From Parcubacteria group bacterium GW2011_GWA2_43_11 (GTDB taxonomy: Bacteria > Patescibacteriota > Minisyncoccia > Phycocordibacterales > UBA12088): a DNA stretch of 64,000 bases. Within the stretch, counting starts at the first letter, position 1, and each line of letters begins with the position of its first letter. The stretch is from the NCBI GenBank assembly GCA_000998805.1, contig LCFC01000004.1:2446-66445 (forward strand). The letters run 5' to 3'. Positions 1 through 64,000 of this stretch are shown here, piece after piece. Below the pieces are notes generated by a model, which saw only the letters and a list, made by a program, of their open reading frames with translations, had not been told where the DNA came from and made no database searches. The position numbers were made by a program, and so were the translations under genes.

Positions 1-691
1 TTGTCTCCATTTGTCCAAAATCAAAGTCAAAATTTGAAAAAGGAATATCTGGTTGACCCCATCGCCACCACTCAGGATGTGTACCTCCGCCGTAGACACC
101 AAAAATATCGTTACTCCATGAACCGCAATCACCAAGTCCGGTCGGTCCGCAGTCAGCCGTATTTATCTTACTCGTGACGAGGCTCAGATTGTTTGCATCC
201 ATTCTAATGACACCATTACTATGGTAGGGACCGATAATGGTGCGAGATGCTCCTGCTATTACATTCGAGTCCACTACATAAGAGTAGTCGGCCACAGTGG
301 GGCGAGCGATGCGTACCACGATAGATCGTTCGATGTCTGGGTCTGCGTAGGTGTGCCCAGTTGATGTCGCTTGAATAACCTGAACTTCTCCACAGAGGAT
401 GTCACCACCAACCTCAAGTGAAAATTCTCCAATCGGTCCCAATTCTGGATCCTCATACACATGGACATATGGACCAGGTACGCCTGTGCCGTCGGTAATA
501 TCTGAAGGAAAGTGGGAAAGACGCCATCGATAGTATTCAACTCCCGCTTCGGCTATTTGTAACGCTCGCTCTTGTTCGGTTTTTTGGTCTACCCATCGAT
601 ACTGTACGAGAAGGTATCCCAACAAACTCGAAAACAGCATCATAAATACGGACATGAATACGATACTAATTACCAGAATACTTCCTCCCAT
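1..691 (-). CDS. Hypothetical membrane-anchored protein in the pilus gene block. The ORF runs off the window edge and was not in the ORF track.
   Basis: Manual minus-strand translation from the ATG at 691: MGGSILVISIVFMSVFMMLFSSLLGYLLVQYRW..., an N-terminal TM helix with no stop before position 1. It lies directly downstream of the pilin genes. Confidence 0.5.
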   Translation of the reverse strand, partial: MGGSILVISIVFMSVFMMLFSSLLGYLLVQYRWVDQKTEQERALQIAEAGVEYYRWRLSHFPSDITDGTGVPGPYVHVYEDPELGPIGEFSLEVGGDILCGEVQVIQATSTGHTYADPDIERSIVVRIARPTVADYSYVVDSNVIAGASRTIIGPYHSNGVIRMDANNLSLVTSKINTADCGPTGLGDCGSWSNDIFGVYGGGTHPEWWRWGQPDIPFSNFDFDFGQMET

Positions 692-726
692 GTTTTGTTT
701 TTTTGTTGTACGGCACCAGTTCATAC

Positions 727-1332
727 TTAATAGGTATCTTTAAGATTTCGAATAGAAGCGCTTGAACGCAAAGCAACTTCTGAAGTTTGAAGTCCGAAGC
801 GCGTGGATCCCACTAACTGCACTTCGACACGACGGACCTGAATTGCTTGTGAAGCAGACACTATTTCACTACTTGTGGCGGTAAAGTAGCGAAACAGCGG
901 TGTGCTTGTAGCGGCGGTATGTACGAGGTCTAGAAATGTTTCAGTGTTTGTCGGATAGCTCGATGTGGCAGTTGGTTCTATAACACCTTTTGTAAACGTA
1001 GTACCATTTAAAAAGTATCGTATTCGCTCAACATCACCGTCATAGTCGGTGTCTGAGTACAGTGTCAGTGAGCTCGTGGCGATAGCCACAATAGGAAGTG
1101 CTCCATTTTCAGCATACACTGCTGCACGTACATCGCGCACCACCTCCTGTACTCCTTTCGTTGTCTCAATAACCGCGAGTGCGCGCGAAAGTGTTCTAGC
1201 ATGGGTCGTATAGAGGTTCTGAATGGAACTGAACAGTACGGGCATAACGATGCTAATAATAGCGATTACCACAAGCATTTCCATCAAAGTGTAGCCGTTT
1301 GTGTTGGTGTGTGTTTGAGGTGTGGTACTCAT
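727..1332 (-). CDS. Type IV pilin / pseudopilin with a prepilin-type N-terminal cleavage-methylation motif
   Basis: N-terminus MSTTPQTHTNTNG|YTLMEMLVVIAIISIV: G at -1, E at +5, then a hydrophobic helix (class III signal). Confidence 0.75.
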   Translation of the reverse strand: MSTTPQTHTNTNGYTLMEMLVVIAIISIVMPVLFSSIQNLYTTHARTLSRALAVIETTKGVQEVVRDVRAAVYAENGALPIVAIATSSLTLYSDTDYDGDVERIRYFLNGTTFTKGVIEPTATSSYPTNTETFLDLVHTAATSTPLFRYFTATSSEIVSASQAIQVRRVEVQLVGSTRFGLQTSEVALRSSASIRNLKDTY

Positions 1333-1333
1333 T

Positions 1334-3298
1334 TTAGTATGAAAGGGTTACTGAAGATTCAGTTTGCCCAGAGACTGGAATGGTTGTGGCAAAGGGTGCA
1401 AATCCTGGAGCCTTGATAGATACTGCAAACGAGTCTACGCTTAATGAGGGGAAGTAGGCGATACCGCATGGTCCAGTGGAACGGACTGTATCCACACTGC
1501 CTCCAATAATATGAACTTCAGCTCTTGCGACCGCACTTCCGAGTGGACCAGTTACTTGTAGAGATAGACTGTGTGCAGTCGCAGGTATAAGAGTGAGGGT
1601 TTGCTCGAGGGCGGTATCAGGTTCAAGGACGAGTGGGAGAGAAGGACATGCCTCTGCCACATGGTAGCCTGACACAACAAGCTCGTACGTATCAAATTCC
1701 ATATCTCCTGACTGCCATTCCCCCACTGCATTCGTCTGATTTGCCGTAGTATATTTATAAATAGGATTAGAGGATGCATCGGTACCTATGGTGGTACCAC
1801 TCGTAAGAGTAAAGGGAACATTGGCAACAGGAATTACCGGCTCGTGGTAGGAGAGTGTGTACTCGTGAATTTCTGGAGTTGAAACACTGTCACTACTTGT
1901 AAGGGTAGTGACGATACGCAATGAGGAGTATAGCGTTGTATCAAGCTCGCCTAAATCTATCGGAGACGTTGTAAGACCTGTGCTGTTGTTTGGTATATCA
2001 GTATCAGGTATGAGTGCAAAAACGCCACCACCAGTATCGTACTCTATCTGAAAACTCGCTGAAGTGTTTGGTGGTGTGGTGGCATCGTATGAGAACAAGA
2101 GCCACTCACCAAGTGATGCGGGAGATATGGGAGTAGAAATACTGACACCTGAAGCGCTGTAGCTTCCTGCAACCCCTCCAAGGGTGAGTGCTCCCCCAGC
2201 TACCTGTGTATCAGTGAGCAAGCTCAATTGTGAGGTATCGCTCATGGTATCAAAGAATCGTCCGCGGACTGGCCATAAGCGTGTTAGTAGGTCAATTGAA
2301 GAAAGTAAATCAATCTTAAAGAAAACCTCAGTGATGCTGTTTTCAGCTACGTTGTAGGGTGAAGGTGTTGGATTAGGGTTAGAGCCATCTGAGATATAGG
2401 TTTGTGCACTTGAATAACCATTCTTACTGATATATATCTCGTACCCTCCCCCTGCCCATGCGCCAGGGAAGGAAATAGTTCCACTTGCATTGGTAAATGT
2501 AGAAATATCGACTGATGTAGCAACAGTCGTGTTGAGTAAATGGATTGAAGCTGTAGGTACAGGGTCGTTTGTAGCATCAACAACGTTAATCCGCAGAATT
2601 CCTGCGCCTGCAAGTGATTCTTGAGATTTAGGTGCCATGGTGGTAACTAGAGAAAAAGTCTGAGTGGTTCCACGAAACTCATATCCTATTTCAACCTTTA
2701 CTCGCTTATAGTCAGCAGTGAGGGTGTCAGCTGCTCCTAACCCGTCCGCTGGATCATCGACATATTGGATGAAGGTACGTCGCGTGTATGCGTGGTTACC
2801 ATACGTGATAGTTACCAGTTGCGGTATGGTACCTGAAGGGAGGCCTGCGACTGTACCGATAGAATCAAAAGGAAGGGCTCGAATAACTTCGATGTGTTCA
2901 TTGGCGAGCATGAGTGCATTTGCGCGTAAGCGATTTCGTTCAGCAAAGGTGAGCATGGCTTGAAACGAAGCAAACAAGGTCACAAACACCATTGAGATAA
3001 TTGAAATACCTATAAGCATCTCTACAAGGGATATACCTTTTGTGTTATAGGACTTATGCAAACGGTGTACTACAAGAGCACCACAGGAGTACTTCATTTT
3101 TCTAATTCGTTCCTCATAAGAAAAATTGGTCGCATTACTATTTTTATAGTCGCTACGCTCCTTAAAAATATGTCTTATTTCATCGTTGCTCGTCACAAAA
3201 TGTCTCTCGTAGTATTGTTCATACAGCTCGTTCCATTTTGTTAGAGCACCTCGAACTACACTCGTTTGCGTAAGTCCCATGTTATTTTGTGTGGCCAT
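1334..3298 (-). CDS. Large pilin-like protein with a prepilin motif and a long Thr/Ser-rich C-terminal region. Its 5' end (residues 8–83) is an in-frame MITE insertion.
   Basis: Motif ...YNTKG|ISLVEMLIGISIISMVFVTLF. The ORF stays open from the ATG at 3298 through the element at 3048–3279. An element-internal ATG at 3097 gives a 21-aa leader, MKYSCGALVVHRLHKSYNTKG. Confidence 0.7.
   Translation of the reverse strand: MATQNNMGLTQTSVVRGALTKWNELYEQYYERHFVTSNDEIRHIFKERSDYKNSNATNFSYEERIRKMKYSCGALVVHRLHKSYNTKGISLVEMLIGISIISMVFVTLFASFQAMLTFAERNRLRANALMLANEHIEVIRALPFDSIGTVAGLPSGTIPQLVTITYGNHAYTRRTFIQYVDDPADGLGAADTLTADYKRVKVEIGYEFRGTTQTFSLVTTMAPKSQESLAGAGILRINVVDATNDPVPTASIHLLNTTVATSVDISTFTNASGTISFPGAWAGGGYEIYISKNGYSSAQTYISDGSNPNPTPSPYNVAENSITEVFFKIDLLSSIDLLTRLWPVRGRFFDTMSDTSQLSLLTDTQVAGGALTLGGVAGSYSASGVSISTPISPASLGEWLLFSYDATTPPNTSASFQIEYDTGGGVFALIPDTDIPNNSTGLTTSPIDLGELDTTLYSSLRIVTTLTSSDSVSTPEIHEYTLSYHEPVIPVANVPFTLTSGTTIGTDASSNPIYKYTTANQTNAVGEWQSGDMEFDTYELVVSGYHVAEACPSLPLVLEPDTALEQTLTLIPATAHSLSLQVTGPLGSAVARAEVHIIGGSVDTVRSTGPCGIAYFPSLSVDSFAVSIKAPGFAPFATTIPVSGQTESSVTLSY
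3048..3279. mobile_element. MITE-like element copy A (about 232 bp) with terminal inverted repeats TAGGACTTATGCAAACGG / CGTTTGCGTAAGTCC
   Basis: The terminal inverted repeats are visible directly. Internal segments (ttcatttttctaattc, ataagaaaaattggtcgcat, gtagtattgttcatacagctcgttccattttg) are shared with copies at 8972, 13727 and 24395. Confidence 0.75.
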
Positions 3299-3314
3299 GT
3301 GTTTTGTATGGATA

Positions 3315-4538
3315 CTACTGGATACTCGCGGTGATGCCGTAGATAGGGCTAATCATTGAAACTGCGAAGAAACCTACTGCCGCACCAACAATGAGCATTA
3401 AAAACGGTTCGATAATAGTAGACATGTTTTTTGTCTTCTGATCTACTTCGTTTTCATAAAAAGTTGCTATTTGGTGAAGCATATCGGGTAGAGAACCGGT
3501 TTCTTCGCCGACAGCGATGAGTTCACCGACTAGAGGTGGGTATATTTTTTCTGCCTCAATAAACACTTTGGCAAGTGCTTGACCTTTTTCAACTTCCGTT
3601 TGTGCCGCCAACAAAACATCTTTGTAGTAACTGTTCTGGAGTACGTTTCGGGTAATTTCTATAGATGTGAGCATGTTAACCCCCGATGAGAGAAGTGATG
3701 AAAGGGTACGTCCGGTACGAGCACTGTTTGTTTCTTTCATGATAGTACCTAGTACGGGGATATGGAGAAAGATTGTTTCAAAAGTGCGTTTTCCATACGA
3801 TGTTCGCATAGCTGCCATAAAAAAAGCAACCAAACCAACTAGTGATAGCAGTGCGAGAAGTGTGTGTGCCACCAGGAAGTCGCTTAAAAATATAACCACC
3901 CGTGTACTCATGGGGAGCTCAACTTCCATACTCTTGAATGTTTCAGTGAGTGTTGGAACTATAAAAATCATCATGAGTGTTCCTACGGTTCCAAGCACAA
4001 AGACAATAACAGAAGGATAAATCATTGCACCACGTACTTTTTTCTTCAGTGAGTACACACGGTCTAATTGTTCCGAAATAGTAAGCAAACTTTCCGCAAG
4101 TGTTCCTGCTTCTTCTCCTGAAGCAACCATTGAAACGACGAGATTGGAAAATACCTTTGGATATTTCTCCATTGCACCTGAAAGAGAGCTACCTTGTTGA
4201 ATGGAATTCGAAACACCCTGTAGTACCTCTTTGAGTTTTGGTTTTTTTGTTTGACGCTCAAGTACCGAGAGGGCGCGTGAAAGAGCCAATCCCGCTTTGA
4301 GCATTGCACCGAGATTGCGCGTAAGCATAATCTTATCGTTTTCCTTTATACGAAGAAAAAAAGACAGAAGATTAAATTCAAAAAGAGACGCGTGTTCCTT
4401 AATTTCTTTTATCGTCAGTATTTGTGCATTATCTTTACGCACTACATCATAGACTTTGAAGCGGTCTTTTGCTTCAAGTTTGGCTTCGTACGGCTCACTT
4501 TCACCTTTGCGTAATGCTTTGTATAGGTAGAGTGGCAT
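3315..4538 (-). CDS. pilC: Type IV pilus assembly protein PilC / GspF-family inner-membrane platform protein
   Basis: 407 aa with a GspF-like two-repeat architecture, hydrophobic segments, and the conserved GEETGSL / LIEPFLMLIVGAAVG motifs. Confidence 0.85.
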   Translation of the reverse strand: MPLYLYKALRKGESEPYEAKLEAKDRFKVYDVVRKDNAQILTIKEIKEHASLFEFNLLSFFLRIKENDKIMLTRNLGAMLKAGLALSRALSVLERQTKKPKLKEVLQGVSNSIQQGSSLSGAMEKYPKVFSNLVVSMVASGEEAGTLAESLLTISEQLDRVYSLKKKVRGAMIYPSVIVFVLGTVGTLMMIFIVPTLTETFKSMEVELPMSTRVVIFLSDFLVAHTLLALLSLVGLVAFFMAAMRTSYGKRTFETIFLHIPVLGTIMKETNSARTGRTLSSLLSSGVNMLTSIEITRNVLQNSYYKDVLLAAQTEVEKGQALAKVFIEAEKIYPPLVGELIAVGEETGSLPDMLHQIATFYENEVDQKTKNMSTIIEPFLMLIVGAAVGFFAVSMISPIYGITASIQ

Positions 4539-4542
4539 GGTG

Positions 4543-6327
4543 TTAGTCGCTGATAACGCGCAGTACTTCTTCTATAGTAGTGCCTCCTTGGACTGCTTTA
4601 AAGAATCCATCTTCAGCCATGGTGAGCATACCCTCAGAGCGTGCTTGTGCTTCTATTTTGTCGCTTGATGCCTGTTTGATGATGAGCTCGTTGATAGCAG
4701 ATGAAACCATCAGTACTTCGTTGATAACCATGCGACCTTTGTATCCATCAGGAGCTTCATCACTTGGAAGTGGTTTTGAAAATACCAAATCTTCAATTCC
4801 ATCCGTTTCTTTAATAACATGTTCATCACGAAGTGTTGTAAGTAATTTTTCAAAATCAATAACTTTTTTGAGCGAAACAATTTCTTCTTTTGAAAGTTTG
4901 TAAGATTCTTTTTGCCCATAAAGTCTTCGTACTAGTCGCTGTCCAATAATGACGCGGATAGTGCTTGAAAGTAAGAAAGGTTCAACCCCCATGTCCATAA
5001 GGCGAGGAATAGCTCCCGCGGCACTGTTGGTGTGTAACGTGGAAAGTACTAAGTGTCCCGTGAGAGATGCGTTCACTGCGAGAGATGCGGTCTCACTATC
5101 GCGAATTTCTCCTACCATGATAATGTCAGGGTCTTGGCGCACGAGAGCACGGAGACCCCGGGCAAAGGTAAAATCAATTTCCGGACGAACTTGTGTTTGG
5201 TTGATGCGTGCCATCTGGTACTCGATAGGATCTTCAATGGTAGAAATATTTACATCGGGAATATTTAAGAGATCGAGTATTGTATACAGTGTTGTAGTTT
5301 TTCCAGAACCTGTTGGCCCAGAGGTAAGAATCATACCGGTTGTTTGTTTCATGGCATGATGCAAACGTTCCAGTCCTTCACCATGGAAACCAAGTCCTTC
5401 TAAAGAATAGCCTCCGCCATTTTCTCGAAGGAGACGCATAACGGTTTTTTCTCCGTAGTACGTAGGAAGGAGTGAGACACGAAAGGATACTTTTTCGTTA
5501 TCGACTGCCATTTTGAAGCGACCGTCCTGTGGTAAGCGTTTTTCATCAAGTTTTAGGTTGGAAAGAACTTTGATTCTTGCAGTGATAGAAGCTGCGGTGT
5601 TTTTGGGCAAGGTCATAGCATCATGTAATAAGCCGTCTATCCTATACCGGACTAGAACTTCGTTTTCCATGGGCTCAATGTGGATATCTGATGCATTTTG
5701 AATGATGGCGTGTTTGAGAAGTGCGTTGACTACGCGAACAACAGGTACATCCTCTGCCAATTTCTTTAAGTCAGACTCAGAAACACCATCTTCTTCCTCA
5801 GAGAGTATGCTAATAGAGGCACTCTCGCGCTTGATAAGGTCACCAAATTCGTCTTTGAGTGTTTTTTGATATTGCAGTAGAGCATGTTTGATACTTTCTG
5901 CGTCGGTGAGACGAGGTAGGATTTTTAAGCCGACCTTCTTTTTAATAAATTCAATCGCTTGGAGGTCCTCAACATCAAGCATTGCCACCTCAAGCTCTCG
6001 GTCACTTTTCTTAAAGGCGATAATGTTGTGTGTACGTGCAATCGGTTCTGGAATCATGGAAAGCACTTCAAAGCCGATTTTTTCGTTGGCGAGATTAATG
6101 AACGGGACACCAAGGACGTATGCATGCATACGTCGTAAATCATCTTCGGATATATTGCCTTTTGAAACGAGAATTTCTTCGGGTGTGGTTTTTTTCTCCT
6201 CAGCTTCTTTTTCCGCATTGGTGTAGACAGCGCGTGACACGAGACCCGAGTCAAGAATGAAGTTCTTTAGTTGTGAACTTGATGTTTTCACAAAGTACCA
6301 GCGTTCAGGTAGCACACAGCTCCCCAA
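4543..6327 (-). CDS. pilB: Type IV pilus assembly ATPase PilB (GspE family)
   Basis: 594 aa with an N-terminal GSPII_E_N-like domain, Walker A TSGPTGSGKTTTLY, Asp/His boxes, and a tetracysteine-free C-terminus. The track start is TTG. Confidence 0.85.
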   Translation of the reverse strand: MGSCVLPERWYFVKTSSSQLKNFILDSGLVSRAVYTNAEKEAEEKKTTPEEILVSKGNISEDDLRRMHAYVLGVPFINLANEKIGFEVLSMIPEPIARTHNIIAFKKSDRELEVAMLDVEDLQAIEFIKKKVGLKILPRLTDAESIKHALLQYQKTLKDEFGDLIKRESASISILSEEEDGVSESDLKKLAEDVPVVRVVNALLKHAIIQNASDIHIEPMENEVLVRYRIDGLLHDAMTLPKNTAASITARIKVLSNLKLDEKRLPQDGRFKMAVDNEKVSFRVSLLPTYYGEKTVMRLLRENGGGYSLEGLGFHGEGLERLHHAMKQTTGMILTSGPTGSGKTTTLYTILDLLNIPDVNISTIEDPIEYQMARINQTQVRPEIDFTFARGLRALVRQDPDIIMVGEIRDSETASLAVNASLTGHLVLSTLHTNSAAGAIPRLMDMGVEPFLLSSTIRVIIGQRLVRRLYGQKESYKLSKEEIVSLKKVIDFEKLLTTLRDEHVIKETDGIEDLVFSKPLPSDEAPDGYKGRMVINEVLMVSSAINELIIKQASSDKIEAQARSEGMLTMAEDGFFKAVQGGTTIEEVLRVISD

Positions 6328-6783
6328 GTACTATGTATTGTATCAGGACTACGTGCATTAGGTGCATATGTTTTCAACAAGTGACGAGTAAAATAAGTTT
6401 CTAGTTCACAGTTCCTAGTTCTCCCCGCCACGGCGGGGTGAAGAAAGAAAGACGAAAAGAAACATGGATTGATTTCCTCCTTCGATTCCTACACCGGAGC
6501 TTCCTCCTTCGCTCCTTCCTAAGCTGAAGCTACGAAGGACAAGAAAGCTTCGGCGGGACGAGACGGCAGGGCGAGGCGCAATGATGCGTATTTTAAAGGT
6601 TTTTAAGAATATTGGTGGTCGTTTGTTCAGTACCAACTATGTCGGACCTAACGACTTCTGGCGCAGTCGCGGTGGTTTCGCGTTCGTCGTTCCGCAAGTT
6701 GGTCTTAAGATTTAAGACTCCTTGGCACGATTCGTTAAGGACTTCGGTTCTTTGCAAATTTCAGTCCTTTTTGACCATTGTGT

Positions 6784-6827
6784 AGCCCTGCATTCAATTC
6801 ATTCTGGATGCAGGGCGCATTTTTTTA
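6784..6827 (+). terminator. Rho-independent terminator-like hairpin (AGCCCTGCATTCAATTCATTCTGGATGCAGGGC + T7) in the pilB/nusA intergenic region
   Basis: A perfect 11-bp stem followed by a TTTTTTT run. It may end an unannotated small RNA at about 6400–6800. Confidence 0.45.
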
Positions 6828-7044
6828 GAACTAGGAACAAGGAACTTTTACCCTTCGACAAGCTCGGTACAGGGCGTACTTTCAACCCCAGTACCAAAGT
6901 CATGCGTGACTTGGTACGGGGCACGCTTTATGAACTCTATAACTTTTAACTTGTGCCCCCGCGGGGCGAGTTTGACATGAGCATTCCCTATGGTACTCTT
7001 TACGTATCTGAAATGTCCCTGAGGGGGCACTTTTTATTATAAAC

Positions 7045-7078
7045 AGTAGGACGTACACAAAAGGATGCAGTTCTAGAT
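7045..7078. repeat. Truncated MITE-family remnant (left end only) fused to the 5' end of nusA
   Basis: TAGGACgTACaCAAAaGGATGCAGTTCtAG matches the left end of the copies at 18362 and 21964 (…CAAACGGATGCAGTTC…). Confidence 0.5.
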
Positions 7079-7228
7079 CTAAAAGTAATAAACAGCGTTC
7101 TCAGCGAGCTTGAAGAGGATCGAGGTATTCCTCGTGAAAGCGTTATTGAGGCTATCGGAACATCACTCGCAACTGCCTACAAAAAAGAGTACGGCAGGAG
7201 GGGGCAGGTAATTCGCGCAAAATTTGAT

Positions 7229-8398
7229 ATGGCTACCGGAACAACTGAATTTTTTCAGGTGAAATTTGTCGTGGATGACACACGTGTGTGGTTTCCTACA
7301 GAAACAGAAGAAGGTAAGGAAGAGGGTGAAAATCACGAACGTGCAGTAGACCCGAACGCTCCGGTTTCTGAAGAAGATGAACGAGTGCGCTATGACTCTG
7401 AGAAGCACATGCTCCTCGAAGATGCTCGTCGTATCAAAAAAGACGTACAGGTTGATGATGAAATGATTTTCCCGCTCGAAACGCATGAAGATTTTGGACG
7501 TATCGCTGCGCAGACCGCGAAGCAGGTGATTATTCAAAAGATTCGAGAAGCGGAAAAGGTTTCTATTTTAGGTGAATTTGAAGGTCGTGAGGGTGAAATT
7601 GTTTCTGGTTCGGTCCAGCGAGTTGAACGAGGAAACATCTTCCTAGATTTAGGACGTACCCAAGCCATCATGCCTTATGACGAGCAAATCCCAGGTGAGC
7701 GGTTCCGACAGGGAGAGCGCGTACGTGCATACCTATATTCAGTAGAGGAGGGTCCTCGTGGTGTAATGATACGTGTTTCAAGGAGCCATCCTCGTTTCTT
7801 GATGAAACTTTTTGAAATTGAAGCACCTGAACTTGCAGGAGGATTGATTGAAATCAAAGCTATTGCTCGTGAACCAGGTAGTCGTTCGAAGATAGCAGTA
7901 CATGCTGTAGACGATCATGTGGATCCGGTAGGTGCACTCGTTGGTCAAAGAGGTGTGCGAGTATCGACCGTCATGAGTGAGCTTGGAGGTGAAAAGATAG
8001 ATATTATTGAATGGTCTGAAGAACAGGCACATTTTATAGAAGATGCGCTCTCACCTGCAAAAGTCCTTGATGTCGTAATAGATGAAGAAGAGCACCGCGC
8101 TACGGTGGAAGTGGTGGAAGATCAGCAGTCACTCGCTATAGGCAGGGGAGGTCAAAACGTCCGTCTTGCCGCGAAGCTTACTGGATGGAGGATTGATATT
8201 CACTCTATGCAAGGAGAGAGTACAGCTGAAGCAACTGATGATGAAAGTGATGCAGTATCCGAAATAGATGAAGAAGTAGGGCTTGTTGAAAACGATGTGG
8301 TAGATGATGCTGCACTATCTGCCGAAGAAGGTCTAAAGAATGATGCTGTAGAAGAGACCGAGGTTGACACTAAGGAAGGTGTTTCAGATAAGGAATAA
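7229..8398 (+). CDS. nusA: Transcription termination/antitermination factor NusA. The first ATG is at 7229, but the conserved N-terminal domain is encoded in-frame from 7043 with no canonical start codon.
   Basis: S1 and KH domains are present. The upstream in-frame translation LDLKVINSVLSELEEDRGIPRESVIEAIGTSLATAYKKEYG aligns to E. coli NusA residues 3–40. Confidence 0.85.
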   Translation: MATGTTEFFQVKFVVDDTRVWFPTETEEGKEEGENHERAVDPNAPVSEEDERVRYDSEKHMLLEDARRIKKDVQVDDEMIFPLETHEDFGRIAAQTAKQVIIQKIREAEKVSILGEFEGREGEIVSGSVQRVERGNIFLDLGRTQAIMPYDEQIPGERFRQGERVRAYLYSVEEGPRGVMIRVSRSHPRFLMKLFEIEAPELAGGLIEIKAIAREPGSRSKIAVHAVDDHVDPVGALVGQRGVRVSTVMSELGGEKIDIIEWSEEQAHFIEDALSPAKVLDVVIDEEEHRATVEVVEDQQSLAIGRGGQNVRLAAKLTGWRIDIHSMQGESTAEATDDESDAVSEIDEEVGLVENDVVDDAALSAEEGLKNDAVEETEVDTKEGVSDKE

Positions 8399-8434
8399 TT
8401 TTTGTTGTTTATTATAAGTAATAATAATAAATGT

Positions 8435-8971
8435 ATGAATATATGGCACGACGTACCACTAGGTAAAAATGCTCCGGAGAGCATCAATACTATTATCGAA
8501 ATACCCAAGGGGTCATTTAACAAGTACGAGATTGACAAAGAAACAGGGCTTATAGCACTTGACCGTGCAAACTATACAGCTGCTCCGTATCCATTTGATT
8601 ATGGATTTGCTCCACAGACGTACTGGGAAGACAATGACCCTCTTGATGTCATAGTCCTCACCTCATTTCCCTTGAGTCCGGGGATTTTGGTCCGGGTACG
8701 TCCTGTTGCTGTACTTGATATGATAGATGACGGTGATTCAGACATGAAGGTAATAGCTGTACCTGCAGATGACAAACGATGGGATGATGTGAACGATCTT
8801 CAAGATTTAAACAAGCATGCGCTCAAGGAGTACGAACATTTTTTCCAGACGTATAAAAGCCTCAAAGGTAAACCAGCTCCTGTGGAAACTCGTGGGTACA
8901 AGGGAAGAAAAGAAACACTTGAGATAATCAACAGAAGCGTTGAACTGTACAAAGAAAAATTTGGCAAATAG
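8435..8971 (+). CDS. ppa: Inorganic pyrophosphatase (family I)
   Basis: MNIWHDVPLGKNAPESINTIIEIPKGSFNKYEID...DPLDVIV carries family I PPase signature residues. Confidence 0.85.
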   Translation: MNIWHDVPLGKNAPESINTIIEIPKGSFNKYEIDKETGLIALDRANYTAAPYPFDYGFAPQTYWEDNDPLDVIVLTSFPLSPGILVRVRPVAVLDMIDDGDSDMKVIAVPADDKRWDDVNDLQDLNKHALKEYEHFFQTYKSLKGKPAPVETRGYKGRKETLEIINRSVELYKEKFGK

Positions 8972-9092
8972 TAGTATCTACGGAAACGGCGCACCACAGA
9001 AGTATTTCATTTTTCTAATTCTCCGCCTTCGCCAGATGGCGAATGGCAAATCATAAGAAAAATTGGTCGCATCCGTTTGCGTAGATACTATA
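8972..9092. mobile_element. MITE-like element copy B (about 120 bp), terminal inverted repeats TAGTATCTACGGAAACGG / CCGTTTGCGTAGATACTA
   Basis: It starts immediately after the ppa TAG stop and shares an internal core with copy A. Confidence 0.7.
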
Positions 9093-9226
9093 ACGAAAAA
9101 GAATGCAGTATATTTTTTTCAACAAACACACCTCTCTATCCCAAGAGAGGTGTGTCTTGGTATACTTTATCTGACGGCACATGAGAGAGCTGTAATGTTT
9201 ACTCAATATTCTTAACTCGTTATTGT

Positions 9227-10141
9227 ATGAATCAAAAAACTAGTACAGAGTCTGTTCGTTTTGCGCCACTAGCACTAGCACTAGCACTAGCGCTAGCGCT
9301 GCTAGCCTTACTCGGGCTTGTGGCAATTTCTGCACATGCTGAGGTAGATAAAGCTGATGACGCGGGGAGTGCTCAGAAAAAAACGCAACTTGATGATGCA
9401 CGACAAGAGCGGAACATTTTTAGTGAAGTGGATACTAATGAGTCCGAGGAAGTTATGGTTTTGGACGATGTTTCTGATGATTTCCAAAATATGGAGAAAC
9501 GTGAGGAGAAGCAGGTGCTACTCGAAGAACAAAAAACAGCGTTTGCAGAAGACAGGGCAAAACGACTAGATGCGTACAGATCATTTCTTGAGAAAAAGAG
9601 AAATTCGATTACAGTGCGTGCTAAGGAACACCAAGAAGAAAGAAGGTTGAAACAAACTACCTACAGAGCTGCGTTGAGCCTCTCTGCCCAAGTGCGACTC
9701 GGGCAATATGCGGAGCGTATCGTGATACGTATGGACGCTGCGCTTGTTCGACTTGAGCAAATTGCGGAGCGTATTGCAACACGTATTGAAAAAACTGAAG
9801 AAAAAGGAGTAGACCTCACTGATGCAAAAGTGGAGCTTGCTAATGTGCGGATACTTTTAGAAGATGCGCATGAGTACGTGTCTCTCATTGGAGAAGTATC
9901 AACCGAAACACTTACCTCAGAAACACCAAAACAACAAATGCAGGATATCCGTGATGCAGTAGAGCTTGCAAAAGACTGCATTAACTCTATACGGGGAGCT
10001 CTTACCGAGACTGTCAAGCTTATACGTGCAGGAATAGAAAAAGAAACAAGAACTGAAGAAGAAGTGAAAGTGGAGGGTATTGAAGATGACTTGACCACCG
10101 CAACTTCAACTGAGACGGAGACAACAAGTGACACTCAGTAA
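9227..10141 (+). CDS. Secreted or surface coiled-coil protein (signal peptide with an (AL)n stretch), hypothetical
   Basis: N-terminus APLALALALALALLALLGLVAISAHA, then a charged, helical, Glu/Lys/Arg-rich body. Confidence 0.55.
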   Translation: MNQKTSTESVRFAPLALALALALALLALLGLVAISAHAEVDKADDAGSAQKKTQLDDARQERNIFSEVDTNESEEVMVLDDVSDDFQNMEKREEKQVLLEEQKTAFAEDRAKRLDAYRSFLEKKRNSITVRAKEHQEERRLKQTTYRAALSLSAQVRLGQYAERIVIRMDAALVRLEQIAERIATRIEKTEEKGVDLTDAKVELANVRILLEDAHEYVSLIGEVSTETLTSETPKQQMQDIRDAVELAKDCINSIRGALTETVKLIRAGIEKETRTEEEVKVEGIEDDLTTATSTETETTSDTQ

Positions 10142-10167
10142 TTATTACACTAAGAAACACCAACCTT

Positions 10168-10527
10168 ATGAACGAAGAAAACAATCAGAACTTGCAACAA
10201 ACTCAACAAGGAGGAGTGGAAGGTATGCCAAGTGTGGGAGATTACACAGATCCTGAGGCATCAAAAAACACGATTATCGTTGCAGTATTGGCAATTATTG
10301 TAGTAGTACTGGCGCTTATGTATATATGGGGTTCAAATAAAGAGATGCGGATAGAAGAATTGCCACCTCTTCCACCTGATGAACAGACTGAGCAACTTAA
10401 ACAGGTAAGTACATCAGACGAGCTTGACGTTATAGAGCTAGATTTATTGAACACAGAGCCTGACACACTTGATACGGGCCTTTCAGACATGGAGACAGAG
10501 CTAGACAATGAGTTAAACAAAAGTTAA
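10168..10527 (+). CDS. Small single-pass membrane protein, acidic C-terminus, hypothetical
   Basis: TM helix IIVAVLAIIVVVLALMYIW. It is followed by the AAAGTT-rich motif and a terminator. Confidence 0.5.
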   Translation: MNEENNQNLQQTQQGGVEGMPSVGDYTDPEASKNTIIVAVLAIIVVVLALMYIWGSNKEMRIEELPPLPPDEQTEQLKQVSTSDELDVIELDLLNTEPDTLDTGLSDMETELDNELNKS

Positions 10528-10556
10528 AAGTTAAATGTTGAAAGTTAAAAGTTCAC

Positions 10557-10583
10557 AAACCAGCGTACGCTGGTTTGTGTTTT
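10557..10583 (+). terminator. Rho-independent terminator (AAACCAGCGTACGCTGGTTT + GTGTTTT)
   Basis: Perfect hairpin followed by a T-run. Confidence 0.6.
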
Positions 10584-10878
10584 CAAGTTCATAGCAAACC
10601 CGCACACCTTATAAAGTGTATGAGCAAATATAAGGTGTATGGGCAAACTTTTAACTTTATAACTTCGTACTTTAAACTTTTATGTTGCGTTTCGCGCAAT
10701 ATCACGTTATGCTCGTAGCGTTGCAGATACTATTCAGCGTACGTGACTAGCTCACGGTACTGTCTAGTAGTTACTAAATAACTGTGCTATGACAGCACAC
10801 GGTCGCATAGACAATAATATGAACGAAACAACACAAAAACCCTCCTCCGCCAACCAGTCTATCGACGAGGTAGGAGCT

Positions 10879-11994
10879 ATGGCGGGCAAGGAAAAATCAT
10901 ACCAAGGACTAAAGATTGAGACCTTGCCGGGTTCCGAAATAGAGATTTCTGGTGAAGTACCTGTCTCAATAGTGGAGTCCTATCGCAAAAAAGCCATACA
11001 AAAACTTATTAAAAATATCGAACTTCCAGGGTTTCGCAAAGGTCATGTACCAGAAGACGTTGCACTAAAACATGTCGGGGAGCTCGAGCTTCTACAAGAA
11101 ATTGCTGAGCAAGCTCTCGGAAAGACGTATGCAGATATTGTTGCAGATAAGGCGCTTGAAGTAGTTGGACGTCCTGCCGTAACGATTACAAAACTTGCCC
11201 CAGGAAATCCCATTGGCTTTAAAATCAAAAGTGCAGTCTATCCATTTATTGAGTTACCTGACTACAAGAAGATAGCCGCAGAGGAAGGAAAAAAACTTGA
11301 AGATCCAGAAAAGGTAACGATAGAGGATGTTGAAATAGAAGCAGAGCTTACACGTATACGGCTTGCTATGAATCCCCCTGCCAAAGATGGGGAAGATGGA
11401 GAAAAAAAGGTAGACATGCTTCCTATTGATGATGTATTTGCAAAAACAGTTGGTGATTTTAAGGATTTGGCAGATCTTAAAGCAAAAATGAAGGAGCAGA
11501 TGTTGAGAGATAAAAAAAATAAGGAGTATGACAAACGTAGACTTACTATTGCAGATGCAGTGATTGCGAAGAGTAAGGTTGAAGTTCCTACAATTTTTAT
11601 CGAAGGAGAGTTAGATCAAATGGTCGCAAGTTTCAGTGACAGAGTGGCTCGTGCTGGTATGGATCTTGCAGGGTACCTTACACAAGTCGGAAAGACGATT
11701 GAAGATTTACGAAAGGAGTGGCGTGTGGATGCGGAGAAGAGGGCAAAATTGCAGCTTATTTTCAACCAAATTGCTTTAAAAGAAATGATTGTTCCAGATG
11801 AGAAAAAGCTTACTCGAGAAATAGCCCACATCAAAGAGCACTATCCTGATGTAGACGAGAGCGCAGTGCGTACCTATGTGAGCGCTCAAATAACTAATGA
11901 AATGGTGTTTGAACTTCTCGATGGAGGTAGAAAGCCGAGCAAGCCTGTAGAGGACGCGCATGTGCATGATGAAAACTGTAGTCACGAGCACTAA
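10879..11994 (+). CDS. tig: Trigger factor (ribosome-associated chaperone). The ORF is open from 10789; the ATG at 10879 has an AGGAG Shine-Dalgarno 2 nt upstream.
   Basis: GFRKGHVP motif in the N-terminal ribosome-binding domain; PPIase-like and C-terminal domains follow. Confidence 0.8.
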   Translation: MAGKEKSYQGLKIETLPGSEIEISGEVPVSIVESYRKKAIQKLIKNIELPGFRKGHVPEDVALKHVGELELLQEIAEQALGKTYADIVADKALEVVGRPAVTITKLAPGNPIGFKIKSAVYPFIELPDYKKIAAEEGKKLEDPEKVTIEDVEIEAELTRIRLAMNPPAKDGEDGEKKVDMLPIDDVFAKTVGDFKDLADLKAKMKEQMLRDKKNKEYDKRRLTIADAVIAKSKVEVPTIFIEGELDQMVASFSDRVARAGMDLAGYLTQVGKTIEDLRKEWRVDAEKRAKLQLIFNQIALKEMIVPDEKKLTREIAHIKEHYPDVDESAVRTYVSAQITNEMVFELLDGGRKPSKPVEDAHVHDENCSHEH

Positions 11995-12016
11995 CATAAT
12001 CACTCCGTAAGATAGA

Positions 12017-12050
12017 AAAATACGGCTGTAAAAAGCCGTATTTTTGGTAC
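12017..12050 (+). terminator. Rho-independent terminator after tig (AAAATACGGCTGTAAAAAGCCGTATTTTT)
   Basis: Hairpin plus a T-run. Confidence 0.6.
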
Positions 12051-12160
12051 ACCTATTGACACTACCCATAAATAGGTGTTTTCTAACAAGTAGAGATACC
12101 AATTGGGCCTTTACGTAGAAATCAAAAAAAGTGAACCATGCACAACAAAAGGAGGAAATC

Positions 12161-12433
12161 ATGTTTAGAAAATTGTTCTGTTCACTCATTTTGGTCGTGG
12201 TGTTGCTGGGTGTATTTTCTCAGTCTGTATTTGCTGTATCTGCTGAAAGATACGAAATAATAACGTTCAGAAAGTGTGAGTTCCAAAGTCCTTTCAATAA
12301 CGAAGAAGAAGTGAAGACGGAAGCTAAACAGTGGCTGAATTCAGCTACTCACATCAGAAAAGTTATAAGCCACTCTCTTTCTTTTAGGGGTTCCTGTGCC
12401 ATAATTACAATCTTGGTGATTGAAAAAAAATGA
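12161..12433 (+). CDS. Small secreted protein, hypothetical
   Basis: AAGGAGG Shine-Dalgarno 7 nt upstream; signal peptide MFRKLFCSLILVVVLLGVFSQSVFA. Confidence 0.5.
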   Translation: MFRKLFCSLILVVVLLGVFSQSVFAVSAERYEIITFRKCEFQSPFNNEEEVKTEAKQWLNSATHIRKVISHSLSFRGSCAIITILVIEKK

Positions 12434-12470
12434 TGCCTCGGCATCCTGTACGCTCCTTTGTTCTCTAAAG

Positions 12471-12550
12471 CCCCGCATCGTTTCTTGATGCGGGACTTTT
12501 GTTATATATAAAAAGTCATTCATCATGAAGAAGGTTCAACCTTCTTCATG
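12471..12550 (+). terminator. Two consecutive hairpins (CCCCGCATC…GATGCGGG+TTTT and CATGAAGAAGG ttcaa CCTTCTTCATG)
   Basis: Perfect stems; the first is followed by a T-run. Confidence 0.5.
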
Positions 12551-12564
12551 ACAAACACAAGGGA

Positions 12565-12795
12565 GGTGATGTGCCCTAACCCATGTGGGGTTTAGGGCAA
12601 AGCCCTACACCGTGCAAGATTAGGGCAAAAGCCCTTCACCATGTAAGGTGCAGGGCTTGCCCGCACACTAACATTTGTCCCTGCACTGCGGTGCGTGCCC
12701 TGAGGCACAGGGACAAAGTAAGTGTGCGGGCTTGCATTCCATAGCCGAGCGTAGTACAGTACTCCCACTGTGCCTTGAAACAGTGTAGGTTTTTG
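12565..12795 (+). promoter_or_regulatory. Structured leader upstream of rpsL: two approximately 29-nt tandem units (TTAGGGCAAAGCCCT…) plus a long imperfect stem (CCCGCACACT…AGTGTGCGGG)
   Basis: Direct and inverted repeats are visible directly. A ribosomal-protein leader or attenuator is proposed. Confidence 0.35.
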
Positions 12796-12827
12796 ATTGC
12801 CTACAGTGCGAAAGGTAAGACAGACAC

Positions 12828-13241
12828 ATGCCAACAATAAACCAACTGATAAAGAAACCTAGGAAAGACCGACCTACAAAGTCGAAAGTTCCTGCTTTAA
12901 GCAAAGGTTTCAATACACTCAAAAACAAACCGACCTACTACCCGGCTCCATTTAAGCGTGGTGTTTGCGTAAAGGTGGCTACCAAAACTCCTCGAAAACC
13001 TAACTCTGCTATACGAAAATATGCTCGTGTCCGACTTACCAATGGTGAAGAAATTACTGCATACATCCCTGGAATGGGACACAACCTCCAAGAGCACTCT
13101 GTGGTACTTGTGCGTGGTGGACGTGTAAAAGACGTTAACATTCGATACACCATCGTTCGTGGTAAGCTTGACGCCTCAGGTGTAGATAAGCGCACACAGG
13201 GACGTTCACGATATGGTACGAAGAAACCTAAGGCTAAATAA
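12828..13241 (+). CDS. rpsL: 30S ribosomal protein S12
   Basis: [13 protein letters not shown]…[16 protein letters not shown]… is the canonical S12 sequence. Confidence 0.97.
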
Positions 13242-13252
13242 ACGTATTTACT

Positions 13253-13723
13253 ATGCGAAGACCAATAAAAAAGAAACCCCGTATTTCACCTGACAGTCGT
13301 TACAACAGCGAACGCCTTGAGAAGTTCATTAACAATGTGATGTTTGATGGCAAAAAGGAAACAGCCCGTAAGGTTATCTATGAGGCTCTTGATGAAATAA
13401 AGAAAAAAGTCGAAGGAAAAGAACCGCTTGAGGTATTTGAGGAAGCGCTACGAAACGTAGGACCTTCAGTAGAGGTGCGTTCTCGTCGAGTAGGTGGTGC
13501 AAACTACCAAGTTCCTCGTGAGGTTCGACCTGAACGTCGTCAAGCTCTTGCAATGCGTTGGATTATCAATGCTGCTCGAGCAAAATCTGGTGGACCTGCA
13601 TCTAAATTTTATGCAGACGAGCTTATAGCTGCTGCAAACAACGAAGGAACTGCTTTCAAGAAAAAAGAAGATACTCATCGAATGGCTGAGGCGAACAGGG
13701 CTTTCGCGCACTTTGCTTGGTAA
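13253..13723 (+). CDS. rpsG: 30S ribosomal protein S7
   Basis: 156 aa matching the S7 family; stop TAA at 13721. Confidence 0.95.
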
Positions 13724-13726
13724 TAG

Positions 13727-13850
13727 TAGGACTTACGGAAACGGCGCACTTCTTCGTTGTCCTACGCAAAAGGTCACTTGTAGTATTGCTCATACAACTC
13801 GTTCCATTTTGCTTGGACGCCTTGAACTTTATTCGTTTGCGTAAGTCCTA
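13727..13850. mobile_element. MITE-like element copy C (about 124 bp), terminal inverted repeats TAGGACTTACGGAAACGG / CGTTTGCGTAAGTCCTA
   Basis: It follows the rpsG stop as taa-tag-TAGGAC… and shares its internal core with copy A. Confidence 0.75.
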
Positions 13851-14172
13851 AACAACACAAATCCTGCTAGGGCTTTTTTTTACTCGTATTAAACTACTTC
13901 AAACAATTCGCCGTCTTTCTTTCGAACTAGGAACTGTGAACTAGGAACAGGGAACATTTACGTCACTCGGTAACTCGCGACTCAGAACTCGGTAACTCGC
14001 TACTCATCTCCCGTTTGCGATTTCCCCAAATCTTATGTATAGTAATGCCACTTATAGCGACGCGCACTTTGCCTGTAATTCCAGAGCGTAGCGAATGAGA
14101 TTACAGTTGCAAGTGCGGTGATGCCCCCTGCAGGTACTGCGCGTTTTTTATTCATTAGTATCCTTTAACAGC

Positions 14173-16323
14173 ATGAACAGAGACTATCCACTAGAGCAAG
14201 TACGAAATTTTGGTATCATCGCCCATATTGATGCCGGCAAAACAACCACGTCTGAACGTGTCCTTTTCTACACGGGCATGAGTCACAAAATAGGTGAGGT
14301 GCATGACGGAGGTACAGTGACCGACTGGATGGAGCAGGAGCGCGAGCGTGGTATCACGATTACCTCAGCGGCTATTACTTGCTTCTGGACAAAAATAGGA
14401 GAGGATACTACTGATACAAAGAACAAGACCCGTTTCAATATTATTGACACCCCTGGACACATTGACTTTACCGCTGAGGTGCAACGGTCTATGCGTGTCC
14501 TCGATGGTGCAGTTGTTGTGTTTGATGGTGTTGCAGGAGTTGAGCCTCAGTCTGAGACAAACTGGCGTTATGCAGATGATGCAAACGTGCCCCGCATATG
14601 CTTCATCAACAAACTTGATCGCACAGGAGCATCATTTGAACGAAGCTATCAATCAATTTTGAGCCGACTCTCGAAAAAAGCTATCCGTATGCAAATACCA
14701 ATCGGTGAGGAAGATGCTCATGAGGGTGCTATTGATCTTTTGACTCGAAAGGCATACCGCTATGCTGGAAATATGGGGATGGAGGTACAGGTAACGGATG
14801 ATGTTCCAGAAAACCTCAAGGCGGACATGGAAGCATACCGAAGCGATCTTATTGAGCGCATTGTTGAAAATGACGATGCTATGATGAATGCATATCTTGA
14901 GGGGAACGAACCATCTTTACCTGAACTCAAAGCATTGCTCCGCAAGGCAGTTATAGGAAACAAAGTGTTTCCTGTGTACTGTGGCTCAGCGCTAAAAAAC
15001 AAAGGTGTTCAGCCAGTGCTTGATGCTGTTGTCGACTACCTACCGAGCCCTATCGACCTTGATGCTGTAAAAGGAATCAATCCAAAAACTGAAGAGACTG
15101 TAGAACGAAAACCTTCAGATGATGAACCGTTCTGCGCACTTGCGTTTAAAATTCAGACAGACCCGTTTGTGGGAGCACTGACCTTCTTCCGTGTGTACTC
15201 CGGTACGCTTGAGGCAGGAAGCTATGTCTACAACACTACCACAAACACCAAAGAGCGTGTTGGTCGTATCGTGCGATTGCAAGCTGACAAACGCGAGGAA
15301 GTAAAGAAAGTATTCGCTGGTGAGATAGCAGCAGCTGTAGGACTTAAAGATACAAAAACAAGCCATACACTCTGTGATGAGAAAGCACCTATCGTACTTG
15401 AGCAAATACATTTCCCTGAGCCAGTCGTATCGGTGCGCATTGAACCTAAGACAAAAGCAGACCAAGAGCGATTAGGTATTGCACTCCACAAACTTGCCGA
15501 TGAAGATCCGACGTTCCGAGTTGCAAGTGACGAAGAAACGAACGAAACCATTATTAGTGGTATGGGTGAGCTTCATCTCGATATTCTTGTTGACCGCATG
15601 AAGCGAGAGTTTAATGTCGATGCTAACATTGGTCGTCCTCAGGTAGCATATCGTGAGACCATCCAGAGAGCGTCCGAAGCTGAATGTAAATATATCAAGC
15701 AAACTGGAGGTCGTGGACAGTACGGACATGTGAAGATTCGTATCAAGCCACTTGAAGCGCTTGCAGAGGGAGCAAAAATTCCAAAGAACGTGTATCGAGA
15801 GGATCACTTTGAATTCATTAACAGTATCAAGGGAGGAGTTATTCCTGCTGAATTTATCGCTCCAGTACAAAAGGGTATTAGAGAAGCAATGGATAGAGGA
15901 GTTGTTGCAGGATTTAAGGTCGTCGACATCTCAGTTGATCTCTACGATGGTTCTTCTCATGATGTGGACTCAAGTGAAATCGCCTTCAAGATTGCAGGCA
16001 GTCAAGCTTTCCAAGATGCTGCGAAGAGGGCAAACGCTGTGCTTCTTGAACCAATTATGAAAGTTGAGGTCGTGATACCTGAGAAATTCATGGGTGATAT
16101 CAATGGACACCTTTCAAGTAAACGTGGACAGATTGAGGGTATGGAATCTCGAGGTGTGGATCTCCAAACTATTCATGCAAAGGTACCGCTTTCAGAAATG
16201 TTTGGCTATACGACAACACTCCGCTCTATGACCGAAGGTCGTGGACAAATGACAATGGAGTTTGATCACTATGCGGTAGTCCCACCAAACGTCGCAGAGG
16301 AAATAAAGGCGGCAAGAGGGTAG
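14173..16323 (+). CDS. fusA: Elongation factor G
   Basis: 716 aa; G-domain [21 protein letters not shown]. Confidence 0.97.
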
Positions 16324-16363
16324 AAATGAGTTGAAAGTTATAAAGTTGAAAGTAACAAAAGAA

Positions 16364-16400
16364 AACATCCTTGGAGATAATCTCCAAGGATGTTTTGGTG
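16364..16400 (+). terminator. Rho-independent terminator after fusA (AACATCCTTGGAGATAATCTCCAAGGATGTT + TTTGG)
   Basis: A 12-bp perfect stem plus a T-run; preceded by the AAAGTT-rich motif. Confidence 0.65.
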
Positions 16401-16412
16401 AGGAAAGGAACC

Positions 16413-16793
16413 TCAAAACTCGGCAAGTTTTTTGTTAGCCAGTCGTGCCTCAATGGTGTCTTTCCGCACAAGGTCAACGACAAATTGTGCTTTATTTCTT
16501 GTGTCTACATACTGCAGTAATGTATTAAAAACTTCAATTCTTTCTGGGGTTGTTGGTCGAGACCAGGTGTACAAATCGACTGCTTCTTCAAAAGAAGAAA
16601 TCAACACAAGCTCTTCCTTTACACAATAGTCCCACACAACAATAGCTACTTTTTCACATACAGAATTTGGGGACGATGTAAAATACAAATTTCTTGCCCA
16701 GTGGAGTAAGTCTCTTGACGTACCTTCTGGTATAGTAATTTTCAACTTTTTCAACACATTTTGTAACGTATTGCCCCACAATAGTAGAGTCAT
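16413..16793 (-). CDS. Hypothetical protein
   Basis: 126-aa ORF with no recognised motif. Confidence 0.45.
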   Translation of the reverse strand: MTLLLWGNTLQNVLKKLKITIPEGTSRDLLHWARNLYFTSSPNSVCEKVAIVVWDYCVKEELVLISSFEEAVDLYTWSRPTTPERIEVFNTLLQYVDTRNKAQFVVDLVRKDTIEARLANKKLAEF

Positions 16794-16974
16794 CCTCCCC
16801 CTCCTCGTTAAAAGTGATATAGATACAGTTCTTCTTTATGTAGCGTACAAGCAAAGATAAAAATGTCAAAGCACGATTATGTATACCGGTACTGATATTT
16901 TCAGCTATACCTGTATCATGATGTATCCAAATAGGTCACACCCCCAGGATACATTCTGGGGGTGAATTTCGAGA

Positions 16975-17385
16975 CTAATTGGCAACCATAGTTTTCGGCA
17001 TCTCCCACACTACTGTGGCTTCGGGCTTAAAACTGCAAGGGAATTTTTTATTGTCCCACGCAAGATGGCAGGTGGTGGCAGTTGCGTAGACTGTACCGTC
17101 AAGTGCCTTTATAAGCGTGATACTGACAGATTGTCGGTGATCGCCATCAGATTGTGGCGATATAAGTGCAAAGTATTGAATTATATAGAACTTTCCGTAC
17201 TTTGCTTTCTCCTCATCGCTTTGTGCCGTAACGCGTTTTTCTCCGGTGGAAACAGGTTTCCACGTCTTCAGTACCTCAATTGAGGGCATTTGTCTGTCGT
17301 CTACTGCTTGAGCCGGAACAACGAAGCAGAAGAACAACAACATGCTTAAAATTGATGATAGTAAAAAAACACTGAGCTTTTTCAT
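16975..17385 (-). CDS. Secreted hypothetical protein (signal peptide)
   Basis: MKKLSVFLLSSILSMLLFFCFVVPAQA. Confidence 0.55.
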   Translation of the reverse strand: MKKLSVFLLSSILSMLLFFCFVVPAQAVDDRQMPSIEVLKTWKPVSTGEKRVTAQSDEEKAKYGKFYIIQYFALISPQSDGDHRQSVSITLIKALDGTVYATATTCHLAWDNKKFPCSFKPEATVVWEMPKTMVAN

Positions 17386-17609
17386 TGTCCTCCTCCTTTT
17401 TTGAGTGGTTGGTGTGGTGTTAGGGTTGCGTAATCTTCTATATATAGCGTCTCATGCGTACAATATTTGTCAATAGTATTTTGGATACGTCTAAACACAC
17501 ATATACTGCCTTAGTGTTTAGGAAAGTTCGTCAAAATCATTTTTAAAAAAATCTAGCGCCTGAGTCCATCAGGCGCTGGAAAAAAATGGTAAAGACAGAT
17601 GATAATGAT

Positions 17610-17996
17610 CTAGGACCTAAAAAAGTTTGCCATTTTTTTGATCACTATATCTTCGTGACCTGGAACTTTTTTCGCAAAATGGCGTAACTTGTCCGCCTCT
17701 TGAAAATGTGAAAAAAGGCCTAAACAGAGATCTAACAGAGCATCTTTCTCCGCAGAAGGGTTTGGAGCAATCAAGTATCCTTTAAGAGCTTGACTGAATG
17801 TCTCTGTAAAACTACATAAACATTCAAATGCAGACTTTCTGCCCATGATTGACTCCCCATTTCGTCGAATTGCTTCTACATAAGCCGTGCATGCTTCTTC
17901 GTGGCAAGTAACATAGGCAGCTACCCCCAGAATATCTTTTAGTTTTTTTTCGGGAAGTCCCAGTGCGATACTCATCTCCTTAGTATTTATTCCCAT
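17610..17996 (-). CDS. Hypothetical protein (128 aa from the ATG at 17996, which has a GGAGGT Shine-Dalgarno)
   Basis: GGAGGTATCAGAATG context. The ORF is open further upstream to 18053. Confidence 0.5.
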   Translation of the reverse strand: MGINTKEMSIALGLPEKKLKDILGVAAYVTCHEEACTAYVEAIRRNGESIMGRKSAFECLCSFTETFSQALKGYLIAPNPSAEKDALLDLCLGLFSHFQEADKLRHFAKKVPGHEDIVIKKMANFFRS

Positions 17997-18120
17997 TCTG
18001 ATACCTCCTTCTTTCTTACGATTTATAAAAAAAATCTCATTTCCTGCGTGCACTGTACTAAAATATTTCTTTGCTGTCTACTATACTGGTTTTTAGCCAG
18101 TGCTCGCGTATACTTTCTCT

Positions 18121-18348
18121 ATGGAGACGGTTGAAGAACGGATACAGGTGCTTCTTGAAAAGGTCCGCCCGTACATACAGATGCATGGAGGGGATGTTCA
18201 GCTTGTGCGAGTCGAAGATTCCACAGCAGTGGTAAAGGTGTACGGTGCTTGTGTGAATTGTACACTTGCCAGTGTCACGTATAATAAAACTATCGGACCA
18301 CTCATCATTAAAGAGATACCTGAAGTAACTGATGTTGAGTTCGAGTAA
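18121..18348 (+). CDS. NifU-like (Nfu) Fe-S cluster scaffold/carrier domain protein
   Basis: METVEERIQVLLEKVRPYIQMHGGDVQLV…GACVNCTLASVTY carries the CxxC Nfu motif. Confidence 0.75.
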   Translation: METVEERIQVLLEKVRPYIQMHGGDVQLVRVEDSTAVVKVYGACVNCTLASVTYNKTIGPLIIKEIPEVTDVEFE

Positions 18349-18361
18349 AATTATTATTAAC

Positions 18362-18486
18362 TTAAGACTTTCGCAAACGGATGCAGTTCTAGGAAAACGA
18401 GCAAAATGGAGTGAGCTGTACAACGTCGTACAGTGAATGACGTTTTGTGAAGTTTGACAACGAAATGCGCCGTTTCCGTAAGTCCA
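18362..18486. mobile_element. MITE-like element copy D (about 125 bp, opposite orientation, degenerate left terminal repeat)
   Basis: …CGCAAACGGATGCAGTTC…AAATGCGCCGTTTCCGTAAGTCC; the internal core matches the copy at 21964. Confidence 0.65.
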
Positions 18487-18502
18487 ATAATATAAACAAT
18501 AT

Positions 18503-18763
18503 ATGGCAGATTTACGAGAATACCCACGAACCGCTGAAGGTTCAAATATTAGCAAAGTTGTGGTAGATCGCGACCTTTGCATAGCAGCTGTTTCGTGTAT
18601 AGCAGTTGCAGGCGAGGTGTGGGAGCTTGATGACGAAAACAAAGTGGTCGCAAAAGACGCTAACGCTGCAGATGATGCGACACTCATTGCTTCTGCAGAG
18701 GCATGCCCTACGAAAGCAATACTCCTTTTTGATAACTCTGGAGCACAAATATTTCCAAAGTAA
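18503..18763 (+). CDS. Small [3Fe-4S]/[4Fe-4S] ferredoxin
   Basis: DRDLCIAAVSCIAVAGEVWELDD…AEACPTKAI (Fer4_13-like). Confidence 0.7.
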   Translation: MADLREYPRTAEGSNISKVVVDRDLCIAAVSCIAVAGEVWELDDENKVVAKDANAADDATLIASAEACPTKAILLFDNSGAQIFPK

Positions 18764-18945
18764 CTATATTTAATCTACAAAAGATAAAATTCCCCTCCCT
18801 GTACGGGGAATTTTATGTATAGCAAAGGGATACGTTGTCATATACTGTGTAGTACAGCGTCCTCACTATTTCCACGGCGTATCAAGCAAAGATACTGCAG
18901 TATGAGTTACAATAGAAGAGTACTACTTAGATAAATGTTTTTTTC

Positions 18946-20232
18946 ATGCAATATTATACATACGTCATAATCGGAGGAGGTATCGCGGGCACGACTGCTG
19001 CGGAAACTATTCGAAAAAACGACCCTGTTGGTTCAATAGCGATAGTTTCGGACGAACCTCACAATTGTTACTCTCGGGTACTACTCTCAAAGCCCAAATG
19101 GGTACTTGGGGAACAGCCATTCGAGAACGTATGGTTGAAAAGTGATGCGTGGTATAGAGAAAACAATATTCACCTATTCAAAGGGATTCGCGCTACCGAG
19201 CTTCAGTCAGGTGCTAAAATAGTGACGCTTTCTGATGGCGATAGTTTGCAGTACAAAAAACTTCTCTTAGCTACGGGAGCACATTCACGGAAATGGGATG
19301 TGAAAGGGTCCGATAAAAAAGGAATATATTATCTTCGTACAGTGGATGATGCTACGGCAATAAGTGAAGTGGCACAGGGTGAGCCAAAGCGGGTAATTAT
19401 GATAGGAAGCGCGTGTGTCTCATTTGAAATTATTGAAATACTGCATTCTCGGGGATTTACCGTCACGGAGGTGATGCGTGAGAGATACTTTTTTGAACCG
19501 CAGCTTAGTCCGGAAGAAGTTGCTCCTATCGAAAAAATGCTTGAAGAGAAAGGTATTGAAATCGTGCGAGAAGTGGAAGTGGCAGAAGTGCTCGGCGACA
19601 CGCAAGTCACAGGTGTTCGTCTCAGTAATGGGCGCGAGATACCATGCGATATTATCCTGCCGTTTATTGGAGTTGAGCTACCTGTCGGGTGGATACAAAA
19701 GGCAGGTGTTGCTACACACAAAGGAATTTATGCCAACCAGTTTCTTGAGACCAATGTTCCTGATGTATGGACAGCAGGAGACACTACTGAGTGTTGGGAC
19801 AGTATGTTAGAAGAAACTGTTATCATGGGTAACTGGATGAGTGCCCGTTTACAGGGTGAAATAGCAGGGAAAAACATGAGCAATGCTACAAAGGAGCCGT
19901 TTGCTCAAGTATCTTTCCACACCAGCCATGGTTTCGGTTTTCAAATAGGGTGGACTGGAGATGTGCGCGCACTTGAAGACCGCATAGTGATACACTACCC
20001 CACACCTCTCGAAAACAGTCATTGTCGAATCATTATTGCGAAAGGAAAAGTGATGGGTGGCACGACTGTCAACAGGCCTGATCTAATGGGTGCAATCACA
20101 AAACTCATCAAAGCAAAAGTAGACATGAGTGATAAGCTTGAAGGACTTAGGGATGGTACTGTAGATATAAAAACACTTGTTGCACCCGTTGTAAGCCCTA
20201 TCTCACAAACTCTTTCTCAACATCAAGAATAA
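18946..20232 (+). CDS. FAD-dependent pyridine-nucleotide-disulfide oxidoreductase (NAD(P)H oxidase / ferredoxin or rubredoxin reductase-like)
   Basis: N-terminal GGGIAGTTAA FAD fold and a second Rossmann motif MIGSACVSFE. Confidence 0.8.
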   Translation: MQYYTYVIIGGGIAGTTAAETIRKNDPVGSIAIVSDEPHNCYSRVLLSKPKWVLGEQPFENVWLKSDAWYRENNIHLFKGIRATELQSGAKIVTLSDGDSLQYKKLLLATGAHSRKWDVKGSDKKGIYYLRTVDDATAISEVAQGEPKRVIMIGSACVSFEIIEILHSRGFTVTEVMRERYFFEPQLSPEEVAPIEKMLEEKGIEIVREVEVAEVLGDTQVTGVRLSNGREIPCDIILPFIGVELPVGWIQKAGVATHKGIYANQFLETNVPDVWTAGDTTECWDSMLEETVIMGNWMSARLQGEIAGKNMSNATKEPFAQVSFHTSHGFGFQIGWTGDVRALEDRIVIHYPTPLENSHCRIIIAKGKVMGGTTVNRPDLMGAITKLIKAKVDMSDKLEGLRDGTVDIKTLVAPVVSPISQTLSQHQE

Positions 20233-20326
20233 ATGAACGGCGTACTATAAGCGTCGTAGGGCGTGCATATTTGCAAAGTTAATTTTTTGTTGTACTATAA
20301 TTAAAGGAGCTCAAAATTACTAAACC

Positions 20327-20626
20327 ATGAAAGGGGGTGCAAGCATGGAAGATTATGCAACATTGTTTCGGTTCGAGTGGAATAAGTTTATCCCACTTGA
20401 ATCAATACAGGGATTTCCACACGATTTTCGTATTTCACTTTTTAAAATAGGATTTACCCATGGATATCAAGATGATGTTTCGGGTCATTTCTTGGTACGG
20501 AAGACAGTGGGAGGAAAACAGGTATTGCGACACATTGGGGCGGGAGATTGGATACAAGTTCATCCTCGCATCAGGCTTAAAGTGAGAGGAGATTTGAGTG
20601 AGCGAAGTGTTGTTCTCCCATTGTAA
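20327..20626 (+). CDS. Hypothetical protein
   Basis: 99-aa ORF followed by two terminator hairpins at 20632–20680. Confidence 0.4.
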   Translation: MKGGASMEDYATLFRFEWNKFIPLESIQGFPHDFRISLFKIGFTHGYQDDVSGHFLVRKTVGGKQVLRHIGAGDWIQVHPRIRLKVRGDLSERSVVLPL

Positions 20627-20631
20627 ATTAA

Positions 20632-20686
20632 ACCAGCCTTTGTGCTGGTGTTGTTGGAACGACCCATTCCGGTGGGTCGTTTGTTG
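20632..20686 (+). terminator. Tandem terminator hairpins (ACCAGCCTTTGTGCTGGT; AACGACCCATTCCGGTGGGTCGTT + TGTTGTT)
   Basis: Two perfect stems; the second is followed by a T-rich run. Confidence 0.55.
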
Positions 20687-20815
20687 TTAACGATAGTCTT
20701 TTGAATTCAACGAGAATATTGATTAGTAGAAGAGTAGACAAAAATATATTTCAATGATATTTTCATGCTAGGTTCGTTCCATAGAATTCAGGCAAACCTT
20801 AACAAGGAGAAAAGT

Positions 20816-21151
20816 ATGGACGGGAAATATTCGGAGCTCTTTGGTATATATCACGTAACTAAAATTCTGTTCCAAAAGACTATTGAGAGGATTGGTAAGG
20901 AAAATTTTGATTATGATACCCTTCTGGGTTTTTTGGAACACAACAACTCCAGTGTGCTGGAAGGGACAAGAAGAATTCTTTTGCTTCATTATCCTGAGAA
21001 GCTGAGCCGTAACATGCTGTACAAATTTCGTGATTTCTCAGGAGATTACGACGTTCAAACAATGGCACTCGGTGTTTTGGAGGAAAGGAAAGTTCAGGAA
21101 GACGGTCTTCGTAAAAGAGCCGACAATGTGGTTGCGCTTTTTACCTGCTAA
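20816..21151 (+). CDS. Hypothetical protein (ATG at 20816 with an AAGGAG Shine-Dalgarno)
   Basis: AAGGAGAAAAGTATG. The ORF is open from 20765. Confidence 0.5.
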   Translation: MDGKYSELFGIYHVTKILFQKTIERIGKENFDYDTLLGFLEHNNSSVLEGTRRILLLHYPEKLSRNMLYKFRDFSGDYDVQTMALGVLEERKVQEDGLRKRADNVVALFTC

Positions 21152-21157
21152 GCGGTT

Positions 21158-21191
21158 CTTTTATCCCCCTGTCTTGCGACTGGGGGATAAA
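21158..21191 (+). terminator. Terminator hairpin TTTTATCCCCC…GGGGGATAAAA
   Basis: A 10-bp stem. Confidence 0.5.
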
Positions 21192-21301
21192 ACGTCTATT
21201 GGGAGGAGAATCAATAAGGGTTGACAACTGTCTATATTCATGCTAAACAAGAGTCAGGTACACATTTCGTGTGCTCTTTTAATTCAACATGGAGGTGTGT
21301 G

Positions 21302-21757
21302 ATGGAAAAGGAACGACGTGAGAGAATGGCCCTTTTACTTGCTTACAAAAAAACGCAGCTACATCCCGAACAAATACCTATCCGTGAGCAGAACAGTATT
21401 GCTGGTCAGCTTCATGATGCCGAGGGTAAGCGGTTGTTCCCTGGGAAAAATGGCAAGAAAGAATTCGCCAATTTTTTAGAAAGGTGTAAGGTCGGCAATT
21501 TTCTCGAACGTGATGGAGAAATTGCGGTAGCACTTATTCTTTTTAATCATCGAAAAAAAATGGCATCGATTCGACACGATGAAAAAGAAAAAGAACACTT
21601 CAAGCCACATTTAACCACGGATGAAGTCGTTGAACTCTTCACGGACGAAGAATATGCTCCTCTTGATTTTGACATGACTCAAAAAATTGAGTTTGCAGAA
21701 TTTGTAAATTGGCTGAAGGAGGTCGCATACCATCAGGTTACACGAAGTCATAAGTAA
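21302..21757 (+). CDS. Hypothetical protein (ATG at 21302 with a GGAGGTG Shine-Dalgarno)
   Basis: GGAGGTGTGTGATG. The ORF is open from 21221. Confidence 0.5.
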   Translation: MEKERRERMALLLAYKKTQLHPEQIPIREQNSIAGQLHDAEGKRLFPGKNGKKEFANFLERCKVGNFLERDGEIAVALILFNHRKKMASIRHDEKEKEHFKPHLTTDEVVELFTDEEYAPLDFDMTQKIEFAEFVNWLKEVAYHQVTRSHK

Positions 21758-21963
21758 CACGTTTTTAACACGTAACAATCTAAGACTTGGTTGGGACAAG
21801 ACAATCTCCCCTTATTGGCTCGCAACGTAGGGTTGCAACGAGCGTCCACTCTTAGTAAAAGGACCGTATTTATACGGGCCTTTTTGTTTTCATACAAAAT
21901 TTCAGGACTTACTCAAACAGACTGGAGGTTAAAACGTTTCTTGAGAAGAGACGGATTGTGGTT

Positions 21964-22087
21964 TAGGACTTATTCAAACGGATGCAGTTCAAGGAAAACG
22001 AGCAAAATGGAGTGAGCGGTACACGTCGTACCTTGAACGACATTTTGTGAAGTTTGACGCCGAAATGTGCCGTTTAAATAAGTCCTA
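21964..22087. mobile_element. MITE-like element copy E (about 124 bp), terminal inverted repeats TAGGACTTATTCAAACGG / CCGTTTAAATAAGTCCTA. Its last 3 nt (TAG on the minus strand) are the acd stop codon.
   Basis: The acd ORF ends …IMVK-TAG, where the TAG is the terminal TAGGAC of the element. Confidence 0.75.
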
Positions 22088-24124
22088 CTTCACCATGATA
22101 CGAGCATCAACAATCCGCGCACCTGTAGCGGTGGCAAAGACTGGATTGAAGTCTATTTCCTCAATCTCTTTGTGTTCCAATGAAAGCTTTGAAAGATAAG
22201 CGATAACTTCTGCGAGGGCTTGTAGGTCAACTGGTACACTCCCTCGTGCTCCAGTAAGTAATGGCAGTCCATGTATTTCTTGTATTTGTTTGAGCGCCTC
22301 CTCTACAGTGACGGGAGCTATGCGGATGGAAGAGTCTTTCAGTATTTCTACAAATATTCCTCCTAGTCCAAAGACTATCGTAGGACCAAAGATGGGGTCT
22401 CGCTTCATGCCCACTATACACTCCACACCTTTAATCATCGGCTGTATGAGCATACCGTCGATGATAGCACCTTCTGTGTGTTTTCCGACGTATGTTTCTA
22501 TATCGTCCCATGCATGTAACAGTGCTTCAGCGTTTGCGAGGCGAAGTTTGACAGCTTGCAAATCACTTTTGTGCACCAGTTGCATTGAGATTGCTTTCAT
22601 AGCATAGGGTCCTGTCCCAAGCTTCGTGATAGCTTTCGAAAGTTCTTCTTTATTTTTCACAAATACTCCTTCGAGACTCATGTCGTACTCTCGTAAAATA
22701 GCTTGCATACCCTCAAAGGAAAGCATGGAGAGGTGCGTTGAAAGACGAGGGGTGGGAGGTGTTGAGTCAGGCACTTTCGCCGAATGGCGCGCCAATGCAT
22801 CAAGCGACTCGACTGCGTCTGTTGGAGAATCAAAGCTCACCATACCAGCCTGCTTGAGTATGTCTATGCCCGCTTCTACCGTAGCACCACCCATAAAGAC
22901 TGGGATGATTGGTTTTTTAGCATGTTCTGAAATAAGTACCTCGGCAATTCCTGCAGGATCAGTCATCATCTGTGGAGTCACAAGGGCAATGATGATATCA
23001 ACCTCGGGTATGTCGCTCAAAATGTTAAGTACGTCTTTATACCTACTAGGGCCAGCATCACCTATTACGTCGACAGGGTTACCCACTGCTGCCATAGGAG
23101 GAAGGACGCTTCGAAGTGCTTCTTTGGTTTCATCAGAGAAGGTTACAAGTGAAAGTGAGTTTGAGAGTCCGATAAGGTCTGCGGTGTTTACAGATGGTCC
23201 TCCACCATTTGTAACAATTGCGATTCGTTGTAGCTCTTTTGTCGTGAGTCCGAGCTTCAATAGTTTGGAGAGAGAGAAGAGTGTGCGGAGCGAGTCCACA
23301 GGGATAGCGCCAACTTGTGCAAGCGCAGCCCCAAAGACTTTATCCGAAGGTGCGAGTGAGCCTGTGTGGCTTGCGACCGCAGCAGAGCCTCGTGTGCTTC
23401 TACCTGCTCGCAAGACAACGAGCGGTTTCTTTTTTGCAAGTCGTCGTGCAAGTTCAAGAAAACGTGGTCCATCACTCACTTTTTCAATATAGAGAAGCAC
23501 CGCTTTAGTGTCCTCATCATCTATAAGGTATTCCAAGAACTCAAGCTCAGTGAGAGATGCTTCATTGCCAAGGCTTACAAACTTGGAAAAACCAACGCCT
23601 TCTTTATTTGCCCAGTCTAATAGTGCGGTACCGAGTGCTCCTGATTGTGAGACAAAAGCAGTGCTACCTTTCGAAGGTTTACCAACTGCAAAGGACGCAT
23701 TCCAGTCTGCGTGTGCGTTCATAATACCGAGGCAATTGGGACCGAGGAGTGTGATGTCGTGCTTGTGTGCAATTTCGGCGATACCTTCCTCAAGCTTTTT
23801 ACCTCCTTCTCCCATTTCTTTAAAGCCTGCGGAAATAACAATAGCCGAATGTATACCTTTTTCTGCGCACTCTTCGAGTATTGAAGCAACGATATCAGCG
23901 CGTACCGCGATGACCGCAAGGTCTACGTCTCCGGGGATGATTTTGACTGATGTGTATGCCACATGACCAAACACTTCTGTCTCACTCAAGGTGACAGGGT
24001 ATACTTCTCGCACACTTCCCGCGAGAATGTTTTTCATGAGAGCATAGCCCACCTTTGATTCGTCATTAGTTGCACCGATTACAGCGACCTTGTTTGGGTT
24101 GAAAAGGGTATGTAAATTTATCAT
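22085..24124 (-). CDS. Acetate--CoA ligase (ADP-forming), fused alpha/beta subunits
   Basis: 679 aa with a CoA-binding N-terminus VAVIGATNDESKVGYALMKN, succinyl-CoA-synthetase-like folds, and an ATP-grasp C-terminal domain. Confidence 0.9.
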   Translation of the reverse strand: MINLHTLFNPNKVAVIGATNDESKVGYALMKNILAGSVREVYPVTLSETEVFGHVAYTSVKIIPGDVDLAVIAVRADIVASILEECAEKGIHSAIVISAGFKEMGEGGKKLEEGIAEIAHKHDITLLGPNCLGIMNAHADWNASFAVGKPSKGSTAFVSQSGALGTALLDWANKEGVGFSKFVSLGNEASLTELEFLEYLIDDEDTKAVLLYIEKVSDGPRFLELARRLAKKKPLVVLRAGRSTRGSAAVASHTGSLAPSDKVFGAALAQVGAIPVDSLRTLFSLSKLLKLGLTTKELQRIAIVTNGGGPSVNTADLIGLSNSLSLVTFSDETKEALRSVLPPMAAVGNPVDVIGDAGPSRYKDVLNILSDIPEVDIIIALVTPQMMTDPAGIAEVLISEHAKKPIIPVFMGGATVEAGIDILKQAGMVSFDSPTDAVESLDALARHSAKVPDSTPPTPRLSTHLSMLSFEGMQAILREYDMSLEGVFVKNKEELSKAITKLGTGPYAMKAISMQLVHKSDLQAVKLRLANAEALLHAWDDIETYVGKHTEGAIIDGMLIQPMIKGVECIVGMKRDPIFGPTIVFGLGGIFVEILKDSSIRIAPVTVEEALKQIQEIHGLPLLTGARGSVPVDLQALAEVIAYLSKLSLEHKEIEEIDFNPVFATATGARIVDARIMVK

Positions 24125-24217
24125 CTCTATATTCTACAGGCAGTTGTATAGATGGCTCAAATTTTATATGTGAGCGTAATACTCTTGTAAGATTTTTGGC
24201 AGGGGTGAAGTGTACAT

Positions 24218-24517
24218 AAGGACTTACGCAAACACGGATGCGACCTAATTTTCAAGGAGCGCAGCGACTATGAAAATGAAAATGCCCTTGTGGTACAGCT
24301 CGACTTGTCCGCCGTAGCTTTTGCAGAGGTGGAAGCAAGTTTTTTTAGAAACTACGCCCCCATACTGAAGTCGTGCACGTTCCCGTATTACGTCAGGACT
24401 TACGCAAACGGATGAAGTTCAAGGCACCCAAGCAAAATAGAGCGAGTTGTATGAACAATACTACGAGAGATATTTTGTGCTGGGCAACGATGAAATACGC
24501 TGTTTGTGTATGTCCTA
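24218..24517. mobile_element. Two adjacent MITE-like copies, F1 at 24218–24394 and F2 at 24395–24517. The end of F2 provides the TAG stop of the downstream 2-oxoacid oxidoreductase beta gene.
   Basis: aAGGACTTACGCAAACacGG… and …CAGGACTTACGCAAACGG…CTGTTTGTGTATGTCCTA. The internal core of F2 matches copy A. Confidence 0.7.
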
Positions 24518-25294
24518 AACTAACTCCTCAAAGGTTGGTTTAAAGGTCTGGTAGATAATACCGCAAGGAACCTTGTCAGCAGTTTTCATGCGCGCGACCT
24601 TAAATGCACAGTCGAGGTTGCCTTTCTTATGTTTTTCATCAAGCCAGTAGACTCGTTCTTTATAGTATTCACGGGTATCAAAGAAGGTGATGCAGGGCTG
24701 AATAATCTCTACAAACGCAAAACCTTTATGAAGCATAGCTTCTTTCATGATTTCTTTTGTTCTCTTGATGTCAGATGCAAAGGTGCGTGCTATAAACGTC
24801 GCTCCCATAGCAAGCATGATGAGTGCGGGATTGATGGGTTCGTTGATAGAGCCCTCAGGCATGGTGCCACCTTTAAATCCCTTGGGGCTTGTCGCTGTCG
24901 CTTGTCCCGTCGTAAGAGCAAATACTTGGTTGTTGTGGAGGAAGATAGAAATGTCGCTGTTGCTACGCGCAGCATGCGTGATATGACTAAATCCCTCTGA
25001 AAAAGAATCACCATCTCCCGAAAAGCCGACAACCGTGAGCTTGGGGTTTGCGAGCTTGATACCTGTGAGTGATGGAACGATTCGTCCATGAAGGGAATTG
25101 AATGTGTTGATCTCAAGATAGTCACTTATTTTGCCATGACAGCCAACTCCTGCTCCCGCAACGATGTTGTGGATCTCTATCGAGCCCGCAGAGACAAATT
25201 CCTCGACAGCCTGACGAAATGCAACCAGTATTTGGCTGTTTGGGCACCCGGCGCACCAGGTAATTTTTATGTCTGTGGTAAGGTCAAGAGCCAT
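24515..25294 (-). CDS. 2-oxoacid:ferredoxin oxidoreductase beta subunit (TPP-binding)
   Basis: WCAGCPNSQI… and the TPP-binding GDG…N motif; 259 aa. Confidence 0.9.
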   Translation of the reverse strand: MALDLTTDIKITWCAGCPNSQILVAFRQAVEEFVSAGSIEIHNIVAGAGVGCHGKISDYLEINTFNSLHGRIVPSLTGIKLANPKLTVVGFSGDGDSFSEGFSHITHAARSNSDISIFLHNNQVFALTTGQATATSPKGFKGGTMPEGSINEPINPALIMLAMGATFIARTFASDIKRTKEIMKEAMLHKGFAFVEIIQPCITFFDTREYYKERVYWLDEKHKKGNLDCAFKVARMKTADKVPCGIIYQTFKPTFEELV

Positions 25295-25299
25295 AATAT

Positions 25300-27021
25300 T
25301 TATATAAACTTATTTATTTCCTCTGCGAGTTGAGTAGGGGTAAATGGTTGTGCGTCGTACTTGAGTACTTTGTTGTGAATTTCAATACTCGTTTTTTCAC
25401 GTATGAGTGCCGCGAGCTGTGCGGTGTGGTTGGCTTCCACATCTATTATTACTCGCGCGCCACTAAGCTCAGCTTTGATACGATCTGCATCAAACGGCTC
25501 CATCCAGAGTACTTGCACGAGCTTGGCAGGAGATTTTAGCTGCTTACGTGCTTCAAGCATAGCACCTTTTGTTGAGCCCCAGAAGACTATCACTACATCG
25601 CTCCATTCATCCCCGTATGTCTTTACCGTCGGGAACCATGCGAAATCTTGGTACAGCCCATTAAGCTTACGAAAACGTTTATCTTGCATTGTTTGTACAT
25701 CGGCCTTGTCTTCAACAGCCTCACCCTCTTCGTTGTGTTCATAGCTTGTTGCTTTTACTACCACGTTTGCCTTACCAGGGAATGCAAGAGGAGATATTCC
25801 ATCTTCAGTTATCTTGTATCGTACATAGTGTGAGCCGACAGGGACAGCACGCTTACCAAAGTCAGGTCCTTTGCTCTTGGTATCGAGCGTCACTGATTTG
25901 TAACTCTCAGAAAGATGTTTGTCAGAGAGTATAACAGCAGGGAGTTGGTACTTCCACGCAAGATTGAGTGCATCAGCTGCACACTCGAAACATTCCTCCA
26001 CGTCTCCTGGAGCTATCACTAATCGAGGAAACTCTCCATGTCCTGCGTGTAAGATAAACTGCAAGTCCCCTTGGCTTGTGTGGGTCGCTACTCCTGTAGC
26101 AGGCCCCATACGCATAGCAACCATGATAGCGATAGGGATTTCGGAAACGCCAGCGAGTGAGAAGGTCTCTTGCATGAGTGCGAATCCACCGTTTGCGGTA
26201 CCCACTGCTGTACGCTTACCCGCATAGCTCATGCCGAGTGCCATATTGAGTACGGCTATTTCATCTTCCGGGTGTACCACTTTAAGACCTGTTTTCTTTG
26301 CCATTTTTGCTAGAAACTGAAGTGTGGAGGTAGAAGGAGTCATAGGGTAGCCAACGTACGCTTCAAGTCCGGCAGCCAAGAAACCTTTTGCTATGGCTTT
26401 GTTACCATCCATTACTTCACCAATCTCGCCGTGTTCGGTAGGGATGTCGCACACATCTTGAGGGACACCAAGCTTTTTGACATGGTTGTATCCTTTCTCC
26501 ACAAGCGCAACATTCATTTCTGAGCCAACGTTTGCGTACACCTTGTCTGCGAGCATCTTGAGCTGATTCAAAGGGATACCAAGCGTGTACCCGTATGCAC
26601 CAAAGGCACTTGAAGTACGTGCTACTTGAGGTGCTTTTAATTCCTCAGCTATTTTTTTCATGGGGAGAGGAATGAGGTCGATTCCAAGGTCCTTAACTTC
26701 AGAAAGGTATGCCTCTTCCACAAATACACGAGCACCTTCTTTAAGTGAGTGTTGATGCACGAGTACCGACTCTGCATTGACAGCTACCAACACATCAAGC
26801 TCTTTGTAGTCTGCATATACGGGCTCAATGCTGTAGCTTATGCGGGCAAAGTTGTGACCTCCTCGTATGAGAGAAGGGTAATCAAATGAGGAGAATGTTT
26901 TGTAGCCAAGCTCGTTTAGGAGTTCTGAAAAGTTGATGCCTGCCTCGCGGGCACCATCACCTGCAGCACCGCCGATAGCTATTGTTTTTATACCGTTAGA
27001 GGTTGTATTTGAATCAGTCAT
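25300..27021 (-). CDS. 2-oxoacid:ferredoxin oxidoreductase alpha subunit (fused gamma-alpha)
   Basis: N-terminal gamma-like IAIGGAAGDG…LIRGGH, then the alpha domain GYPMTPSTS…; 573 aa. Confidence 0.9.
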   Translation of the reverse strand: MTDSNTTSNGIKTIAIGGAAGDGAREAGINFSELLNELGYKTFSSFDYPSLIRGGHNFARISYSIEPVYADYKELDVLVAVNAESVLVHQHSLKEGARVFVEEAYLSEVKDLGIDLIPLPMKKIAEELKAPQVARTSSAFGAYGYTLGIPLNQLKMLADKVYANVGSEMNVALVEKGYNHVKKLGVPQDVCDIPTEHGEIGEVMDGNKAIAKGFLAAGLEAYVGYPMTPSTSTLQFLAKMAKKTGLKVVHPEDEIAVLNMALGMSYAGKRTAVGTANGGFALMQETFSLAGVSEIPIAIMVAMRMGPATGVATHTSQGDLQFILHAGHGEFPRLVIAPGDVEECFECAADALNLAWKYQLPAVILSDKHLSESYKSVTLDTKSKGPDFGKRAVPVGSHYVRYKITEDGISPLAFPGKANVVVKATSYEHNEEGEAVEDKADVQTMQDKRFRKLNGLYQDFAWFPTVKTYGDEWSDVVIVFWGSTKGAMLEARKQLKSPAKLVQVLWMEPFDADRIKAELSGARVIIDVEANHTAQLAALIREKTSIEIHNKVLKYDAQPFTPTQLAEEINKFI

Positions 27022-27356
27022 GTATCAAAAAATAAACGAGCTTTCAGTTTCGATATGCTACCGTCAACGTGTAACGATACCAGCGTTCAATGTGTTGAGT
27101 ATACCTTGCTTGAAGTGTAGTGCACAGTAAAGCTATCCACTTTTAAAAAAGTTAAAAGTTAAATGTTGAAAGTTATAAAATTGAAAGCTACTCTATTTTC
27201 GTAACTCGCAAACTCGTCAATCAATTAGACTTTTTGAAATATAGGAGTATAAAGTTATAAACACGAGCAAATTTACTGGAGGTATAGTTTGCTATTATAC
27301 GTGTAGGTAGTCATTTTGTTTTTGTAAAGATAAAAATCTGGTAACGGAGGTGCTAG

Positions 27357-27734
27357 ATGAATACTGTTCTTTTTATTCTTACAAAGTGTAAAAATGGCAA
27401 GGAACAGATAAGTATTTATAGCGTTCCTCTGGAAAAATATGTGCCTGTAGCACAGTACGCGTATTTAGAAGAGGGTCGTTCTGTTCCTATACAAGGACAT
27501 GCCGTGGCCTTTGATGGAGAAGGGTTACGAGGTATTTTCAGTATCACTGCTGTTTATCAGGGGAGTGGTCATGTAATTCTCCCTGAACTAGGGAGCAAAA
27601 AAACATTTGGTGAGTTGGATGACATTGTTAACTGGTACCGTGTATACATTGTCTACGAACCTGAATTTGAAGAAAAAGTTCCTTTGGATGCAATTCCGGT
27701 TATGCATCCCGTGCTACAGATGTCGTTTGACTAA
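27357..27734 (+). CDS. Hypothetical protein
   Basis: 125-aa ORF with no recognised motif. Confidence 0.45.
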   Translation: MNTVLFILTKCKNGKEQISIYSVPLEKYVPVAQYAYLEEGRSVPIQGHAVAFDGEGLRGIFSITAVYQGSGHVILPELGSKKTFGELDDIVNWYRVYIVYEPEFEEKVPLDAIPVMHPVLQMSFD

Positions 27735-27882
27735 AGACGCAAGAGAAAAGAAATAGCCCATACATTGCAAGGTGTATGGGCTAAACTGCGTTATTTTTTA
27801 TTTGCATTAACTGTTTGATGAGAGTGAGACAAAACGCAGTGTTTAATAGTATACTTATAATAATTATTATTTATATATAACT

Positions 27883-30114
27883 ATGATTAGTAAACATATT
27901 CAATGTTACGTATGTATTCTGAGCATTGCTTTGGGATCAGTGCTTTTTGCAGGAGAAGCACACGCAGTTACCTGCACTGCAGGAGCGCTTTCACAAGTCT
28001 TCTTTGGACAATCAGGAGCAAATGTCTCAAACCTACAGCAGTGCCTTATCGATGCAGGGTACAGTATCCCTGCGGGTGCTACGGGTTATTACGGTACACA
28101 AACTCAAACTGCAGTGAAGGCATTTTATCTCGCACGACTGAACTTGGGTGATTGGGATGGTAGATCGGTAGGTCCACAAGGTCGTGCAGCATTGACTAGC
28201 GCTGTAAGGACAAATCCTACGCAAACGCGTGCAAAACCAACAGGCGAAGCGAAGTCAAAAGAGTATGCGTACAAAAAAGTTTCTTCAGAAGCCGACCTTC
28301 TCACCTATATAGATGCTTCAGAGGGTATGACGTACGCAATGGGAACAGGATTACGAGCTACGTTTGCTGACGAAGATTCGGCAGTAGCACCCACACCAGC
28401 TATGGCACCAAATGCCGTTCCTTCAAGTGAAAAAACAGTCAGCGATCGTTTCAGTTCAACAAATGTACAAGTGTCAGGAATAGACGAGCCGGATATTGTG
28501 AAAACCGATGGTGAAAATATCTTTATATCGCCACAGTCGTACGGACCTTACTTTAGAGGTGGTGTAACGACTGTAGATGCCGTTGTTGCAAATGACATGA
28601 TGCCAGTCCCAAACTATGTCGACCCTACTACCAAGGTGGTAGATGCGTTTCCACCCTCTGACCTTAGTGTTATTTCAGAAGATGAGATAAAGGAAAACGG
28701 AGAAATGTTGCTTATCAGTGACACGTTACTTGTTTTTACCTATACCAGCATCGTAGCGTATGATGTAACTAACCCGGAAAGTCCAAAGAAAAAATGGGAC
28801 AGAAAGTACGGTGAGAATGTACAGCTCGTCACCGCGCGAGCAAATGATGGAGTAGTGTACCTGGTAACTTCTACCTATATATATCGAGATAGACCATGCC
28901 CTGTTGTACCACTCATGGGTGCGGGTATGGTGTTGCCATGTACGAGAATATGGGTACCGGAACATCTTGAACAATTAAATACAAGCTATTCAATATTGGC
29001 TCTCAATCCAAAAGATGGAAAGATAAATAAGGAAATTACATTCGCAGGGAAGGCAGATAATACTGTGGTTGCAATGTTTGAAGACAATATATACGTGACT
29101 CATCAGGAATCTTCCGGAAGTCGTGCGGTAGCGCTCGATTTCTTTGCGTCCGGGCTTACTGATTTGTTGTCAGATAGTGTACGTGCACGTATAGCAACCA
29201 TCGTGAGTTACGACATAAGCGACCCCTCAAAGTTAGAAGAAATCTCAAATCTTATTGAGAACGAGCAAGCAAAAATGAACAATAATGAAGCACTCCGATT
29301 TGAAACAGAACTAGCAAACCGTTTTGTGAGCTATCAAGCTCTTCATGCTCGCGACATTGACAGAACCGTCGTTACTCGTATTGCAGTAGACACACTCACT
29401 ATTGCAGAGACGAAGTCTATTCCGGGACATTTACTTAATCAGTTCTCACTCGATGAGTACAACGGGTACCTTCGCGTAGCGGTAACTGTCGGAGAGCGAT
29501 GGGGAGGAGGTACGCAAGTAAATGATGTATACGTACTTAGCAGCGCACTCGAAATTGTTGGAAGTGTTCTCGACCTCGGTTTTACTGAGCAAGTGTACTC
29601 CGCTCGCTTTATTGGAGACCGAGGCTACGTAGTGACCTTCCGACAGACAGATCCATTCTATGTGTTTGACCTCACTGACCCGCTACATCCTAAGATGACA
29701 GGAGAACTCAAGATACCAGGGTATTCAAGCTACCTTGAAGCGATAGACCATAACACAGTGCTCGGTGTGGGGCGAGATGGAGGAAATGTAAAACTCTCGC
29801 TCTTTGACGTGAGTAACCCTGCGCTACCCGTAGAACGTGCAGTGTATACACTTAAGGAAAGTTGGAGTGAAGTTGAGAATAACCACCATGCGTTTCTACG
29901 AGATAGTGAGTACAAAGTTGTCTTTATCCCAGCAAGTAACGGAGGGTATGTCATTTCGTATGACAATAACAAACTCAGTCTTAAAGCCGCTGTGAGTGGC
30001 TATGACGTACGTCGTGCAGTGTTTATAGACCAGTACTTCTACGTTGTCGGCGATGAGAAAATCACAGTATTGAACGAGAACACCTGGAAAGAGGAAAAGA
30101 CACTTTCGTTGTAA
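27883..30114 (+). CDS. Secreted protein with an N-terminal peptidoglycan-binding-like domain and a large beta-rich C-terminal region
   Basis: Signal peptide MISKHIQCYVCILSIALGSVLFAGEAHA and a PGBD-like LQQCLIDAGYSIPAGATGYYGTQTQTAVKAFY. Confidence 0.7.
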   Translation: MISKHIQCYVCILSIALGSVLFAGEAHAVTCTAGALSQVFFGQSGANVSNLQQCLIDAGYSIPAGATGYYGTQTQTAVKAFYLARLNLGDWDGRSVGPQGRAALTSAVRTNPTQTRAKPTGEAKSKEYAYKKVSSEADLLTYIDASEGMTYAMGTGLRATFADEDSAVAPTPAMAPNAVPSSEKTVSDRFSSTNVQVSGIDEPDIVKTDGENIFISPQSYGPYFRGGVTTVDAVVANDMMPVPNYVDPTTKVVDAFPPSDLSVISEDEIKENGEMLLISDTLLVFTYTSIVAYDVTNPESPKKKWDRKYGENVQLVTARANDGVVYLVTSTYIYRDRPCPVVPLMGAGMVLPCTRIWVPEHLEQLNTSYSILALNPKDGKINKEITFAGKADNTVVAMFEDNIYVTHQESSGSRAVALDFFASGLTDLLSDSVRARIATIVSYDISDPSKLEEISNLIENEQAKMNNNEALRFETELANRFVSYQALHARDIDRTVVTRIAVDTLTIAETKSIPGHLLNQFSLDEYNGYLRVAVTVGERWGGGTQVNDVYVLSSALEIVGSVLDLGFTEQVYSARFIGDRGYVVTFRQTDPFYVFDLTDPLHPKMTGELKIPGYSSYLEAIDHNTVLGVGRDGGNVKLSLFDVSNPALPVERAVYTLKESWSEVENNHHAFLRDSEYKVVFIPASNGGYVISYDNNKLSLKAAVSGYDVRRAVFIDQYFYVVGDEKITVLNENTWKEEKTLSL

Positions 30115-30331
30115 AAGTTTGTCGGGTTTGAAAGTTTAAGTCCACAAGCTTAACGGAATGTGCTTGTGGACTTTTCCTGTGTCAGTGGGAGTACGTACCC
30201 TCAGAATGTGATACCATGTTTTAAGCTCAAGTATTATTTGAATCAGTTCATATATGGTGTGGTAATACTGAACAACAGTAAATAAATGACAACAAAAAGG
30301 TATTGGTAATAAGGAATTAATAAATTAAAAC

Positions 30332-32887
30332 ATGAAACAAAAAGAATACTTAGAGTTGGAAAAAAGAACCTTTGAAATTCTCCGTCGGAGAGTCTTAACT
30401 GGTGAGTTTAAGTTTAAAAAAATATTCTTATTTCTCTGTTTTGTTATGGGAGGGTTTGTTTTTGGCGTGGGAGAAGCGAGTGCGGAAGGTATTTATATAA
30501 GTAATGCTGGTGCTGGTGATGGATCTTCTTGTGGCCAAGCTCGTTCTGTTTCATGGTTTAACGCCTCTGCTAATTGGGGTTCTGGGGATAATAAAATCAG
30601 CGATAACGATACCGTTTATTTGTGCGGAACTATAACAAGCAGTTCGTTGAGGATGGTTGCATATGGCTCTGTTGGAAATCCCTATACCATAACCTCAGCT
30701 CCTGGCCAAACAGCTATTATTGATGGTCAAAACATTCTCGATAGGGGAATTTCAGCCTACTCCTCTGGTAGCGGAGAGGTTATACTATCCAACTTAGAAA
30801 TACGCAATATTGCTGGTACTGGTATAGAAGCCAGACCCGGTGTGACAATGAAAATTGATAATGTGACTGTGAGAAACGTTTCTCAAAACTGTATAGGATT
30901 GAGTGGTAATGGTTCGTATGTTAAGAATTCAACTTTAATCGGATGTAAAAACAATGGAATAAATGGTGCCATGTTATCTAATGGACTTATTGATAACAAC
31001 ATCATTACCCTTTCAGGGACATATAATGACGGAATCACATTACACGATGGGACTGGTTCAAACAATGTTATATCAAACAACACTGTTTCTGGGGTAATAG
31101 AAGAAAATGCAATTGATATCCTACCTGGTTATTCCAATACCACTATATTTGGAAATGATCTTAGCGGAGCTACTCTTTATGTTATAGGAAGTGGTGGCGC
31201 AAATACTATTATTTACAGGAATTATATTCATGACTCTGCGAGAGGTGTATATCTAGCTGCTCCAGCGAGTGTGTATTATAACAAGCTAGTCAATTTGTCA
31301 GATGATACCTATGGTTCTGTGGGTGGTACAGGAGGACTCTACTTCACTACTGCTGATTCAAGTTTTGTGTATAACAATACCCTCGTGGAAGGTACTCAGG
31401 CTACAGGTAGAGCTATGGTGTACATAGATTCTGGGGTTGATAATGTGAAACTTAAAAATAATATTTTTGACGAGAATAAATTACAGACGACCATGTATAC
31501 GCTTGATAATCCGTCCATAGGCCTGCAAAGTGATTATAACAATTTCAACACGCCGCATACCAGATTAGTACAGAATGCGTCTACCGTCTATGCGAATCTT
31601 ACTGCCTGGAAAAATGCTGGATATGATGCAAAATCAATGTATGGTGAGCAATTGTTTTCAAATTTTAGTGCTAGGAATTTTAACCTTCTTCCAGGTTCTC
31701 CATTAATAGACGCCGGCACCTCTGTCGGTCTTACTACTGACTTTGCAGGTAATCCCATCTACGGTACTCCTGACATCGGTGCCTACGAATATCAACCCCC
31801 ACACACTATCGGAACTAGTAAAATAGACATTGGAGCTGGAGCAAGAATTTATGGAAACGGAAAATTTCGAGACATAGGAGCAACCAACTCTAATTTAGCT
31901 GATTTAACTATTACCCCTCAAAGCGGAAACTTCCAATCATTTGACACTGACGAAGTCCGTCCTGAATGGCTCGACGTCAAAAACATCACTTGGGAAGCAA
32001 CCACCAAACAATGGACCGAAAGCTCAAATAATTCAACTCTCACCAACACCCTCCACACTGTTGGAGACTTGGAGGCCAATAAATACTACAACGTTAGAGT
32101 AGATGGTACTTTAGGCTTGAAAATAACTGGAACCAACTGCACAGGTGGAATTTGCAAAGCAAACAGTAACGGAAAAATAGCGTTTACCTACACAGGAACA
32201 TACGGGGAGCATACCTTTAGAGTAGAATATGCTTATACTGCTATTCCTATTCCTACCGACACCACCGCTCCATCTGTACCATCTCTCACCGCAACCGCAG
32301 TCTCTTCTTCACAAATCAATCTCTCCTGGACTGCATCGACTGACAACGTCGGAGTAACAGGTTACAAGGTATACCGGAACGGTACATATCTAACAACAAC
32401 AACCTCCACTTCACACAACAGCACCGGTCTCACCGCTTCAACTGCCTACAGCTATCGAGTCTCTGCTGTCGACGCTGCCGGCAATGAATCCAGTCAATCT
32501 GTTGCAAAAAGTGCAACAACGCACGCAGGGACAGTGGAAACTGATGCGACACCACCTGCTGTACCATTGAATCTGATAACATTGGCAGTTTCTTCTTCAC
32601 AAATCAATCTCGCATGGACTGCTTCCACTGACAATGTCGGAGTAACAGGCTACAAGGTATACCGGAACGGTACTTACCTCACAACAACGACCTCCGCTTC
32701 GTATATCAATACCGGTCTCACAGCTTCGACCGCCTACAGTTATCGAGTCTCAGCTATCGACGCAGCAGGGAATGAGTCCAGTCAATCTACAGCGAAAAGT
32801 GCAACAACACAGGCAGGGACAGGAGGAACTGACACGACACCACCTGCGGCACCAACAGGATTTACTGCAGTGAGTGCGTCTGCGTAG
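30332..32887 (+). CDS. Cell-surface protein with a right-handed beta-helix (pectate-lyase-like) domain and tandem fibronectin type III repeats. It stops inside a third repeat.
   Basis: N-terminal TM anchor; NNIITLSGTYNDGITLHDGTGSNNVISNN beta-helix rungs; two Fn3 repeats (…SSSQINLSWTASTDNVGVTGYKVYRNGTYLTTTTS…). Confidence 0.75.
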   Translation: MKQKEYLELEKRTFEILRRRVLTGEFKFKKIFLFLCFVMGGFVFGVGEASAEGIYISNAGAGDGSSCGQARSVSWFNASANWGSGDNKISDNDTVYLCGTITSSSLRMVAYGSVGNPYTITSAPGQTAIIDGQNILDRGISAYSSGSGEVILSNLEIRNIAGTGIEARPGVTMKIDNVTVRNVSQNCIGLSGNGSYVKNSTLIGCKNNGINGAMLSNGLIDNNIITLSGTYNDGITLHDGTGSNNVISNNTVSGVIEENAIDILPGYSNTTIFGNDLSGATLYVIGSGGANTIIYRNYIHDSARGVYLAAPASVYYNKLVNLSDDTYGSVGGTGGLYFTTADSSFVYNNTLVEGTQATGRAMVYIDSGVDNVKLKNNIFDENKLQTTMYTLDNPSIGLQSDYNNFNTPHTRLVQNASTVYANLTAWKNAGYDAKSMYGEQLFSNFSARNFNLLPGSPLIDAGTSVGLTTDFAGNPIYGTPDIGAYEYQPPHTIGTSKIDIGAGARIYGNGKFRDIGATNSNLADLTITPQSGNFQSFDTDEVRPEWLDVKNITWEATTKQWTESSNNSTLTNTLHTVGDLEANKYYNVRVDGTLGLKITGTNCTGGICKANSNGKIAFTYTGTYGEHTFRVEYAYTAIPIPTDTTAPSVPSLTATAVSSSQINLSWTASTDNVGVTGYKVYRNGTYLTTTTSTSHNSTGLTASTAYSYRVSAVDAAGNESSQSVAKSATTHAGTVETDATPPAVPLNLITLAVSSSQINLAWTASTDNVGVTGYKVYRNGTYLTTTTSASYINTGLTASTAYSYRVSAIDAAGNESSQSTAKSATTQAGTGGTDTTPPAAPTGFTAVSASA
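32262..32830 (+). repeat. Tandem direct repeat of approximately 285 nt (2 units about 88% identical, plus the start of a third) encoding the Fn3 repeats
   Basis: Unit 1 at 32262–32546, unit 2 at 32547–32830, partial unit 3 at 32831–32884 ending in TAG. Confidence 0.8.
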
Positions 32888-32943
32888 ACATCAACGTTAC
32901 TGTAAATACGCAAGTAAAAAGTACCTCGCCTTCGTCGAACCTA

Positions 32944-32970
32944 AAACCCGCAAATGCGGGCTTTAGGTTT
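32944..32970 (+). terminator. Terminator hairpin AAACCCGCAAATGCGGGCTTT
   Basis: An 8-bp stem with a T-rich tail. Confidence 0.55.
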
Positions 32971-33067
32971 CCAATTTTCAACTTTAAACTCACGGCTCCT
33001 GAGGCTGTTTGTGGTTTTACCACGTGCTGTTCGTGCGTCGCATACTCTTGTTTGCTATCATAACAGG

Positions 33068-33571
33068 ATGACCATAGAAAATAAAATTAAAATAGGGTGG
33101 TTTGTGTTTTCCTGTTCGGAAGACAACACCATACTCTTTACTGAGCTTCTAAACGACCATTGGCAGGAATGGAAAAAGATTTTTGATTTCCGTCACGTAA
33201 AAGTCCTTAAAAAGAATAACATTTACGACGAATTTGATATTGCGTTTATTGAGGGAGCTATCGCAAGCCCTGAGCACGAAGAAAAGCTTAAAGACATCAG
33301 GAGTCGTAGTAAAAAAGTGGTAGCGGTGGGAGCATGTGCAGTGACGGGAGTGCCAGCAAGTCAGCGCAATACCTTTACCCCCGAGCAAAAAGAAGCGATA
33401 CAATTTCTCGTTGACCGTTTTGGCGCACTTCCCGAAGTAAAGAAAGTGGCGGATGTTGTGACGGTAGATGCTTCAGTCCCTGGATGCCCGATGAATGCTG
33501 ACATGTTTTTGAAAGCGGTGAACGGACTTGTGGCAGAGCTTCGGCCCGAGCTTGCTCAAGCACAATCTTAA
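33068..33571 (+). CDS. [NiFe]-hydrogenase small-subunit-like protein (group 3-type, short), with an atypical proximal cluster motif
   Basis: IKIGWFVFSCSED… (SCSE instead of CxxC), VAVGACAVTG, VPGCP. Confidence 0.65.
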   Translation: MTIENKIKIGWFVFSCSEDNTILFTELLNDHWQEWKKIFDFRHVKVLKKNNIYDEFDIAFIEGAIASPEHEEKLKDIRSRSKKVVAVGACAVTGVPASQRNTFTPEQKEAIQFLVDRFGALPEVKKVADVVTVDASVPGCPMNADMFLKAVNGLVAELRPELAQAQS

Positions 33572-33601
33572 CTATTACGAATTAAAATTCTACTACCGGG
33601 T

Positions 33602-35107
33602 ATGCACATGATAAACATAGAGCTGGAACACATCACTAAGATAGAAGGTGACGCGTCTATCAGTATCACTGTCGAAGATGGGAAGGCGACCAAGGTCCAC
33701 TTCATAACTGAAGAATACAAACGTTTCTTTACGGAAGCTCTGAAAGGTAAAAGTATTCTAGCGGTACCATCACACCTCTCACGCATCTGCGGTACGTGTT
33801 CAAACGCGCATGTGCTCGCTGCTATTGAAGCATGCGAGATGGCACTTGATATACAGCCTACCAAGCAAACAATGATGCTTCGCGCTCTTACCCTGCATGG
33901 ACTCACAATTCGCGACCATGCACTCCACCTCTACCTGTTCTGTATGCCGGACATCTATGGGAAGGATGCGTTTCTCGACTTTGATGAAAACGACCCCCAT
34001 GAGAACCAATTGCTACATGATGCGTTTGCGATAAAGAGCGCGGGGAACTTCCTCGCTACTATCATTGCAGGGAGGTCAATTCACGCGATGTTTCCGGCTA
34101 TTGGAGGCTTTATTAAGTATCCGGATGCCGAACAGGTCGCGCAAGCAATAGAAAAACTTGAAAGTGTACGCGAGGCTACGGTACGACTTGTCGCGGAGTT
34201 TGAGAAATGCACGTTTGCCTTTGACCGACATACCGACTACATGGCACTTTTGCCTGACGAAGGGTATGGATATATTAATGGCAGAATACGTACGAGTAAG
34301 GGTGAGGTGTATGACGAGAAGCTCTACCGTGAGCTTGTCGAGCACGTGGTATTGCCATACTCGCAAGCGAGCGCGTATCAGTACAAAGGAGACTCCTATA
34401 TGGTGGGTGCACTTGCTCGTATGAACATAGCTCGGGATAAGCTACATCCAAAGACGAAAGAATCGTGTCAATCCGCACTTGCACTGTTTCCCTCAACAAA
34501 CATTTTTCACAACAACTTGGCTCAGGCAATAGAAATTATGCATTCGGTTGATGAGAGTATCGACCTTCTTAAAAACAACCCTATAGTACAAGAAGATTTG
34601 GTTAAGATGCCATATCGAGAAGCCACAGGTATTGGGGTTATTGAGGCTCCTCGTGGAGCGCTCTACCATAAGATTCATGTAGGGGCGGACGGCAAGATAA
34701 TGGATGGAGAAGTCATCGTACCTACAGGGCAAAACCAGATAAATATTGAAGAGGACTGCGGACGACTCGTCGAAGATCTCGTGGCAAAAGGGGTGACTGA
34801 CGTGGAGGCGATAACTTTCGAGCTCGAAAAGCTCATCCGTGCCTATGACCCCTGTATGTCCTGCGCCGCAGCGCCAAATCGTGAAGAGCGAAACGAATTC
34901 TCAGAAGAACAACAAGAGATTATTGAAATGTATCAACAAGAGTTGCGAGACCTTGAAACGTGGAGAAATGAGCTTCTTCAGAAATGTGAAGCAAACGAGC
35001 GTGATGGAAAAGATTGTAATGCGCTACGGCAAGTAATAGAAGATGAGTATTTTGAAAAAGAATTGGAATTACGTCAAAGAGCCCACTATGCGGAGCACTC
35101 CGTATAG
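33602..35107 (+). CDS. [NiFe]-hydrogenase large-subunit-like protein with an unusual approximately 80-aa charged C-terminal extension
   Basis: N-terminal L1 motif RICGTCSNAH; C-terminal DPCMSCAAA (the L2 motif lacks the usual His/Arg), then APNREERNEF…HYAEHSV. Confidence 0.8.
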   Translation: MHMINIELEHITKIEGDASISITVEDGKATKVHFITEEYKRFFTEALKGKSILAVPSHLSRICGTCSNAHVLAAIEACEMALDIQPTKQTMMLRALTLHGLTIRDHALHLYLFCMPDIYGKDAFLDFDENDPHENQLLHDAFAIKSAGNFLATIIAGRSIHAMFPAIGGFIKYPDAEQVAQAIEKLESVREATVRLVAEFEKCTFAFDRHTDYMALLPDEGYGYINGRIRTSKGEVYDEKLYRELVEHVVLPYSQASAYQYKGDSYMVGALARMNIARDKLHPKTKESCQSALALFPSTNIFHNNLAQAIEIMHSVDESIDLLKNNPIVQEDLVKMPYREATGIGVIEAPRGALYHKIHVGADGKIMDGEVIVPTGQNQINIEEDCGRLVEDLVAKGVTDVEAITFELEKLIRAYDPCMSCAAAPNREERNEFSEEQQEIIEMYQQELRDLETWRNELLQKCEANERDGKDCNALRQVIEDEYFEKELELRQRAHYAEHSV

Positions 35108-35190
35108 TTGATTCAGTTCTATACTGAAGTCCTCTTAATTATAGCGAAATCCTTGATATGTCATGATAGGTTGGATGATTAAAAATAAGA

Positions 35191-35216
35191 ACAAGCCCCT
35201 TGTGAGAGGGGCTTGT
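35191..35216. terminator. Bidirectional terminator hairpin between convergent genes (ACAAGCCCCTTGTGAGAGGGGCTTGT)
   Basis: Perfect stem followed by GTCTGTTTTGTTT. Confidence 0.55.
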
Positions 35217-35227
35217 GTCTGTTTTGT

Positions 35228-35608
35228 TTAAGAGACTTCTTCCGGGAAGCTCCAAGCATCCGGACATTTGCAGAGGTCAAGATTCCAAAGATCATCTTCA
35301 CTGTGATCATGCGGGCATGCTTCCATACTTACGATTTTTCGACATACGTAACACTGCCAAAAGTACTCGACCGTACCTTCAGCGCAACCGAGCATTCTTT
35401 TCACCTCCTCATCAGGTAGCTGTTTCTTGTTTTTTCCGTCACCGAGCCATACTACGAGTCGATGATTCGGGTGAGGTGTGTACTCCTCCCACGGACGCAC
35501 TTCGGCGAATTCCTTCCGAAAAATTTCGGGCGGATTGTCTGTTGCATAAGTGCAAGATTTGCATGACTTGCATTCGGGAATCAGCAGGAAAGCGATAAGT
35601 TTAGACAT
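35228..35608 (-). CDS. Cysteine-rich small protein (10 Cys), hypothetical metal-binding
   Basis: ECKSCKSCTY…GCAEG…QCYVCRK…ACPHDH…CKCPD. Confidence 0.5.
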   Translation of the reverse strand: MSKLIAFLLIPECKSCKSCTYATDNPPEIFRKEFAEVRPWEEYTPHPNHRLVVWLGDGKNKKQLPDEEVKRMLGCAEGTVEYFWQCYVCRKIVSMEACPHDHSEDDLWNLDLCKCPDAWSFPEEVS

Positions 35609-35836
35609 TTTCTCCTCCAGGGTTTACTTAAACTAAATAAGTGCTTCAGTGAACACTCAGCCTGCAAGGTACTATACACTAAATTTTAAATAATACTAGA
35701 ATTAATTCTAGTATTATTTCTGAAAACAGATTGCTTGAGTTTATAAAAATTATATATTTTGATACAAGGTGATGTGTATTTATAACAAAAGGCAGAGCAA
35801 GTAAACTTTAGCTCTGCCCTAATCTTGCGAATACAG

Positions 35837-36253
35837 TTAGATATTCGATTTCCAATAACCACTCTCGTCTAACGCTTCCATGTACTCAGGGAAATCTATT
35901 GCAAATTTTTTATCTATTCTTGTTAAAGCAACGCATTGCCATGCAACACCTAAGAAACAGCAACTAATTGGAACAGTGAGCAGGAAAGATATACTTTCAA
36001 ATCTGAGTAGAAAGTAAGCGCCTACTAGGAGTGACAGAAGAGCTAAAACAAAACCCGTTCCCACTCTTAGGTCGCCAATGCTATCCCTGTATTCTTGATG
36101 GCACTTTTCTGCTGCCCTAACTTCTACGTCGCAAAATTTTCGCCCTATGAGCTCCATTGCTCCACATTCAGGACATTTTTTACGAACTGCTTCACCGCAT
36201 TCACTGCAGAAATTTCCAAGTTGTCCTTTGTGTTTACATGTATCAGTATTCAT
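35837..36253 (-). CDS. Zinc-ribbon membrane protein (N-terminal CxxC…CxxC, two TM helices)
   Basis: CKHKGQLGNFCSECGEAVRKKCPECG followed by hydrophobic segments. Confidence 0.55.
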   Translation of the reverse strand: MNTDTCKHKGQLGNFCSECGEAVRKKCPECGAMELIGRKFCDVEVRAAEKCHQEYRDSIGDLRVGTGFVLALLSLLVGAYFLLRFESISFLLTVPISCCFLGVAWQCVALTRIDKKFAIDFPEYMEALDESGYWKSNI

Positions 36254-36275
36254 TTTACCCCTCCATTTGGTATTT

Positions 36276-36412
36276 TTGACAAACAGCCATCTATGTATCT
36301 GTCATGCAAGATAGCGTTACATGTTACTTTGTCAATCAATATAATTGAAGTTTTGCCTTATTTTGGCTTAATATAGCAACTTTCCAATTTGATTTGTCAA
36401 ATATATTGACAG
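36276..36412. promoter_or_regulatory. Divergent control region with repeated TGACA/TGTCA half-sites, including a near-palindrome TTGTCAAATATATTGACAG
   Basis: Half-sites start at 36276, 36303, 36330 and 36390–36409. It sits immediately upstream of the TrmB-like regulator. Confidence 0.35.
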
Positions 36413-36439
36413 AATTATTGTTCATAGTACCATGAACTC

Positions 36440-37186
36440 ATGGACAAAGGACTTGAAAAGCTTCTGGAGGAAGTGGGTTTTACTCAAAAAGAAGCAAAAG
36501 TATATTTGGCTCTTTTAGAACTCAATATAGGCAATGTGAAAGAAATTGCCAGAATCACACAACTGAAAAGACCCATAATTTATGTAATTTTGGAAGGACT
36601 CATTAAAAGGGGGTATGCCAGTGAATCCCTGGAAACAAAAATAAACATCTATCAACCTACTGATCCTTCAGTAATACTGAACAAGCTGCGGAACAACTAT
36701 AAAAATTTTCATGAAATGCTTCCCATCTTTCGCTCGCTGGGGAATCGAGGTAAGAAGCGTCCGAAGATTACCTATCACGAAACTAAGGAAGGTATTGTTA
36801 GTGTTTGGGAAGATATGAATAATTTTCAAGATGTCTTTCTTATTTCCTCCTATCGAAGAATAGAGGATCATTTTCCAGGACTTCTTGATAAGTGGCTTCA
36901 TGAGATGAAAAAGGGGATTATAAATCCAGGCTTTCGTCAGCTTGTCTCAGACAACCCATTTAATATTCGTCTTGCTAAGAAGTTTATGTTTAGCAAAAAT
37001 CAGAGAGTACGTTTTTTGCCTGAACTGCGCAATTCTCACATGGATTTCGCCATTTTTGGAAATAAATTAGCCATCACATCCCTTGGTGAAGATCCATTTA
37101 TTGTGGCTATCGAATCAGAAGAATTGGTTCATTCCATAAAACCACTTTTTGAGCTGGCGTGGAAAAACGGGGAGCGTATTAAATAA
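36440..37186 (+). CDS. TrmB-family transcriptional regulator (N-terminal wHTH)
   Basis: LGFTQKEAKVYLALLELNIGNVKEIARITQLKRPIIYVILEGLIKRGY matches the TrmB N-terminal signature. Confidence 0.7.
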   Translation: MDKGLEKLLEEVGFTQKEAKVYLALLELNIGNVKEIARITQLKRPIIYVILEGLIKRGYASESLETKINIYQPTDPSVILNKLRNNYKNFHEMLPIFRSLGNRGKKRPKITYHETKEGIVSVWEDMNNFQDVFLISSYRRIEDHFPGLLDKWLHEMKKGIINPGFRQLVSDNPFNIRLAKKFMFSKNQRVRFLPELRNSHMDFAIFGNKLAITSLGEDPFIVAIESEELVHSIKPLFELAWKNGERIK

Positions 37187-37381
37187 CATGTGGTAGTAGA
37201 TTTATATTTTTTATACTGGAACCACTACTATTATCACGTGCATACGGAAACAATAATCTCGAATTTTGAAATCTCATCCGTGTACCCTTGTATGTCCTAT
37301 GCCGCGCACTTCCTGTAATAATGATACCGTCACACAAAGGCTGTGTGACGGTATTTTACTACTCTGGATTTTTCTACTCGT

Positions 37382-37789
37382 TCAACTTTCCACGTCCGTA
37401 GACATGGGATTGAGTTGTATTAGAGACCCTTCATCTACAAGCCAGTCCATGGCCACAGAGACAAACTTTTTAACAAGCTCGTTGTCTCCTGTGTTACTGC
37501 GCATTTCAATAGGGCGACCATCCTCGTAGAAATAAAGACCTATGGTGAAAGTTTGTCCTTTGGTGCGTCTCGGTTTGGTCTTTTTTTCCATGCTTTTGTG
37601 CTGCTGTATCCAGCGCGCAAGAGGCCAAAAGATGTCTAACCTGTTGTCAATTTCTGAAATACTGTTTTTTTCGATACACAGGTTGGATTTTACTTCTATG
37701 TTCTTTGGTGTGGTGCCGTCTCTCTCACACGAAACGTGAAGGAATATCGTGGTGTCTGCGGGTTTCGGTTGGATTCTCCAGTTTATCAT
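37382..37789 (-). CDS. Hypothetical protein
   Basis: 135-aa ORF. Confidence 0.45.
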   Translation of the reverse strand: MINWRIQPKPADTTIFLHVSCERDGTTPKNIEVKSNLCIEKNSISEIDNRLDIFWPLARWIQQHKSMEKKTKPRRTKGQTFTIGLYFYEDGRPIEMRSNTGDNELVKKFVSVAMDWLVDEGSLIQLNPMSTDVES

Positions 37790-37897
37790 TTCTTCACCTC
37801 TCTTGTGTTTGGAAAGCCAGTATCTTTCAGTGTATGTACCTATTTTCGATTGTACATGAGAAAAAAAAGAACACTAGTATACATACTATAATTAATA

Positions 37898-38284
37898 CTA
37901 GTATTCTATTGTTTGAGCTGTTTTTATGGCTTCAGTAAGGTCTGGAATGAGTCTATCTTCAGGTATACCTACTGGTATACCGATGATGTAAGTTGAATCT
38001 ATCTTGTCGAGTTTCTTGAGGAACTGCAGGTTGGTGTAGGCGTCGAAATCATGGCAGGTGACACGAGGAGTTTTGCTAAAGGCCTCGAGATTTTCAAATA
38101 CGGTAACCTTTTCTATTCCAATCACGGTGTCGATGATGATCATATCCTTTTCCACTCCCCATTCTTCGTTTGGGTCGAGTACGATAAAGGTGACTTCAGG
38201 AAACAATTCTCTCAGCTTCGGCAGAAGTCGTATGGGAAGTGAGTCCATTTCTATGTCAGGGTTACCAAAAATGTATACATGCAT
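37898..38284 (-). CDS. Hydrogenase maturation endopeptidase-like protein (HycI/HybD fold candidate)
   Basis: MHVYIFGNPDIEMDSLP…IIIDTVIG…CHDFDAY has acidic and His residues spaced like HybD E16/D62/H93. Confidence 0.5.
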   Translation of the reverse strand: MHVYIFGNPDIEMDSLPIRLLPKLRELFPEVTFIVLDPNEEWGVEKDMIIIDTVIGIEKVTVFENLEAFSKTPRVTCHDFDAYTNLQFLKKLDKIDSTYIIGIPVGIPEDRLIPDLTEAIKTAQTIEY

Positions 38285-38353
38285 AAATGCTAGTGTACAG
38301 ATAAAGCGCCGAGAGCAAAAGCAATCGGCGCTCTATAAAGAAAGGAAGAGCGG

Positions 38354-38896
38354 CTATAGCGGAAAATCCAGCGGGACAAGCTCGGCGATTTCGAAGTTGT
38401 GCACGAAAACTTTTATCCCAACCTCGACAGGGTATCCAAGGTGGTTGAAAATAACCACGGAAGGATTTTGTGGAAAGCGTGAACCAATCACCTTACCTCG
38501 ATGAAGAACATTTTTACCTTCTAGTTCCAGATCGGTCACTTCTACGAGAAAAACAGGTGTTTCTCCTTCTTGCACGTGTTGGTGTTCACTTTCCCAGTAG
38601 TAGTACATCTCTTCGATGGTGGGTTCCCGGCCATAGCGCGTTTCAAGGATTAAAAATGGTCGCGGAATAAATTTTCTGATGAATTCGTCACTTGGAAAAC
38701 GACCATACTCGATGATTGTTTTGAGTATGGGGTTATTCTCAAGCGGAAAATTCCTTTTCATGTTGTGCACGCAGGTAAAACCGTACAGTGCACATACTTG
38801 AGAGGGAGTTTCAGGAATGGGGACAGTGTGAATGAGTGTTGCTGGTTGGAAAACAGGGTCGGTATTGCATCGGGTGTCTGCTGAGTGAAGTATCAT
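38354..38896 (-). CDS. Hypothetical protein (180 aa), part of a four-gene minus-strand operon
   Basis: A 69-nt gap separates it from the upstream gene; no recognised motif. Confidence 0.5.
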   Translation of the reverse strand: MILHSADTRCNTDPVFQPATLIHTVPIPETPSQVCALYGFTCVHNMKRNFPLENNPILKTIIEYGRFPSDEFIRKFIPRPFLILETRYGREPTIEEMYYYWESEHQHVQEGETPVFLVEVTDLELEGKNVLHRGKVIGSRFPQNPSVVIFNHLGYPVEVGIKVFVHNFEIAELVPLDFPL

Positions 38897-38964
38897 AATT
38901 CCTCCTTTGACGTTTTTCTTTTCCTACAGGTATTTTCTTTTGTTATTATGTGGATATGTCTTGC

Positions 38965-39690
38965 TTAGTCAAGGTTTGCTATTTGTATAGCTTTCAATGT
39001 GTGGAATTTGAGCTGTTCTATTATTTTCTCAGTGAGTACCTCGCAAGGGATATCCCAATGAAGTGTAATGAATTGTCCAGGCTGTAGCATCTCGATGTCA
39101 TATTCAGCCTCAAGCCTACGCACTATCTTTTTTTCTATCGGTGCTCCAAGGAAAAACTTGTTGTTTAGAATCTGAAGTGGTTCATAAAGTAATGTGATGT
39201 TTGGACCACTCACTTCAATGACCTTGCCCCAGCTAATACGGCAGGAATCAATTGCGTTAATGGTTGCACTATCTGGAGAGCCCATTTTTTTTGGCACAGC
39301 AAGAACATGGTAGTTGTGATTGGGAAGAATACCTTTACTGATACGGTCTTCCAAAACTCGAAAAGTTTTTATAGGGAGCTTATCTTTCAGTCGCAAATCA
39401 TCAATAAAGTATTGATGTAGAGTGTTTTTATCCACACCGCTAAGGAGTTCATTGCCTATCCAGTACGCCTCGACGACGCGTGGGTCAAACGGGTCAGGTA
39501 TGTGGTTGCTCCGAGCTATGCGGTCAAGGTACGGGTACAGTGTTTCAAATCCTCGTAGAAGTTTTTGCAGACCAAAGTCGGTAAAGCCGTCGTTGAGGTA
39601 GTCCCAAATTTCTCTGTTTGCATCTGGGCCACAAAAGTGAAGCCTATTTGGCCCAAACGCATAGCGACTACAACGAAGTACTCCGTCCAT
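38965..39690 (-). CDS. Hypothetical protein (241 aa from the ATG at 39690; the ORF is open to a GTG at 39744). Its first 14 codons are duplicated at 41064–41104.
   Basis: MDGVLRCSRYAFGPNRLHFCGPD…. Confidence 0.55.
   Translation of the reverse strand: MDGVLRCSRYAFGPNRLHFCGPDANREIWDYLNDGFTDFGLQKLLRGFETLYPYLDRIARSNHIPDPFDPRVVEAYWIGNELLSGVDKNTLHQYFIDDLRLKDKLPIKTFRVLEDRISKGILPNHNYHVLAVPKKMGSPDSATINAIDSCRISWGKVIEVSGPNITLLYEPLQILNNKFFLGAPIEKKIVRRLEAEYDIEMLQPGQFITLHWDIPCEVLTEKIIEQLKFHTLKAIQIANLD
39650..39690. repeat. 41-bp direct repeat, copy 1 (GGCCCAAACGCATAGCGACTACAACGAAGTACTCCGTCCAT), which is the reverse complement of the first 41 nt of the 38965 gene
   Basis: Identical except for 1 nt to 41064–41104. 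Confidence 0.85.
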
Positions 39691-39753
39691 GATGTGAAGT
39701 ATACACAGTTTACTTAGAGAATGTGCGAACAAAATGACACACACATATTTTTA

Positions 39754-40971
39754 TTATTCAGTTGAACTTAGAATGTGTTGAATTTTTTCCCAACAATCTG
39801 AAGGTGTTGTTACTATCGAATGGATACGTTTTTTAATTATATTGTGTGCGTACTTTCTTTGTTTTGGGGTCAATGGAAGTGTCTTTCTGGTTGATGTTAG
39901 TAACATACTTTTCAATGTAGCAATTTCACCCTCACTATATTTGCCAAAATCAATTTTCTTTAGTTCCTCTTCGCTTAATATTTCTTTTAATCTTTTCCCT
40001 ATCATTAAAATATATCTAATATTTTTTATGGTATTTTCGGTTTCCTGTTGGGATCTTTCTCCTTCAAACTTAATGAGAGAATCATTAACAACTATTTCTA
40101 AAGTTGATTTTGCAGGAACATTGAAATCGCTACAGTATTTTTCAAAATCACGGGCAAGAGTATTACGTATATACGTATTAATTCGAAGTAATCTATTTTC
40201 TGTTATTTTTTTCTCACCTTTTTCGTATGAGCCATTATCAATATTTTTTATAATCTCAGAGATGTCAGCCCATGCATCTTTCCCCTGTTGATCAGACCGT
40301 AAGGCTTCTACATAATCCTTTTCTTCCAAAAGGATTTTTGTTGGATCATCTTCACACTTTTTTATTCTATCGTGAATTATGAGAACTTCTTCTTTTGAGA
40401 GCTTATCTATATTGAAACCAGGTAGTATAGAAGTGATGTATTCTATTTGTTCACGAGCATCCTCCATTCCTTCAACATCTTCTTCCAATAAACGTAGTGA
40501 TGTAAAAGATAGGTTAGAAAAAGTTTCATATCGATTTGAAATATCGGCTTCACTAAGTTTGTTTTCATAGTAGTCTCTCATTACTATTTCTTTAGGCATT
40601 TCGCCTTGTTGTTCACTCGCTTCTATAGTTGCGTCGCCTTGATCTTTTTGAAGTTCTTCGGTGTCACCGTTTTCAGCTTGAGAATCATTGGTACTAAAAA
40701 GATCTTTTTGAGCTTCAAGAGAAAGAATATTTCCTGATAAAGTGTGAATTTTATTGATATCCTTGTTTATAAACGCGTCGTCAAGTAGTTCTTTCGTGTA
40801 CGATATTCTGTCTTCAAGTAGCTCGCACACTTGTTCATTTGTTAAATCTAGTCGCAAACTATTCTCTTTTTCGCTATAGACGTACGAAGCATTTCTGCGT
40901 AGTAGTTCGGCGTCCGACAACACTCTTTCTCTTTGCATATCAACAATTTCCTGTATTTTTTCACCTTCCAT
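39754..40971 (-). CDS. Acidic, predicted alpha-helical hypothetical protein (405 aa) in an AT-rich cassette
   Basis: No TM helix and no recognised motif. Local GC is well below that of the flanks. Confidence 0.55.
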   Translation of the reverse strand: MEGEKIQEIVDMQRERVLSDAELLRRNASYVYSEKENSLRLDLTNEQVCELLEDRISYTKELLDDAFINKDINKIHTLSGNILSLEAQKDLFSTNDSQAENGDTEELQKDQGDATIEASEQQGEMPKEIVMRDYYENKLSEADISNRYETFSNLSFTSLRLLEEDVEGMEDAREQIEYITSILPGFNIDKLSKEEVLIIHDRIKKCEDDPTKILLEEKDYVEALRSDQQGKDAWADISEIIKNIDNGSYEKGEKKITENRLLRINTYIRNTLARDFEKYCSDFNVPAKSTLEIVVNDSLIKFEGERSQQETENTIKNIRYILMIGKRLKEILSEEELKKIDFGKYSEGEIATLKSMLLTSTRKTLPLTPKQRKYAHNIIKKRIHSIVTTPSDCWEKIQHILSSTE

Positions 40972-41063
40972 ATTTTTATAATTAATTTATATCCTTAAAT
41001 GAATAGTACCATGAAGAAATCAATAAAATGTACTCAAAGAGAAGTGGATATTTATATGACGTA

Positions 41064-41104
41064 GGCCCAAACGCATAGCGACTACAACGAAGTATTCCGT
41101 CCAT
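41064..41104. repeat. 41-bp direct repeat, copy 2, located 3 nt downstream of the transporter stop. It starts a 41-codon remnant ORF (MDGILRCSRYAFGPTSYKYPLL…).
   Basis: One mismatch relative to 39650–39690. Confidence 0.85.
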
Positions 41105-41107
41105 ACG

Positions 41108-42031
41108 TTATCCAGTGACGGCTATCTTTGAAGTGGTAATAGTCCCTGAATGCCTCATAAAAAAGATGATACAGGTGGTGCCAAGTATCATGAGAAAACC
41201 AGAGAGCGCTTGAGTTTCAGTAAGTGTACCTGTTATGAAAACAGCGGTAAGAATATTAGTAACGAGTGTAGCGGGTACGAGAAGTGTAGCAACGTATGCC
41301 ACAGGTGCGTATTTCAGTGCAGAATACCACGTGACGACATAGCCAAGTAAAAAGATACCAGTAAGTGCTGTCCATAGGGTACTTATCGAGGTCATGTCAC
41401 CTAAACCTGACAAGCGCCCGGTCACCGCAAGAAAAATACCTAAGAATATTGAACCAAATAGCATTCGTCCACTCGCAACGATATGTACAGAAAGTTCACC
41501 TAACATTTTCTTAGCAAGAAGGTGTTCAACCGCCCAGAAAAGTGTTGCACTAAAGACAAGTAGCTCCCCCGTACTTCCTGTAAACCCTCCAAAGCCACCA
41601 ATGACAAGATTCGAAGCAAAGAGTAAAGAAACCCCTAACCATTGTAATGGAGAGAGTTGTTCACGTAGAAAAAATATAGCAAGAAGCGCAACCCAAATAA
41701 ACAGTGTTTTGTGTATCATTGCTCCGTTAATGGCAGGAATCATATTTAGTCCTGTAAAGAAGAGTCCAAAAGGTATCGCTCCGCCTATAAGACCGATAAG
41801 CACCAACTGCCCCCATTGTTTTTTTGAAATAGTACCTAGCTCCTCTTTTTTTGAGTACGCGAGGACAATACCAACCAAACATAATGCAACCATTGTATTT
41901 TTTAACCCAGCAAATAGGATAGGGTCTTGCAAAGAAGTAGCTGCAAATTTGTTAATAAAAATCGACACACCAGAAATACAAGCGGCGCTCAACGCAAGAA
42001 CGGTAGGATTTTTATAGAGTGATAGTTTCAT
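41108..42031 (-). CDS. EamA/DMT-superfamily transporter (10 TM helices)
   Basis: From MKLSLYKNPTVLALSAACISG; two EamA-like halves. The ORF is open to 42127. Confidence 0.75.
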   Translation of the reverse strand: MKLSLYKNPTVLALSAACISGVSIFINKFAATSLQDPILFAGLKNTMVALCLVGIVLAYSKKEELGTISKKQWGQLVLIGLIGGAIPFGLFFTGLNMIPAINGAMIHKTLFIWVALLAIFFLREQLSPLQWLGVSLLFASNLVIGGFGGFTGSTGELLVFSATLFWAVEHLLAKKMLGELSVHIVASGRMLFGSIFLGIFLAVTGRLSGLGDMTSISTLWTALTGIFLLGYVVTWYSALKYAPVAYVATLLVPATLVTNILTAVFITGTLTETQALSGFLMILGTTCIIFFMRHSGTITTSKIAVTG

Positions 42032-42092
42032 ATTTTTTATTGAGGATATATGCTTAAAGTATACACGTTTTACATTTTTTGTACGTCGGGCT

Positions 42093-42584
42093 GTGGTATA
42101 CTGCAAGATAGTGATTGACACCAACATTGAGAATAATTTCCGACATATTAGACCCTACTTAGGTATCTTACTTGTGGGAAGTATGGCGCTTGGGTTTGGA
42201 TTTATCGTTACGAGTGCTGCTAAGCAACTCGCACAAGCCATAGAACCCATTGCTTCTGATATTGAAGGTGCACTTACACTTGTGTCGTCTGAAACTGTGC
42301 GGTATGGAGATACGGTTTCGTATAAAGCAGCAGTCAACAATCTTACCAAGGGTACGTCGAACATATACATTACTACTGTGTGTTTTCAAGGAGAAACAAT
42401 GGTATTTCAAAAGAGCGTCACTCAAGGCATCTCAGTTCGTCTGTATGATCAAATGGTGAGTGAGTATGAATGGAATGGAGAAGACGCGTCTTGTACTGCT
42501 GCGTTATTGTATCGAACTTCTGCTTCAGATATTCACCAAGTTATTTTAGTTGATTCAGTGAGTTTTGATGTATTGGCTCGTTAG
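42093..42584 (+). CDS. Hypothetical secreted or membrane protein
   Basis: N-terminal hydrophobic segment LGILLVGSMALGFGFIVTSAA. Confidence 0.45.
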   Translation: MVYCKIVIDTNIENNFRHIRPYLGILLVGSMALGFGFIVTSAAKQLAQAIEPIASDIEGALTLVSSETVRYGDTVSYKAAVNNLTKGTSNIYITTVCFQGETMVFQKSVTQGISVRLYDQMVSEYEWNGEDASCTAALLYRTSASDIHQVILVDSVSFDVLAR

Positions 42585-42649
42585 TTCTAACTGAGCGACG
42601 TTGTGGTGTTTTTGCTCTCTTTCTACACATCTATATACTAGAGAGACCT

Positions 42650-43990
42650 ATGGCATACGAAGCATTTCAAAAAGGGTTAACCAAGGAGCTCGTAGAGCAC
42701 ATATCTCACAGCAAGAATGAGCCGGTATGGATGAAAGAGAGACGTCTTGAAGCATTTGCACTCTATGAAAAGACCCCACTTCCTACATGGGGTCCAGACT
42801 TAGCAAAACTCGATTTAGAGAACATTGTCTACTATATTGATCCGGAAGTAGCCGAGGCTACTCGGTGGGACGATTTGCCGACAGAAATAGTCGACACTTT
42901 CAATAAGCTCGGGATACCGAAAGCCGAGCAAGAGTACCTCGGTGGTGTGGGCGCGCAATATGACTCACATGTGGTGTACCACAAACTTAAAGAATCTCTT
43001 CTGAAGGATGGCGTTATTTTTGAGGACATGGACTCCGCGCTCAAAAGCCATCCTGACATGGTACAAGAATATTTTATGAATACGTGCGTTCCTGCGCGGG
43101 ACCATGCGTTTACCATGCTCCACGGGGCGGTCTGGAGTGGTGGTACGTTTATATACATACCGAAGGGTGTCAAAGTGGCGGAACCCTTGCAGGCATACTT
43201 CAGAATGAACAGAAGCGCGAGTGGACAGTTTGAACATACACTTATCATTGCTGACGAGGGTTCCGAGGTGACGTACATTGAAGGGTGTAGTGCACCGAGG
43301 TATAACGCCTCATCACTTCATGCGGGATGTGTCGAGATATTTGTACGTGCACGTGCAAAGATTAAGTACATCAGTGTTGAAAATTGGTCACACAACACGT
43401 ACAACCTCAACACCAAGCGGGCACTAGTAGACGCCTATGGAGAAATGAATTGGGTGAGTGGTAACATGGGGTCTGCGGTGACAATGTTGTATCCGTGCTC
43501 TGTGTTACGAGGAGAAGGTTCAAAAAGTGACAACTTGAGCCTCGTTTTTGCCGGTAAGGGGCAAGTGCAGGACACGGGGGCAAAAGCGATACATCTCGCG
43601 CCACATACATCAAGTACGATTCGCTCAAAGTCAGTCAGTAAGGACGGGGGTATTTCGAACTATCGAGGTTTGATTAAGGTTTCTCGAGATGCTGTAGGAG
43701 CTTCTGCTTCACTCGTGTGTGACTCACTCCTTCTCGACCCTCTCTCAGAAGCGAACACCTTTCCCTCAGTGATGAACAAACAGGATGACGTTATGATAAG
43801 TCACGAGGCAACCATAGGGCGCATAGGGGAGGAGGAGCTGTTTTACTTGGAGAGTCGAGGGCTTACTCGGGATGATGCTATCCGTATGATTGTTTCTGGA
43901 TTTGTCGACCCTATTACCAAAGCGCTTCCACTTGAGTATGCTGTGGAGTTTAACAAGTTGATTGAGTTAGAGATGGAGAGTAATGGGTAA
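42650..43990 (+). CDS. sufB: Fe-S cluster assembly protein SufB
   Basis: 446 aa matching the SufB/SufD family (…YIEGCSAPRYNASSLHAGCVEIF…). Confidence 0.9.
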   Translation: MAYEAFQKGLTKELVEHISHSKNEPVWMKERRLEAFALYEKTPLPTWGPDLAKLDLENIVYYIDPEVAEATRWDDLPTEIVDTFNKLGIPKAEQEYLGGVGAQYDSHVVYHKLKESLLKDGVIFEDMDSALKSHPDMVQEYFMNTCVPARDHAFTMLHGAVWSGGTFIYIPKGVKVAEPLQAYFRMNRSASGQFEHTLIIADEGSEVTYIEGCSAPRYNASSLHAGCVEIFVRARAKIKYISVENWSHNTYNLNTKRALVDAYGEMNWVSGNMGSAVTMLYPCSVLRGEGSKSDNLSLVFAGKGQVQDTGAKAIHLAPHTSSTIRSKSVSKDGGISNYRGLIKVSRDAVGASASLVCDSLLLDPLSEANTFPSVMNKQDDVMISHEATIGRIGEEELFYLESRGLTRDDAIRMIVSGFVDPITKALPLEYAVEFNKLIELEMESNG

Positions 43991-44016
43991 AAAATTGTAA
44001 ATTTCAAATTAGCATC

Positions 44017-45228
44017 ATGGACCTCGCAAAAATTAAAAAAGACTTCCCTATACTTTCTAAGAAAGATGCGTTGATATATTTGGATAGTGCGGCAACATCC
44101 CTCACACCCGAGCCAGTACTTGAAGCTATGGACGCGTACTACCGCACGTATAGGGCAAATATACATCGAGGACTATACAAAGAAGCAGAGCGAGCAAGTA
44201 ATGAGTACGAGGAGGCACGGGTGGTGGTTGCGCGTTTTATTGGCGCACAAGCTGATGAAATAATTTTTACTGCGGGGGCAACGGGTTCTTCAAATATGCT
44301 CATGTACGCGCTTGAACATACAGACATGTTTCAAGAAGGAGATGAGGTTGTGACCACGATTATGGAGCACAGTGCGGTACTCATACCACTTCAAGCGTTT
44401 GCGAAACGGAAAAAACTCAACATCCGCTATATCGAGCTTGGTGAAAACTTTCAACTTGACTATGAGCAAGCGGAGCAAGTGATTACTTCTAAGACAAAAC
44501 TCGTAGCTCTTACGCTTGCAAGCAATGTTCTCGGTACGATAAACGATGTTACACGCGTTGCACGCCGTGCGCATGAGGTGGGTGCTCTTGTGATTGTCGA
44601 TGCGACCGCAGCAGTGGGTCACATGCCTGTCGACGTGACATTACTTGGTGCAGATTTTCTTTTTTTCTCCGGACATAAAATGTGTGGACCGACGGGTGTG
44701 GGAGTGCTGTATGGAAAAAAGAGTGAGCTTGCAAAACTGACCCCGAGCTTCTTAGGTGGTGGTATTATTGAAGACGTGACTCGTACCGATTTTGTGCTCG
44801 GTCTGAAGCCGTGGAGTTTTGAGGCGGGGACACCGAACATTGCTGGTGTCATAGGGCTTAAGACTACAGTTGAATATCTTGAAAAGATTGGTGTCGAAAA
44901 GATACAGACACATTGTCGAGAAATACTTGCATATGCTCAACAAGAGTTACAGAAAATAGAAGGCAGTACCTTATACTCGGCGGAACCAGCATATAATGTG
45001 GGAATCGTTTCTTTTACACTCGATACTGTGCACCCTCACGATATGGCTGAAATACTTGGTAAAAATGGTGTAGCGGTGCGGGCAGGACATCACTGCGCTG
45101 TTCCACTACATACGGAGCTTAATGTGCCCGCGACAACACGAGCAAGTATATATTTGTATACAACCGAAGAAGATATAGACGCACTGGTTAGTAGTATAAA
45201 AAAAGCTAAGGAAATTTTTAATATATAA
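44017..45228 (+). CDS. sufS: Cysteine desulfurase SufS (class V aminotransferase, PLP-dependent)
   Basis: …FSGHKMCGPTGVGVLYGK… and the active-site RAGHHCA motif. Confidence 0.9.
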   Translation: MDLAKIKKDFPILSKKDALIYLDSAATSLTPEPVLEAMDAYYRTYRANIHRGLYKEAERASNEYEEARVVVARFIGAQADEIIFTAGATGSSNMLMYALEHTDMFQEGDEVVTTIMEHSAVLIPLQAFAKRKKLNIRYIELGENFQLDYEQAEQVITSKTKLVALTLASNVLGTINDVTRVARRAHEVGALVIVDATAAVGHMPVDVTLLGADFLFFSGHKMCGPTGVGVLYGKKSELAKLTPSFLGGGIIEDVTRTDFVLGLKPWSFEAGTPNIAGVIGLKTTVEYLEKIGVEKIQTHCREILAYAQQELQKIEGSTLYSAEPAYNVGIVSFTLDTVHPHDMAEILGKNGVAVRAGHHCAVPLHTELNVPATTRASIYLYTTEEDIDALVSSIKKAKEIFNI

Positions 45229-45253
45229 ACTTCAAATTATAAATTATCGTTAT

Positions 45254-45385
45254 GAGTCCCGTTAGAGACGAAAAAGAGTAGAATAGTAGAAAGCAGTTTG
45301 AATAATGAAAAACACATAAAATACAAACATTAATAGATTAACCGACGCCCCGCCATGGCGGGGCTGTCTCTAACGGGATGGACTC
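45254..45385 (+). promoter_or_regulatory. Long-range inverted repeat (GAGTCCCGTTAGAGAC … GTCTCTAACGGGATGGACTC) flanking a CCCCGCCATGGCGGGG hairpin. The right arm contains the sufU start codon.
   Basis: Arms at 45254–45269 and 45366–45385; GC palindrome at 45349–45364. Confidence 0.4.
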
Positions 45386-45746
45386 TGAAATTTATAAACA
45401 GCACATACTCAACCACAATAGTAAGCCTCATAACAAAGAGGAGATGTTTGAGCCTGATGTTCGAGTGCCTGCTAAAAATGCTTCATGTGGAGATTCTTTT
45501 ATTTTGTATTTAAAACTAGACGGTACAACAATACAACAAGCAACTTTCTCGGGTGTTGGTTGTTGTATTTCGCAAGCAGCAGCATCGATGTTGACTGACA
45601 AATTGAAGGGTCTATCTGTTGAAGAAGCAAAGACTATTACCGAAGAAACAATATACTCGATGCTTGGTGTAGAGGTAACCGCAGGGAGACAAAAGTGTGC
45701 ATTACTTTTATTCCGAGGATTAGAAGAAGCTCTTAAATCTATTTAA
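45378..45746 (+). CDS. sufU: SufU/IscU-like Fe-S scaffold (zinc-dependent sulfurtransferase)
   Basis: NASCGDSF…GVGCCISQAAASM carries the conserved Cys ligands. Confidence 0.8.
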   Translation: MDSEIYKQHILNHNSKPHNKEEMFEPDVRVPAKNASCGDSFILYLKLDGTTIQQATFSGVGCCISQAAASMLTDKLKGLSVEEAKTITEETIYSMLGVEVTAGRQKCALLLFRGLEEALKSI

Positions 45747-45765
45747 AAATTTCGAATTGATAACC

Positions 45766-46557
45766 ATGCTCGAACTAAAAAATATTTGTGTAGAGATTTC
45801 CTCGGATGCAGTTTCGAAAGAAAACGAGGGGAAAAACGTCGTACGGGATACGTCCTTGTGTATAGAAAGTGGTAGTGTCTCGGTACTTATGGGACCTAAC
45901 GGCTCTGGAAAGAGTACCCTCGTCAACGCACTGCTGGGGCATCCAAGCTATCGTGTATCGTCTGGAATACTTGAACTAGATGGTGTCGATATAACCAATC
46001 TTCCTACGGAAAAGAAAGCACATCTGGGTATTTTTCTCTCCATGCAGAATGTGCCAAAAGTTGGAGGATTAACCCTTGCGACGTTTCTCCATAAGGCGTA
46101 TGTCGCTACGCATCAGACTGATATATCGGTACTTGAGTTCTATGTGAACTTACGGGACAAAGCTAAGCTATTTTCAATCAATCCTGATTTACTTGATCGT
46201 CCATTAACAGCAGGACTTTCCGGTGGTGAAAAAAAACTTTCTGAAGTGTTACAGCTTGCCGCACTGCAACCCAAATACGCCATTCTTGATGAGATAGACT
46301 CCGGGGTAGATATAGATGCGCTCCATACTGTCTTTAAAGCTATTGACGCACTCAAGAAGGAGGGCACCGGCTTCCTCATTATCAGTCACCACCCGTCACT
46401 TCTTGACCACCTTGCACCAGAACATGTGTACGTGATGAGTGGGGGGAATATGGTTCGTAAAGGGGGAAGAGAACTCGCGGAGGAAATAATCAAACATGGC
46501 TTTTGTGACGTGATTCAATGTAGTCTCTCAGACACCTGTAGTGGGAAATGTGGATAG
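45766..46557 (+). CDS. sufC: Fe-S cluster assembly ATPase SufC
   Basis: Walker A GPNGSGKST, ABC signature LSGGEKK, Walker B ILDEIDSG. The ORF is open from a TTG at 45757. Confidence 0.9.
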   Translation: MLELKNICVEISSDAVSKENEGKNVVRDTSLCIESGSVSVLMGPNGSGKSTLVNALLGHPSYRVSSGILELDGVDITNLPTEKKAHLGIFLSMQNVPKVGGLTLATFLHKAYVATHQTDISVLEFYVNLRDKAKLFSINPDLLDRPLTAGLSGGEKKLSEVLQLAALQPKYAILDEIDSGVDIDALHTVFKAIDALKKEGTGFLIISHHPSLLDHLAPEHVYVMSGGNMVRKGGRELAEEIIKHGFCDVIQCSLSDTCSGKCG

Positions 46558-46737
46558 GAGAGTTAGTGTGCGGCCTGCCCTGTACCGAGCTTACCCCGTA
46601 TTTCCTGTGTATAGTGTTTGGGTACAATACTTTCTGAAAAAAATAAAGGTTTTATTGCGTTACGTAGCAAAAAAACCTTTTAAGTTTTGTTTACGTAATA
46701 AATACATAAAAACAATAAAATACGCTATTTTTCGCAG

Positions 46738-46905
46738 GGTTGACCCGGTAGTGAAAATTGACGATGCATTTCATGCGCTACATCTAGAGGATTTAGCCTC
46801 GTCAATTTCTACTACCGGGTTGACCCTGTAGTAGAAGTTTACGATGCATTTCATGCGCTCAACCCTTGGTTTGAGCCTCGTAAACTTTCACTACAGGGTT
46901 GACTT
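46738..46905. repeat. Two tandem approximately 70-nt hairpin units (arms GGTAGTGAAAATTGACGA / TCGTCAATTTCTACTACC), each followed by GGGTTGAC
   Basis: Unit 1 at 46747–46816, unit 2 at 46826–46896; a third copy is at 50560–50628. Confidence 0.7.
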
Positions 46906-47247
46906 CGGTGTGACTTGCGGTAGTATTCCTTTACCGCATCTGCGCGTATTTTTTTCTGTGATATGCGGAGGCTCTTTGTATGTCTCCAATGCCTGAGAAA
47001 GGTATACGTAATGAGGTTTTATTAAATGTTGTTAGAGCTGGCATAAATTCGTTTCTGGGTTTGTAAAAACGAAAATAAGAAAATTTGGAGCATACCGTAG
47101 TTTTGTTTTCAAAAATTTATTTTCCTCTTGCTTTCACAGTAACGTTCGTGTCTGACTTATAACAATTCAGAGCACCCTTTCGAAGTTGAGGCCAAGTTCT
47201 CGCGCCTTCACCTTCGCAAGGAAGCTCAACACTTAACATTAAGTATT

Positions 47248-48456
47248 ATGGCAGCAGAAGCTTTTGATAGGTCAAAGCCCCATGTAAACGTTGGTACAAT
47301 AGGCCACGTTGACCATGGCAAGACCACTACAACCGCCGCTATTCTTCATGTGCTTGGATCTCTTGCAGTAGATAAGGGATATTCTGCACGTCTTGAGGGC
47401 GTAGACGGTATCGACAACGCTCCAGAAGAACGAGCTCGTGGTATTACTATTGCTCTTCACCACTCTGAGTACGAGACACCAAATCGTCACTATGCGCACG
47501 TAGACGCACCGGGACACGCAGACTACATCAAGAACATGATTACAGGAGCCGCACAGATGGATGCAGCTGTACTCGTGGTCGCAGCGACAGACGGTGCTAT
47601 GCCACAGACTCGTGAGCACGTACTTTTGGCTCGCCAAGTTGGTGTGCCTCAGATAGTTGTGTTTATGAACAAGTGTGACATGGTAGACGACGCGGACATG
47701 CTTGATCTTGTTGAAGAAGAACTTCGTGATCTTCTCACTGCAAACGGATTTGATGGTAAGAATGCTCCTGTAATTCGTGGCTCAGGACTTAAGGCTCTTG
47801 AAGCTACGTCAATGGATGACGAATGGGCAAAGAAGATTCTTGAACTTGCTGATGTCTTGGATTCCTATGTGGCAGTTCCAAAGCGAGAGATAGACAAACC
47901 TTTCCTTATGCCTATTGAGGACATTTTCTCTATTGAAGGTCGTGGTACCGTGGTGACTGGTCGTATTGAACGAGGAGTTATCAAGATTGGAGAGGAAGTT
48001 GATATCGTTGGAATTACGCCAACGAGCAAGACCACTATCACCGGTATCGAAATGTTTAACAAGCAACTTCAGGAAGGTCAGGCTGGAGACAATGCTGGTA
48101 TTCTTCTACGTGGTACAAAGAAAGATGATGTGCATCGTGGACAGGTGCTTGCAAAGACTGGGACAGTTACTCCTCACACTGACTTTGAGGCAGAAGTACT
48201 CATTCTTAAGAAAGAGGAGGGGGGACGACACACTCCATTCTTCAGTGGATACAAACCACAGTTTTATGTACGTACTACGGACGTAACAGGTGAAGTAACC
48301 CTAGCGGAAGGAGTAGAAATGGTGATGCCAGGTGACACGGTAACCTTTAAGGTTAAGCTTGTTGCACCTGTCGCACTAGAAGAGCAACAGCGCTTTGCAA
48401 TCCGTGAAGGAGGCAAGACTGTTGGAGCGGGAGTTGTTACTAAGATCAACGCTTAA
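47248..48456 (+). CDS. tuf: Elongation factor Tu
   Basis: [21 protein letters not shown]; 402 aa. Confidence 0.97.
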
Positions 48457-48486
48457 CTAAACCCATTGTTTTTAACCACTACTTCT

Positions 48487-48852
48487 ATGGCAACTAAAAC
48501 CACAAAGAAGGTTTCGAAAAGCTCAAAGATTGCACCGGTGGGTGAGGGTAGTAAACTACGTATCCGCATTCGTGCCTACGAACATAAGATTCTTGATGCA
48601 AGCATTAAGCAGATTATGGACACAGCGCTTCGATACGAAGCAAAAGTGGTTGGTCCTGTACCATTGCCAACGGAAATCAAGAAATACACGGTCAACCGCG
48701 CCACATTCGTTCACAAAGATGCGCGAGAACAATTTGAGATGCGAGTTCATAAGCGTATGATTGACATCTTGAATCCCGATCCGAAAGTAGTTGAAGCTCT
48801 AACAAACCTCTCTCTACCATCTGGCGTCAATATTGATGTCAAGATGAGTTAG
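48487..48852 (+). CDS. rpsJ: 30S ribosomal protein S10
   Basis: …KLRIRIRAYEHKILDASIKQIMDTA… The ORF is open from a TTG at 48466. Confidence 0.9.
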   Translation: MATKTTKKVSKSSKIAPVGEGSKLRIRIRAYEHKILDASIKQIMDTALRYEAKVVGPVPLPTEIKKYTVNRATFVHKDAREQFEMRVHKRMIDILNPDPKVVEALTNLSLPSGVNIDVKMS

Positions 48853-48863
48853 AAAACGTTAAG

Positions 48864-48897
48864 AAAAAACCGCTCTGAAGAGAGCGGTTTTTTCTTT
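48864..48897 (+). terminator. Rho-independent terminator directly after rpsJ (AAAAAACCGCTCTGAAGAGAGCGGTTTTTTC)
   Basis: Perfect stem plus a T-run, an unusual position inside the S10 operon. Confidence 0.65.
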
Positions 48898-49263
48898 TAG
48901 GTTTTGTTACATGCCGGGAGCAAGGCGGACGGCGCTTAGATAATGTTACTAAAATACCATCATGCTGATGGTATTTTAGTCTACTCTTTCTCGGATACCT
49001 TCGTGAAAGTTAGACCTTGCTCTGTAGTGATACATGTACTAAAAAAACCGCCCAACAGGGCTATTTTTTGTTTATGTAAGTATTACAACTAACGAACGTC
49101 AAAGGGAAAAGAGACTGTTGTTTAAAGAGACTATACAGCCAATTCAACACAATGTTGAATTTGGTGTTGCTCAGTCGTGGATTACCTGCCTGCGTAGACA
49201 GGAATTGCGTTCTTAATGACGCCGACTGAGTTAAAAGTTGTATAAAAATGGTACGGAGGTTTT

Positions 49264-49464
49264 ATGAAAAGAAAAGTGAAGCATATAATACCGTTCGATG
49301 ATGACCTGGTGGAGACAATTCCCGAAGGTCTGGAGTGGGAGATTGTCGGAAACGAGCTTGTAATCAAAGTGCCAAAATACCCTGCTGACGGTGCGTTCGT
49401 ATTCATTGAATGGTGCGCAGAGAAAGGGATTGAACATAAATGGCAAGATGGAAGAAATCTGTAA
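49264..49464 (+). CDS. Small protein, paralog family member A (66 aa); GGAGG Shine-Dalgarno
   Basis: MKRKVKHIIPFDDDLVETIPEGLEWEIVGNELVIKVPKYPADGAFVFIEWCAEKGIE…. Confidence 0.55.
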   Translation: MKRKVKHIIPFDDDLVETIPEGLEWEIVGNELVIKVPKYPADGAFVFIEWCAEKGIEHKWQDGRNL

Positions 49465-49474
49465 TCCCCAGTAG

Positions 49475-49707
49475 CGTAGTTGAGGTGGTGAAATACCAAG
49501 GGATGAATATGTCATTCGTACAAGGGGTGCAAGACGTTTAATAAAAACCCTCCCAAAGGGTTTAAATGGACGGGTTGAGAAAAGACAAATTCTGGAACAA
49601 TTTGTTTTACTTGTGCAAGTTCCAGCAAGTCCCCATGTTCTTTTTACAAAGTTCACAGAATGGTGCAGGAGAAATGATATAAATATGGAACAGTTGGTTG
49701 TTCAGTA
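49475..49707 (+). pseudogene. Degenerate paralog B of the same small-protein family with no canonical start codon
   Basis: In-frame translation …TLPKGLNGRVEKRQILEQFVLLVQVPASPHVLFTKFTEWCRRNDINMEQ aligns with A and C. Confidence 0.35.
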
Positions 49708-49755
49708 ACCTTGAGCCAATAATGTGGCACTAAACTCTTTCAAAGGAATAAAAAT

Positions 49756-49785
49756 AAGGCCAGAGACAAGCATTGTCCTGGCCTT
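49756..49785 (+). terminator. Conserved hairpin AAGGCCAGAGACAAGCATTGTCCTGGCCTT (family shared with 50268)
   Basis: Same stem sequence as the hairpin at 50268–50299. Confidence 0.5.
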
Positions 49786-49895
49786 CTGAGTAGTCCACCA
49801 ACGTGAACAGATTACCATTTGACTCTCTCTACATTCGGAGTACCATGAAAATTAGAGGAAATTAAGATGAAAATTCACCAAATAAGGAGAAAGTT

Positions 49896-50180
49896 ATGTG
49901 TGGAAAATGCGAAAATTGTGGCTATATTCCCTCAAAAAAAGAAGAATGGAATGAATTCAGAATCATAAGTGACGACCCTACCATTTTGGCAGGGACCCTC
50001 CCTCCGTATAATCCAGTAAGGTTGACTCTGAGAGGTGTTGTTAAGAACGGAGTGTTGGTGATTCGAGTCCCACCCAATGCTGAGCGGCCCGAGTATGATG
50101 CTTTCATGACTTGGTGTAAACAACAGAACATTGTCTTGTCAGGCTTTACTGGGGTAGTTCGCGAAACTCAAGCTGCGTAA
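49896..50180 (+). CDS. Small protein, paralog family member C (94 aa, Cys-rich N-terminus CGKCENCGY); AAGGAG Shine-Dalgarno
   Basis: …TLPPYNPVRLTLRGVVKNGVLVIRVPPNAERPEYDAFMTWCKQQNIV…. Confidence 0.55.
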   Translation: MCGKCENCGYIPSKKEEWNEFRIISDDPTILAGTLPPYNPVRLTLRGVVKNGVLVIRVPPNAERPEYDAFMTWCKQQNIVLSGFTGVVRETQAA

Positions 50181-50267
50181 TAGGCTGCGAATACGTATGA
50201 ACGACGAAAAGAAATAGGCCGGTAGATACAATCTATCGGCCTTGAAATGTGCTTGCGTAAAAAAGTG

Positions 50268-50299
50268 AAGGCCAGGGACAAAATAACGTCCCTGGCCTT
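50268..50299 (+). terminator. Conserved hairpin GAAGGCCAGGGACAAAATAACGTCCCTGGCCTT
   Basis: An 11-bp stem, paralogous to the hairpin at 49756. Confidence 0.5.
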
Positions 50300-50559
50300 T
50301 AACGAATTGCTGAAGTGAAGTGCGTCAGATTATCTTCTATCCACCTAACACAGTTTTTCCCTAAGGTGATAGGGTGGTCTGGCATACTCAGACGTTCAGT
50401 GTTTGATAAAAAATCGAGGCCAACAACCTTCGCTTTCGCTACTAGCAGCCTCCTTCTCTGATTCGCGGGCACCCACTTCAGCAATATGAAGTACATGTTT
50501 GTTACTAAACCTAGAGTATCAGAACATTTTTGTAAGTCAATTTATTGGTGTGTCATACC

Positions 50560-50628
50560 CAGTAGTGAAAATTGACGAAGCTCGACCTGTGGTCGAGCGC
50601 ACAAAGTGCATCGTCAATTTCTACTACG
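50560..50628. repeat. Third copy of the approximately 70-nt hairpin repeat (AGTAGTGAAAATTGACGA…TCGTCAATTTCTACTAC) with a different internal loop
   Basis: Arms identical to the units at 46747 and 46826; the loop has its own sub-hairpin CTCGACCTGTGGTCGAG. Confidence 0.7.
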
Positions 50629-50879
50629 GGGTTGCATTTTTTAACCCATTCCTGTATAGTACCGAGGCTAATAGAAGTATCGTAAGGTACTAGCCATGTT
50701 CCACCGACAGCAATGATAGGGAACCTCTGGACCGTAAGCCTCACTGGCTAGTGGTTCAGTGTAGGCCTTTTTTGTTAGCAAGGTCTTTAAAAACAGCGCA
50801 CTTCATCGTTGTGCTGCACAAAATACTTCTCATCGTATAATTTAATACGACTCGCAGTATTTTGTTTGCACGCCTCGAA

Positions 50880-50907
50880 TTGCATCTGTTTTTATACGCC
50901 CTACAGT
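50880..50907 (+). promoter_or_regulatory. Candidate sigma70-type promoter for rplC (TTGCAT-16-TACAGT)
   Basis: Hexamers visible directly. Confidence 0.35.
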
Positions 50908-50921
50908 TTTTGGTTTCAAAA

Positions 50922-51530
50922 ATGAAATTTATACTCGCTACAAAAGAATACATGACACAGATCTTCGATGAAGAAGGTCGTGTGCATCCTGCTACTGTAC
51001 TCAACGCAGGGCCAAATACCGTCACACAGGTCAAGACTGAGGAAAAAGATGGCTACAACGCTGTACAGGTGGCATTTGGAGAACGCAAGGAAGGCCGAGT
51101 AAACAAAGCACAACGACCAAAGGGTCTTTTCCGCTATTTCCGTGAGTATCGATCAAAGAACATTGAAGATATGGCTGTCACAGAAGGTGCAGTTATCAAT
51201 GTCGATGATGCATTTGCTGTGGGTGACAAGATAATGGTTTCCGGCATTGCCAAGGCAAAGGGTCATCAAGGAGTTATAAAGCGCCACCATTTTGCAGGAG
51301 GACCTCGCACCCATGGACAAAAGCACAACGAACGATCTCCTGGTTCTATTGGAGGAGGTCTACGAAGTCGTGTCCCAAAGGGTATGAAAATGGGAGGACG
51401 AACGGGAGGACGACTTGTGTCTGTGAAGAACCTTACAGTGGTGGGTATCAATAAAGAAAAAAATCAGCTCATTGTCGAAGGAGCTATTCCTGGAAGAACG
51501 GGCACCCTTATCGAGGTTCGAGGCTTGTAA
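50922..51530 (+). CDS. rplC: 50S ribosomal protein L3
   Basis: MKFILATKEYMTQIFDEEG…. Confidence 0.9.
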   Translation: MKFILATKEYMTQIFDEEGRVHPATVLNAGPNTVTQVKTEEKDGYNAVQVAFGERKEGRVNKAQRPKGLFRYFREYRSKNIEDMAVTEGAVINVDDAFAVGDKIMVSGIAKAKGHQGVIKRHHFAGGPRTHGQKHNERSPGSIGGGLRSRVPKGMKMGGRTGGRLVSVKNLTVVGINKEKNQLIVEGAIPGRTGTLIEVRGL

Positions 51531-51543
51531 TTCAATCAATATC

Positions 51544-52227
51544 ATGGACGCAAAGATATACAACATGAGTGGTAAAGAAACTGGAACAGTAGCACTTCCT
51601 GAGACTGTTTTTGGTGCAGCGTGGAATGGAGATCTTGTACACCAAGTAGTCACCGCCATGCTTGCAAATGCTCGAACACCTATAGCGCACGCGAAAGATC
51701 GCTCAGAAGTATCTGGAACTGGAAAAAAACCTTGGAAACAAAAGGGTACGGGAAGCGCACGACACGGATCACGACGTTCACCTATCTGGCGCAAGGGAGG
51801 TGTCGCACACGGACCACGAAACGAGCGAACCTTTAAGCAGAAAATAAACAAGAAGATGCGTGTGAAGGCACTCTATGCAGTACTTACCAAGAAATTCCAA
51901 GATGGAGAAGTACTTTTCCTTGATGCGATGACTTTTGAAGCACCAAAGACAAAAGAAGCAAAAAACACGATTGCAGCACTCGCAAAGATACAAGGATTCG
52001 AGTCGCTCGCAACCAAGCGCGCAAATACTGCTCTTATTGCGAGCATCACCACAGATGACAATACCGTTAAAAGCTTGCGAAACTTCAACAATATGATGCT
52101 TGAGCACGTCCGAAGTCTAAGTCCCGTTGATGTTCTTAAATACAAGTACCTCGTGCTAGTAGGAGCAGAGGATGCGGTGAAGGAGATAGAAAGTCGTGGC
52201 GCACAGACACCTGCTGTAAATAAATAA
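51544..52227 (+). CDS. rplD: 50S ribosomal protein L4
   Basis: …VHQVVTAMLANARTPIAHAKDRSEVSGTGKKPWKQKGTGSAR…. Confidence 0.9.
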   Translation: MDAKIYNMSGKETGTVALPETVFGAAWNGDLVHQVVTAMLANARTPIAHAKDRSEVSGTGKKPWKQKGTGSARHGSRRSPIWRKGGVAHGPRNERTFKQKINKKMRVKALYAVLTKKFQDGEVLFLDAMTFEAPKTKEAKNTIAALAKIQGFESLATKRANTALIASITTDDNTVKSLRNFNNMMLEHVRSLSPVDVLKYKYLVLVGAEDAVKEIESRGAQTPAVNK

Positions 52228-52234
52228 AAGGCAT

Positions 52235-52654
52235 ATGGCAATTTTTAACAAAAAAACTTCAGAAGGCGAGGTAGAAAACAAGAAAGCATCAGAAGCTAAG
52301 AAGGATGTCGCTGTGGTAAAAAACAAGAAAGCGGTCAAGCCTAAGGGTGATACTGCTGGCTACAATCTTACCAAAGAACCGGGACGTATCATCAAAACAC
52401 CTCGAATCACTGAAAAGGCTTTGCAAATGACCACAAGTGGCACGTACGTATTTGAAGTAGCTATGGATGCAACAAAGCGAGACATTGTGACCGCAGTGCA
52501 GGCGCTCTACAAGATAACACCACGTAAGATAAATATTGTTCGCCGAGGTCCTCGCCCATACGTAGCACGTTTCAGAAATCGACGTGGAACAAAAGTGGGA
52601 GTAAAAAAAGCATACGTTTTTCTTAAAAAAGGAGACAAAATTGACTTAGCATAA
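52235..52654 (+). CDS. rplW: 50S ribosomal protein L23 (Lys-rich N-terminal extension)
   Basis: Conserved L23 core. Confidence 0.9.
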   Translation: MAIFNKKTSEGEVENKKASEAKKDVAVVKNKKAVKPKGDTAGYNLTKEPGRIIKTPRITEKALQMTTSGTYVFEVAMDATKRDIVTAVQALYKITPRKINIVRRGPRPYVARFRNRRGTKVGVKKAYVFLKKGDKIDLA

Positions 52655-52658
52655 GCAT

Positions 52659-53504
52659 ATGAAGAACTACCGACCAACAACAGCATCACGACGGCACATG
52701 ACCACACGTTCCTACAAGAAGGTAGTGACAGTGTCTACGCCACACAAAACCCTCACCAAGGGAGGTAAGCGTGCTGTGGGACGTAACAGTCAGGGTAGGA
52801 TTACTTCACGACACATGGGAGGTGGTCACAAGCGAAAGTTCCGTGAGATTGACTTCACCTACAACAAACACGACATTCCTGCGAAGGTAGAAACGATTGA
52901 GTACGACCCAAACCGAAGTTCATACATCGCACTTCTTTGCTATGCTGATGGTGAACGTCGCTATACGACCGCTCACAGAGACATGAAGGTTGGAGATACG
53001 TTTATAGTTTCTGAAACAGCAAAGCCTGTGGCAGGGGTACGTATGCCACTTCGAAACATTCCTATAGGACTTGCGATTCACAATATTGAAACCAAGCCGG
53101 GAGCTGGAGCACGACTCATACGATCAGCAGGTACTTCAGCTACGATTCTTGCGCAGGATGGTACCCACACACACCTTAAAATGCCTTCATCTGAAATTCG
53201 AAAACTCAATAGCGCTGTCTGGGCTACTATCGGTGTTGTTTCAAACGAGGAGCATCAGTTGCTCACGATTGGAAAAGCGGGACGTAGTCGATGGCTTGGT
53301 ATACGACCTACGGTACGTGGTACAGCGATGAACCCTGTTGATCATCCAAATGGAGGAGGAGAAGGACGACAAGGTCGTGGACACCGCCGAGCACGAAGTA
53401 TCTTTGGAAAACCTACTGGCAAGGGTCACAAGACTCGACGACCAAAGAAATACAGCGATTCACTTATAGTGTCACGCCGTAAGGTAGGTAAGAGACGAAA
53501 ATAG
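52659..53504 (+). CDS. rplB: 50S ribosomal protein L2
   Basis: …GGGHKRKFREIDF… 281 aa. Confidence 0.95.
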   Translation: MKNYRPTTASRRHMTTRSYKKVVTVSTPHKTLTKGGKRAVGRNSQGRITSRHMGGGHKRKFREIDFTYNKHDIPAKVETIEYDPNRSSYIALLCYADGERRYTTAHRDMKVGDTFIVSETAKPVAGVRMPLRNIPIGLAIHNIETKPGAGARLIRSAGTSATILAQDGTHTHLKMPSSEIRKLNSAVWATIGVVSNEEHQLLTIGKAGRSRWLGIRPTVRGTAMNPVDHPNGGGEGRQGRGHRRARSIFGKPTGKGHKTRRPKKYSDSLIVSRRKVGKRRK

Positions 53505-53510
53505 AGTTAA

Positions 53511-53539
53511 TTGACAATAGGTCTAGCGTTGCGTAGTAT
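53511..53539 (+). promoter_or_regulatory. Near-consensus promoter TTGACA-17-TAGTAT between rplB and rpsS
   Basis: Hexamers and 17-nt spacing visible directly. Confidence 0.45.
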
Positions 53540-53575
53540 GAGCGCACGCTCGCCCACGAGCATTTTTATTACAAT

Positions 53576-53811
53576 ATGACACGATCACTTAAAAAAGGAC
53601 CATACGTAGACCCTCGAGTCTTATGGCAAAAACCACATTGAAGTACTCTGTACAGAAGACATGGTTGGACACAAACTTGGGGAATTTTCACCATCTACCA
53701 AATTCATGCGACATGGAGGAAAAATCCAGAAGGAGCTTGAACAAGCTCGAAAGGATTCTGAAATTCAGGCAGCAAAGGCGGCAAAAGCAGCTGCATCATC
53801 AAAAAAATAAC
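53576..53811 (+). pseudogene. rpsS: rpsS (30S protein S19) disrupted. Codons 1–21 are in one frame ([16 protein letters not shown] then TGA at 53639). The C-terminal half (…[29 protein letters not shown]…) is in another frame. About 34 central codons are absent.
   Basis: Manual translation; alignment to B. subtilis and E. coli S19 residues 1–16 and 48–92. Confidence 0.6.
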
Positions 53812-53819
53812 ATACCATC

Positions 53820-54299
53820 ATGCAAGCTTTTCTTAAAAACAATCGTCAGGCTCCACGCAAAGTGCGCTTAATTGCACGTGCTGTTGTCGGGAAGACTGTA
53901 GCGGTTGCCCTTTCTGAGCTTACCTACATGCCCCACAAAGGAGCAAAAACACTCAGTAAGCTTATCGTAAATGCAGTTGCAAATGCGAAGCAAGCAGATA
54001 GTAGTCTCAACGAAAATACCCTTATGGTGAAGAATATAATGGTTGATAAGGGTGTAACACTTATGCGATTCATGCCTCGAGCTTTTGGACGAGCATCACC
54101 AATACACAAAGAGTCTTCGCATATTCGTATACTTCTAGCAGAGATACCTACCACCAAGAAAGTTGCAAAGACGTCGATGAAAGAAGATGTGAAGAAAGAA
54201 ACCAAAGAAGTAAAGCCTGAAAAAGCAGTTACTGTAGAAAAAACCCACACCTCCACTAAAGTTACGGCGGACAAGGAAGTAGAAATAGTTGCTAAATAA
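53820..54299 (+). CDS. rplV: 50S ribosomal protein L22 (C-terminal extension)
   Basis: Conserved L22 core. Confidence 0.9.
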   Translation: MQAFLKNNRQAPRKVRLIARAVVGKTVAVALSELTYMPHKGAKTLSKLIVNAVANAKQADSSLNENTLMVKNIMVDKGVTLMRFMPRAFGRASPIHKESSHIRILLAEIPTTKKVAKTSMKEDVKKETKEVKPEKAVTVEKTHTSTKVTADKEVEIVAK

Positions 54300-54333
54300 T
54301 CACGAAAACTAATTTTAATTACAAAAACTTATT

Positions 54334-54938
54334 ATGACGCACGTAGTACATCCATACGCACATCGACTGGGAATCATCCGAGACTGGAAGTCACGTTGGT
54401 TTGTCCGTGATCGTAAGCAATTGCAGGTACGCTTCGCATTATTGTGAAGACCGCCCGTCCTGGTATGCTTATCGGCCGAAGCGGTGAAGGTGTTCAAAAG
54501 CTTCATAAGGAGATTGCAAAACAAATGCGTGCTCTAAAACTGTCCGAAACACCTGAGGTAAAGCTTGATATTGAAGAGATACGAAATCCAGAAGCAAATG
54601 CGCAAATTGTTGCTGAAATGGTTGCAGAAAGTCTTGAGAAGCGTATGCCTTTCCGTCGTGTTTTGAAACAAACGATTGAGAAGGTGATAGCAAACAGAGA
54701 CGTAAAGGGTGTACGTATTGCACTCGCTGGACGTATTGGTGGAGCGGAGATGAGTCGAAATGAGCAGATAAAGCGAGGACGAGTTCCTCTTCAGACACTT
54801 CGAGCGGATATCGAATTTGCTCGAACGGAAGCTTACCTTGCGTACACCGGTCTTGTAGGTATCAAAGTTTGGATTTACAAAGGAGATATTTTTGATACTG
54901 ACGAGCAGAATCAGACACAAACTCAAAACGCAAGATAA
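54334..54938 (+). pseudogene. rpsC: rpsC (30S protein S3) disrupted. N-terminal 37 codons (MTHVVHPYAHRLGIIRDWKSRWFVRDRKQ… then TGA at 54445). The KH/C-terminal part is in a different frame from 54429 (LRIIVKTARPGMLIGRSGEG…). About 34 codons are missing.
   Basis: Alignment to T. thermophilus S3 residues 1–28 and 63–207. Confidence 0.6.
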
Positions 54939-54956
54939 AAGATTTAATTACCTACC

Positions 54957-55379
54957 ATGTTACTACCAAAGAAAGTTAAATATCGAAAACTACAGCGAGG
55001 TCGCGATGCGATTCAGTATCGTCACCCTGCACAACGTGGGATCACGATTGCGTTTGGTTCCTTTGGTCTGAAATCTATAGAACAGGGACGTATTCGAAGC
55101 AACCAAATAGAGGCGGCTCGACGTACCATAAACCGCGCTATGGGTAAGACTGGGCGTATCTGGATTCGTATATTCCCTGATAGGCCATACACACAGAAAG
55201 CTGCAGAGGTAGGTATGGGTAAGGGAAAAGGAGATGTGCAGGCATATGAAGCCCCAGTGCTTCGAGGTAGCGTACTTTTTGAGGTAGATGGTATTGATGA
55301 GACCACTGCACGCGAAGCACTACGTAAGGCAAGTGCAAAACTTCCAGTTAAGACACGTTTTGTTGTTCGTAATGGGTAA
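54957..55379 (+). CDS. rplP: 50S ribosomal protein L16
   Basis: MLLPKKVKYRKLQRG…. Confidence 0.95.
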   Translation: MLLPKKVKYRKLQRGRDAIQYRHPAQRGITIAFGSFGLKSIEQGRIRSNQIEAARRTINRAMGKTGRIWIRIFPDRPYTQKAAEVGMGKGKGDVQAYEAPVLRGSVLFEVDGIDETTAREALRKASAKLPVKTRFVVRNG

Positions 55380-55444
55380 GTAGTTGCAAAAGATAAGAAA
55401 AGATATAGGATAACAAACATTTCAGGTGGGTAAGAATTTCTAAC

Positions 55445-55657
55445 ATGACTAAGAAAAAAGACACATTTCAAGACAAAGACGAGAAGGAGCTCAAGAAGCT
55501 TTTGGGTGAAAAGCGCGAAGCACTACGAGATTTTCGTTTTAGTATGAAGGGTAGCCGTGTGAGAAACACCAAAGAGGGTTCGTTGTTCCGCAAAGATATA
55601 GCTCGCATACTTATGGTACTTGGAAACAACAAGAAGCACGCTACTATCACTGAATAA
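55445..55657 (+). CDS. rpmC: 50S ribosomal protein L29
   Basis: 70-aa helical protein at the conserved position. Confidence 0.85.
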   Translation: MTKKKDTFQDKDEKELKKLLGEKREALRDFRFSMKGSRVRNTKEGSLFRKDIARILMVLGNNKKHATITE

Positions 55658-55664
55658 TTTTATT

Positions 55665-55958
55665 ATGACTACAACAACAAAAAACGATATGACTGCCACA
55701 GAGAAATCTGCAAAAGCTACGACTGAAAAAAAAGGCGGAAAGATACTTCGTGGCACCGTGGTCTCTGACAAAATGAAGGAAACAGTTGTTGTTTCAGTAA
55801 CCCGTTTTGTAAAGCACCCAAAGTATCGAAAATTTATCAAACGAGTGAAGAAGTTCCACGCACACAATCCCGGTGACGTTAAGAAAGAGGGAGATAAGGT
55901 ATCTATTCAAGAGTGCAGACCGATGAGCAAGACTAAGAATTTTATCGTCATAGCATAG
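55665..55958 (+). CDS. rpsQ: 30S ribosomal protein S17
   Basis: …[34 protein letters not shown]…. Confidence 0.9.
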
Positions 55959-55989
55959 TACAGAGATATCTAATCACTTATACACCAAC

Positions 55990-56361
55990 ATGATACAGAC
56001 ACAATCCATCGTAAAAATTGCAGACAACTCAGGCGCCAAAATCGGACGTGTCTTTAAGGTGCTTGGTGGTTCCAAAAGACGGTATGCCCGCATAGGTGAT
56101 ATGGTAGTAATATCTGTGCAGGTTGCAGAGCCACGAAAGATGGTCAAGAAGAAGGAGGTACTCTATGCAGTAGTTGTTCGTTCACGACAGGCTACACGTC
56201 GAGCAGACGGATCGTACATACGTTTTGATGAAAACGCAGTAGTGATTATTGATAAGGACAAGAAAGAGCCAAAGGCAAACCGTGTGTTTGGTCCTATTCC
56301 CCGGGAAATTTCAGAAGCTGGCTATCAGCGCATAGCGTCACTTGCACCAGAGGTACTCTAA
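55990..56361 (+). CDS. rplN: 50S ribosomal protein L14
   Basis: [17 protein letters not shown]…. Confidence 0.95.
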
Positions 56362-56368
56362 AACTATC

Positions 56369-56686
56369 ATGAAAATCCACAAAAACGACAACGTTATAAT
56401 TATTGCAGGTAAGGACAAGGGGAAGACCGGGAAAGTCCTTCGAGCACTTCCAAGCGTTGAGAAGGTAATAGTTCAAGGAGTTAATATCCAGAAGCACCAC
56501 AAGAAAACCAAGAAAGACACCAAGCAAGGAGGTGGTATCGTCGAGGTGTCTGCTCCCATCCACGTTTCAAATGTACAGTTGGTAGATCCTAAGACAGGCA
56601 AAAAGACTCGTATCGGGGTGACCAAGGATGATGCAGGCAAGAAGAACGTACGCGTTACCAAAAAAAGTAGTACTAAGCTTAAGTAA
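56369..56686 (+). CDS. rplX: 50S ribosomal protein L24
   Basis: MKIHKNDNVIIIAGKDKGKTGKV… (KOW motif). Confidence 0.9.
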   Translation: MKIHKNDNVIIIAGKDKGKTGKVLRALPSVEKVIVQGVNIQKHHKKTKKDTKQGGGIVEVSAPIHVSNVQLVDPKTGKKTRIGVTKDDAGKKNVRVTKKSSTKLK

Positions 56687-56691
56687 ATACC

Positions 56692-57255
56692 ATGCTGACT
56701 TTCAGAGAAAAAATAAATACCGTATTTAACGTCATGAGCGAGGAGTTTGGGTACACCAACAAAATGGAGGCACCAAAGATTGAGAAGATTGTTATCTCTA
56801 CCGGTATCGGTAAAATTTCCGATGCAAAGAAAGTTGAACTCATTCAAGAACGACTTGCTCGTATTACGGGACAGAAAGCAGCGCCACGAGGAGCGAAGAA
56901 GAGTATTGCAGCGTTTAAGGTGCGAGAAGGTGATGTTGTGGGGTACCAGACAACACTACGTGGTGAGCGTATGCGTGACTTTTTCGATAAACTCATACAT
57001 GTAGCACTTCCACGAATGCGTGATTTCCGCGGTATCAAGCCCTCTGCTATTGATGAGCTTGGAAATATTACGATTGGTATTACCGAGCACACTATATTCC
57101 CCGAGACGTCAGACGAGGACCAGCGCGATGTGTTTGGACTTGCGGTAACTATCGTGACCACATCGAAGTCAAAGAAGGAAGCAGAAACGTTCCTTCGTCT
57201 TATGGGAGTACCACTCAAGAAAGCAGAGGAAAAGAAGAAGAAAAAGAGCAGATAA
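56692..57255 (+). CDS. rplE: 50S ribosomal protein L5
   Basis: Conserved L5 core. Confidence 0.95.
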   Translation: MLTFREKINTVFNVMSEEFGYTNKMEAPKIEKIVISTGIGKISDAKKVELIQERLARITGQKAAPRGAKKSIAAFKVREGDVVGYQTTLRGERMRDFFDKLIHVALPRMRDFRGIKPSAIDELGNITIGITEHTIFPETSDEDQRDVFGLAVTIVTTSKSKKEAETFLRLMGVPLKKAEEKKKKKSR

Positions 57256-57274
57256 TTTTCACTATATACAACAA

Positions 57275-57344
57275 CAAAAGCGCCGAACGGCGCTTTTGTG
57301 TTTTGTATAAATAGTCAACACCCAGCATTTCTGCTGGGTGTTTT
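57275..57344 (+). terminator. Two tandem terminator hairpins after rplE (AAAAGCGCCGAACGGCGCTTTT; ACACCCAGCATTTCTGCTGGGTGTTTT)
   Basis: Both are followed by T-runs. Confidence 0.6.
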
Positions 57345-57362
57345 GGGATGGAATTTTTGATG

Positions 57363-58211
57363 TTACTTTTCACCGACGTGGCAGAGATAGTTATTTCGAC
57401 TGTGGGCATGACGATAATGCTCTTTAAGACCAAAACGTATATAGAACTCTATACGTTCTTCAAGTTCTGGAATGTACGTACAGAGTTTATCGAGTTCAAA
57501 CATGCGCTTTTCAATCTGTTTTTCCACCTCTGATTCTAAACAGTGTTCCCAGCGTTTTTTAAGTTCCGTAAAGTCAAAAATACCACTGAGTTGTTGAGTG
57601 TTCAGAACGTACATTTGGTCTTGGTAGAGTTTCAAGCGAGGTTCAGTAGCAGATACTGCGCGGAGATATTGAAACCTATCTATAAGCTCATTGTAGTTCG
57701 TAATCTGCGGGACTTCCTTGTCGTCGAGTTCCAGCAAGCGTTTTTTAAGATGTTCATGGATTCGTTCACATTCTTTCCCATAGCGCCGATAGAATTCTTC
57801 AATATTCCGCAGCTTCGGATAATAGTTACATGAGTCAATACATGACCCAATGTAGCGAAACAATTGCACTCTAAGTGCAGAGTTGCTTCTGCTGTGCTTA
57901 TATCGTTCTGCAAGTGCTAGGTGATCCAGGTGATTAGTCATGTTTGGTAGGTCAGTTTTGTTCACCTCAACCATAAGCTCTTCCATCCTGTACCAAAGGA
58001 GTGGCAACTCAGCCTGACGTGCTTTTTCCCAGATATACATGAGTTCAGGATAGTACGGCTGGTTTTCAGCAAGAGTGCACAGGTCCCTTGTGTGTCTCTC
58101 TACCATAATTCTGGTATACGATTTTTGTCTGAACCACTCGATAAGACTAAAGTAATGATCAATATCATTACGTTGTATGAGTCTGTCCTCTGAAATATTC
58201 GCACTTGTCAT
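57363..58211 (-). CDS. Hypothetical predicted alpha-helical protein (282 aa) on the opposite strand inside the spc operon; AGGAGG Shine-Dalgarno
   Basis: No recognised family. Confidence 0.55.
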   Translation of the reverse strand: MTSANISEDRLIQRNDIDHYFSLIEWFRQKSYTRIMVERHTRDLCTLAENQPYYPELMYIWEKARQAELPLLWYRMEELMVEVNKTDLPNMTNHLDHLALAERYKHSRSNSALRVQLFRYIGSCIDSCNYYPKLRNIEEFYRRYGKECERIHEHLKKRLLELDDKEVPQITNYNELIDRFQYLRAVSATEPRLKLYQDQMYVLNTQQLSGIFDFTELKKRWEHCLESEVEKQIEKRMFELDKLCTYIPELEERIEFYIRFGLKEHYRHAHSRNNYLCHVGEK

Positions 58212-58640
58212 TATAGGTACCTCCTGAAAGTTTGATATTCTGAAAAGTTCCTGCTATTTCCTACCAGCACCATATATCAAAGGTGTAAATAGTCAACGCC
58301 CAACAGTTTAGTCAAAGGTTGTTTGAGAGGAAAACATATAGAACGCTATCTGATAGCGTTCTTCTAGTACGGGGCGAAGGTGGGAGCCTTGGAGGGTGTC
58401 ATTGTGAACCCGCAGGCGCGACAATCCACGTTTTTCATCCCATTAAAGACAGGTCATCACAGAGTGACCGTAGTTTATATGATTAATTGCCAGTGGTTAT
58501 ATCACATCTCATATCTTTAACTATTTTTGGAAACATCACTGGTTTGGTCTCTAACGGGATTCATTTAAAATTGAATCATTTTGTCATTCAATAAAAATTA
58601 AAAATTACTCATCCTTTCAACTTTATAACTTTATGAACTT

Positions 58641-59690
58641 TTAACTTACTTGTTTCTTCGTAGGGGTCGTGCGCAAGTGCGTGATTGATACCACAGTACC
58701 ACGTGCTGTACTCACTCGGCTTATCTCCGCATGTAATTGTTGTGCAAGTGATTCAATGATATTTGTACCTAGACCTTCTTTATTTGATGCAGTCGCTTCA
58801 AGTCCAACACCATCATCCCCAATACTGAGCACCCATTTTTTTGCATTTGATGTAAAGGTAACAGTTACTTGACCCTCACCTTTAGGAAAGGCGTGTTTTA
58901 AGGAGTTGATTACTAGCTCAGTTGTGATGAGTCCTATGCCAATAGCCTCATCGGGCGTGACAGAGCCAGCCCCGCCCACAACTTTAAGGGTAATAGGTTT
59001 ACGTCCTCCTATCATCGATTTTGTGAGACTCTTGCAGAGTACACGTAAGTAGTTCAATACAGGCACCATAGAGCCCTCACTTACAGGGTCGAGGTTACGT
59101 TGGACAGTCGCAATAGAGATAATTCGATCATGTGCATCTTCGAGGTGTGCCTTACTCTCCTTTGAGGTCACGCTATCGGACTTGAGAAGGATGATACTTG
59201 CGATAAGTTGCAGACTGTTTGCAATGCGATGACGCATCTCTTTGAGAAGCGTATCCTTTTGCAACATCAAGTTTTCTTTATCTCGCTGTACCTTACGCTC
59301 TTCGGTTATGTCGGTTATGGAAATAAATATATCTTCGTGCTTGTCAGCACCTGTTTGTATTGTATGTGCGTCCATAAGCATCACCCGCAAGCCAAGATTT
59401 TCGAATGTATGTACGACTTCGTATCCCTCAACTTTTGTTTTGTCTGGGATGACTTGCTCAAGAAGTGATGTGAGGGCGGGGACATTCCATTCACCTGTGC
59501 CTAATGCATCAAATCTTTTTCCGTTAATTTTTTTTGAATCAACGTTAAACCTGTCATAAAAAGCATGATTAGCAGCTACAACTTGTAATTTACTATTGAG
59601 TACTACTATTGGTTCAGACAATGTCTCCACAATTGCATTAGACAATTCAAAGTTCAGGCCCTCTATAGGTTTTATAGGCTTTTTATTCAT
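58641..59690 (-). CDS. Cytoplasmic sensor histidine kinase (PAS domain + HisKA_2/HWE-type H-box + HATPase_c)
   Basis: H-box EMRHRIANSLQLIASIIL; ATP-binding G-boxes DDGVGL, GLGTNI; no TM segment. Confidence 0.7.
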   Translation of the reverse strand: MNKKPIKPIEGLNFELSNAIVETLSEPIVVLNSKLQVVAANHAFYDRFNVDSKKINGKRFDALGTGEWNVPALTSLLEQVIPDKTKVEGYEVVHTFENLGLRVMLMDAHTIQTGADKHEDIFISITDITEERKVQRDKENLMLQKDTLLKEMRHRIANSLQLIASIILLKSDSVTSKESKAHLEDAHDRIISIATVQRNLDPVSEGSMVPVLNYLRVLCKSLTKSMIGGRKPITLKVVGGAGSVTPDEAIGIGLITTELVINSLKHAFPKGEGQVTVTFTSNAKKWVLSIGDDGVGLEATASNKEGLGTNIIESLAQQLHAEISRVSTARGTVVSITHLRTTPTKKQVS

Positions 59691-59785
59691 AACTATATCT
59701 ATATTATATAGTATACGCTATATTTCGGTATTATACTAATTCGTTATGAATTCTACATGGAGATGAATGCTTTGGTTTCAATTTG

Positions 59786-59814
59786 TTGACTTACTCTACG
59801 CAACCTGCTAGTAT
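59786..59814 (+). promoter_or_regulatory. Near-consensus promoter TTGACT-17-TAGTAT upstream of rpsN
   Basis: Hexamers visible directly. Confidence 0.5.
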
Positions 59815-60001
59815 GTTCCAACGCTAGAGAAAACAACACTGTTTCTACTCTTTTGGGAAAAAAGCCCAGCGTACACGATAGAAGTAAGTCGGGAGAGCGT
59901 GTAATTGACACCTCAAAGCGATACTGCTACTATGCGCCAAGCTCTTCGGAGCGTTTTATAGTAATACAGTACCAAAACCACGCAATTCAAAAACATTAGG
60001 T

Positions 60002-60187
60002 ATGGCAAAGAAATCTGTAATAGCACGATCAAAGAAGACGCCGAAATTCAGTACACGAGGTGTAAATCGTTGTTTTCGCTGTGGACGTGGACGAGGATTT
60101 ATGAGAGATTTTGACCTGTGTCGTATTTGTTTTAGAGAATTGGCAAACGAGGGACAGATTCCAGGTATTAAAAAGAGCTCTTGGTAG
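60002..60187 (+). CDS. rpsN: 30S ribosomal protein S14 type Z (zinc-binding)
   Basis: [23 protein letters not shown]. Confidence 0.9.
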
Positions 60188-60191
60188 ACAT

Positions 60192-60587
60192 ATGATGACA
60201 GACCCTATTTCAGACATGATAATTCGCATCAAGAATGCCGCTATGGCAGGTAATGATGTGGTATCCATGCCTCAATCAAAAATTAAAGTTGCTATTGCAG
60301 ACAAGCTTAAACAGCGAGGTGTTGTGAGTGATATCGCATCACGCGGAAAGAACGTAGGAAAGACGTTAGAATTGACACTTGCGCGTGACGAGAAGGGTAC
60401 GTACAAGTTTATTGATGTACGTCGTGTTTCTAAGCCTGGATGCCGTGTATATTTCAGTGCGCATGACATACGCCCTATCATGGGTGGCACAGGAACACTG
60501 CTTATCTCAACACCAAAGGGAATTCTTTTTGGTCACGAGGCACGTCAAGAAGGTGTAGGAGGAGAACCATTGTTTGAAATTTGGTAG
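60192..60587 (+). CDS. rpsH: 30S ribosomal protein S8
   Basis: MMTDPISDMIIRIKNA…. Confidence 0.95.
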   Translation: MMTDPISDMIIRIKNAAMAGNDVVSMPQSKIKVAIADKLKQRGVVSDIASRGKNVGKTLELTLARDEKGTYKFIDVRRVSKPGCRVYFSAHDIRPIMGGTGTLLISTPKGILFGHEARQEGVGGEPLFEIW

Positions 60588-60687
60588 CACAGGGTTCTTG
60601 CTGCATGCTTGGTCTCTTGTACGGGAGAGCAGGCATGCGGTAAGAAAAAACCGTAGCTTCATGCAAACATCATCAACAAAAATTACC

Positions 60688-61221
60688 ATGAGTCGAATAG
60701 GAAAAAAACCAGTAGTAGTGCCAGAAAAAACCGATGTTACTATCGTGGATGGTGTGCTTACGGTGCAAGGACCTCTTGGTGTTTTGACAAAAGAAGTGCA
60801 TCCCTACGTTGGAGTGGCTATTGAAGGAAAAGAGGTACAAGTTTCACCTAAAAATGAAACACGCTTAGCAAAGGCACTTTGGGGAACATTTGCATCACAT
60901 TTACAAAATATGATTAAAGGCGTGAATGAGCGGTACACAAAAAAGCTTGTACTTGATGGTATTGGATACAAAATGGCCTCATCGGACAAAGAGCTTACCT
61001 TAAGCCTAGGCTTTTCACATAAAGTTATTATGTCTATTCCTGAAGGCGTCACTGTAACAGTCGAGAAAAACATTCTTACAATTTCAGGAATTGACAAAGA
61101 TGTCGTAGGGCAGTTTTCAGCAAACGTACGAGCAAAAAAGAAGCCGGAGCCTTACAAAGGTAAAGGGTTCCATTATGATGATGAAGTTATCTTGCGTAAA
61201 CAAGGTAAGAAAGCCGCATAA
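60688..61221 (+). CDS. rplF: 50S ribosomal protein L6
   Basis: MSRIGKKPVVVPEKTDVTI…. Confidence 0.9.
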   Translation: MSRIGKKPVVVPEKTDVTIVDGVLTVQGPLGVLTKEVHPYVGVAIEGKEVQVSPKNETRLAKALWGTFASHLQNMIKGVNERYTKKLVLDGIGYKMASSDKELTLSLGFSHKVIMSIPEGVTVTVEKNILTISGIDKDVVGQFSANVRAKKKPEPYKGKGFHYDDEVILRKQGKKAA

Positions 61222-61229
61222 CACTAACT

Positions 61230-61580
61230 ATGAGTACTACAGTTTCAAAACAAGAAAAGAGAACACGACGACATGGACGAGTGCGTTCAAAGATTTCTGG
61301 TACCGGTACATGCCCACGTCTTGCAGTATTTCGTTCAAACCGATTTATGTATGCACAGCTTATTGATGATGAGAAGGCTGTTACACTTGTTGCTCTAGAC
61401 TCAAAGAAGATGGAAGGTGCTAACGCACGAGAACGAGCAATAGCACTAGGGAAGGCACTAGCTACACAAGCAGTCAAGCTTGGTATTGGAAAAGTGGTGT
61501 TTGATCGAGGAGGTTTTCTATATGCAGGGTCTATCAAATCATTCGCTGACAGTGCACGAGAAGGTGGACTCAAATTTTAA
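61230..61580 (+). CDS. rplR: 50S ribosomal protein L18
   Basis: Conserved L18 core. Confidence 0.9.
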   Translation: MSTTVSKQEKRTRRHGRVRSKISGTGTCPRLAVFRSNRFMYAQLIDDEKAVTLVALDSKKMEGANARERAIALGKALATQAVKLGIGKVVFDRGGFLYAGSIKSFADSAREGGLKF

Positions 61581-61590
61581 TACGTAACGT

Positions 61591-62226
61591 ATGAACGAAC
61601 ACACAACAAAAAACACAGGTGAGAATAAAGGTACTGATACTCCAAATACTTCAGCGCCTCAAGGTGCAGGTGCACCACATACTCGTGGAAGCGGTGACCG
61701 ACGTGCACGACGTGTTCGCCGACCTCGAGTTCGAAGTGAGTTTGATAACAAGATTTTAGGCATACGTCGTGTGACGCGTGTTGTTGCCGGAGGACGTCGT
61801 TTCTCGTTTAGTGTAACGATGGTTATTGGAAACGGTGCTGGACAAGTAGGTGTTGGTATCGGCAAAGCGTCGGATACTGCACTAGCTATTGAAAAAGCTA
61901 CTCGTGATGCAAAGAAGCATTTGATTACTGTTCCTCTTACAGATGATCTTTCGATACCTCATGAGGTACGAGCGAAGTATGATGCGGCACAAGTACTTCT
62001 TATACCTACCCCTGGAAAAGGTTTTAAGGCAGGTAGTGCTGTACGTACCGTACTTGAGCTTGCCGGTGTAAAGCATGTGACTGCTAAGATACTTTCTCGA
62101 AGCAAGAATCACTTGAACAATGCCAGAGCTACTGTAGTTGCATTAAAGAAACTCAAGCCCGCTCTGAAGCGAACTACTGACGATAGTACTAAAAAGAAAC
62201 CTGGAACTAAGAATGTAAGCAAATAA
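61591..62226 (+). CDS. rpsE: 30S ribosomal protein S5 (N-terminal extension)
   Basis: …ILGIRRVTRVVAGGRRFSFSV…. Confidence 0.9.
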   Translation: MNEHTTKNTGENKGTDTPNTSAPQGAGAPHTRGSGDRRARRVRRPRVRSEFDNKILGIRRVTRVVAGGRRFSFSVTMVIGNGAGQVGVGIGKASDTALAIEKATRDAKKHLITVPLTDDLSIPHEVRAKYDAAQVLLIPTPGKGFKAGSAVRTVLELAGVKHVTAKILSRSKNHLNNARATVVALKKLKPALKRTTDDSTKKKPGTKNVSK

Positions 62227-62236
62227 TATTTCGACT

Positions 62237-62686
62237 ATGCAGCTCCACAATATCAAAAAAAGCTCAGGAATAACGACAGCGCGACGCATTGGTCGTGGTG
62301 GTAAACGTGGCAAGACGAGTGGTAAGGGACACAAAGGTCAGAAGTCACGAGCTGGGCACAAGATACGCCCTGCAGAACGAGACATGATCAAGCGACTCCC
62401 AAAGCTTCGCGGTCACGGTAAAAACCGCTCACGCACCGTAAATCCAGACAAGGTTGCTCCTTCAGTTGTGAATCTTTCCGTACTCGAAGTACATTTTGCA
62501 GATGGTGACCGAGTATCACCTAAAGCGCTTGTGGTTAAGAAGTTGGTCAACACGCTCTCAGGTCGTGTTCCAAAAATGAAGATACTAGGATTTGGTACAC
62601 TGACAAAGAAACTAACAATAGCAGAATGTGAGGTTTCTAAGAGTGCGAAGGAAGCAATAGAAAAAGTTGGAGGAAAGGTGTTGTAA
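62237..62686 (+). CDS. rplO: 50S ribosomal protein L15. There is no rpmD (L30) between rpsE and rplO.
   Basis: …RRIGRGGKRGKTSGKGHKGQ…. Confidence 0.9.
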   Translation: MQLHNIKKSSGITTARRIGRGGKRGKTSGKGHKGQKSRAGHKIRPAERDMIKRLPKLRGHGKNRSRTVNPDKVAPSVVNLSVLEVHFADGDRVSPKALVVKKLVNTLSGRVPKMKILGFGTLTKKLTIAECEVSKSAKEAIEKVGGKVL

Positions 62687-62733
62687 GCTAGCACAGCATT
62701 TCAGAGAGTGCTACCCACCGTATTGACGTAAAC

Positions 62734-64000
62734 ATGATAGGAGCATTTATACAAAAACTTAAACTCATTTTCGCAGACGGGAATCTTCGCAAGCGCATCT
62801 TTTTTGTACTTGGAGCATTAGCAGTTTTTCGTATTCTTGCTTCCATTCCTATTCCAAGTGTCGACAAACTACAACTCGCTTCATTTCTCGAAAGTCACCA
62901 GTACCTAGGGCTCATGAACATGTTCTCTGGAGGTGGTCTCTCTAATCTTTCTATAGTGATGCTTGGTGTCAGTCCATACATTACTGCTTCTATTATCATG
63001 CAACTCATGAGTATTATGTCGCCAACTATTAAGGCACTACATACAGAAGAAGGTGAAATAGGACGACAAAAGTTTACGCAGTATTCACGAATGCTCACGA
63101 TTCCGCTTGCGTTTGTACAGGCATTTGGTTTCCTTATGCTTTTGTCTCGTCAAGGTATCGTAGGCGACCTTACCATGTTTAGCTTTATTGTGAATGTCAT
63201 GGTTGTTGCTGCCGGCTCTATCCTCCTCATGTGGGTTGGTGAGCTCATTTCCGAGTTTGGTATCGGTAACGGTGTGTCGCTGATTATCTTTGCTGGTATC
63301 GTGGCATCACTCCCTACCACCATTGGGCAAGTACTCTTTAATTTTGACATGGCACAGATACCTACCTACATCGCGTTTATCATTGTGGCGGTGCTCGTGA
63401 CTGCGGTGGTGGTCATTATTACTGAAGCAGAACGGCCTGTCCCTGTCTCGTATGCTAAGCAGGTGCGAGGAGGCAAGAGCTACGGAGGTGTTTCTACCTA
63501 CCTACCGCTCCGAGTGAATCAGGCGGGAGTAATTCCTATTATTTTTGCACTTTCTATTATTCTGTTCCCTCAAATGATACTGAGCTTTTTCCAAGGGTCA
63601 GAGACAGCGAGTGTTGCTGATATGGCAAGCACTATTCTTACCTACTTCACCAATCCATGGATATATGCAGGTGTGTACTTTGTGCTCGTGTTCTTTTTTA
63701 CGTACTTCTATACCGCAGTGACGTTTGACCCTCAATCTATCTCCACTAACCTTCAGAAATCAGGTGCGTTTATCCCAGGCGTACGACCAGGTGCTGCGAC
63801 TGCAGAATATCTTGGAAACATCATTACGCGCATCACACTCGTCGGAGCACTCTTTCTCGGTCTTATCGCGGTCTTGCCACTAGCGATGCAGGGTATCACC
63901 AATAACGGAGCTTTTGCTATTGGAGGTACGGCACTCCTTATTGCGGTTTCGGTGGTATTAGACATTGTCCGCAAAGTTGATGCCCAAATCTCTATTCGCG
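62734..64000 (+). CDS. secY: Preprotein translocase SecY (3' end outside the window)
   Basis: Manual translation MIGAFIQKLKLIFADGNLRKRIFFVLGALAVFRILASIPIP… with multiple TM helices; no stop before 64000. Confidence 0.9.
   Translation, partial: MIGAFIQKLKLIFADGNLRKRIFFVLGALAVFRILASIPIPSVDKLQLASFLESHQYLGLMNMFSGGGLSNLSIVMLGVSPYITASIIMQLMSIMSPTIKALHTEEGEIGRQKFTQYSRMLTIPLAFVQAFGFLMLLSRQGIVGDLTMFSFIVNVMVVAAGSILLMWVGELISEFGIGNGVSLIIFAGIVASLPTTIGQVLFNFDMAQIPTYIAFIIVAVLVTAVVVIITEAERPVPVSYAKQVRGGKSYGGVSTYLPLRVNQAGVIPIIFALSIILFPQMILSFFQGSETASVADMASTILTYFTNPWIYAGVYFVLVFFFTYFYTAVTFDPQSISTNLQKSGAFIPGVRPGAATAEYLGNIITRITLVGALFLGLIAVLPLAMQGITNNGAFAIGGTALLIAVSVVLDIVRKVDAQISIR

Follow-up and report, generated by a model that had tools for sequence, protein, structure and literature searches.

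The leader of the S10 operon of Escherichia coli is known for L4-mediated attenuation, and PHA synthases of classes III and IV are known to require small partner subunits. Features reminiscent of both systems meet in the locus described here, where small genes lie between ribosomal genes and, in most relatives, flank a gene for DUF3141, a PhaC-like alpha/beta hydrolase without known function (bioRxiv 10.1101/693432). In the present study this locus was analysed in a window of 64,000 nucleotides, the term referring to the whole stretch of DNA, from a Parcubacteria genome. An earlier note on the same DNA had described three tandem paralogs of a small-protein family in the gap of the S10 operon, each with a conserved downstream hairpin and the middle copy without a start, and had considered a toxin/antitoxin-like or ribosome-associated function. 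A search of the literature on the genome name and on rpsJ/rplC in CPR bacteria yielded nothing relevant.

Results

The three paralogs, here called A, B and C, were found where they had been placed before, between rpsJ and rplC (50922-51530), with tuf (47248-48456) preceding rpsJ (Table 1). The strong terminator behind rpsJ, 83-90% conserved in the lineages L014, L015 and L106, would uncouple S10 from all genes downstream. The otherwise near-universal adjacency of rpsJ and rplC is broken in Parcubacteria and used as a cargo site; a gap of more than 600 nt was present in 32 of 72 species, and the unrelated cargo comprises a transposase, a reverse transcriptase, an aminotransferase and surface proteins. 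The junction serves Parcubacteria in general as a hotspot for cargo, and A, B and C make up what is read here as a small accessory islet of one narrow clade, situated at the break between the tuf-rpsJ transcription unit and the one from rplC onward.

Table 1: Features of the islet and its borders (positions refer to the window).
Feature	Position	Strand	Evidence and remarks
rpsJ (ribosomal protein S10), left islet border	48487-48852	+	ORF list; Pfam Ribosomal_S10 on the identical L001 gene
Bidirectional intrinsic terminator after rpsJ	48861-48896		perfect 16-bp stem, T-runs on both strands
Conserved non-coding motif upstream of A (ATTATGTAAGTATT...ACGTCAAAGGGAAAAGAG)	49069-49115	+	core conserved in six lineages
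Gene A	49264-49464	+	66 aa; SD GGAGG at 49255-49259
Junction lacking 112 nt	49488-49489		comparison with five other assemblies
Gene B, body	49489-49708	+	5'-truncated in this record; 75 aa and intact elsewhere
Hairpin 1, downstream of B	49756-49787		A-run upstream; plus strand without downstream U-run
Promoter of gene C, TTGACT-16-TACCAT (putative)	49819-49846	+	conservation across lineages
Gene C	49896-50180	+	94 aa; SD AAGGAG at 49884-49889; Cys-rich N-terminus, C-terminal extension
Hairpin directly after C	50216-50242	+	folding energy; conserved in relatives
Candidate structured RNA	50258-50545	-	72% identical to L015 4884-5096; fold z = -5.6
Hairpin 2	50268-50299	-	canonical intrinsic terminator, 13 bp + CACTTTTTTA; arms near-identical to hairpin 1
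rplC promoter TTGCAT-17-TATAGT (50632-50660) and structured leader to GGCC + U6	50632-50775	+	right islet border

The products of A, B and C proved to be homologous in pairwise BLASTP (A/B 3e-6, B/C 9e-6, A/C 2e-3), and the common core reported earlier was recovered in all three as TLPxGL...LxVxVP...FxxWC. Likewise, A and C possess the good ribosome-binding sites ascribed to them and C the N-terminal Cys motif (MCGKCENC). Since the paralogs are only 26-29% identical, their duplication is regarded as ancient. The A orthologs of L008, L014, L015, L102 and L106 form one clade in the tree, as do the C orthologs of L008, L015, L102, L106 and P0007, and B orthologs occur in L008, L106 and L015; three monophyletic subtypes are thus spread across lineages, and the triplication is therefore older than the divergence of these lineages. 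Values of dN/dS amounted to 0.32 for A (window vs L008), 0.36-0.62 for B and 0.20-0.27 for C, so that the three are taken as protein-coding genes; the whole range of 0.20-0.62 compares with 0.01-0.14 for tuf, S10 and L3, and omega of the family exceeds the values of S10 and L3 by a factor of 5-15.

The frame of B is open from 49484 to 49708 and has no ATG, GTG or TTG before 49613, and to this extent the description as a start-less copy was accurate. It applies, however, to this assembly only, as all five other assemblies covering the junction carry a block of 112 nt that is absent here. Identity to the window amounts to 99.9-100% on both flanks for L001, L002, L003 and L005, for L004 to 98.8% upstream and 100% downstream, and a sixth assembly, the cut contig L006, carries the downstream part of the block including the GTG start. 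Contained in the block are the terminator of A (GGTGGCCATTCTGAATGGCCACC + T6), a putative promoter TTGACG-16-TACTAT, the SD sequence AAGGAGG and the GTG start of B, and with the block present B is an intact ORF of 75 aa. L008, L106 and L015 share this module of terminator, promoter and SD between A and B, the terminator stem of which shows compensatory changes. The absence of the 112 nt would be a deletion or a misassembly peculiar to this record, in which B is probably silenced. A 33-aa ORF spanning the junction, looked up in order to count contigs with the deletion, was not on record.

A scan of the region gave promoter-like matches in numbers not above chance, and for this reason the promoter calls in the islet rest on conservation. 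The motif upstream of A is presumably its promoter or regulatory region; positions 49037-49268 are 86% identical to L106, whereas the A proteins of the two share only 34% identity. Upstream of C, TTGAC, the block ATTCGGAGTACCAT and the SD sequence AAGGAG are invariant in five lineages. As to the hairpins, the near-identity of hairpins 1 and 2 was corroborated by a common arm, AAGGCCAG[A/G]GAC, which gave three matches in 64 kb against 0.38 expected, a number reached in none of 100 shuffles; folding energies are -22 kcal/mol (z = -5.2) for hairpin 1 and -29 kcal/mol (z = -8.3) for hairpin 2. Because the arm is limited to these two sites in 64 kb and, among 96 loci, to contigs of this strain, the hairpins were rejected as dispersed repeats of the REP or MITE kind. 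That each copy has its own version of this hairpin was not borne out: the terminator of A sits in the missing block and differs in sequence, and C first meets the hairpin at 50216-50242, the U-run of hairpin 2 lying on the minus strand. The hairpin after C (-18.4 kcal/mol on the plus strand vs -14.8 on the minus strand; found at 91% identity in L015 and also seen in L008, L106 and L108) likely marks the 3' end or terminator of C. Hairpin 1 occupies the site where relatives have the terminator of B, DUF3141 and its terminator, and in L008 and L015 the homologous site behind B carries a canonical bidirectional terminator. Measured by the criteria for rho-independent termination, a GC-rich stem with a U-run, the hairpin of A in L001 fits on the plus strand and hairpin 2 on the minus strand only; the hairpins at 49756 and 50216 are stable stems lacking a plus-strand U-run, so that a terminator role for B and C, respectively, is what we infer. 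Rfam covariance models gave no match at gathering score in the 64-kb window and only sub-threshold noise in 48800-51000. Judged from these elements, A, B and C each appear to be a transcription unit of their own.

Hairpin 2 most likely terminates a separate minus-strand RNA outside the protein family. This candidate consists of a promoter-like TTGACT-16-TACTCT (about 50545-50517), a closing helix (50306-50317/50474-50485), assigned to the minus strand by sequence reasoning since its G-U pairs are compatible with that strand only, and hairpin 2 at its end; in the positional homolog of hairpin 2 in L015, both partners of four base pairs differ, pairing being kept in each. A 65-aa minus-strand ORF within the same interval was not conserved in L015. 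At the right border, rplC in Parcubacteria has gained its own promoter and a conserved structured leader, a region 84-92% identical in L008, L106 and L014, for which RNAalifold gave 29 pairs, 10 of them with compensatory changes. A covariance model of the leader located it upstream of rplC in eight lineages, with a weak match in L073; the same element precedes a tRNA_bind gene in L108, and compared with Rfam the leader had no match at gathering score or E <= 5.

Codon adaptation of the family is low, the CAI of A, B and C (0.56-0.59) lying below that of the ribosomal proteins (0.69-0.80) and at or below the minimum of 28 ordinary genes of the window (mean 0.65, minimum 0.59). Most members are basic (pI 9-10), A of this genome being acidic. 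The statement that they belong to no known family was upheld: Pfam-A, NCBIfam, PHROGs and PADLOC returned nothing at E <= 1 beyond noise (zn-ribbon_14 at 0.13; HVO_0649 at 0.012 for one member), and a profile search of PDB sequences reached E = 0.35 at best. Descent from S10 (uS10) as a paralog was rejected, with an hhalign probability of 2%. Structure prediction with AlphaFold, a check proposed earlier, resulted in a small alpha+beta fold without significant structural neighbour (A: pLDDT 81, pTM 0.65; C: pLDDT 76, pTM 0.60), which in C is predicted to run beta-alpha-beta-beta-alpha followed by two more strands. Only generic alpha+beta matches, all non-significant, were obtained in structural searches (best E = 0.017, TM 0.40-0.47), with a query-normalised TM of at most 0.52 in Foldseek and an rmsd of about 5 A for the top-ranked matches. 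The best Foldseek matches of the C model, non-significant as well, were the eukaryotic ribosomal protein chains U and LU (E = 0.017-0.3), which we take to be eL22; eL22-like ribosomal-protein matches were absent for the A model, and an eL22-like fold was rejected, as the superposition fell short of TM > 0.5 and E < 1e-3. KEOPS Pcc1 and designed ferredoxin folds were further non-significant neighbours.

Orthologs of the three types were traced in six or more related lineages of Parcubacteria, almost always immediately behind rpsJ; a search for members beside ribosomal operons elsewhere, as had been recommended, located them directly after rpsJ in L008/L017, L014, L015, L097, L100, L102 and L106. 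Because their S10 sequences are 92-99% identical, the S10-linked lineages are non-independent samples. The steady position beside rpsJ could be functional, and not merely a matter of inheritance within one clade. Members in L011, L098 and P0013 have contexts unrelated to ribosomal genes. The surroundings of P0013 resemble a phage or mobile element, as its contig has many short same-strand genes together with genes for an M23 peptidase, a DNA methylase and nucleases of the GIY-YIG and LAGLIDADG types. An exhaustive profile search of 1.84 billion representatives led to 16 matches, about 12 of them genuine small homologs; P0004, a eukaryotic receptor phosphatase with a spurious repeat match, and P0010 and P0015, with repeats of the motif WCK.NN..L, were discarded as spurious, and P0010 weakly matches Sp-DndD, which the family itself does not. 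Word-indexed protein searches with a single sequence and with profiles of 14 and 21 sequences recovered same-clade members only, a metagenome scan added one new lineage (L106), and viral contigs searched with B contained no relative. When representatives of 80 related species, chosen by an S10 of at least 66% identity, were scanned with the HMM in six frames, the family was met once (L017). Copy number ranges from 1 to 3.

DUF3141 lies inside the islet in L008, L106, L015, L102 and L109, namely between B and C in L008/L017, L106 and L015, following C in L102 and preceding it in L109; neither the gene nor a pseudogene remnant was found in the islet gap or elsewhere in the 64-kb window, and L014 retains family genes without it. 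Its sequence contains GNCQGG, a PhaC-type G-x-C-x-G-G box, and the gene has its own terminator, SD and spacing. Divergence between L008 and L106 is mosaic, with dS of 2.6 for A, 0.16 for B, 0.035 for DUF3141, 0.86 for C and 0.16 for S10. The values of A and C, far above those of flanking core genes, suggest that old alleles were exchanged. As DUF3141 is 98% and A 38% identical between the two lineages, the two do not co-evolve.

Discussion

The reading preferred here, at a probability of about 0.55, is that of an accessory islet with three ancient orphan paralogs, which would act as non-enzymatic binding or regulatory factors and be neither constituents of the ribosome nor a toxin-antitoxin pair. 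The islet would encode small cytoplasmic alpha+beta proteins of about 65 aa (A), about 75 aa (B) and about 85-94 aa (C), each paralog being expressed from a monocistronic unit with sigma-70-like promoter, strong Shine-Dalgarno site and hairpin terminator, of which hairpin 1 would be the terminator-type hairpin after B. The ancestral order was likely S10-A-B-DUF3141-C-L3, from which DUF3141 would have been lost in this genome, and in this record a 112-nt deletion, or misassembly, would have taken the terminator of A together with promoter, ribosome-binding site and start codon of B. The proteins are envisaged to bind or regulate within an accessory module that varies and recombines. They may act as homo- or hetero-oligomers, with nucleic acid or a partner protein as the target; the wording 'binding or regulatory factor' is a default, chosen because the structural matches are generic and non-significant.

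A partnership with DUF3141, in which A, B and C would serve as subunits, chaperones or regulators of the hydrolase, is fairly unlikely. It could account for the position of DUF3141 among or beside family genes in L008/L017, L106, L015, L102 and L109, and it finds a parallel in the PhaC-type box and in the small subunits on which PHA synthases of class III/IV depend; nevertheless, the window and L014 have family genes without DUF3141, members in L011, L098 and P0013 stand in unrelated contexts, and the hydrolase gene has separate signals and does not co-evolve with A. Unlikely, too, is a conflict system (toxin-antitoxin, immunity, anti-phage or phage-derived anti-defence), by which the fast mosaic evolution would be explained. 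Small tandem genes in a variable islet, the high dS of A and C and the phage-like surroundings of P0013 agree with it, but overall dN/dS is below 1, PADLOC, Pfam and PHROGs gave no match, and viral contigs no relative of B. The toxin/antitoxin-like function suggested earlier is disfavoured because the three genes are homologous to each other, not toxin plus antidote, and have separate promoters. Both type II formats failed: non-homologous partners are contradicted by this homology, and a single autoregulated bicistronic operon would be at odds with the terminator, promoter and SD between A and B and the promoter and SD before C, conserved in 4-5 lineages.

Even less probable is a set of clade-specific ribosome- or translation-associated proteins, the genes of which would stay next to rpsJ so as to be co-regulated with the ribosomal ones; a ribosome-associated function was the other suggestion of the earlier note. 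The position immediately after rpsJ in at least eight contigs or lineages, the mostly basic character and the non-significant matches of C to eukaryotic ribosomal chains speak for it. Against it stand the strong terminator after rpsJ and the individual promoters and terminators, dN/dS 5-15 times that of S10 and L3, B deleted in this record, members away from ribosomal genes, the missing profile similarity to S10 and the disappearance of the eL22-like matches with the A model; a ribosomal role is disfavoured above all by a CAI under that of ordinary genes, variable presence and copy number, mosaic divergence and the lack of the family in 79 of 80 related species. A bolder variant, a hetero-oligomer of A, B and C acting on the translation apparatus of these reduced Parcubacteria as clade-specific ribosome- or rRNA-binding factor in place of something the CPR ribosome lacks, is a long shot; if true, the place between rpsJ and the rplC leader would mean functional coupling and not inheritance. 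Hardly tenable at all is a recent local duplication of non-coding DNA, with ORFs that are not genes. B without a start codon in this record would suit it, as would locus tags on A and C only, which are consecutive (G0051, G0052) and suggest that the NCBI record of this genome has no annotation of B. Yet paralog identity of 26-29% indicates an ancient duplication, in several lineages the orthologs of each type have kept an open frame and an SD site, at a dN/dS of 0.2-0.6, and sibling assemblies carry an intact B. Of the two observations previously named as refuting the family, lack of conservation outside this genome is contradicted by the homologs elsewhere and duplication without coding constraint by their dN/dS of 0.20-0.62. 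Going by these comparisons, the non-coding reading may be considered already refuted, and the three paralogs are real, fast-evolving accessory genes.

As an accessory islet, A, B and C add another uncharacterised clade-restricted small-protein family to the many that CPR genomes hold; with its three ancient subtypes, its confidently predicted fold and its lack of relatives, it is a clean target for functional work on CPR small proteins. The deposited genome, which lacks the start of one gene by 112 missing nucleotides, calls for caution in annotation. The rplC leader and the adjoining minus-strand RNA are probably of wider interest than the proteins.

Among known arrangements, the locus resembles lineage-specific islets of ORFan small proteins: it is taxonomically narrow, varies in presence and copy number, diverges in a mosaic manner, has poorly adapted codons and occupies a junction that holds unrelated cargo in sister species. 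It differs from them in that the clade has kept both the promoters and the gene order A-B-(DUF3141)-C; as, in addition, no integrase or flanking repeats were seen at the islet, it is regarded as an inherited, recombining locus and not as a recent mobile insertion. With type II toxin-antitoxin modules it shares small adjacent genes that vary between strains, but its components are homologous, separated by terminators and promoters, and no toxin or antitoxin domain was found in them. Like PhaE and PhaR, the subunits of PHA synthase, the small genes flank a PhaC-like gene in most relatives; unlike these, they remain where DUF3141 is absent, and no similarity in sequence or fold was found. The predicted order beta-alpha-beta-beta-alpha(-beta) and the length of 60-95 aa recall ferredoxin-like or two-layer alpha+beta small proteins, a resemblance of topology only, without sequence similarity or significant match. 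Finally, the rplC leader is comparable to that of the E. coli S10 operon, as it ends in a hairpin with U-run before the first of the L3-L4-L23-L2 genes, although the element here precedes rplC and not rpsJ.

The small genes between rpsJ and rplC

On this contig of Parcubacteria group bacterium GW2011_GWA2_43_11, the stretch between rpsJ (S10) and rplC (L3) holds ORF A, ORF C and the open middle frame B at the places where the earlier note had described them, and the proposed homology of the three copies was borne out by pairwise BLASTP (A/B 3e-6, B/C 9e-6, A/C 2e-3) as well as by the common core TLPxGL...LxVxVP...FxxWC. The middle copy had also been described as start-less, which is correct for the window but a feature of this record. 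Exact look-up of protein C led to contigs of this population in further assemblies, and in all five that span the junction (L001-L005) 112 extra bases lie between window positions 49488 and 49489, with which B is an intact 75-aa ORF. Four of these contigs (L001, L002, L003, L005) match the window at 99.9-100% identity on each flank of the break, L004 is 98.8% identical upstream and 100% downstream, and a cut contig (L006) begins within the block and has the SD and GTG start. The block contains the canonical terminator of A (GGTGGCCATTCTGAATGGCCACC + T6), a promoter-like TTGACG-16-TACTAT, AAGGAGG and the GTG start; the related loci L008, L106 and L015 keep this terminator/promoter/SD module and show compensatory changes in the stem of the terminator. 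Microhomology flanking the break amounts to 2 nt only, and the window may have lost the block either by a true strain deletion or by an assembly error.

When 1.84 billion representatives were searched with a profile built from the three copies, 16 matches came up, three of them spurious repeat proteins. The genuine ones all show the same motif and measure 65-94 aa, except for a 126-aa gene call containing the 75-aa B; profiles of 14 and 21 sequences, used in word-indexed searches, returned no members beyond the clade. Most members lie beside S10 and/or DUF3141, a PhaC-like hydrolase that is a frequent but dispensable neighbour, of which no remnant was found in the window (see table). Three (L011, L098, P0013) are located elsewhere; the contig of P0013 (JGI 3300075153), with many short same-strand genes, MerR-DNA methylase, GIY-YIG, a weak LAGLIDADG match, DUF2207 and M23 peptidase, could be that of a CPR bacterium's mobile element or phage. 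In a neighbour-joining tree A, B and C formed three clades, and because each of them spans the lineages the triplication is old.

Coordinates and gene orders of the features discussed (window positions unless a contig is named)
Feature	Location	Strand	Remarks
tuf	47248-48456		
rpsJ	48487-48852		after tuf; followed by the 2.07-kb stretch
ORF A	49264-49464		66 aa
Middle frame (B)	49484-49708		open; no canonical start before 49613
ORF C	49896-50180		94 aa
Candidate structured RNA	50258-50545	minus	~250 nt; L015 4869-5100, 72% identical
Promoter-like TTGACT-16-TACTCT	about 50545-50517	minus	
Closing helix of candidate RNA	50306-17/50474-85	minus	
Terminator of candidate RNA	50299-50268	minus	with U6
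rplC promoter and structured leader	50632-50775		TTGCAT-17-TATAGT
rplC leader elsewhere	L008 7654-7809; L106 5256-5448; L014 1489-1773; L019, L020, L046, L108		
rplC	50922-51530		then rplD and the remaining cluster genes
S10-A-B-DUF3141-C-L3	L008/L017 (GW2011_GWD2_42_14), L106		
S10-A-B-DUF3141-C	L015		
S10-A-C-DUF3141	L102		
S10-A-L3	L014		
S10, then B-like gene	L097, L100		
DUF3141-C	L109		

Setting of the islet

The GC content of the 2.07-kb stretch (0.37-0.46) is not distinct from that of its flanks, and neither tRNAs (ARAGORN) nor Rfam families at gathering score were found anywhere in the 64 kb; ~690 nt between an ABC-ATPase gene and tuf (46557-47248) are without a long ORF and likewise without a tRNA. 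When the S10 regions of 80 species representatives, retrieved with S10 as bait, were scanned in six frames with an HMM, the family was present in one, L017. In the 72 species where rpsJ and rplC occur in this order, the gap between them was below 60 nt in 22 and above 600 nt in 32, with a maximum of 5.8 kb. Since large gaps are common and filled by unrelated cargo (DUF4395, DDE transposase, reverse transcriptase, class IV aminotransferase and large surface-type proteins in L017-L096), the junction is a general insertion-tolerant site in the phylum, and the islet of small-protein genes represents the form it takes in one clade. In many Parcubacteria the adjacency of rpsJ and rplC is broken. Organisms with S10-linked members have S10 proteins 92-99% identical, so that the constant position of the islet is most simply explained by inheritance.

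Between L008 and L106, dS was 2.6 (saturated) for A, 0.16 for B, 0.035 for DUF3141 and 0.86 for C, as against 0.16-0.37 for flanking core genes; DUF3141 is 98% identical, its neighbour A 38%. This mosaic indicates allele exchange and implies that some cassettes were exchanged recently and that others hold old alleles.

Predicted transcription signals and structured RNAs

The 3' end of rpsJ carries a perfect 16-bp bidirectional terminator. Upstream of A, the non-coding motif ATTATGTAAGTATT...ACGTCAAAGGGAAAAGAG (49069-49115) has a core kept in six lineages (window, L106, L008, L015, L014, L102), and the C promoter TTGAC[T/G]-16-TACCAT and C SD are invariant in five. From such phylogenetic footprinting we infer that A, B and C probably have separate promoters and terminators; the number of promoter-like sites in the region is not above chance. 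An extra insert of ~120 nt with an inverted repeat (49135-49167) separates the motif from the A start codon in the window, L106 and L008.

A conserved hairpin had been proposed to follow the copies. Two very stable hairpins (49756 and 50268) with the arm AAGGCCAG[A/G]GAC in common do exist (three matches of the pattern vs 0.38 expected), but C is followed first by another one (50216-50242), which L015 shares at 91% conservation and whose plus-strand fold is the more stable. Downstream of B is hairpin 49756, at a place where relatives have a canonical bidirectional terminator and then DUF3141 with its own. Hairpin 50268 is assigned to a candidate minus-strand RNA and not to gene C, because it scores as a canonical terminator on the minus strand only, its positional homolog in L015 differs in four base pairs, all four compensated, and it terminates a conserved, strongly folding segment (fold z = -5.6) whose closing helix retains G-U pairs only when read on the minus strand. 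The shared arm occurs only in this strain and is thus likely to stem from local duplication or conversion. A 65-aa ORF overlapping the candidate RNA is not conserved. The contig end of L015 (5240-5297), ~500 nt downstream of gene C, reads TTAGTTGGTGAGGTAACGGCTCACCAAGG, which we take to be a conserved stretch of 16S rRNA; this could reflect either an rRNA gene or a chimeric join.

The rplC leader (~115 nt, structured, with GGCC + U6 at its 3' end) is 84-92% conserved in nucleotides, above the small genes, and of the 29 pairs given by RNAalifold, 10 show compensatory changes. It was located by a covariance model upstream of rplC in eight lineages, with a weak match in L073; there was no match to it in Rfam. 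In L108 (572-857) the leader and ~160 nt downstream precede a tRNA_bind-domain gene in place of rplC, which reflects either a rearrangement or chimerism of this metagenome contig. A long imperfect inverted repeat (50557-50632; arms of 25 nt, 84% complementary) with two small hairpins inside it separates the minus-strand RNA candidate from the rplC promoter, and this stretch is left out of the homologous matches to L008, L106 and L014.

Discussion

Two findings would have told against the family: its absence from other genomes, and similarity explained by recent local duplication of non-coding DNA free of coding constraint. Neither applies, since the family is present in other lineages and under coding constraint, with dN/dS (Nei-Gojobori) of 0.20-0.62 vs 0.01-0.14 for tuf, S10 and L3, so that the copies are real genes. 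As the earlier note had supposed, they belong to no recognisable family: neither curated families nor solved structures matched. AlphaFold, run with a 15-sequence alignment, predicted beta-alpha-beta-beta-alpha for A (pLDDT 81, pTM 0.65) and beta-alpha-beta-beta-alpha-beta-beta for C (pLDDT 76, pTM 0.60; Cys-rich N-terminus poorly defined), and Foldseek found no significant neighbour of either model in PDB and BFVD; the best, non-significant matches were designed ferredoxin folds for A (E >= 0.38) and ribosomal chains U and LU, presumably eL22, for C (E = 0.017-0.3, TM 0.40-0.47). A relation to S10 was excluded by hhalign, and a conserved zinc site in C is ruled out because its N-terminal cysteines vary from 1 to 5 among members.

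Of the two functions suggested earlier, a ribosome-associated role would agree with the position beside S10, yet it is disfavoured by a CAI of 0.56-0.59 (reference: the window's ribosomal proteins), which does not exceed the lowest value (0.588) among 28 ordinary genes, by relaxed selection, variable copy number and mosaic dS, and by the knockout of B in this record without other decay. A toxin-antitoxin pair does not fit three genes that are homologous to each other and have their putative promoters separately. A, B and C are a genuine orphan family that is restricted to one clade, evolves fast and occupies a variable islet. The members are mostly basic; the best inference is that they serve an accessory module as binding or regulatory proteins and not as enzymes. 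The family itself is of modest interest, and separate attention is merited by the minus-strand RNA and by the rplC leader, a candidate for a new autoregulatory leader or attenuator of ribosomal-protein genes in Parcubacteria.

Follow-up and report, generated by a model that had tools for sequence, protein, structure and literature searches.

Is ribosomal protein uS19 really split in this Parcubacterium, or does the split belong to the genome record? In the window, i.e., the whole 64,000-nucleotide stretch of the 72,805-nt contig UV60_C0004 from the GenBank metagenome-assembled genome (MAG) GW2011_GWA2_43_11 that was analyzed here, rpsS appears as two out-of-frame fragments. They occupy the position expected of rpsS in the S10 operon, between rplB (L2, 52659-53504) and rplV (L22, 53820-54299), within a cluster that reads L3-L4-L23-L2-S19-L22-S3-L16-L29-S17-L14-L24-L5. 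An earlier note had described this layout, now confirmed by ORF reading and tblastn, and had offered three explanations: an assembly or consensus error, a recent pseudogenization with another copy of the gene at a different place, or some non-standard mode of expression. It had suggested a comparison with sister genomes and had named as the deciding result some 100 extra nucleotides that restore a single frame.

The rpsS start codon (ATG) is located at 53576 on the plus strand. Sixteen codons of S19 follow, after which this frame continues with WQKPH into the TGA at 53639-53641 that the earlier note had pointed out. The C-terminal part, ending in SSKK and a stop codon at 53809-53811, is read in the +1 frame with respect to the start codon. 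When an intact orthologous S19 is aligned to the window by tblastn, residues 1-16 match 53576-53623 (100% identity, E = 4e-6) and residues 53-113 match 53625-53807 (100% identity, E = 4e-37), and the 64-kb window holds no match besides these two fragments. The split layout is far beyond chance. As deposited, no single rpsS ORF covers the full uS19 profile: the C-terminal fragment matches only positions 52-81 of the 81 positions of the Pfam family Ribosomal_S19 (PF00203), and the 21-aa N-terminal ORF gives no Pfam hit. In GenBank, the remnant is annotated as a 49-aa ORF alone (53661-53810), named "hypothetical protein UV60_C0004G0057" (KKS85980.1).

The coding sequence absent at the junction amounts to 107 nt or 35 2/3 codons, which corresponds to 36 residues (17-52). 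Hence, the inference that the missing length is not a multiple of three was right, while the estimate of about 34 codons (residues 17-50) was slightly low. The tyrosine that had been taken to open the C-terminal half turned out to be the junction codon (T|AT); the intact gene reads H N G K N H at this point.

The intact gene was found in other assemblies. Exact-protein look-ups with the L2 and L22 sequences of the window led to contigs of the same groundwater population, and the comparison set comprised JGI assembly 3300025308, four ENA assemblies (MEGAHIT), ANAN16 scaffolds and two sister GenBank MAGs. In the contigs matched in this way, S19 has 111-113 aa, and S3, the product of the neighboring rpsC, has 232 aa in every complete call except for 182 aa in one sister MAG. 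A blastn comparison of the JGI contig with the window gives blocks of 100% identity at 52197-53622, 53623-54422 and 54422-64000, the sole differences between them being 107 nt and 94 nt that are extra in the other assemblies. Insertion of the 107 nt at 53622|53623 yields a single uS19 ORF of 113 aa, which is the deciding result that the earlier note had named. The restored protein (allele from contig L001) matches PF00203 over its entire length (positions 1-81 of 81, E = 1.9e-31) and aligns over residues 1-84 with uS19 chains of solved structures (PDB), in which residues 17-52 are aligned and largely conserved.

The 107 nt are carried by seven contigs of the same population (JGI, ENA, ANAN16, LCCJ01), by a chimeric LCCS01 contig and by an orthologous contig of 91% identity; sister and independent assemblies alike contain them. 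In the alignment, they are present in five other sequences, one of which is the 91%-identical orthologue from a different species-level population. An exact-sequence cluster look-up places the intact 113-aa S19 on 12 contigs (NCBI, JGI, ENA). Strain-level substitutions aside, the S19 and S3 sequences agree among the JGI, MEGAHIT and ANAN16 assemblies. The lesion is thus absent from independent assemblies that are otherwise identical, with flanks of 100% identity, as would be expected of an artefact. On the evidence of these contigs, the organism carries a normal, single-ORF uS19 of 113 aa. Compared with bacterial uS19 (rpsS, PF00203, S10 operon), the N-terminal 16 and the C-terminal 61 residues in the window are those of uS19, and the restored gene is full-length with a lysine/alanine-rich C-terminal tail, whereas the version in the window lacks residues 17-52, is frameshifted and hence is not an intact member of the family.

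The S19 junction is not the only one. The whole window was also compared with contigs obtained from six further look-ups, and a total of six omissions of 87-122 nt each was found in the 64 kb (Table 1), each contradicted by two to eight independent contigs. Two are intergenic, two interrupt rpsS and rpsC internally, and two affect gene ends, one taking the nusA start and the other the stop of the hydrogenase gene together with the start of the gene after it; like lesions therefore occur elsewhere in the record regardless of coding context, which again is what an artefact would produce. Two of the six fall inside the S10/spc ribosomal-protein cluster. The consequences for the predicted proteins are considerable. 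NusA is called with 389 aa (7229-8398, KKS85932.1) instead of the intact 442 aa. The large subunit of a Ni-Fe hydrogenase, which has 433 aa elsewhere, is fused in frame to its neighbor in a 501-aa ORF (33602-35107, KKS85956.1). For rpsC, the N-terminal part is left as a 37-aa ORF (54334-54447) that runs out of frame after 54422 and stops at 54445-54447, and GenBank calls a 157-aa ORF (54465-54938, KKS85982.1) in place of the intact protein of 232 aa.

Table 1. Fragments of rpsS and rpsC and the six omissions in the window
Feature	Position	Strand	Basis
Omission of 87 nt, intergenic; 3-nt placement ambiguity	6378..6381	.	contig comparison
Omission of 122 nt including the nusA start codon and upstream region	7072..7073	.	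contig comparison
Omission of 105 nt: hydrogenase stop and start of the next gene	34869..34870	.	contig comparison
Omission of 112 nt: second arm of the rpsJ 3' hairpin and T-run, promoter-like TTGACG..TACTAT	49488..49489	.	contig comparison
rpsS (uS19) codons 1-16	53576..53623	+	ORF reading; tblastn residues 1-16, 100%
S19 omission junction; 107 nt (GAAAAAGGTAGAAGG...GGTGTTCATA, S19 residues 17-52) absent	53622..53623	.	independent assemblies
rpsS residues 53-113 and stop	53625..53811	+	+1 frame relative to start; tblastn; Pfam profile 52-81
rpsC (uS3) N-terminal fragment, residues 1 to ~29	54334..54422	+	ORF and tblastn
Omission of 94 nt of rpsC; 1-nt placement ambiguity	54421..54423	.	contig comparison
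rpsC residues 62-232	54423..54938	+	tblastn

The placement of the junctions can be shifted by 3 nt at most at all six omissions. Blastn with four of the missing segments (34869, 49488, S19, S3) against the rest of the window returned only chance matches of up to 16 nt, and with intact S19 and S3 as queries, tblastn found no further copy of rpsS or rpsC in the window. The other assemblies are collinear with the window from 12.5 to 34.1 kb. Some further length differences were seen: about 64 nt at 12413-12476 are present in the window and in ENA contig k141_1202534 and absent from JGI Ga0209211_10002543; about 34 nt (36014-36039) and 33 nt (46906-46938) are present in the window and in ENA contigs and absent from GenBank LCCJ01000017.1. 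At 12437-12446, one of the ANAN16 scaffolds carries about 82 additional nt. All of these are differences between assemblies and not omissions specific to the window.

Several features of the surroundings deserve mention in their own right. The ribosomal cluster is interrupted between rplE, which ends at 57255, and rpsN (60002-60187), which encodes a zinc-type S14 of 61 aa. The intervening 57363-59690 holds two genes on the opposite strand, one for a 282-aa protein without a Pfam hit and one for a 349-aa PAS/HisKA_2 histidine kinase, and every same-population assembly covering this part shows the same arrangement. Upstream, about 2 kb (48852-50920) separate rpsJ (S10) from rplC (L3); this region contains three short ORFs for which Pfam gave no hit (lengths in other assemblies: 66, 126 and 94 aa), some 660 nt that are poor in ORFs (50200-50860) and no Rfam hit. 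Outside the cluster, a direct repeat of 41 nt (98% identical; 39650-39690 and 41064-41104, 1414 nt apart) flanks a 405-aa ORF on the minus strand (39754-40971) without a Pfam hit. Read on the minus strand, the repeat (ATGGACGG...) equals the 5' end of a DUF6390 gene, and it resembles a gene start that was duplicated when something inserted here.

The split rpsS is very probably a local mis-assembly in the source record UV60_C0004, a reading to which both the other assemblies and the deposited proteins point. At the six points, two assembled pieces would have been joined directly and the 87-122 bases between them lost; at 53622|53623, the omission removes 107 nt of rpsS and shifts the frame. 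We infer that contig ends arise where co-occurring close relatives start or stop sharing sequence, i.e., at branch points of the assembly graph, and that scaffolding or automated error-fixing may then join these ends, so that a gap shorter than one read length is closed to zero.

The behavior of other assemblers at the same places is consistent with this. MEGAHIT contig k141_502468 breaks off 42 nt inside the S19 segment that the window lacks. The S19 junction is preceded, at a distance of 47-135 nt, by the starts of five contigs, four of them at window positions 53524-53575 and the fifth (L009) with 135 nt of intact sequence before the junction; the 34869 junction is preceded by three such starts, 55-250 nt away. 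At 54422, or no more than about 10 nt from it, the identity of contigs L007, L008 and L005 with the window drops from 100% to 99.6, 97.8 and 91%, respectively, and a co-occurring relative of about 91% identity has long identical stretches in the S19/S3 region. Judging from where these contigs begin, end and diverge, the junctions are assembly-fragile points at which other assemblers break.

The sister records deviate as well, each in its own way. In the sister MAG contig LCCJ01000017.1, two segments are absent, one of 44 nt that includes the S19 start and one of 26 nt where L22 borders S3. In LCCS01000043.1, a deletion of 8 nt in rpsC stops 2 nt short of the S3 omission of the window. These deletions lie in the same kilobase as those of the window but differ from them. 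Since the deletions of the sister MAGs at this place are not those of the window, a pipeline artefact is suggested rather than inheritance, and it is the assembly pipeline that is indicated because JGI, MEGAHIT and ANAN16 agree on S19 and S3 while the sister MAGs depart from them differently. [quoted passage not shown] (PMC5220378).

The six junctions do not differ in kind from local mis-assembly or collapsed scaffold gaps in short-read MAGs such as the GW2011 set of Candidate Phyla Radiation (CPR) genomes from Rifle groundwater. They share with these the restriction of the lesion to one assembly, its recurrence at several points with a similar size below read length, the location at sites where assemblers break, the lack of a repeat or mobile-element signature, and analogous but different errors in sister records. 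Candidate steps are IDBA-UD scaffolding or patching by ra2.py.

A separate observation concerns the sister MAG GW2011_GWD2_42_14, which contains two overlapping versions of the S19-L22 region (LCCS01000043.1 and LCCS01000021.1, our L010 and L011), one of them about 91% identical to the window. Positions 1-945 of LCCS01000043.1 are 100% identical to the window, and from the 8-nt rpsC deletion onward the sequence is of the 91% type. The contig probably begins with a chimeric join; that the two populations recently exchanged sequence is less likely.

Could the deletion nevertheless be real? A sub-population might have lost the 107 nt of rpsS recently, with a second copy or an intact majority strain supplying the function. 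The deposited genome record does contain the deletion, and strain heterogeneity is present at the locus. Nevertheless, we regard this as very unlikely, given that six omissions of 87-122 nt would have accumulated within 64 kb while more than 11 kb of JGI-matched flanks stayed free of substitutions. The genes rpsS, rpsC and nusA are normally essential and single-copy, and all three would have been hit. No further rpsS or rpsC was found in the window, nor were the tested missing segments relocated within it. None of the at least nine independent contigs has any of the junctions, the junction 47-mer had no match in the scanned collections of genome and metagenome contigs, and the deletions of the sister MAGs at the same place are different ones. 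A pseudogene should recur in independent samplings next to a functional copy; here, the truncated products are confined to one contig, as opposed to the 12 with an intact S19. The pseudogene proposed in the earlier note is thus not borne out: the lesion is one of six alike in a sequence that is otherwise identical to intact assemblies.

The omissions might also have been introduced when the window was prepared, e.g., by stripping runs of N from a scaffold, in which case the deposited assembly would be free of them. Sizes of 87-122 nt do resemble small scaffold gaps, ra2.py can leave Ns, and the absence of the junction 47-mer from the scanned nucleotide collections would fit. This origin is nonetheless highly improbable in view of the deposited proteins. 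Gene-position look-ups of the 164-aa, 501-aa, 49-aa and 82-aa ORFs had no match. By exact-sequence cluster look-up, the L2 and L22 of the window are KKS85979.1 and KKS85981.1 of GW2011_GWA2_43_11, and the 49-, 157-, 389- and 501-aa products listed above occur on one contig each, namely UV60_C0004. GenBank proteins are exact window ORFs, including the 49-aa S19, the 157-aa S3 and the 501-aa fusion across 34869; had there been a run of N, the proteins would contain X residues or the genes would have been called differently. Because the deposited fusion protein reads across the 34869 junction, the public record itself contains direct joins without Ns.

That all six omissions of about 100 nt are real, either in a recent, multiply deleted variant that would be non-viable or helper-dependent, or through precise excision of segments of this size without sequence signatures, is hardly credible.

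Deliberate non-standard expression, in which a programmed frameshift, a translational bypass or a split gene would produce functional S19 from the two fragments, has a next to negligible probability: the fragments are in order, in different frames, 1 nt apart and in an otherwise well-kept operon, but no part of the window encodes the 36 missing core residues, genomes with identical flanks have S19 as a single ORF, the S19 junction has no repeat or notable inverted repeat, and the same lesion is also seen between genes (6379, 49488), where recoding would make no sense. Frameshifting and bypass can join only what is encoded. The likeness to the +1 frameshift of prfB, the -1 frameshift of dnaX and the bypass of T4 gene 60 is superficial and consists in the distribution of one protein over two frames of the same strand. 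Those systems encode every residue of their product, and relatives share the arrangement; in contrast, rpsS here has neither property.

Three further candidates were tried and rejected. An alternative genetic code with TGA read as glycine (code 25) leads, by readthrough at 53639, into a sequence that is not S19 and leaves the frame problem in place. Deletion between direct repeats or the footprint of a mobile element does not fit, as microhomology was zero at the three junctions tested (49488, S19, S3) and neither repeats nor notable inverted repeats were found at the S19 and S3 junctions. A ribosomal leader, an intron or another known RNA as an explanation of the region was rejected because the whole window, scanned against Rfam with gathering thresholds, gave no hits.

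We thus return to the mis-assembly that the earlier note had listed first among its alternatives. The split rpsS is not a real feature, neither pseudogene nor recoding site nor split gene, and what lies at the locus is a normal bacterial rpsS within an unremarkable S10/spc cluster of a Parcubacterium, a member of the CPR. As such, the split is without biological importance and serves as a caution only. Contig UV60_C0004 of the GenBank MAG GW2011_GWA2_43_11 is affected by at least six silent omissions, each about 100 nt long, that leave rpsS, rpsC, nusA and a hydrogenase gene truncated or fused, and sister GW2011 records have similar small errors. Other records of the GW2011 set probably hold silent omissions of this size too, and these can pass for the loss or truncation of ribosomal proteins. 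Surveys of the presence, absence or length of ribosomal proteins across the CPR could mistake such lesions for lineage-specific gene loss, and the same risk exists where ribosomal markers serve CPR phylogeny or the scoring of genome completeness.

Follow-up and report, generated by a model that had tools for sequence, protein, structure and literature searches.

The break in the rpsC gene (ribosomal protein uS3) described here was almost certainly introduced by a local error in the assembly of a publicly deposited metagenome-assembled genome (MAG). The stretch of DNA that we analysed, referred to as the window, comprises 64,000 nt of the 72,805-nt contig UV60_C0004, which belongs to the GenBank MAG of Parcubacteria group bacterium GW2011_GWA2_43_11. 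The rpsC lesion and a companion lesion in rpsS (uS19) are not a real feature of the organism but an artefact of an already documented type, and, judging from contigs of the same strain in other assemblies, the organism is predicted to encode S3 (232 aa) and S19 (113 aa) in ordinary, unbroken genes.

As written in the window, the rpsC locus is split between two reading frames. Frame 1, opening with the ATG at 54334, encodes MTHVVHPYAHRLGIIRDWKSRWFVRDRKQLQVRFALL and ends at a stop codon (54445-54447), and frame 3 holds LRIIVKTARPGMLIGRSGEG and runs to the stop at 54936-54938. When matched against the NCBIfam profile TIGR01009 (rpsC_bact, 212 positions), the N-terminal piece covers positions 1-28 (21.5 bits) and the C-terminal piece positions 63-209 (167.5 bits); in the 3' part, Pfam KH_2 is matched over positions 26-77 of 78 only, together with Ribosomal_S3_C positions 1-83. 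An intact uS3 was defined as a single open reading frame (ORF) matching the profile from end to end above its curated cut-off of 114.5 bits. The window holds no such frame at this position: the locus is genuinely that of rpsC, but the gene in it is broken as the sequence stands. The locus consists of the following parts:

54334..54421, plus strand: rpsC (uS3) 5' part, 29 authentic codons and 1 nt, TIGR01009 positions 1-28
54421..54423, plus strand: deletion junction F, 94 nt of rpsC missing with a frameshift, 1-nt positional ambiguity (T)
54423..54938, plus strand: rpsC 3' part (second KH half and S3 C-terminal domain, to the stop)

For comparison we assembled a set of same-strain contigs, found via exact-product look-ups of the intact neighbours L2, L22 and L16, with further exact-product look-ups extending same-strain coverage over the entire 64-kb window. 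The set includes LCCJ01000017.1 (GW2011_GWC2_42_11) from NCBI, contigs of JGI 3300025308, ENA MEGAHIT k141 and k127 assemblies, and ANAN16 scaffolds; these contigs represent the same strain, and their sample of origin may differ from that of GWA2_43_11. Individual comparison loci are given L-numbers, L041 being LCCJ01000017.1 and L001 being contig 43 (LCCS01000043.1) of Parcubacteria group bacterium GW2011_GWD2_42_14, the closest relative of the window in a scan with one genome per species. Identity between the window and the same-strain contigs was 99.9-100% throughout.

At rpsC, the 5' part of the window is 100% identical to four same-strain loci (L042, L043, L044 and L053) as far as 54421/54422. 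All spanning same-strain loci (7/7, from 5 distinct contigs), as well as the 91% identical strain, carry an extra 94 nt at this point, which amount to 31 codons plus 1 nt and encode (F)KEYFKADTILREWLKKRLKGMYVADIEMERG. S3 in the same-strain contigs is 232 aa long; at positions 2245-2943 of L042, for example, a 232-aa S3 matches TIGR01009 positions 1-209 of 212 with 221.7 bits, thus providing a full-length uS3 at the same locus in the same strain. A 38-mer spanning the window's S3 junction was not found in JGI metagenome contigs, where the intact S3 junction was found in a roughly 91% identical strain with both S3 and S19 intact.

These comparisons refine the initial annotation of the locus. A broken rpsC whose remainder lies in another frame is indeed present there. 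The N-terminal ORF of 37 codons that it reported does end at 54445-54447, but codons 1-29 alone are authentic, and the tail LQVRFALL preceding the stop is the 3' part read out of frame. The absence of about 34 codons is corrected to the exact loss of 94 nt, and the KH-N sequence guessed for the gap is replaced by the segment given above. The GTG at 54444, taken as an ORF start, is an internal Val codon (within RIIVKTARPG), and the ATG at 54465 is likewise internal to the 3' part. Re-inserting the 94 nt yields a continuous 232-aa S3, full length by profile; the initial annotation had named such a corrected ORF, of about 220 aa, as the outcome that would speak against its reading. At the protein level, an intact gene would be marked by S3 peptides spanning FKEYFKADTILREWLKKRLKGMYVADIEMERG. 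We also considered, from the comparison with L001, whether GTAAGCAATTGCAG at the S3 junction was an inserted filler, a shared motif or a spliceosome-like signal, and rejected this: according to the same-strain contigs the ten bases GTAAGCAATT are native, and L001 itself has an 8-nt deletion there.

A similar lesion lies 800 nt upstream, in rpsS:

53577..53622, plus strand: rpsS (uS19) 5' part, 15 codons and 1 nt, TIGR01050 positions 1-16, 100% identical to same-strain contigs
53622..53623, plus strand: deletion junction E, 107 nt of rpsS missing
53623..53810, plus strand: rpsS 3' part, to the stop, TIGR01050 positions 54-88

The extra 107 nt are present in seven same-strain loci (5 distinct contigs), in which S19 is called at 111-113 aa; the restored S19 has 113 aa. 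The initial annotation was therefore right that two neighbouring genes carry losses of about 100 nt, but the lesions are six, not two. Comparison of the whole window with the same-strain contigs revealed six clean deletions private to the window, of 87, 122, 105, 112, 107 and 94 nt (sites A to F in order of position). The four located outside rpsS and rpsC are:

6377..6381, no strand: deletion junction A, 87 nt of intergenic DNA missing, 3-nt positional ambiguity
7072..7073, plus strand: deletion junction B, 122 nt missing, comprising the nusA 5' leader and ATG
34868..34869, plus strand: deletion junction C, 105 nt missing, comprising the 3' end and stop of the NiFe-hydrogenase large subunit gene, the spacer and the start of the next, 95-aa ORF
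49488..49489, no strand: deletion junction D, 112 nt missing, comprising half of a terminator hairpin and the ribosome-binding site (RBS) and GTG start of a small ORF, in the rpsJ-rplC insert

Every same-strain locus that spans any of the sites (2 to 8 loci per site, from 2 to 5 distinct contigs, with 7 each at S19 and S3) carries the extra bases, and the junctions occur in none of them. At site A the 87 nt are present in L060, L066, L068 and L069, and the surrounding block has a divergent haplotype in L061, L065 and L067. At site B, L060, L065, L066, L068 and L069 have the 122 nt, and L061 and L067 have 126 nt. The 105 nt of site C are present in L056 and L057, the sole two comparison contigs there, in which strain variation near the site is not visible, and the 112 nt of site D are carried by L041, L048, L049 and L050. 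Both flanks of all six sites are 100% identical to the same-strain contigs (BLAST against the window). Besides the six junctions and one locus-end artefact, exact 41-mer support in other assemblies is absent at only about 4 point positions in 64 kb. Six large deletions set against about 4 point differences do not constitute a natural mutation spectrum.

The deleted segments share little beyond their size (mean 104.5 nt, s.d. 12.5). Their targets are unrelated (intergenic DNA, the nusA start, a hydrogenase stop with the next start, a terminator with an RBS, S19 and S3), and the affected genes include three core components (S19, S3 and NusA). The nusA call in the window lacks 53 codons (7229-8398, 389 aa, TIGR01953 positions 67-338), compared with 442 aa and positions 4-338 elsewhere, and junction C creates an artificial in-frame fusion of 501 aa (33602-35107), which restoring the 105 nt resolves into a large subunit of 433 aa and the 95-aa ORF. 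With all six segments put back, S19 is 113 aa long, S3 232 aa and NusA 442 aa, and the 433-aa hydrogenase is again separate from its 95-aa neighbour; S3 and S19 are then full length by profile. No boundary motif common to the six junctions was found. Flanking repeats or microhomology, as would be left by replication slippage or by repeat collapse in a de Bruijn graph, were rejected as a cause: junction ambiguity is 3, 1, 1, 0, 0 and 1 nt at sites A to F, as expected at random (mean 0.69 nt for simulated random deletions). This absence of a common motif and the random level of microhomology, at targets that include intergenic DNA, a terminator, a start and a stop, lead us to reject the shared biological process that the initial annotation had offered as one option, and support its other option of a systematic artefact, given that six deletions of about k-mer size over unrelated features are private to one assembly.

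The lesions are also visible in the deposited proteins. KKS85982.1 (S3, 157 aa) corresponds to window positions 54465-54938; KKS85980.1 (49 aa, 'hypothetical protein') is the S19 C-terminal fragment at 53661-53810; KKS85932.1 is the NusA of 389 aa shortened by deletion B; and KKS85956.1 (501 aa, 'nickel-dependent hydrogenase') is the fusion across junction C. In an exact-sequence protein look-up, these four deletion-specific proteins were each on record from one contig only, with locus tags UV60_C0004G..., and the intact versions came from 3 to 12 contigs in NCBI, JGI, ENA and Logan. The 164-aa, 37-aa and 501-aa products of window ORFs had no exact match in the contig index. Since the deposited proteins are deletion products, the lesions were present in the public assembly and were not introduced later.

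Sites of local assembly error are expected to be private to one assembly and to lie at points of assembly uncertainty. All six junctions are private, with other assemblies agreeing against the window. As for location, sites A, B, E and F lie within, or at most 30 nt from, strain-variable blocks, indels or contig ends of other assemblies, which makes these four points of assembly uncertainty; the surroundings of site D are diverged in the 91% strain, and no evidence of this kind was seen at site C. The blocks that contain sites A and B exist as two co-occurring haplotypes, which differ strongly through many substitutions and indels, and several other assemblies have contig ends or starts within the 141 nt around junction E. 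Most of the sites were probably strain-variable branch points in the assembly, and reads would be expected to give no support to the six junctions.

We propose that co-occurring strains in the sample would have created branches in the de Bruijn graph, at which IDBA-UD (k_max 100), or an automated error-fixing or gap-closing step, may have joined neighbouring pieces. Each such join would have dropped about one k-mer length, wrongly removing roughly k-1 bases, and would have inserted no Ns. IDBA-UD with a maximum k of 100 and 150-bp reads has been reported for this dataset (PMC5220378), and the deletion size of about 100 nt fits a link to k_max, a connection drawn from the numerical coincidence and from reasoning. 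The evidence accordingly points to local mis-joins by the assembler or during curation at strain-variable branch points, rather than to the collapsed or trimmed reads suggested in the initial annotation.

Local assembly errors in MAGs were described by Chen, Anantharaman, Shaiber, Eren & Banfield (2020, Genome Res 30:315; PMC7111523), who describe them as especially common in IDBA-UD assemblies and as spreading wrong or incomplete proteins to public databases (PMC7111523); such errors are recognised when the consensus conflicts with reads or with other assemblies. The errors in the window resemble theirs in being short consensus stretches unlike the true genome, in disagreeing with other assemblies and in occurring where related strains coexist. 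Their density is much higher, however, with six in 64 kb compared to 13 local errors in a 1.13-Mb CPR genome (PMC7111523), and they are clean deletions of about k-mer size, whereas the described errors are scrambled sequence or N-filled gaps. Mis-closed scaffold gaps and false-overlap joins (PMC7111523) are close in kind, with an error where pieces meet, a k-mer or read-length size and perfect flanks. The documented case of Ns inserted despite an overlap (PMC7111523) duplicates sequence around an N gap, whereas the window loses sequence and has no N.

Of the alternatives to an assembly error, we consider it very unlikely that the deletions are real, reflecting a GWA2 sub-population with inactivated rpsS, rpsC and nusA, for instance a lineage in decay, relic DNA or an additional operon copy that does not function. 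Some process did produce the consensus that carries the lesions in the deposited assembly, and two divergent GWD2_42_14 contigs over S19-L22-S3 show that variants coexist; the latter are, however, accounted for by strains of 91% identity that were binned together. The ribosomes of CPR bacteria are reduced and unusual, and genuine peculiarities such as the absence of L30 occur in this same organism group, the window itself being without rpmD. Yet these peculiarities are whole-gene absences shared by lineages, whereas the S3 and S19 lesions are internal, frame-breaking and confined to one assembly. Against real deletions, the junctions occur in none of the 2-8 independent same-strain loci per site (2-5 distinct contigs), the S3 junction is not in JGI metagenome contigs, the deletion-specific proteins come from one contig only, and the flanks are 100% identical, with about 4 point differences in 64 kb. 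A natural pseudogene would show independent occurrence and ordinary divergence, and we found 0 independent occurrences. Moreover, the joint loss of S19, S3 and the nusA start is incompatible with viability, and a second copy is not in the window. Still less credible is the idea that DNA in the GWA2 sample physically lacked the six segments of about 100 nt, through a process removing nucleosome-free, read-length-scale stretches from a CPR genome, for example in a defective or degrading sub-population captured at high abundance.

It is extremely improbable that the lesions arose after deposition, through stripping of N-runs or editing, with the public record intact. The window is without any N, and the sizes are near 100, a common placeholder gap length; but the 501-aa fusion and the 157-aa S3 are deposited, and neither could have been annotated across N-runs or from intact sequence. 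Recoding, whereby a programmed frameshift, a translational bypass or a split gene would yield full S3 and S19, can be dismissed: two adjacent essential genes do share the same frame-change pattern, but the 31 and 36 absent codons cannot be supplied by frameshifting or bypassing, no part of the locus encodes the residues lost from the KH domain and the S19 core, which are contiguous in the genes of close relatives, and non-coding DNA is gapped likewise (sites A and D). In phage T4 gene 60 bypassing and in the prfB frameshift, which are examples of recoding, all codons are in the DNA. S3 resembles these cases in its stopped ORF and continuation in another frame, but 31 conserved S3 codons are absent, and the junction ambiguity is 0-1 nt.

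An assembly error in the S3 gene of GWA2_43_11 is accompanied by similar small lesions in sibling IDBA-UD genomes of the same study, which at sites E and F have private lesions of their own, different from those in the window. GWC2_42_11 has a private 45-nt loss that includes the rpsS start (L041, ~8461-8462), 28 nt upstream of site E, and is also without 26 nt in the rplV-rpsC spacer and 33 nt matching window positions 46906-46938. In GWD2_42_14, a private 8-nt deletion at position 946 of L001 frameshifts rpsC, the deposited S3 being only 182 aa (KKS35028.1), and another contig has a 21-nt indel at site F.

The lesions have no biological significance, in that S3 and S19 of the organism are normal, but the proteins KKS85982.1, KKS85980.1, KKS85932.1 and KKS85956.1 are GenBank/nr artefacts to be flagged. 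Six errors in 64 kb is a high density, suggesting that early, strain-rich IDBA-UD CPR genomes can hold systematic deletions of about k-mer size. Completeness scores based on marker genes, phylogenies built from ribosomal proteins and reports of gene loss are all distorted by deletions of this kind, which can be flagged without reads by means of same-strain contigs of other assemblies and exact k-mer support.

Several additional observations were made along the window. Two regions, 12412-12477 and 6313-6377, are genuine polymorphism hot spots among strains, at which contigs of the same population differ in haplotype or by indels and the window agrees with some of them only; differences near 12.4 kb amount to 64-90 nt, and 6313-6377 is a divergent block to the left of site A. 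Over its first ~1.1 kb, contig 43 of GWD2_42_14 matches the window (53575-54700) at 100% identity, before drifting to about 91%, a pattern suggesting that this contig may be chimeric or may record a recent recombination of co-occurring strains across S19-L22-S3. The same shift from 100% to 91% identity led us to consider the window as a two-strain chimera, which we rejected, L001 being itself a mosaic or a related strain.

The ribosomal operon in the window runs rpsJ, a 2-kb insert, and rplC-rplD-rplW-rplB-rpsS-rplV-rpsC-rplP-rpmC-rpsQ-rplN-rplX-rplE, followed by two opposite-strand genes and rpsN-rpsH-rplF-rplR-rpsE-rplO-secY. An Rfam scan of the 46-64 kb part of the window gave no match. Between rpsE and rplO, rpmD (L30) is absent, leaving a 10-nt spacer (62226-62237), consistent with the L30 absence known in CPR bacteria. 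The interval between rpsJ and rplC (48900-50920) consists of about 2 kb of non-ribosomal DNA with three small paralogous ORFs, which, together with the gene at which the operon resumes after rplE, are:

~49265-49465: small paralogous ORF 1 of the rpsJ-rplC insert, 66 aa
end near 49708: small paralogous ORF 2 of the rpsJ-rplC insert, ~75 aa, RBS and start within deleted segment D
49896-50180: small paralogous ORF 3 of the rpsJ-rplC insert, 94 aa
60002-60187: Zn-type rpsN, 61 aa, where the operon resumes

The three small ORFs have no match in Pfam and have in common a C-terminal motif, LVIxVP-x6-F-x2-(F/W)-x-WC. They are separated by hairpin or terminator-like structures, and the insert is found also in the 91% strain, in diverged form. 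The interruption between rplE and rpsN (57363-59690) comprises two minus-strand genes, one encoding a 282-aa protein with only a weak DUF5454 match (E = 0.0012) and the other a PAS/HisKA_2 histidine kinase.
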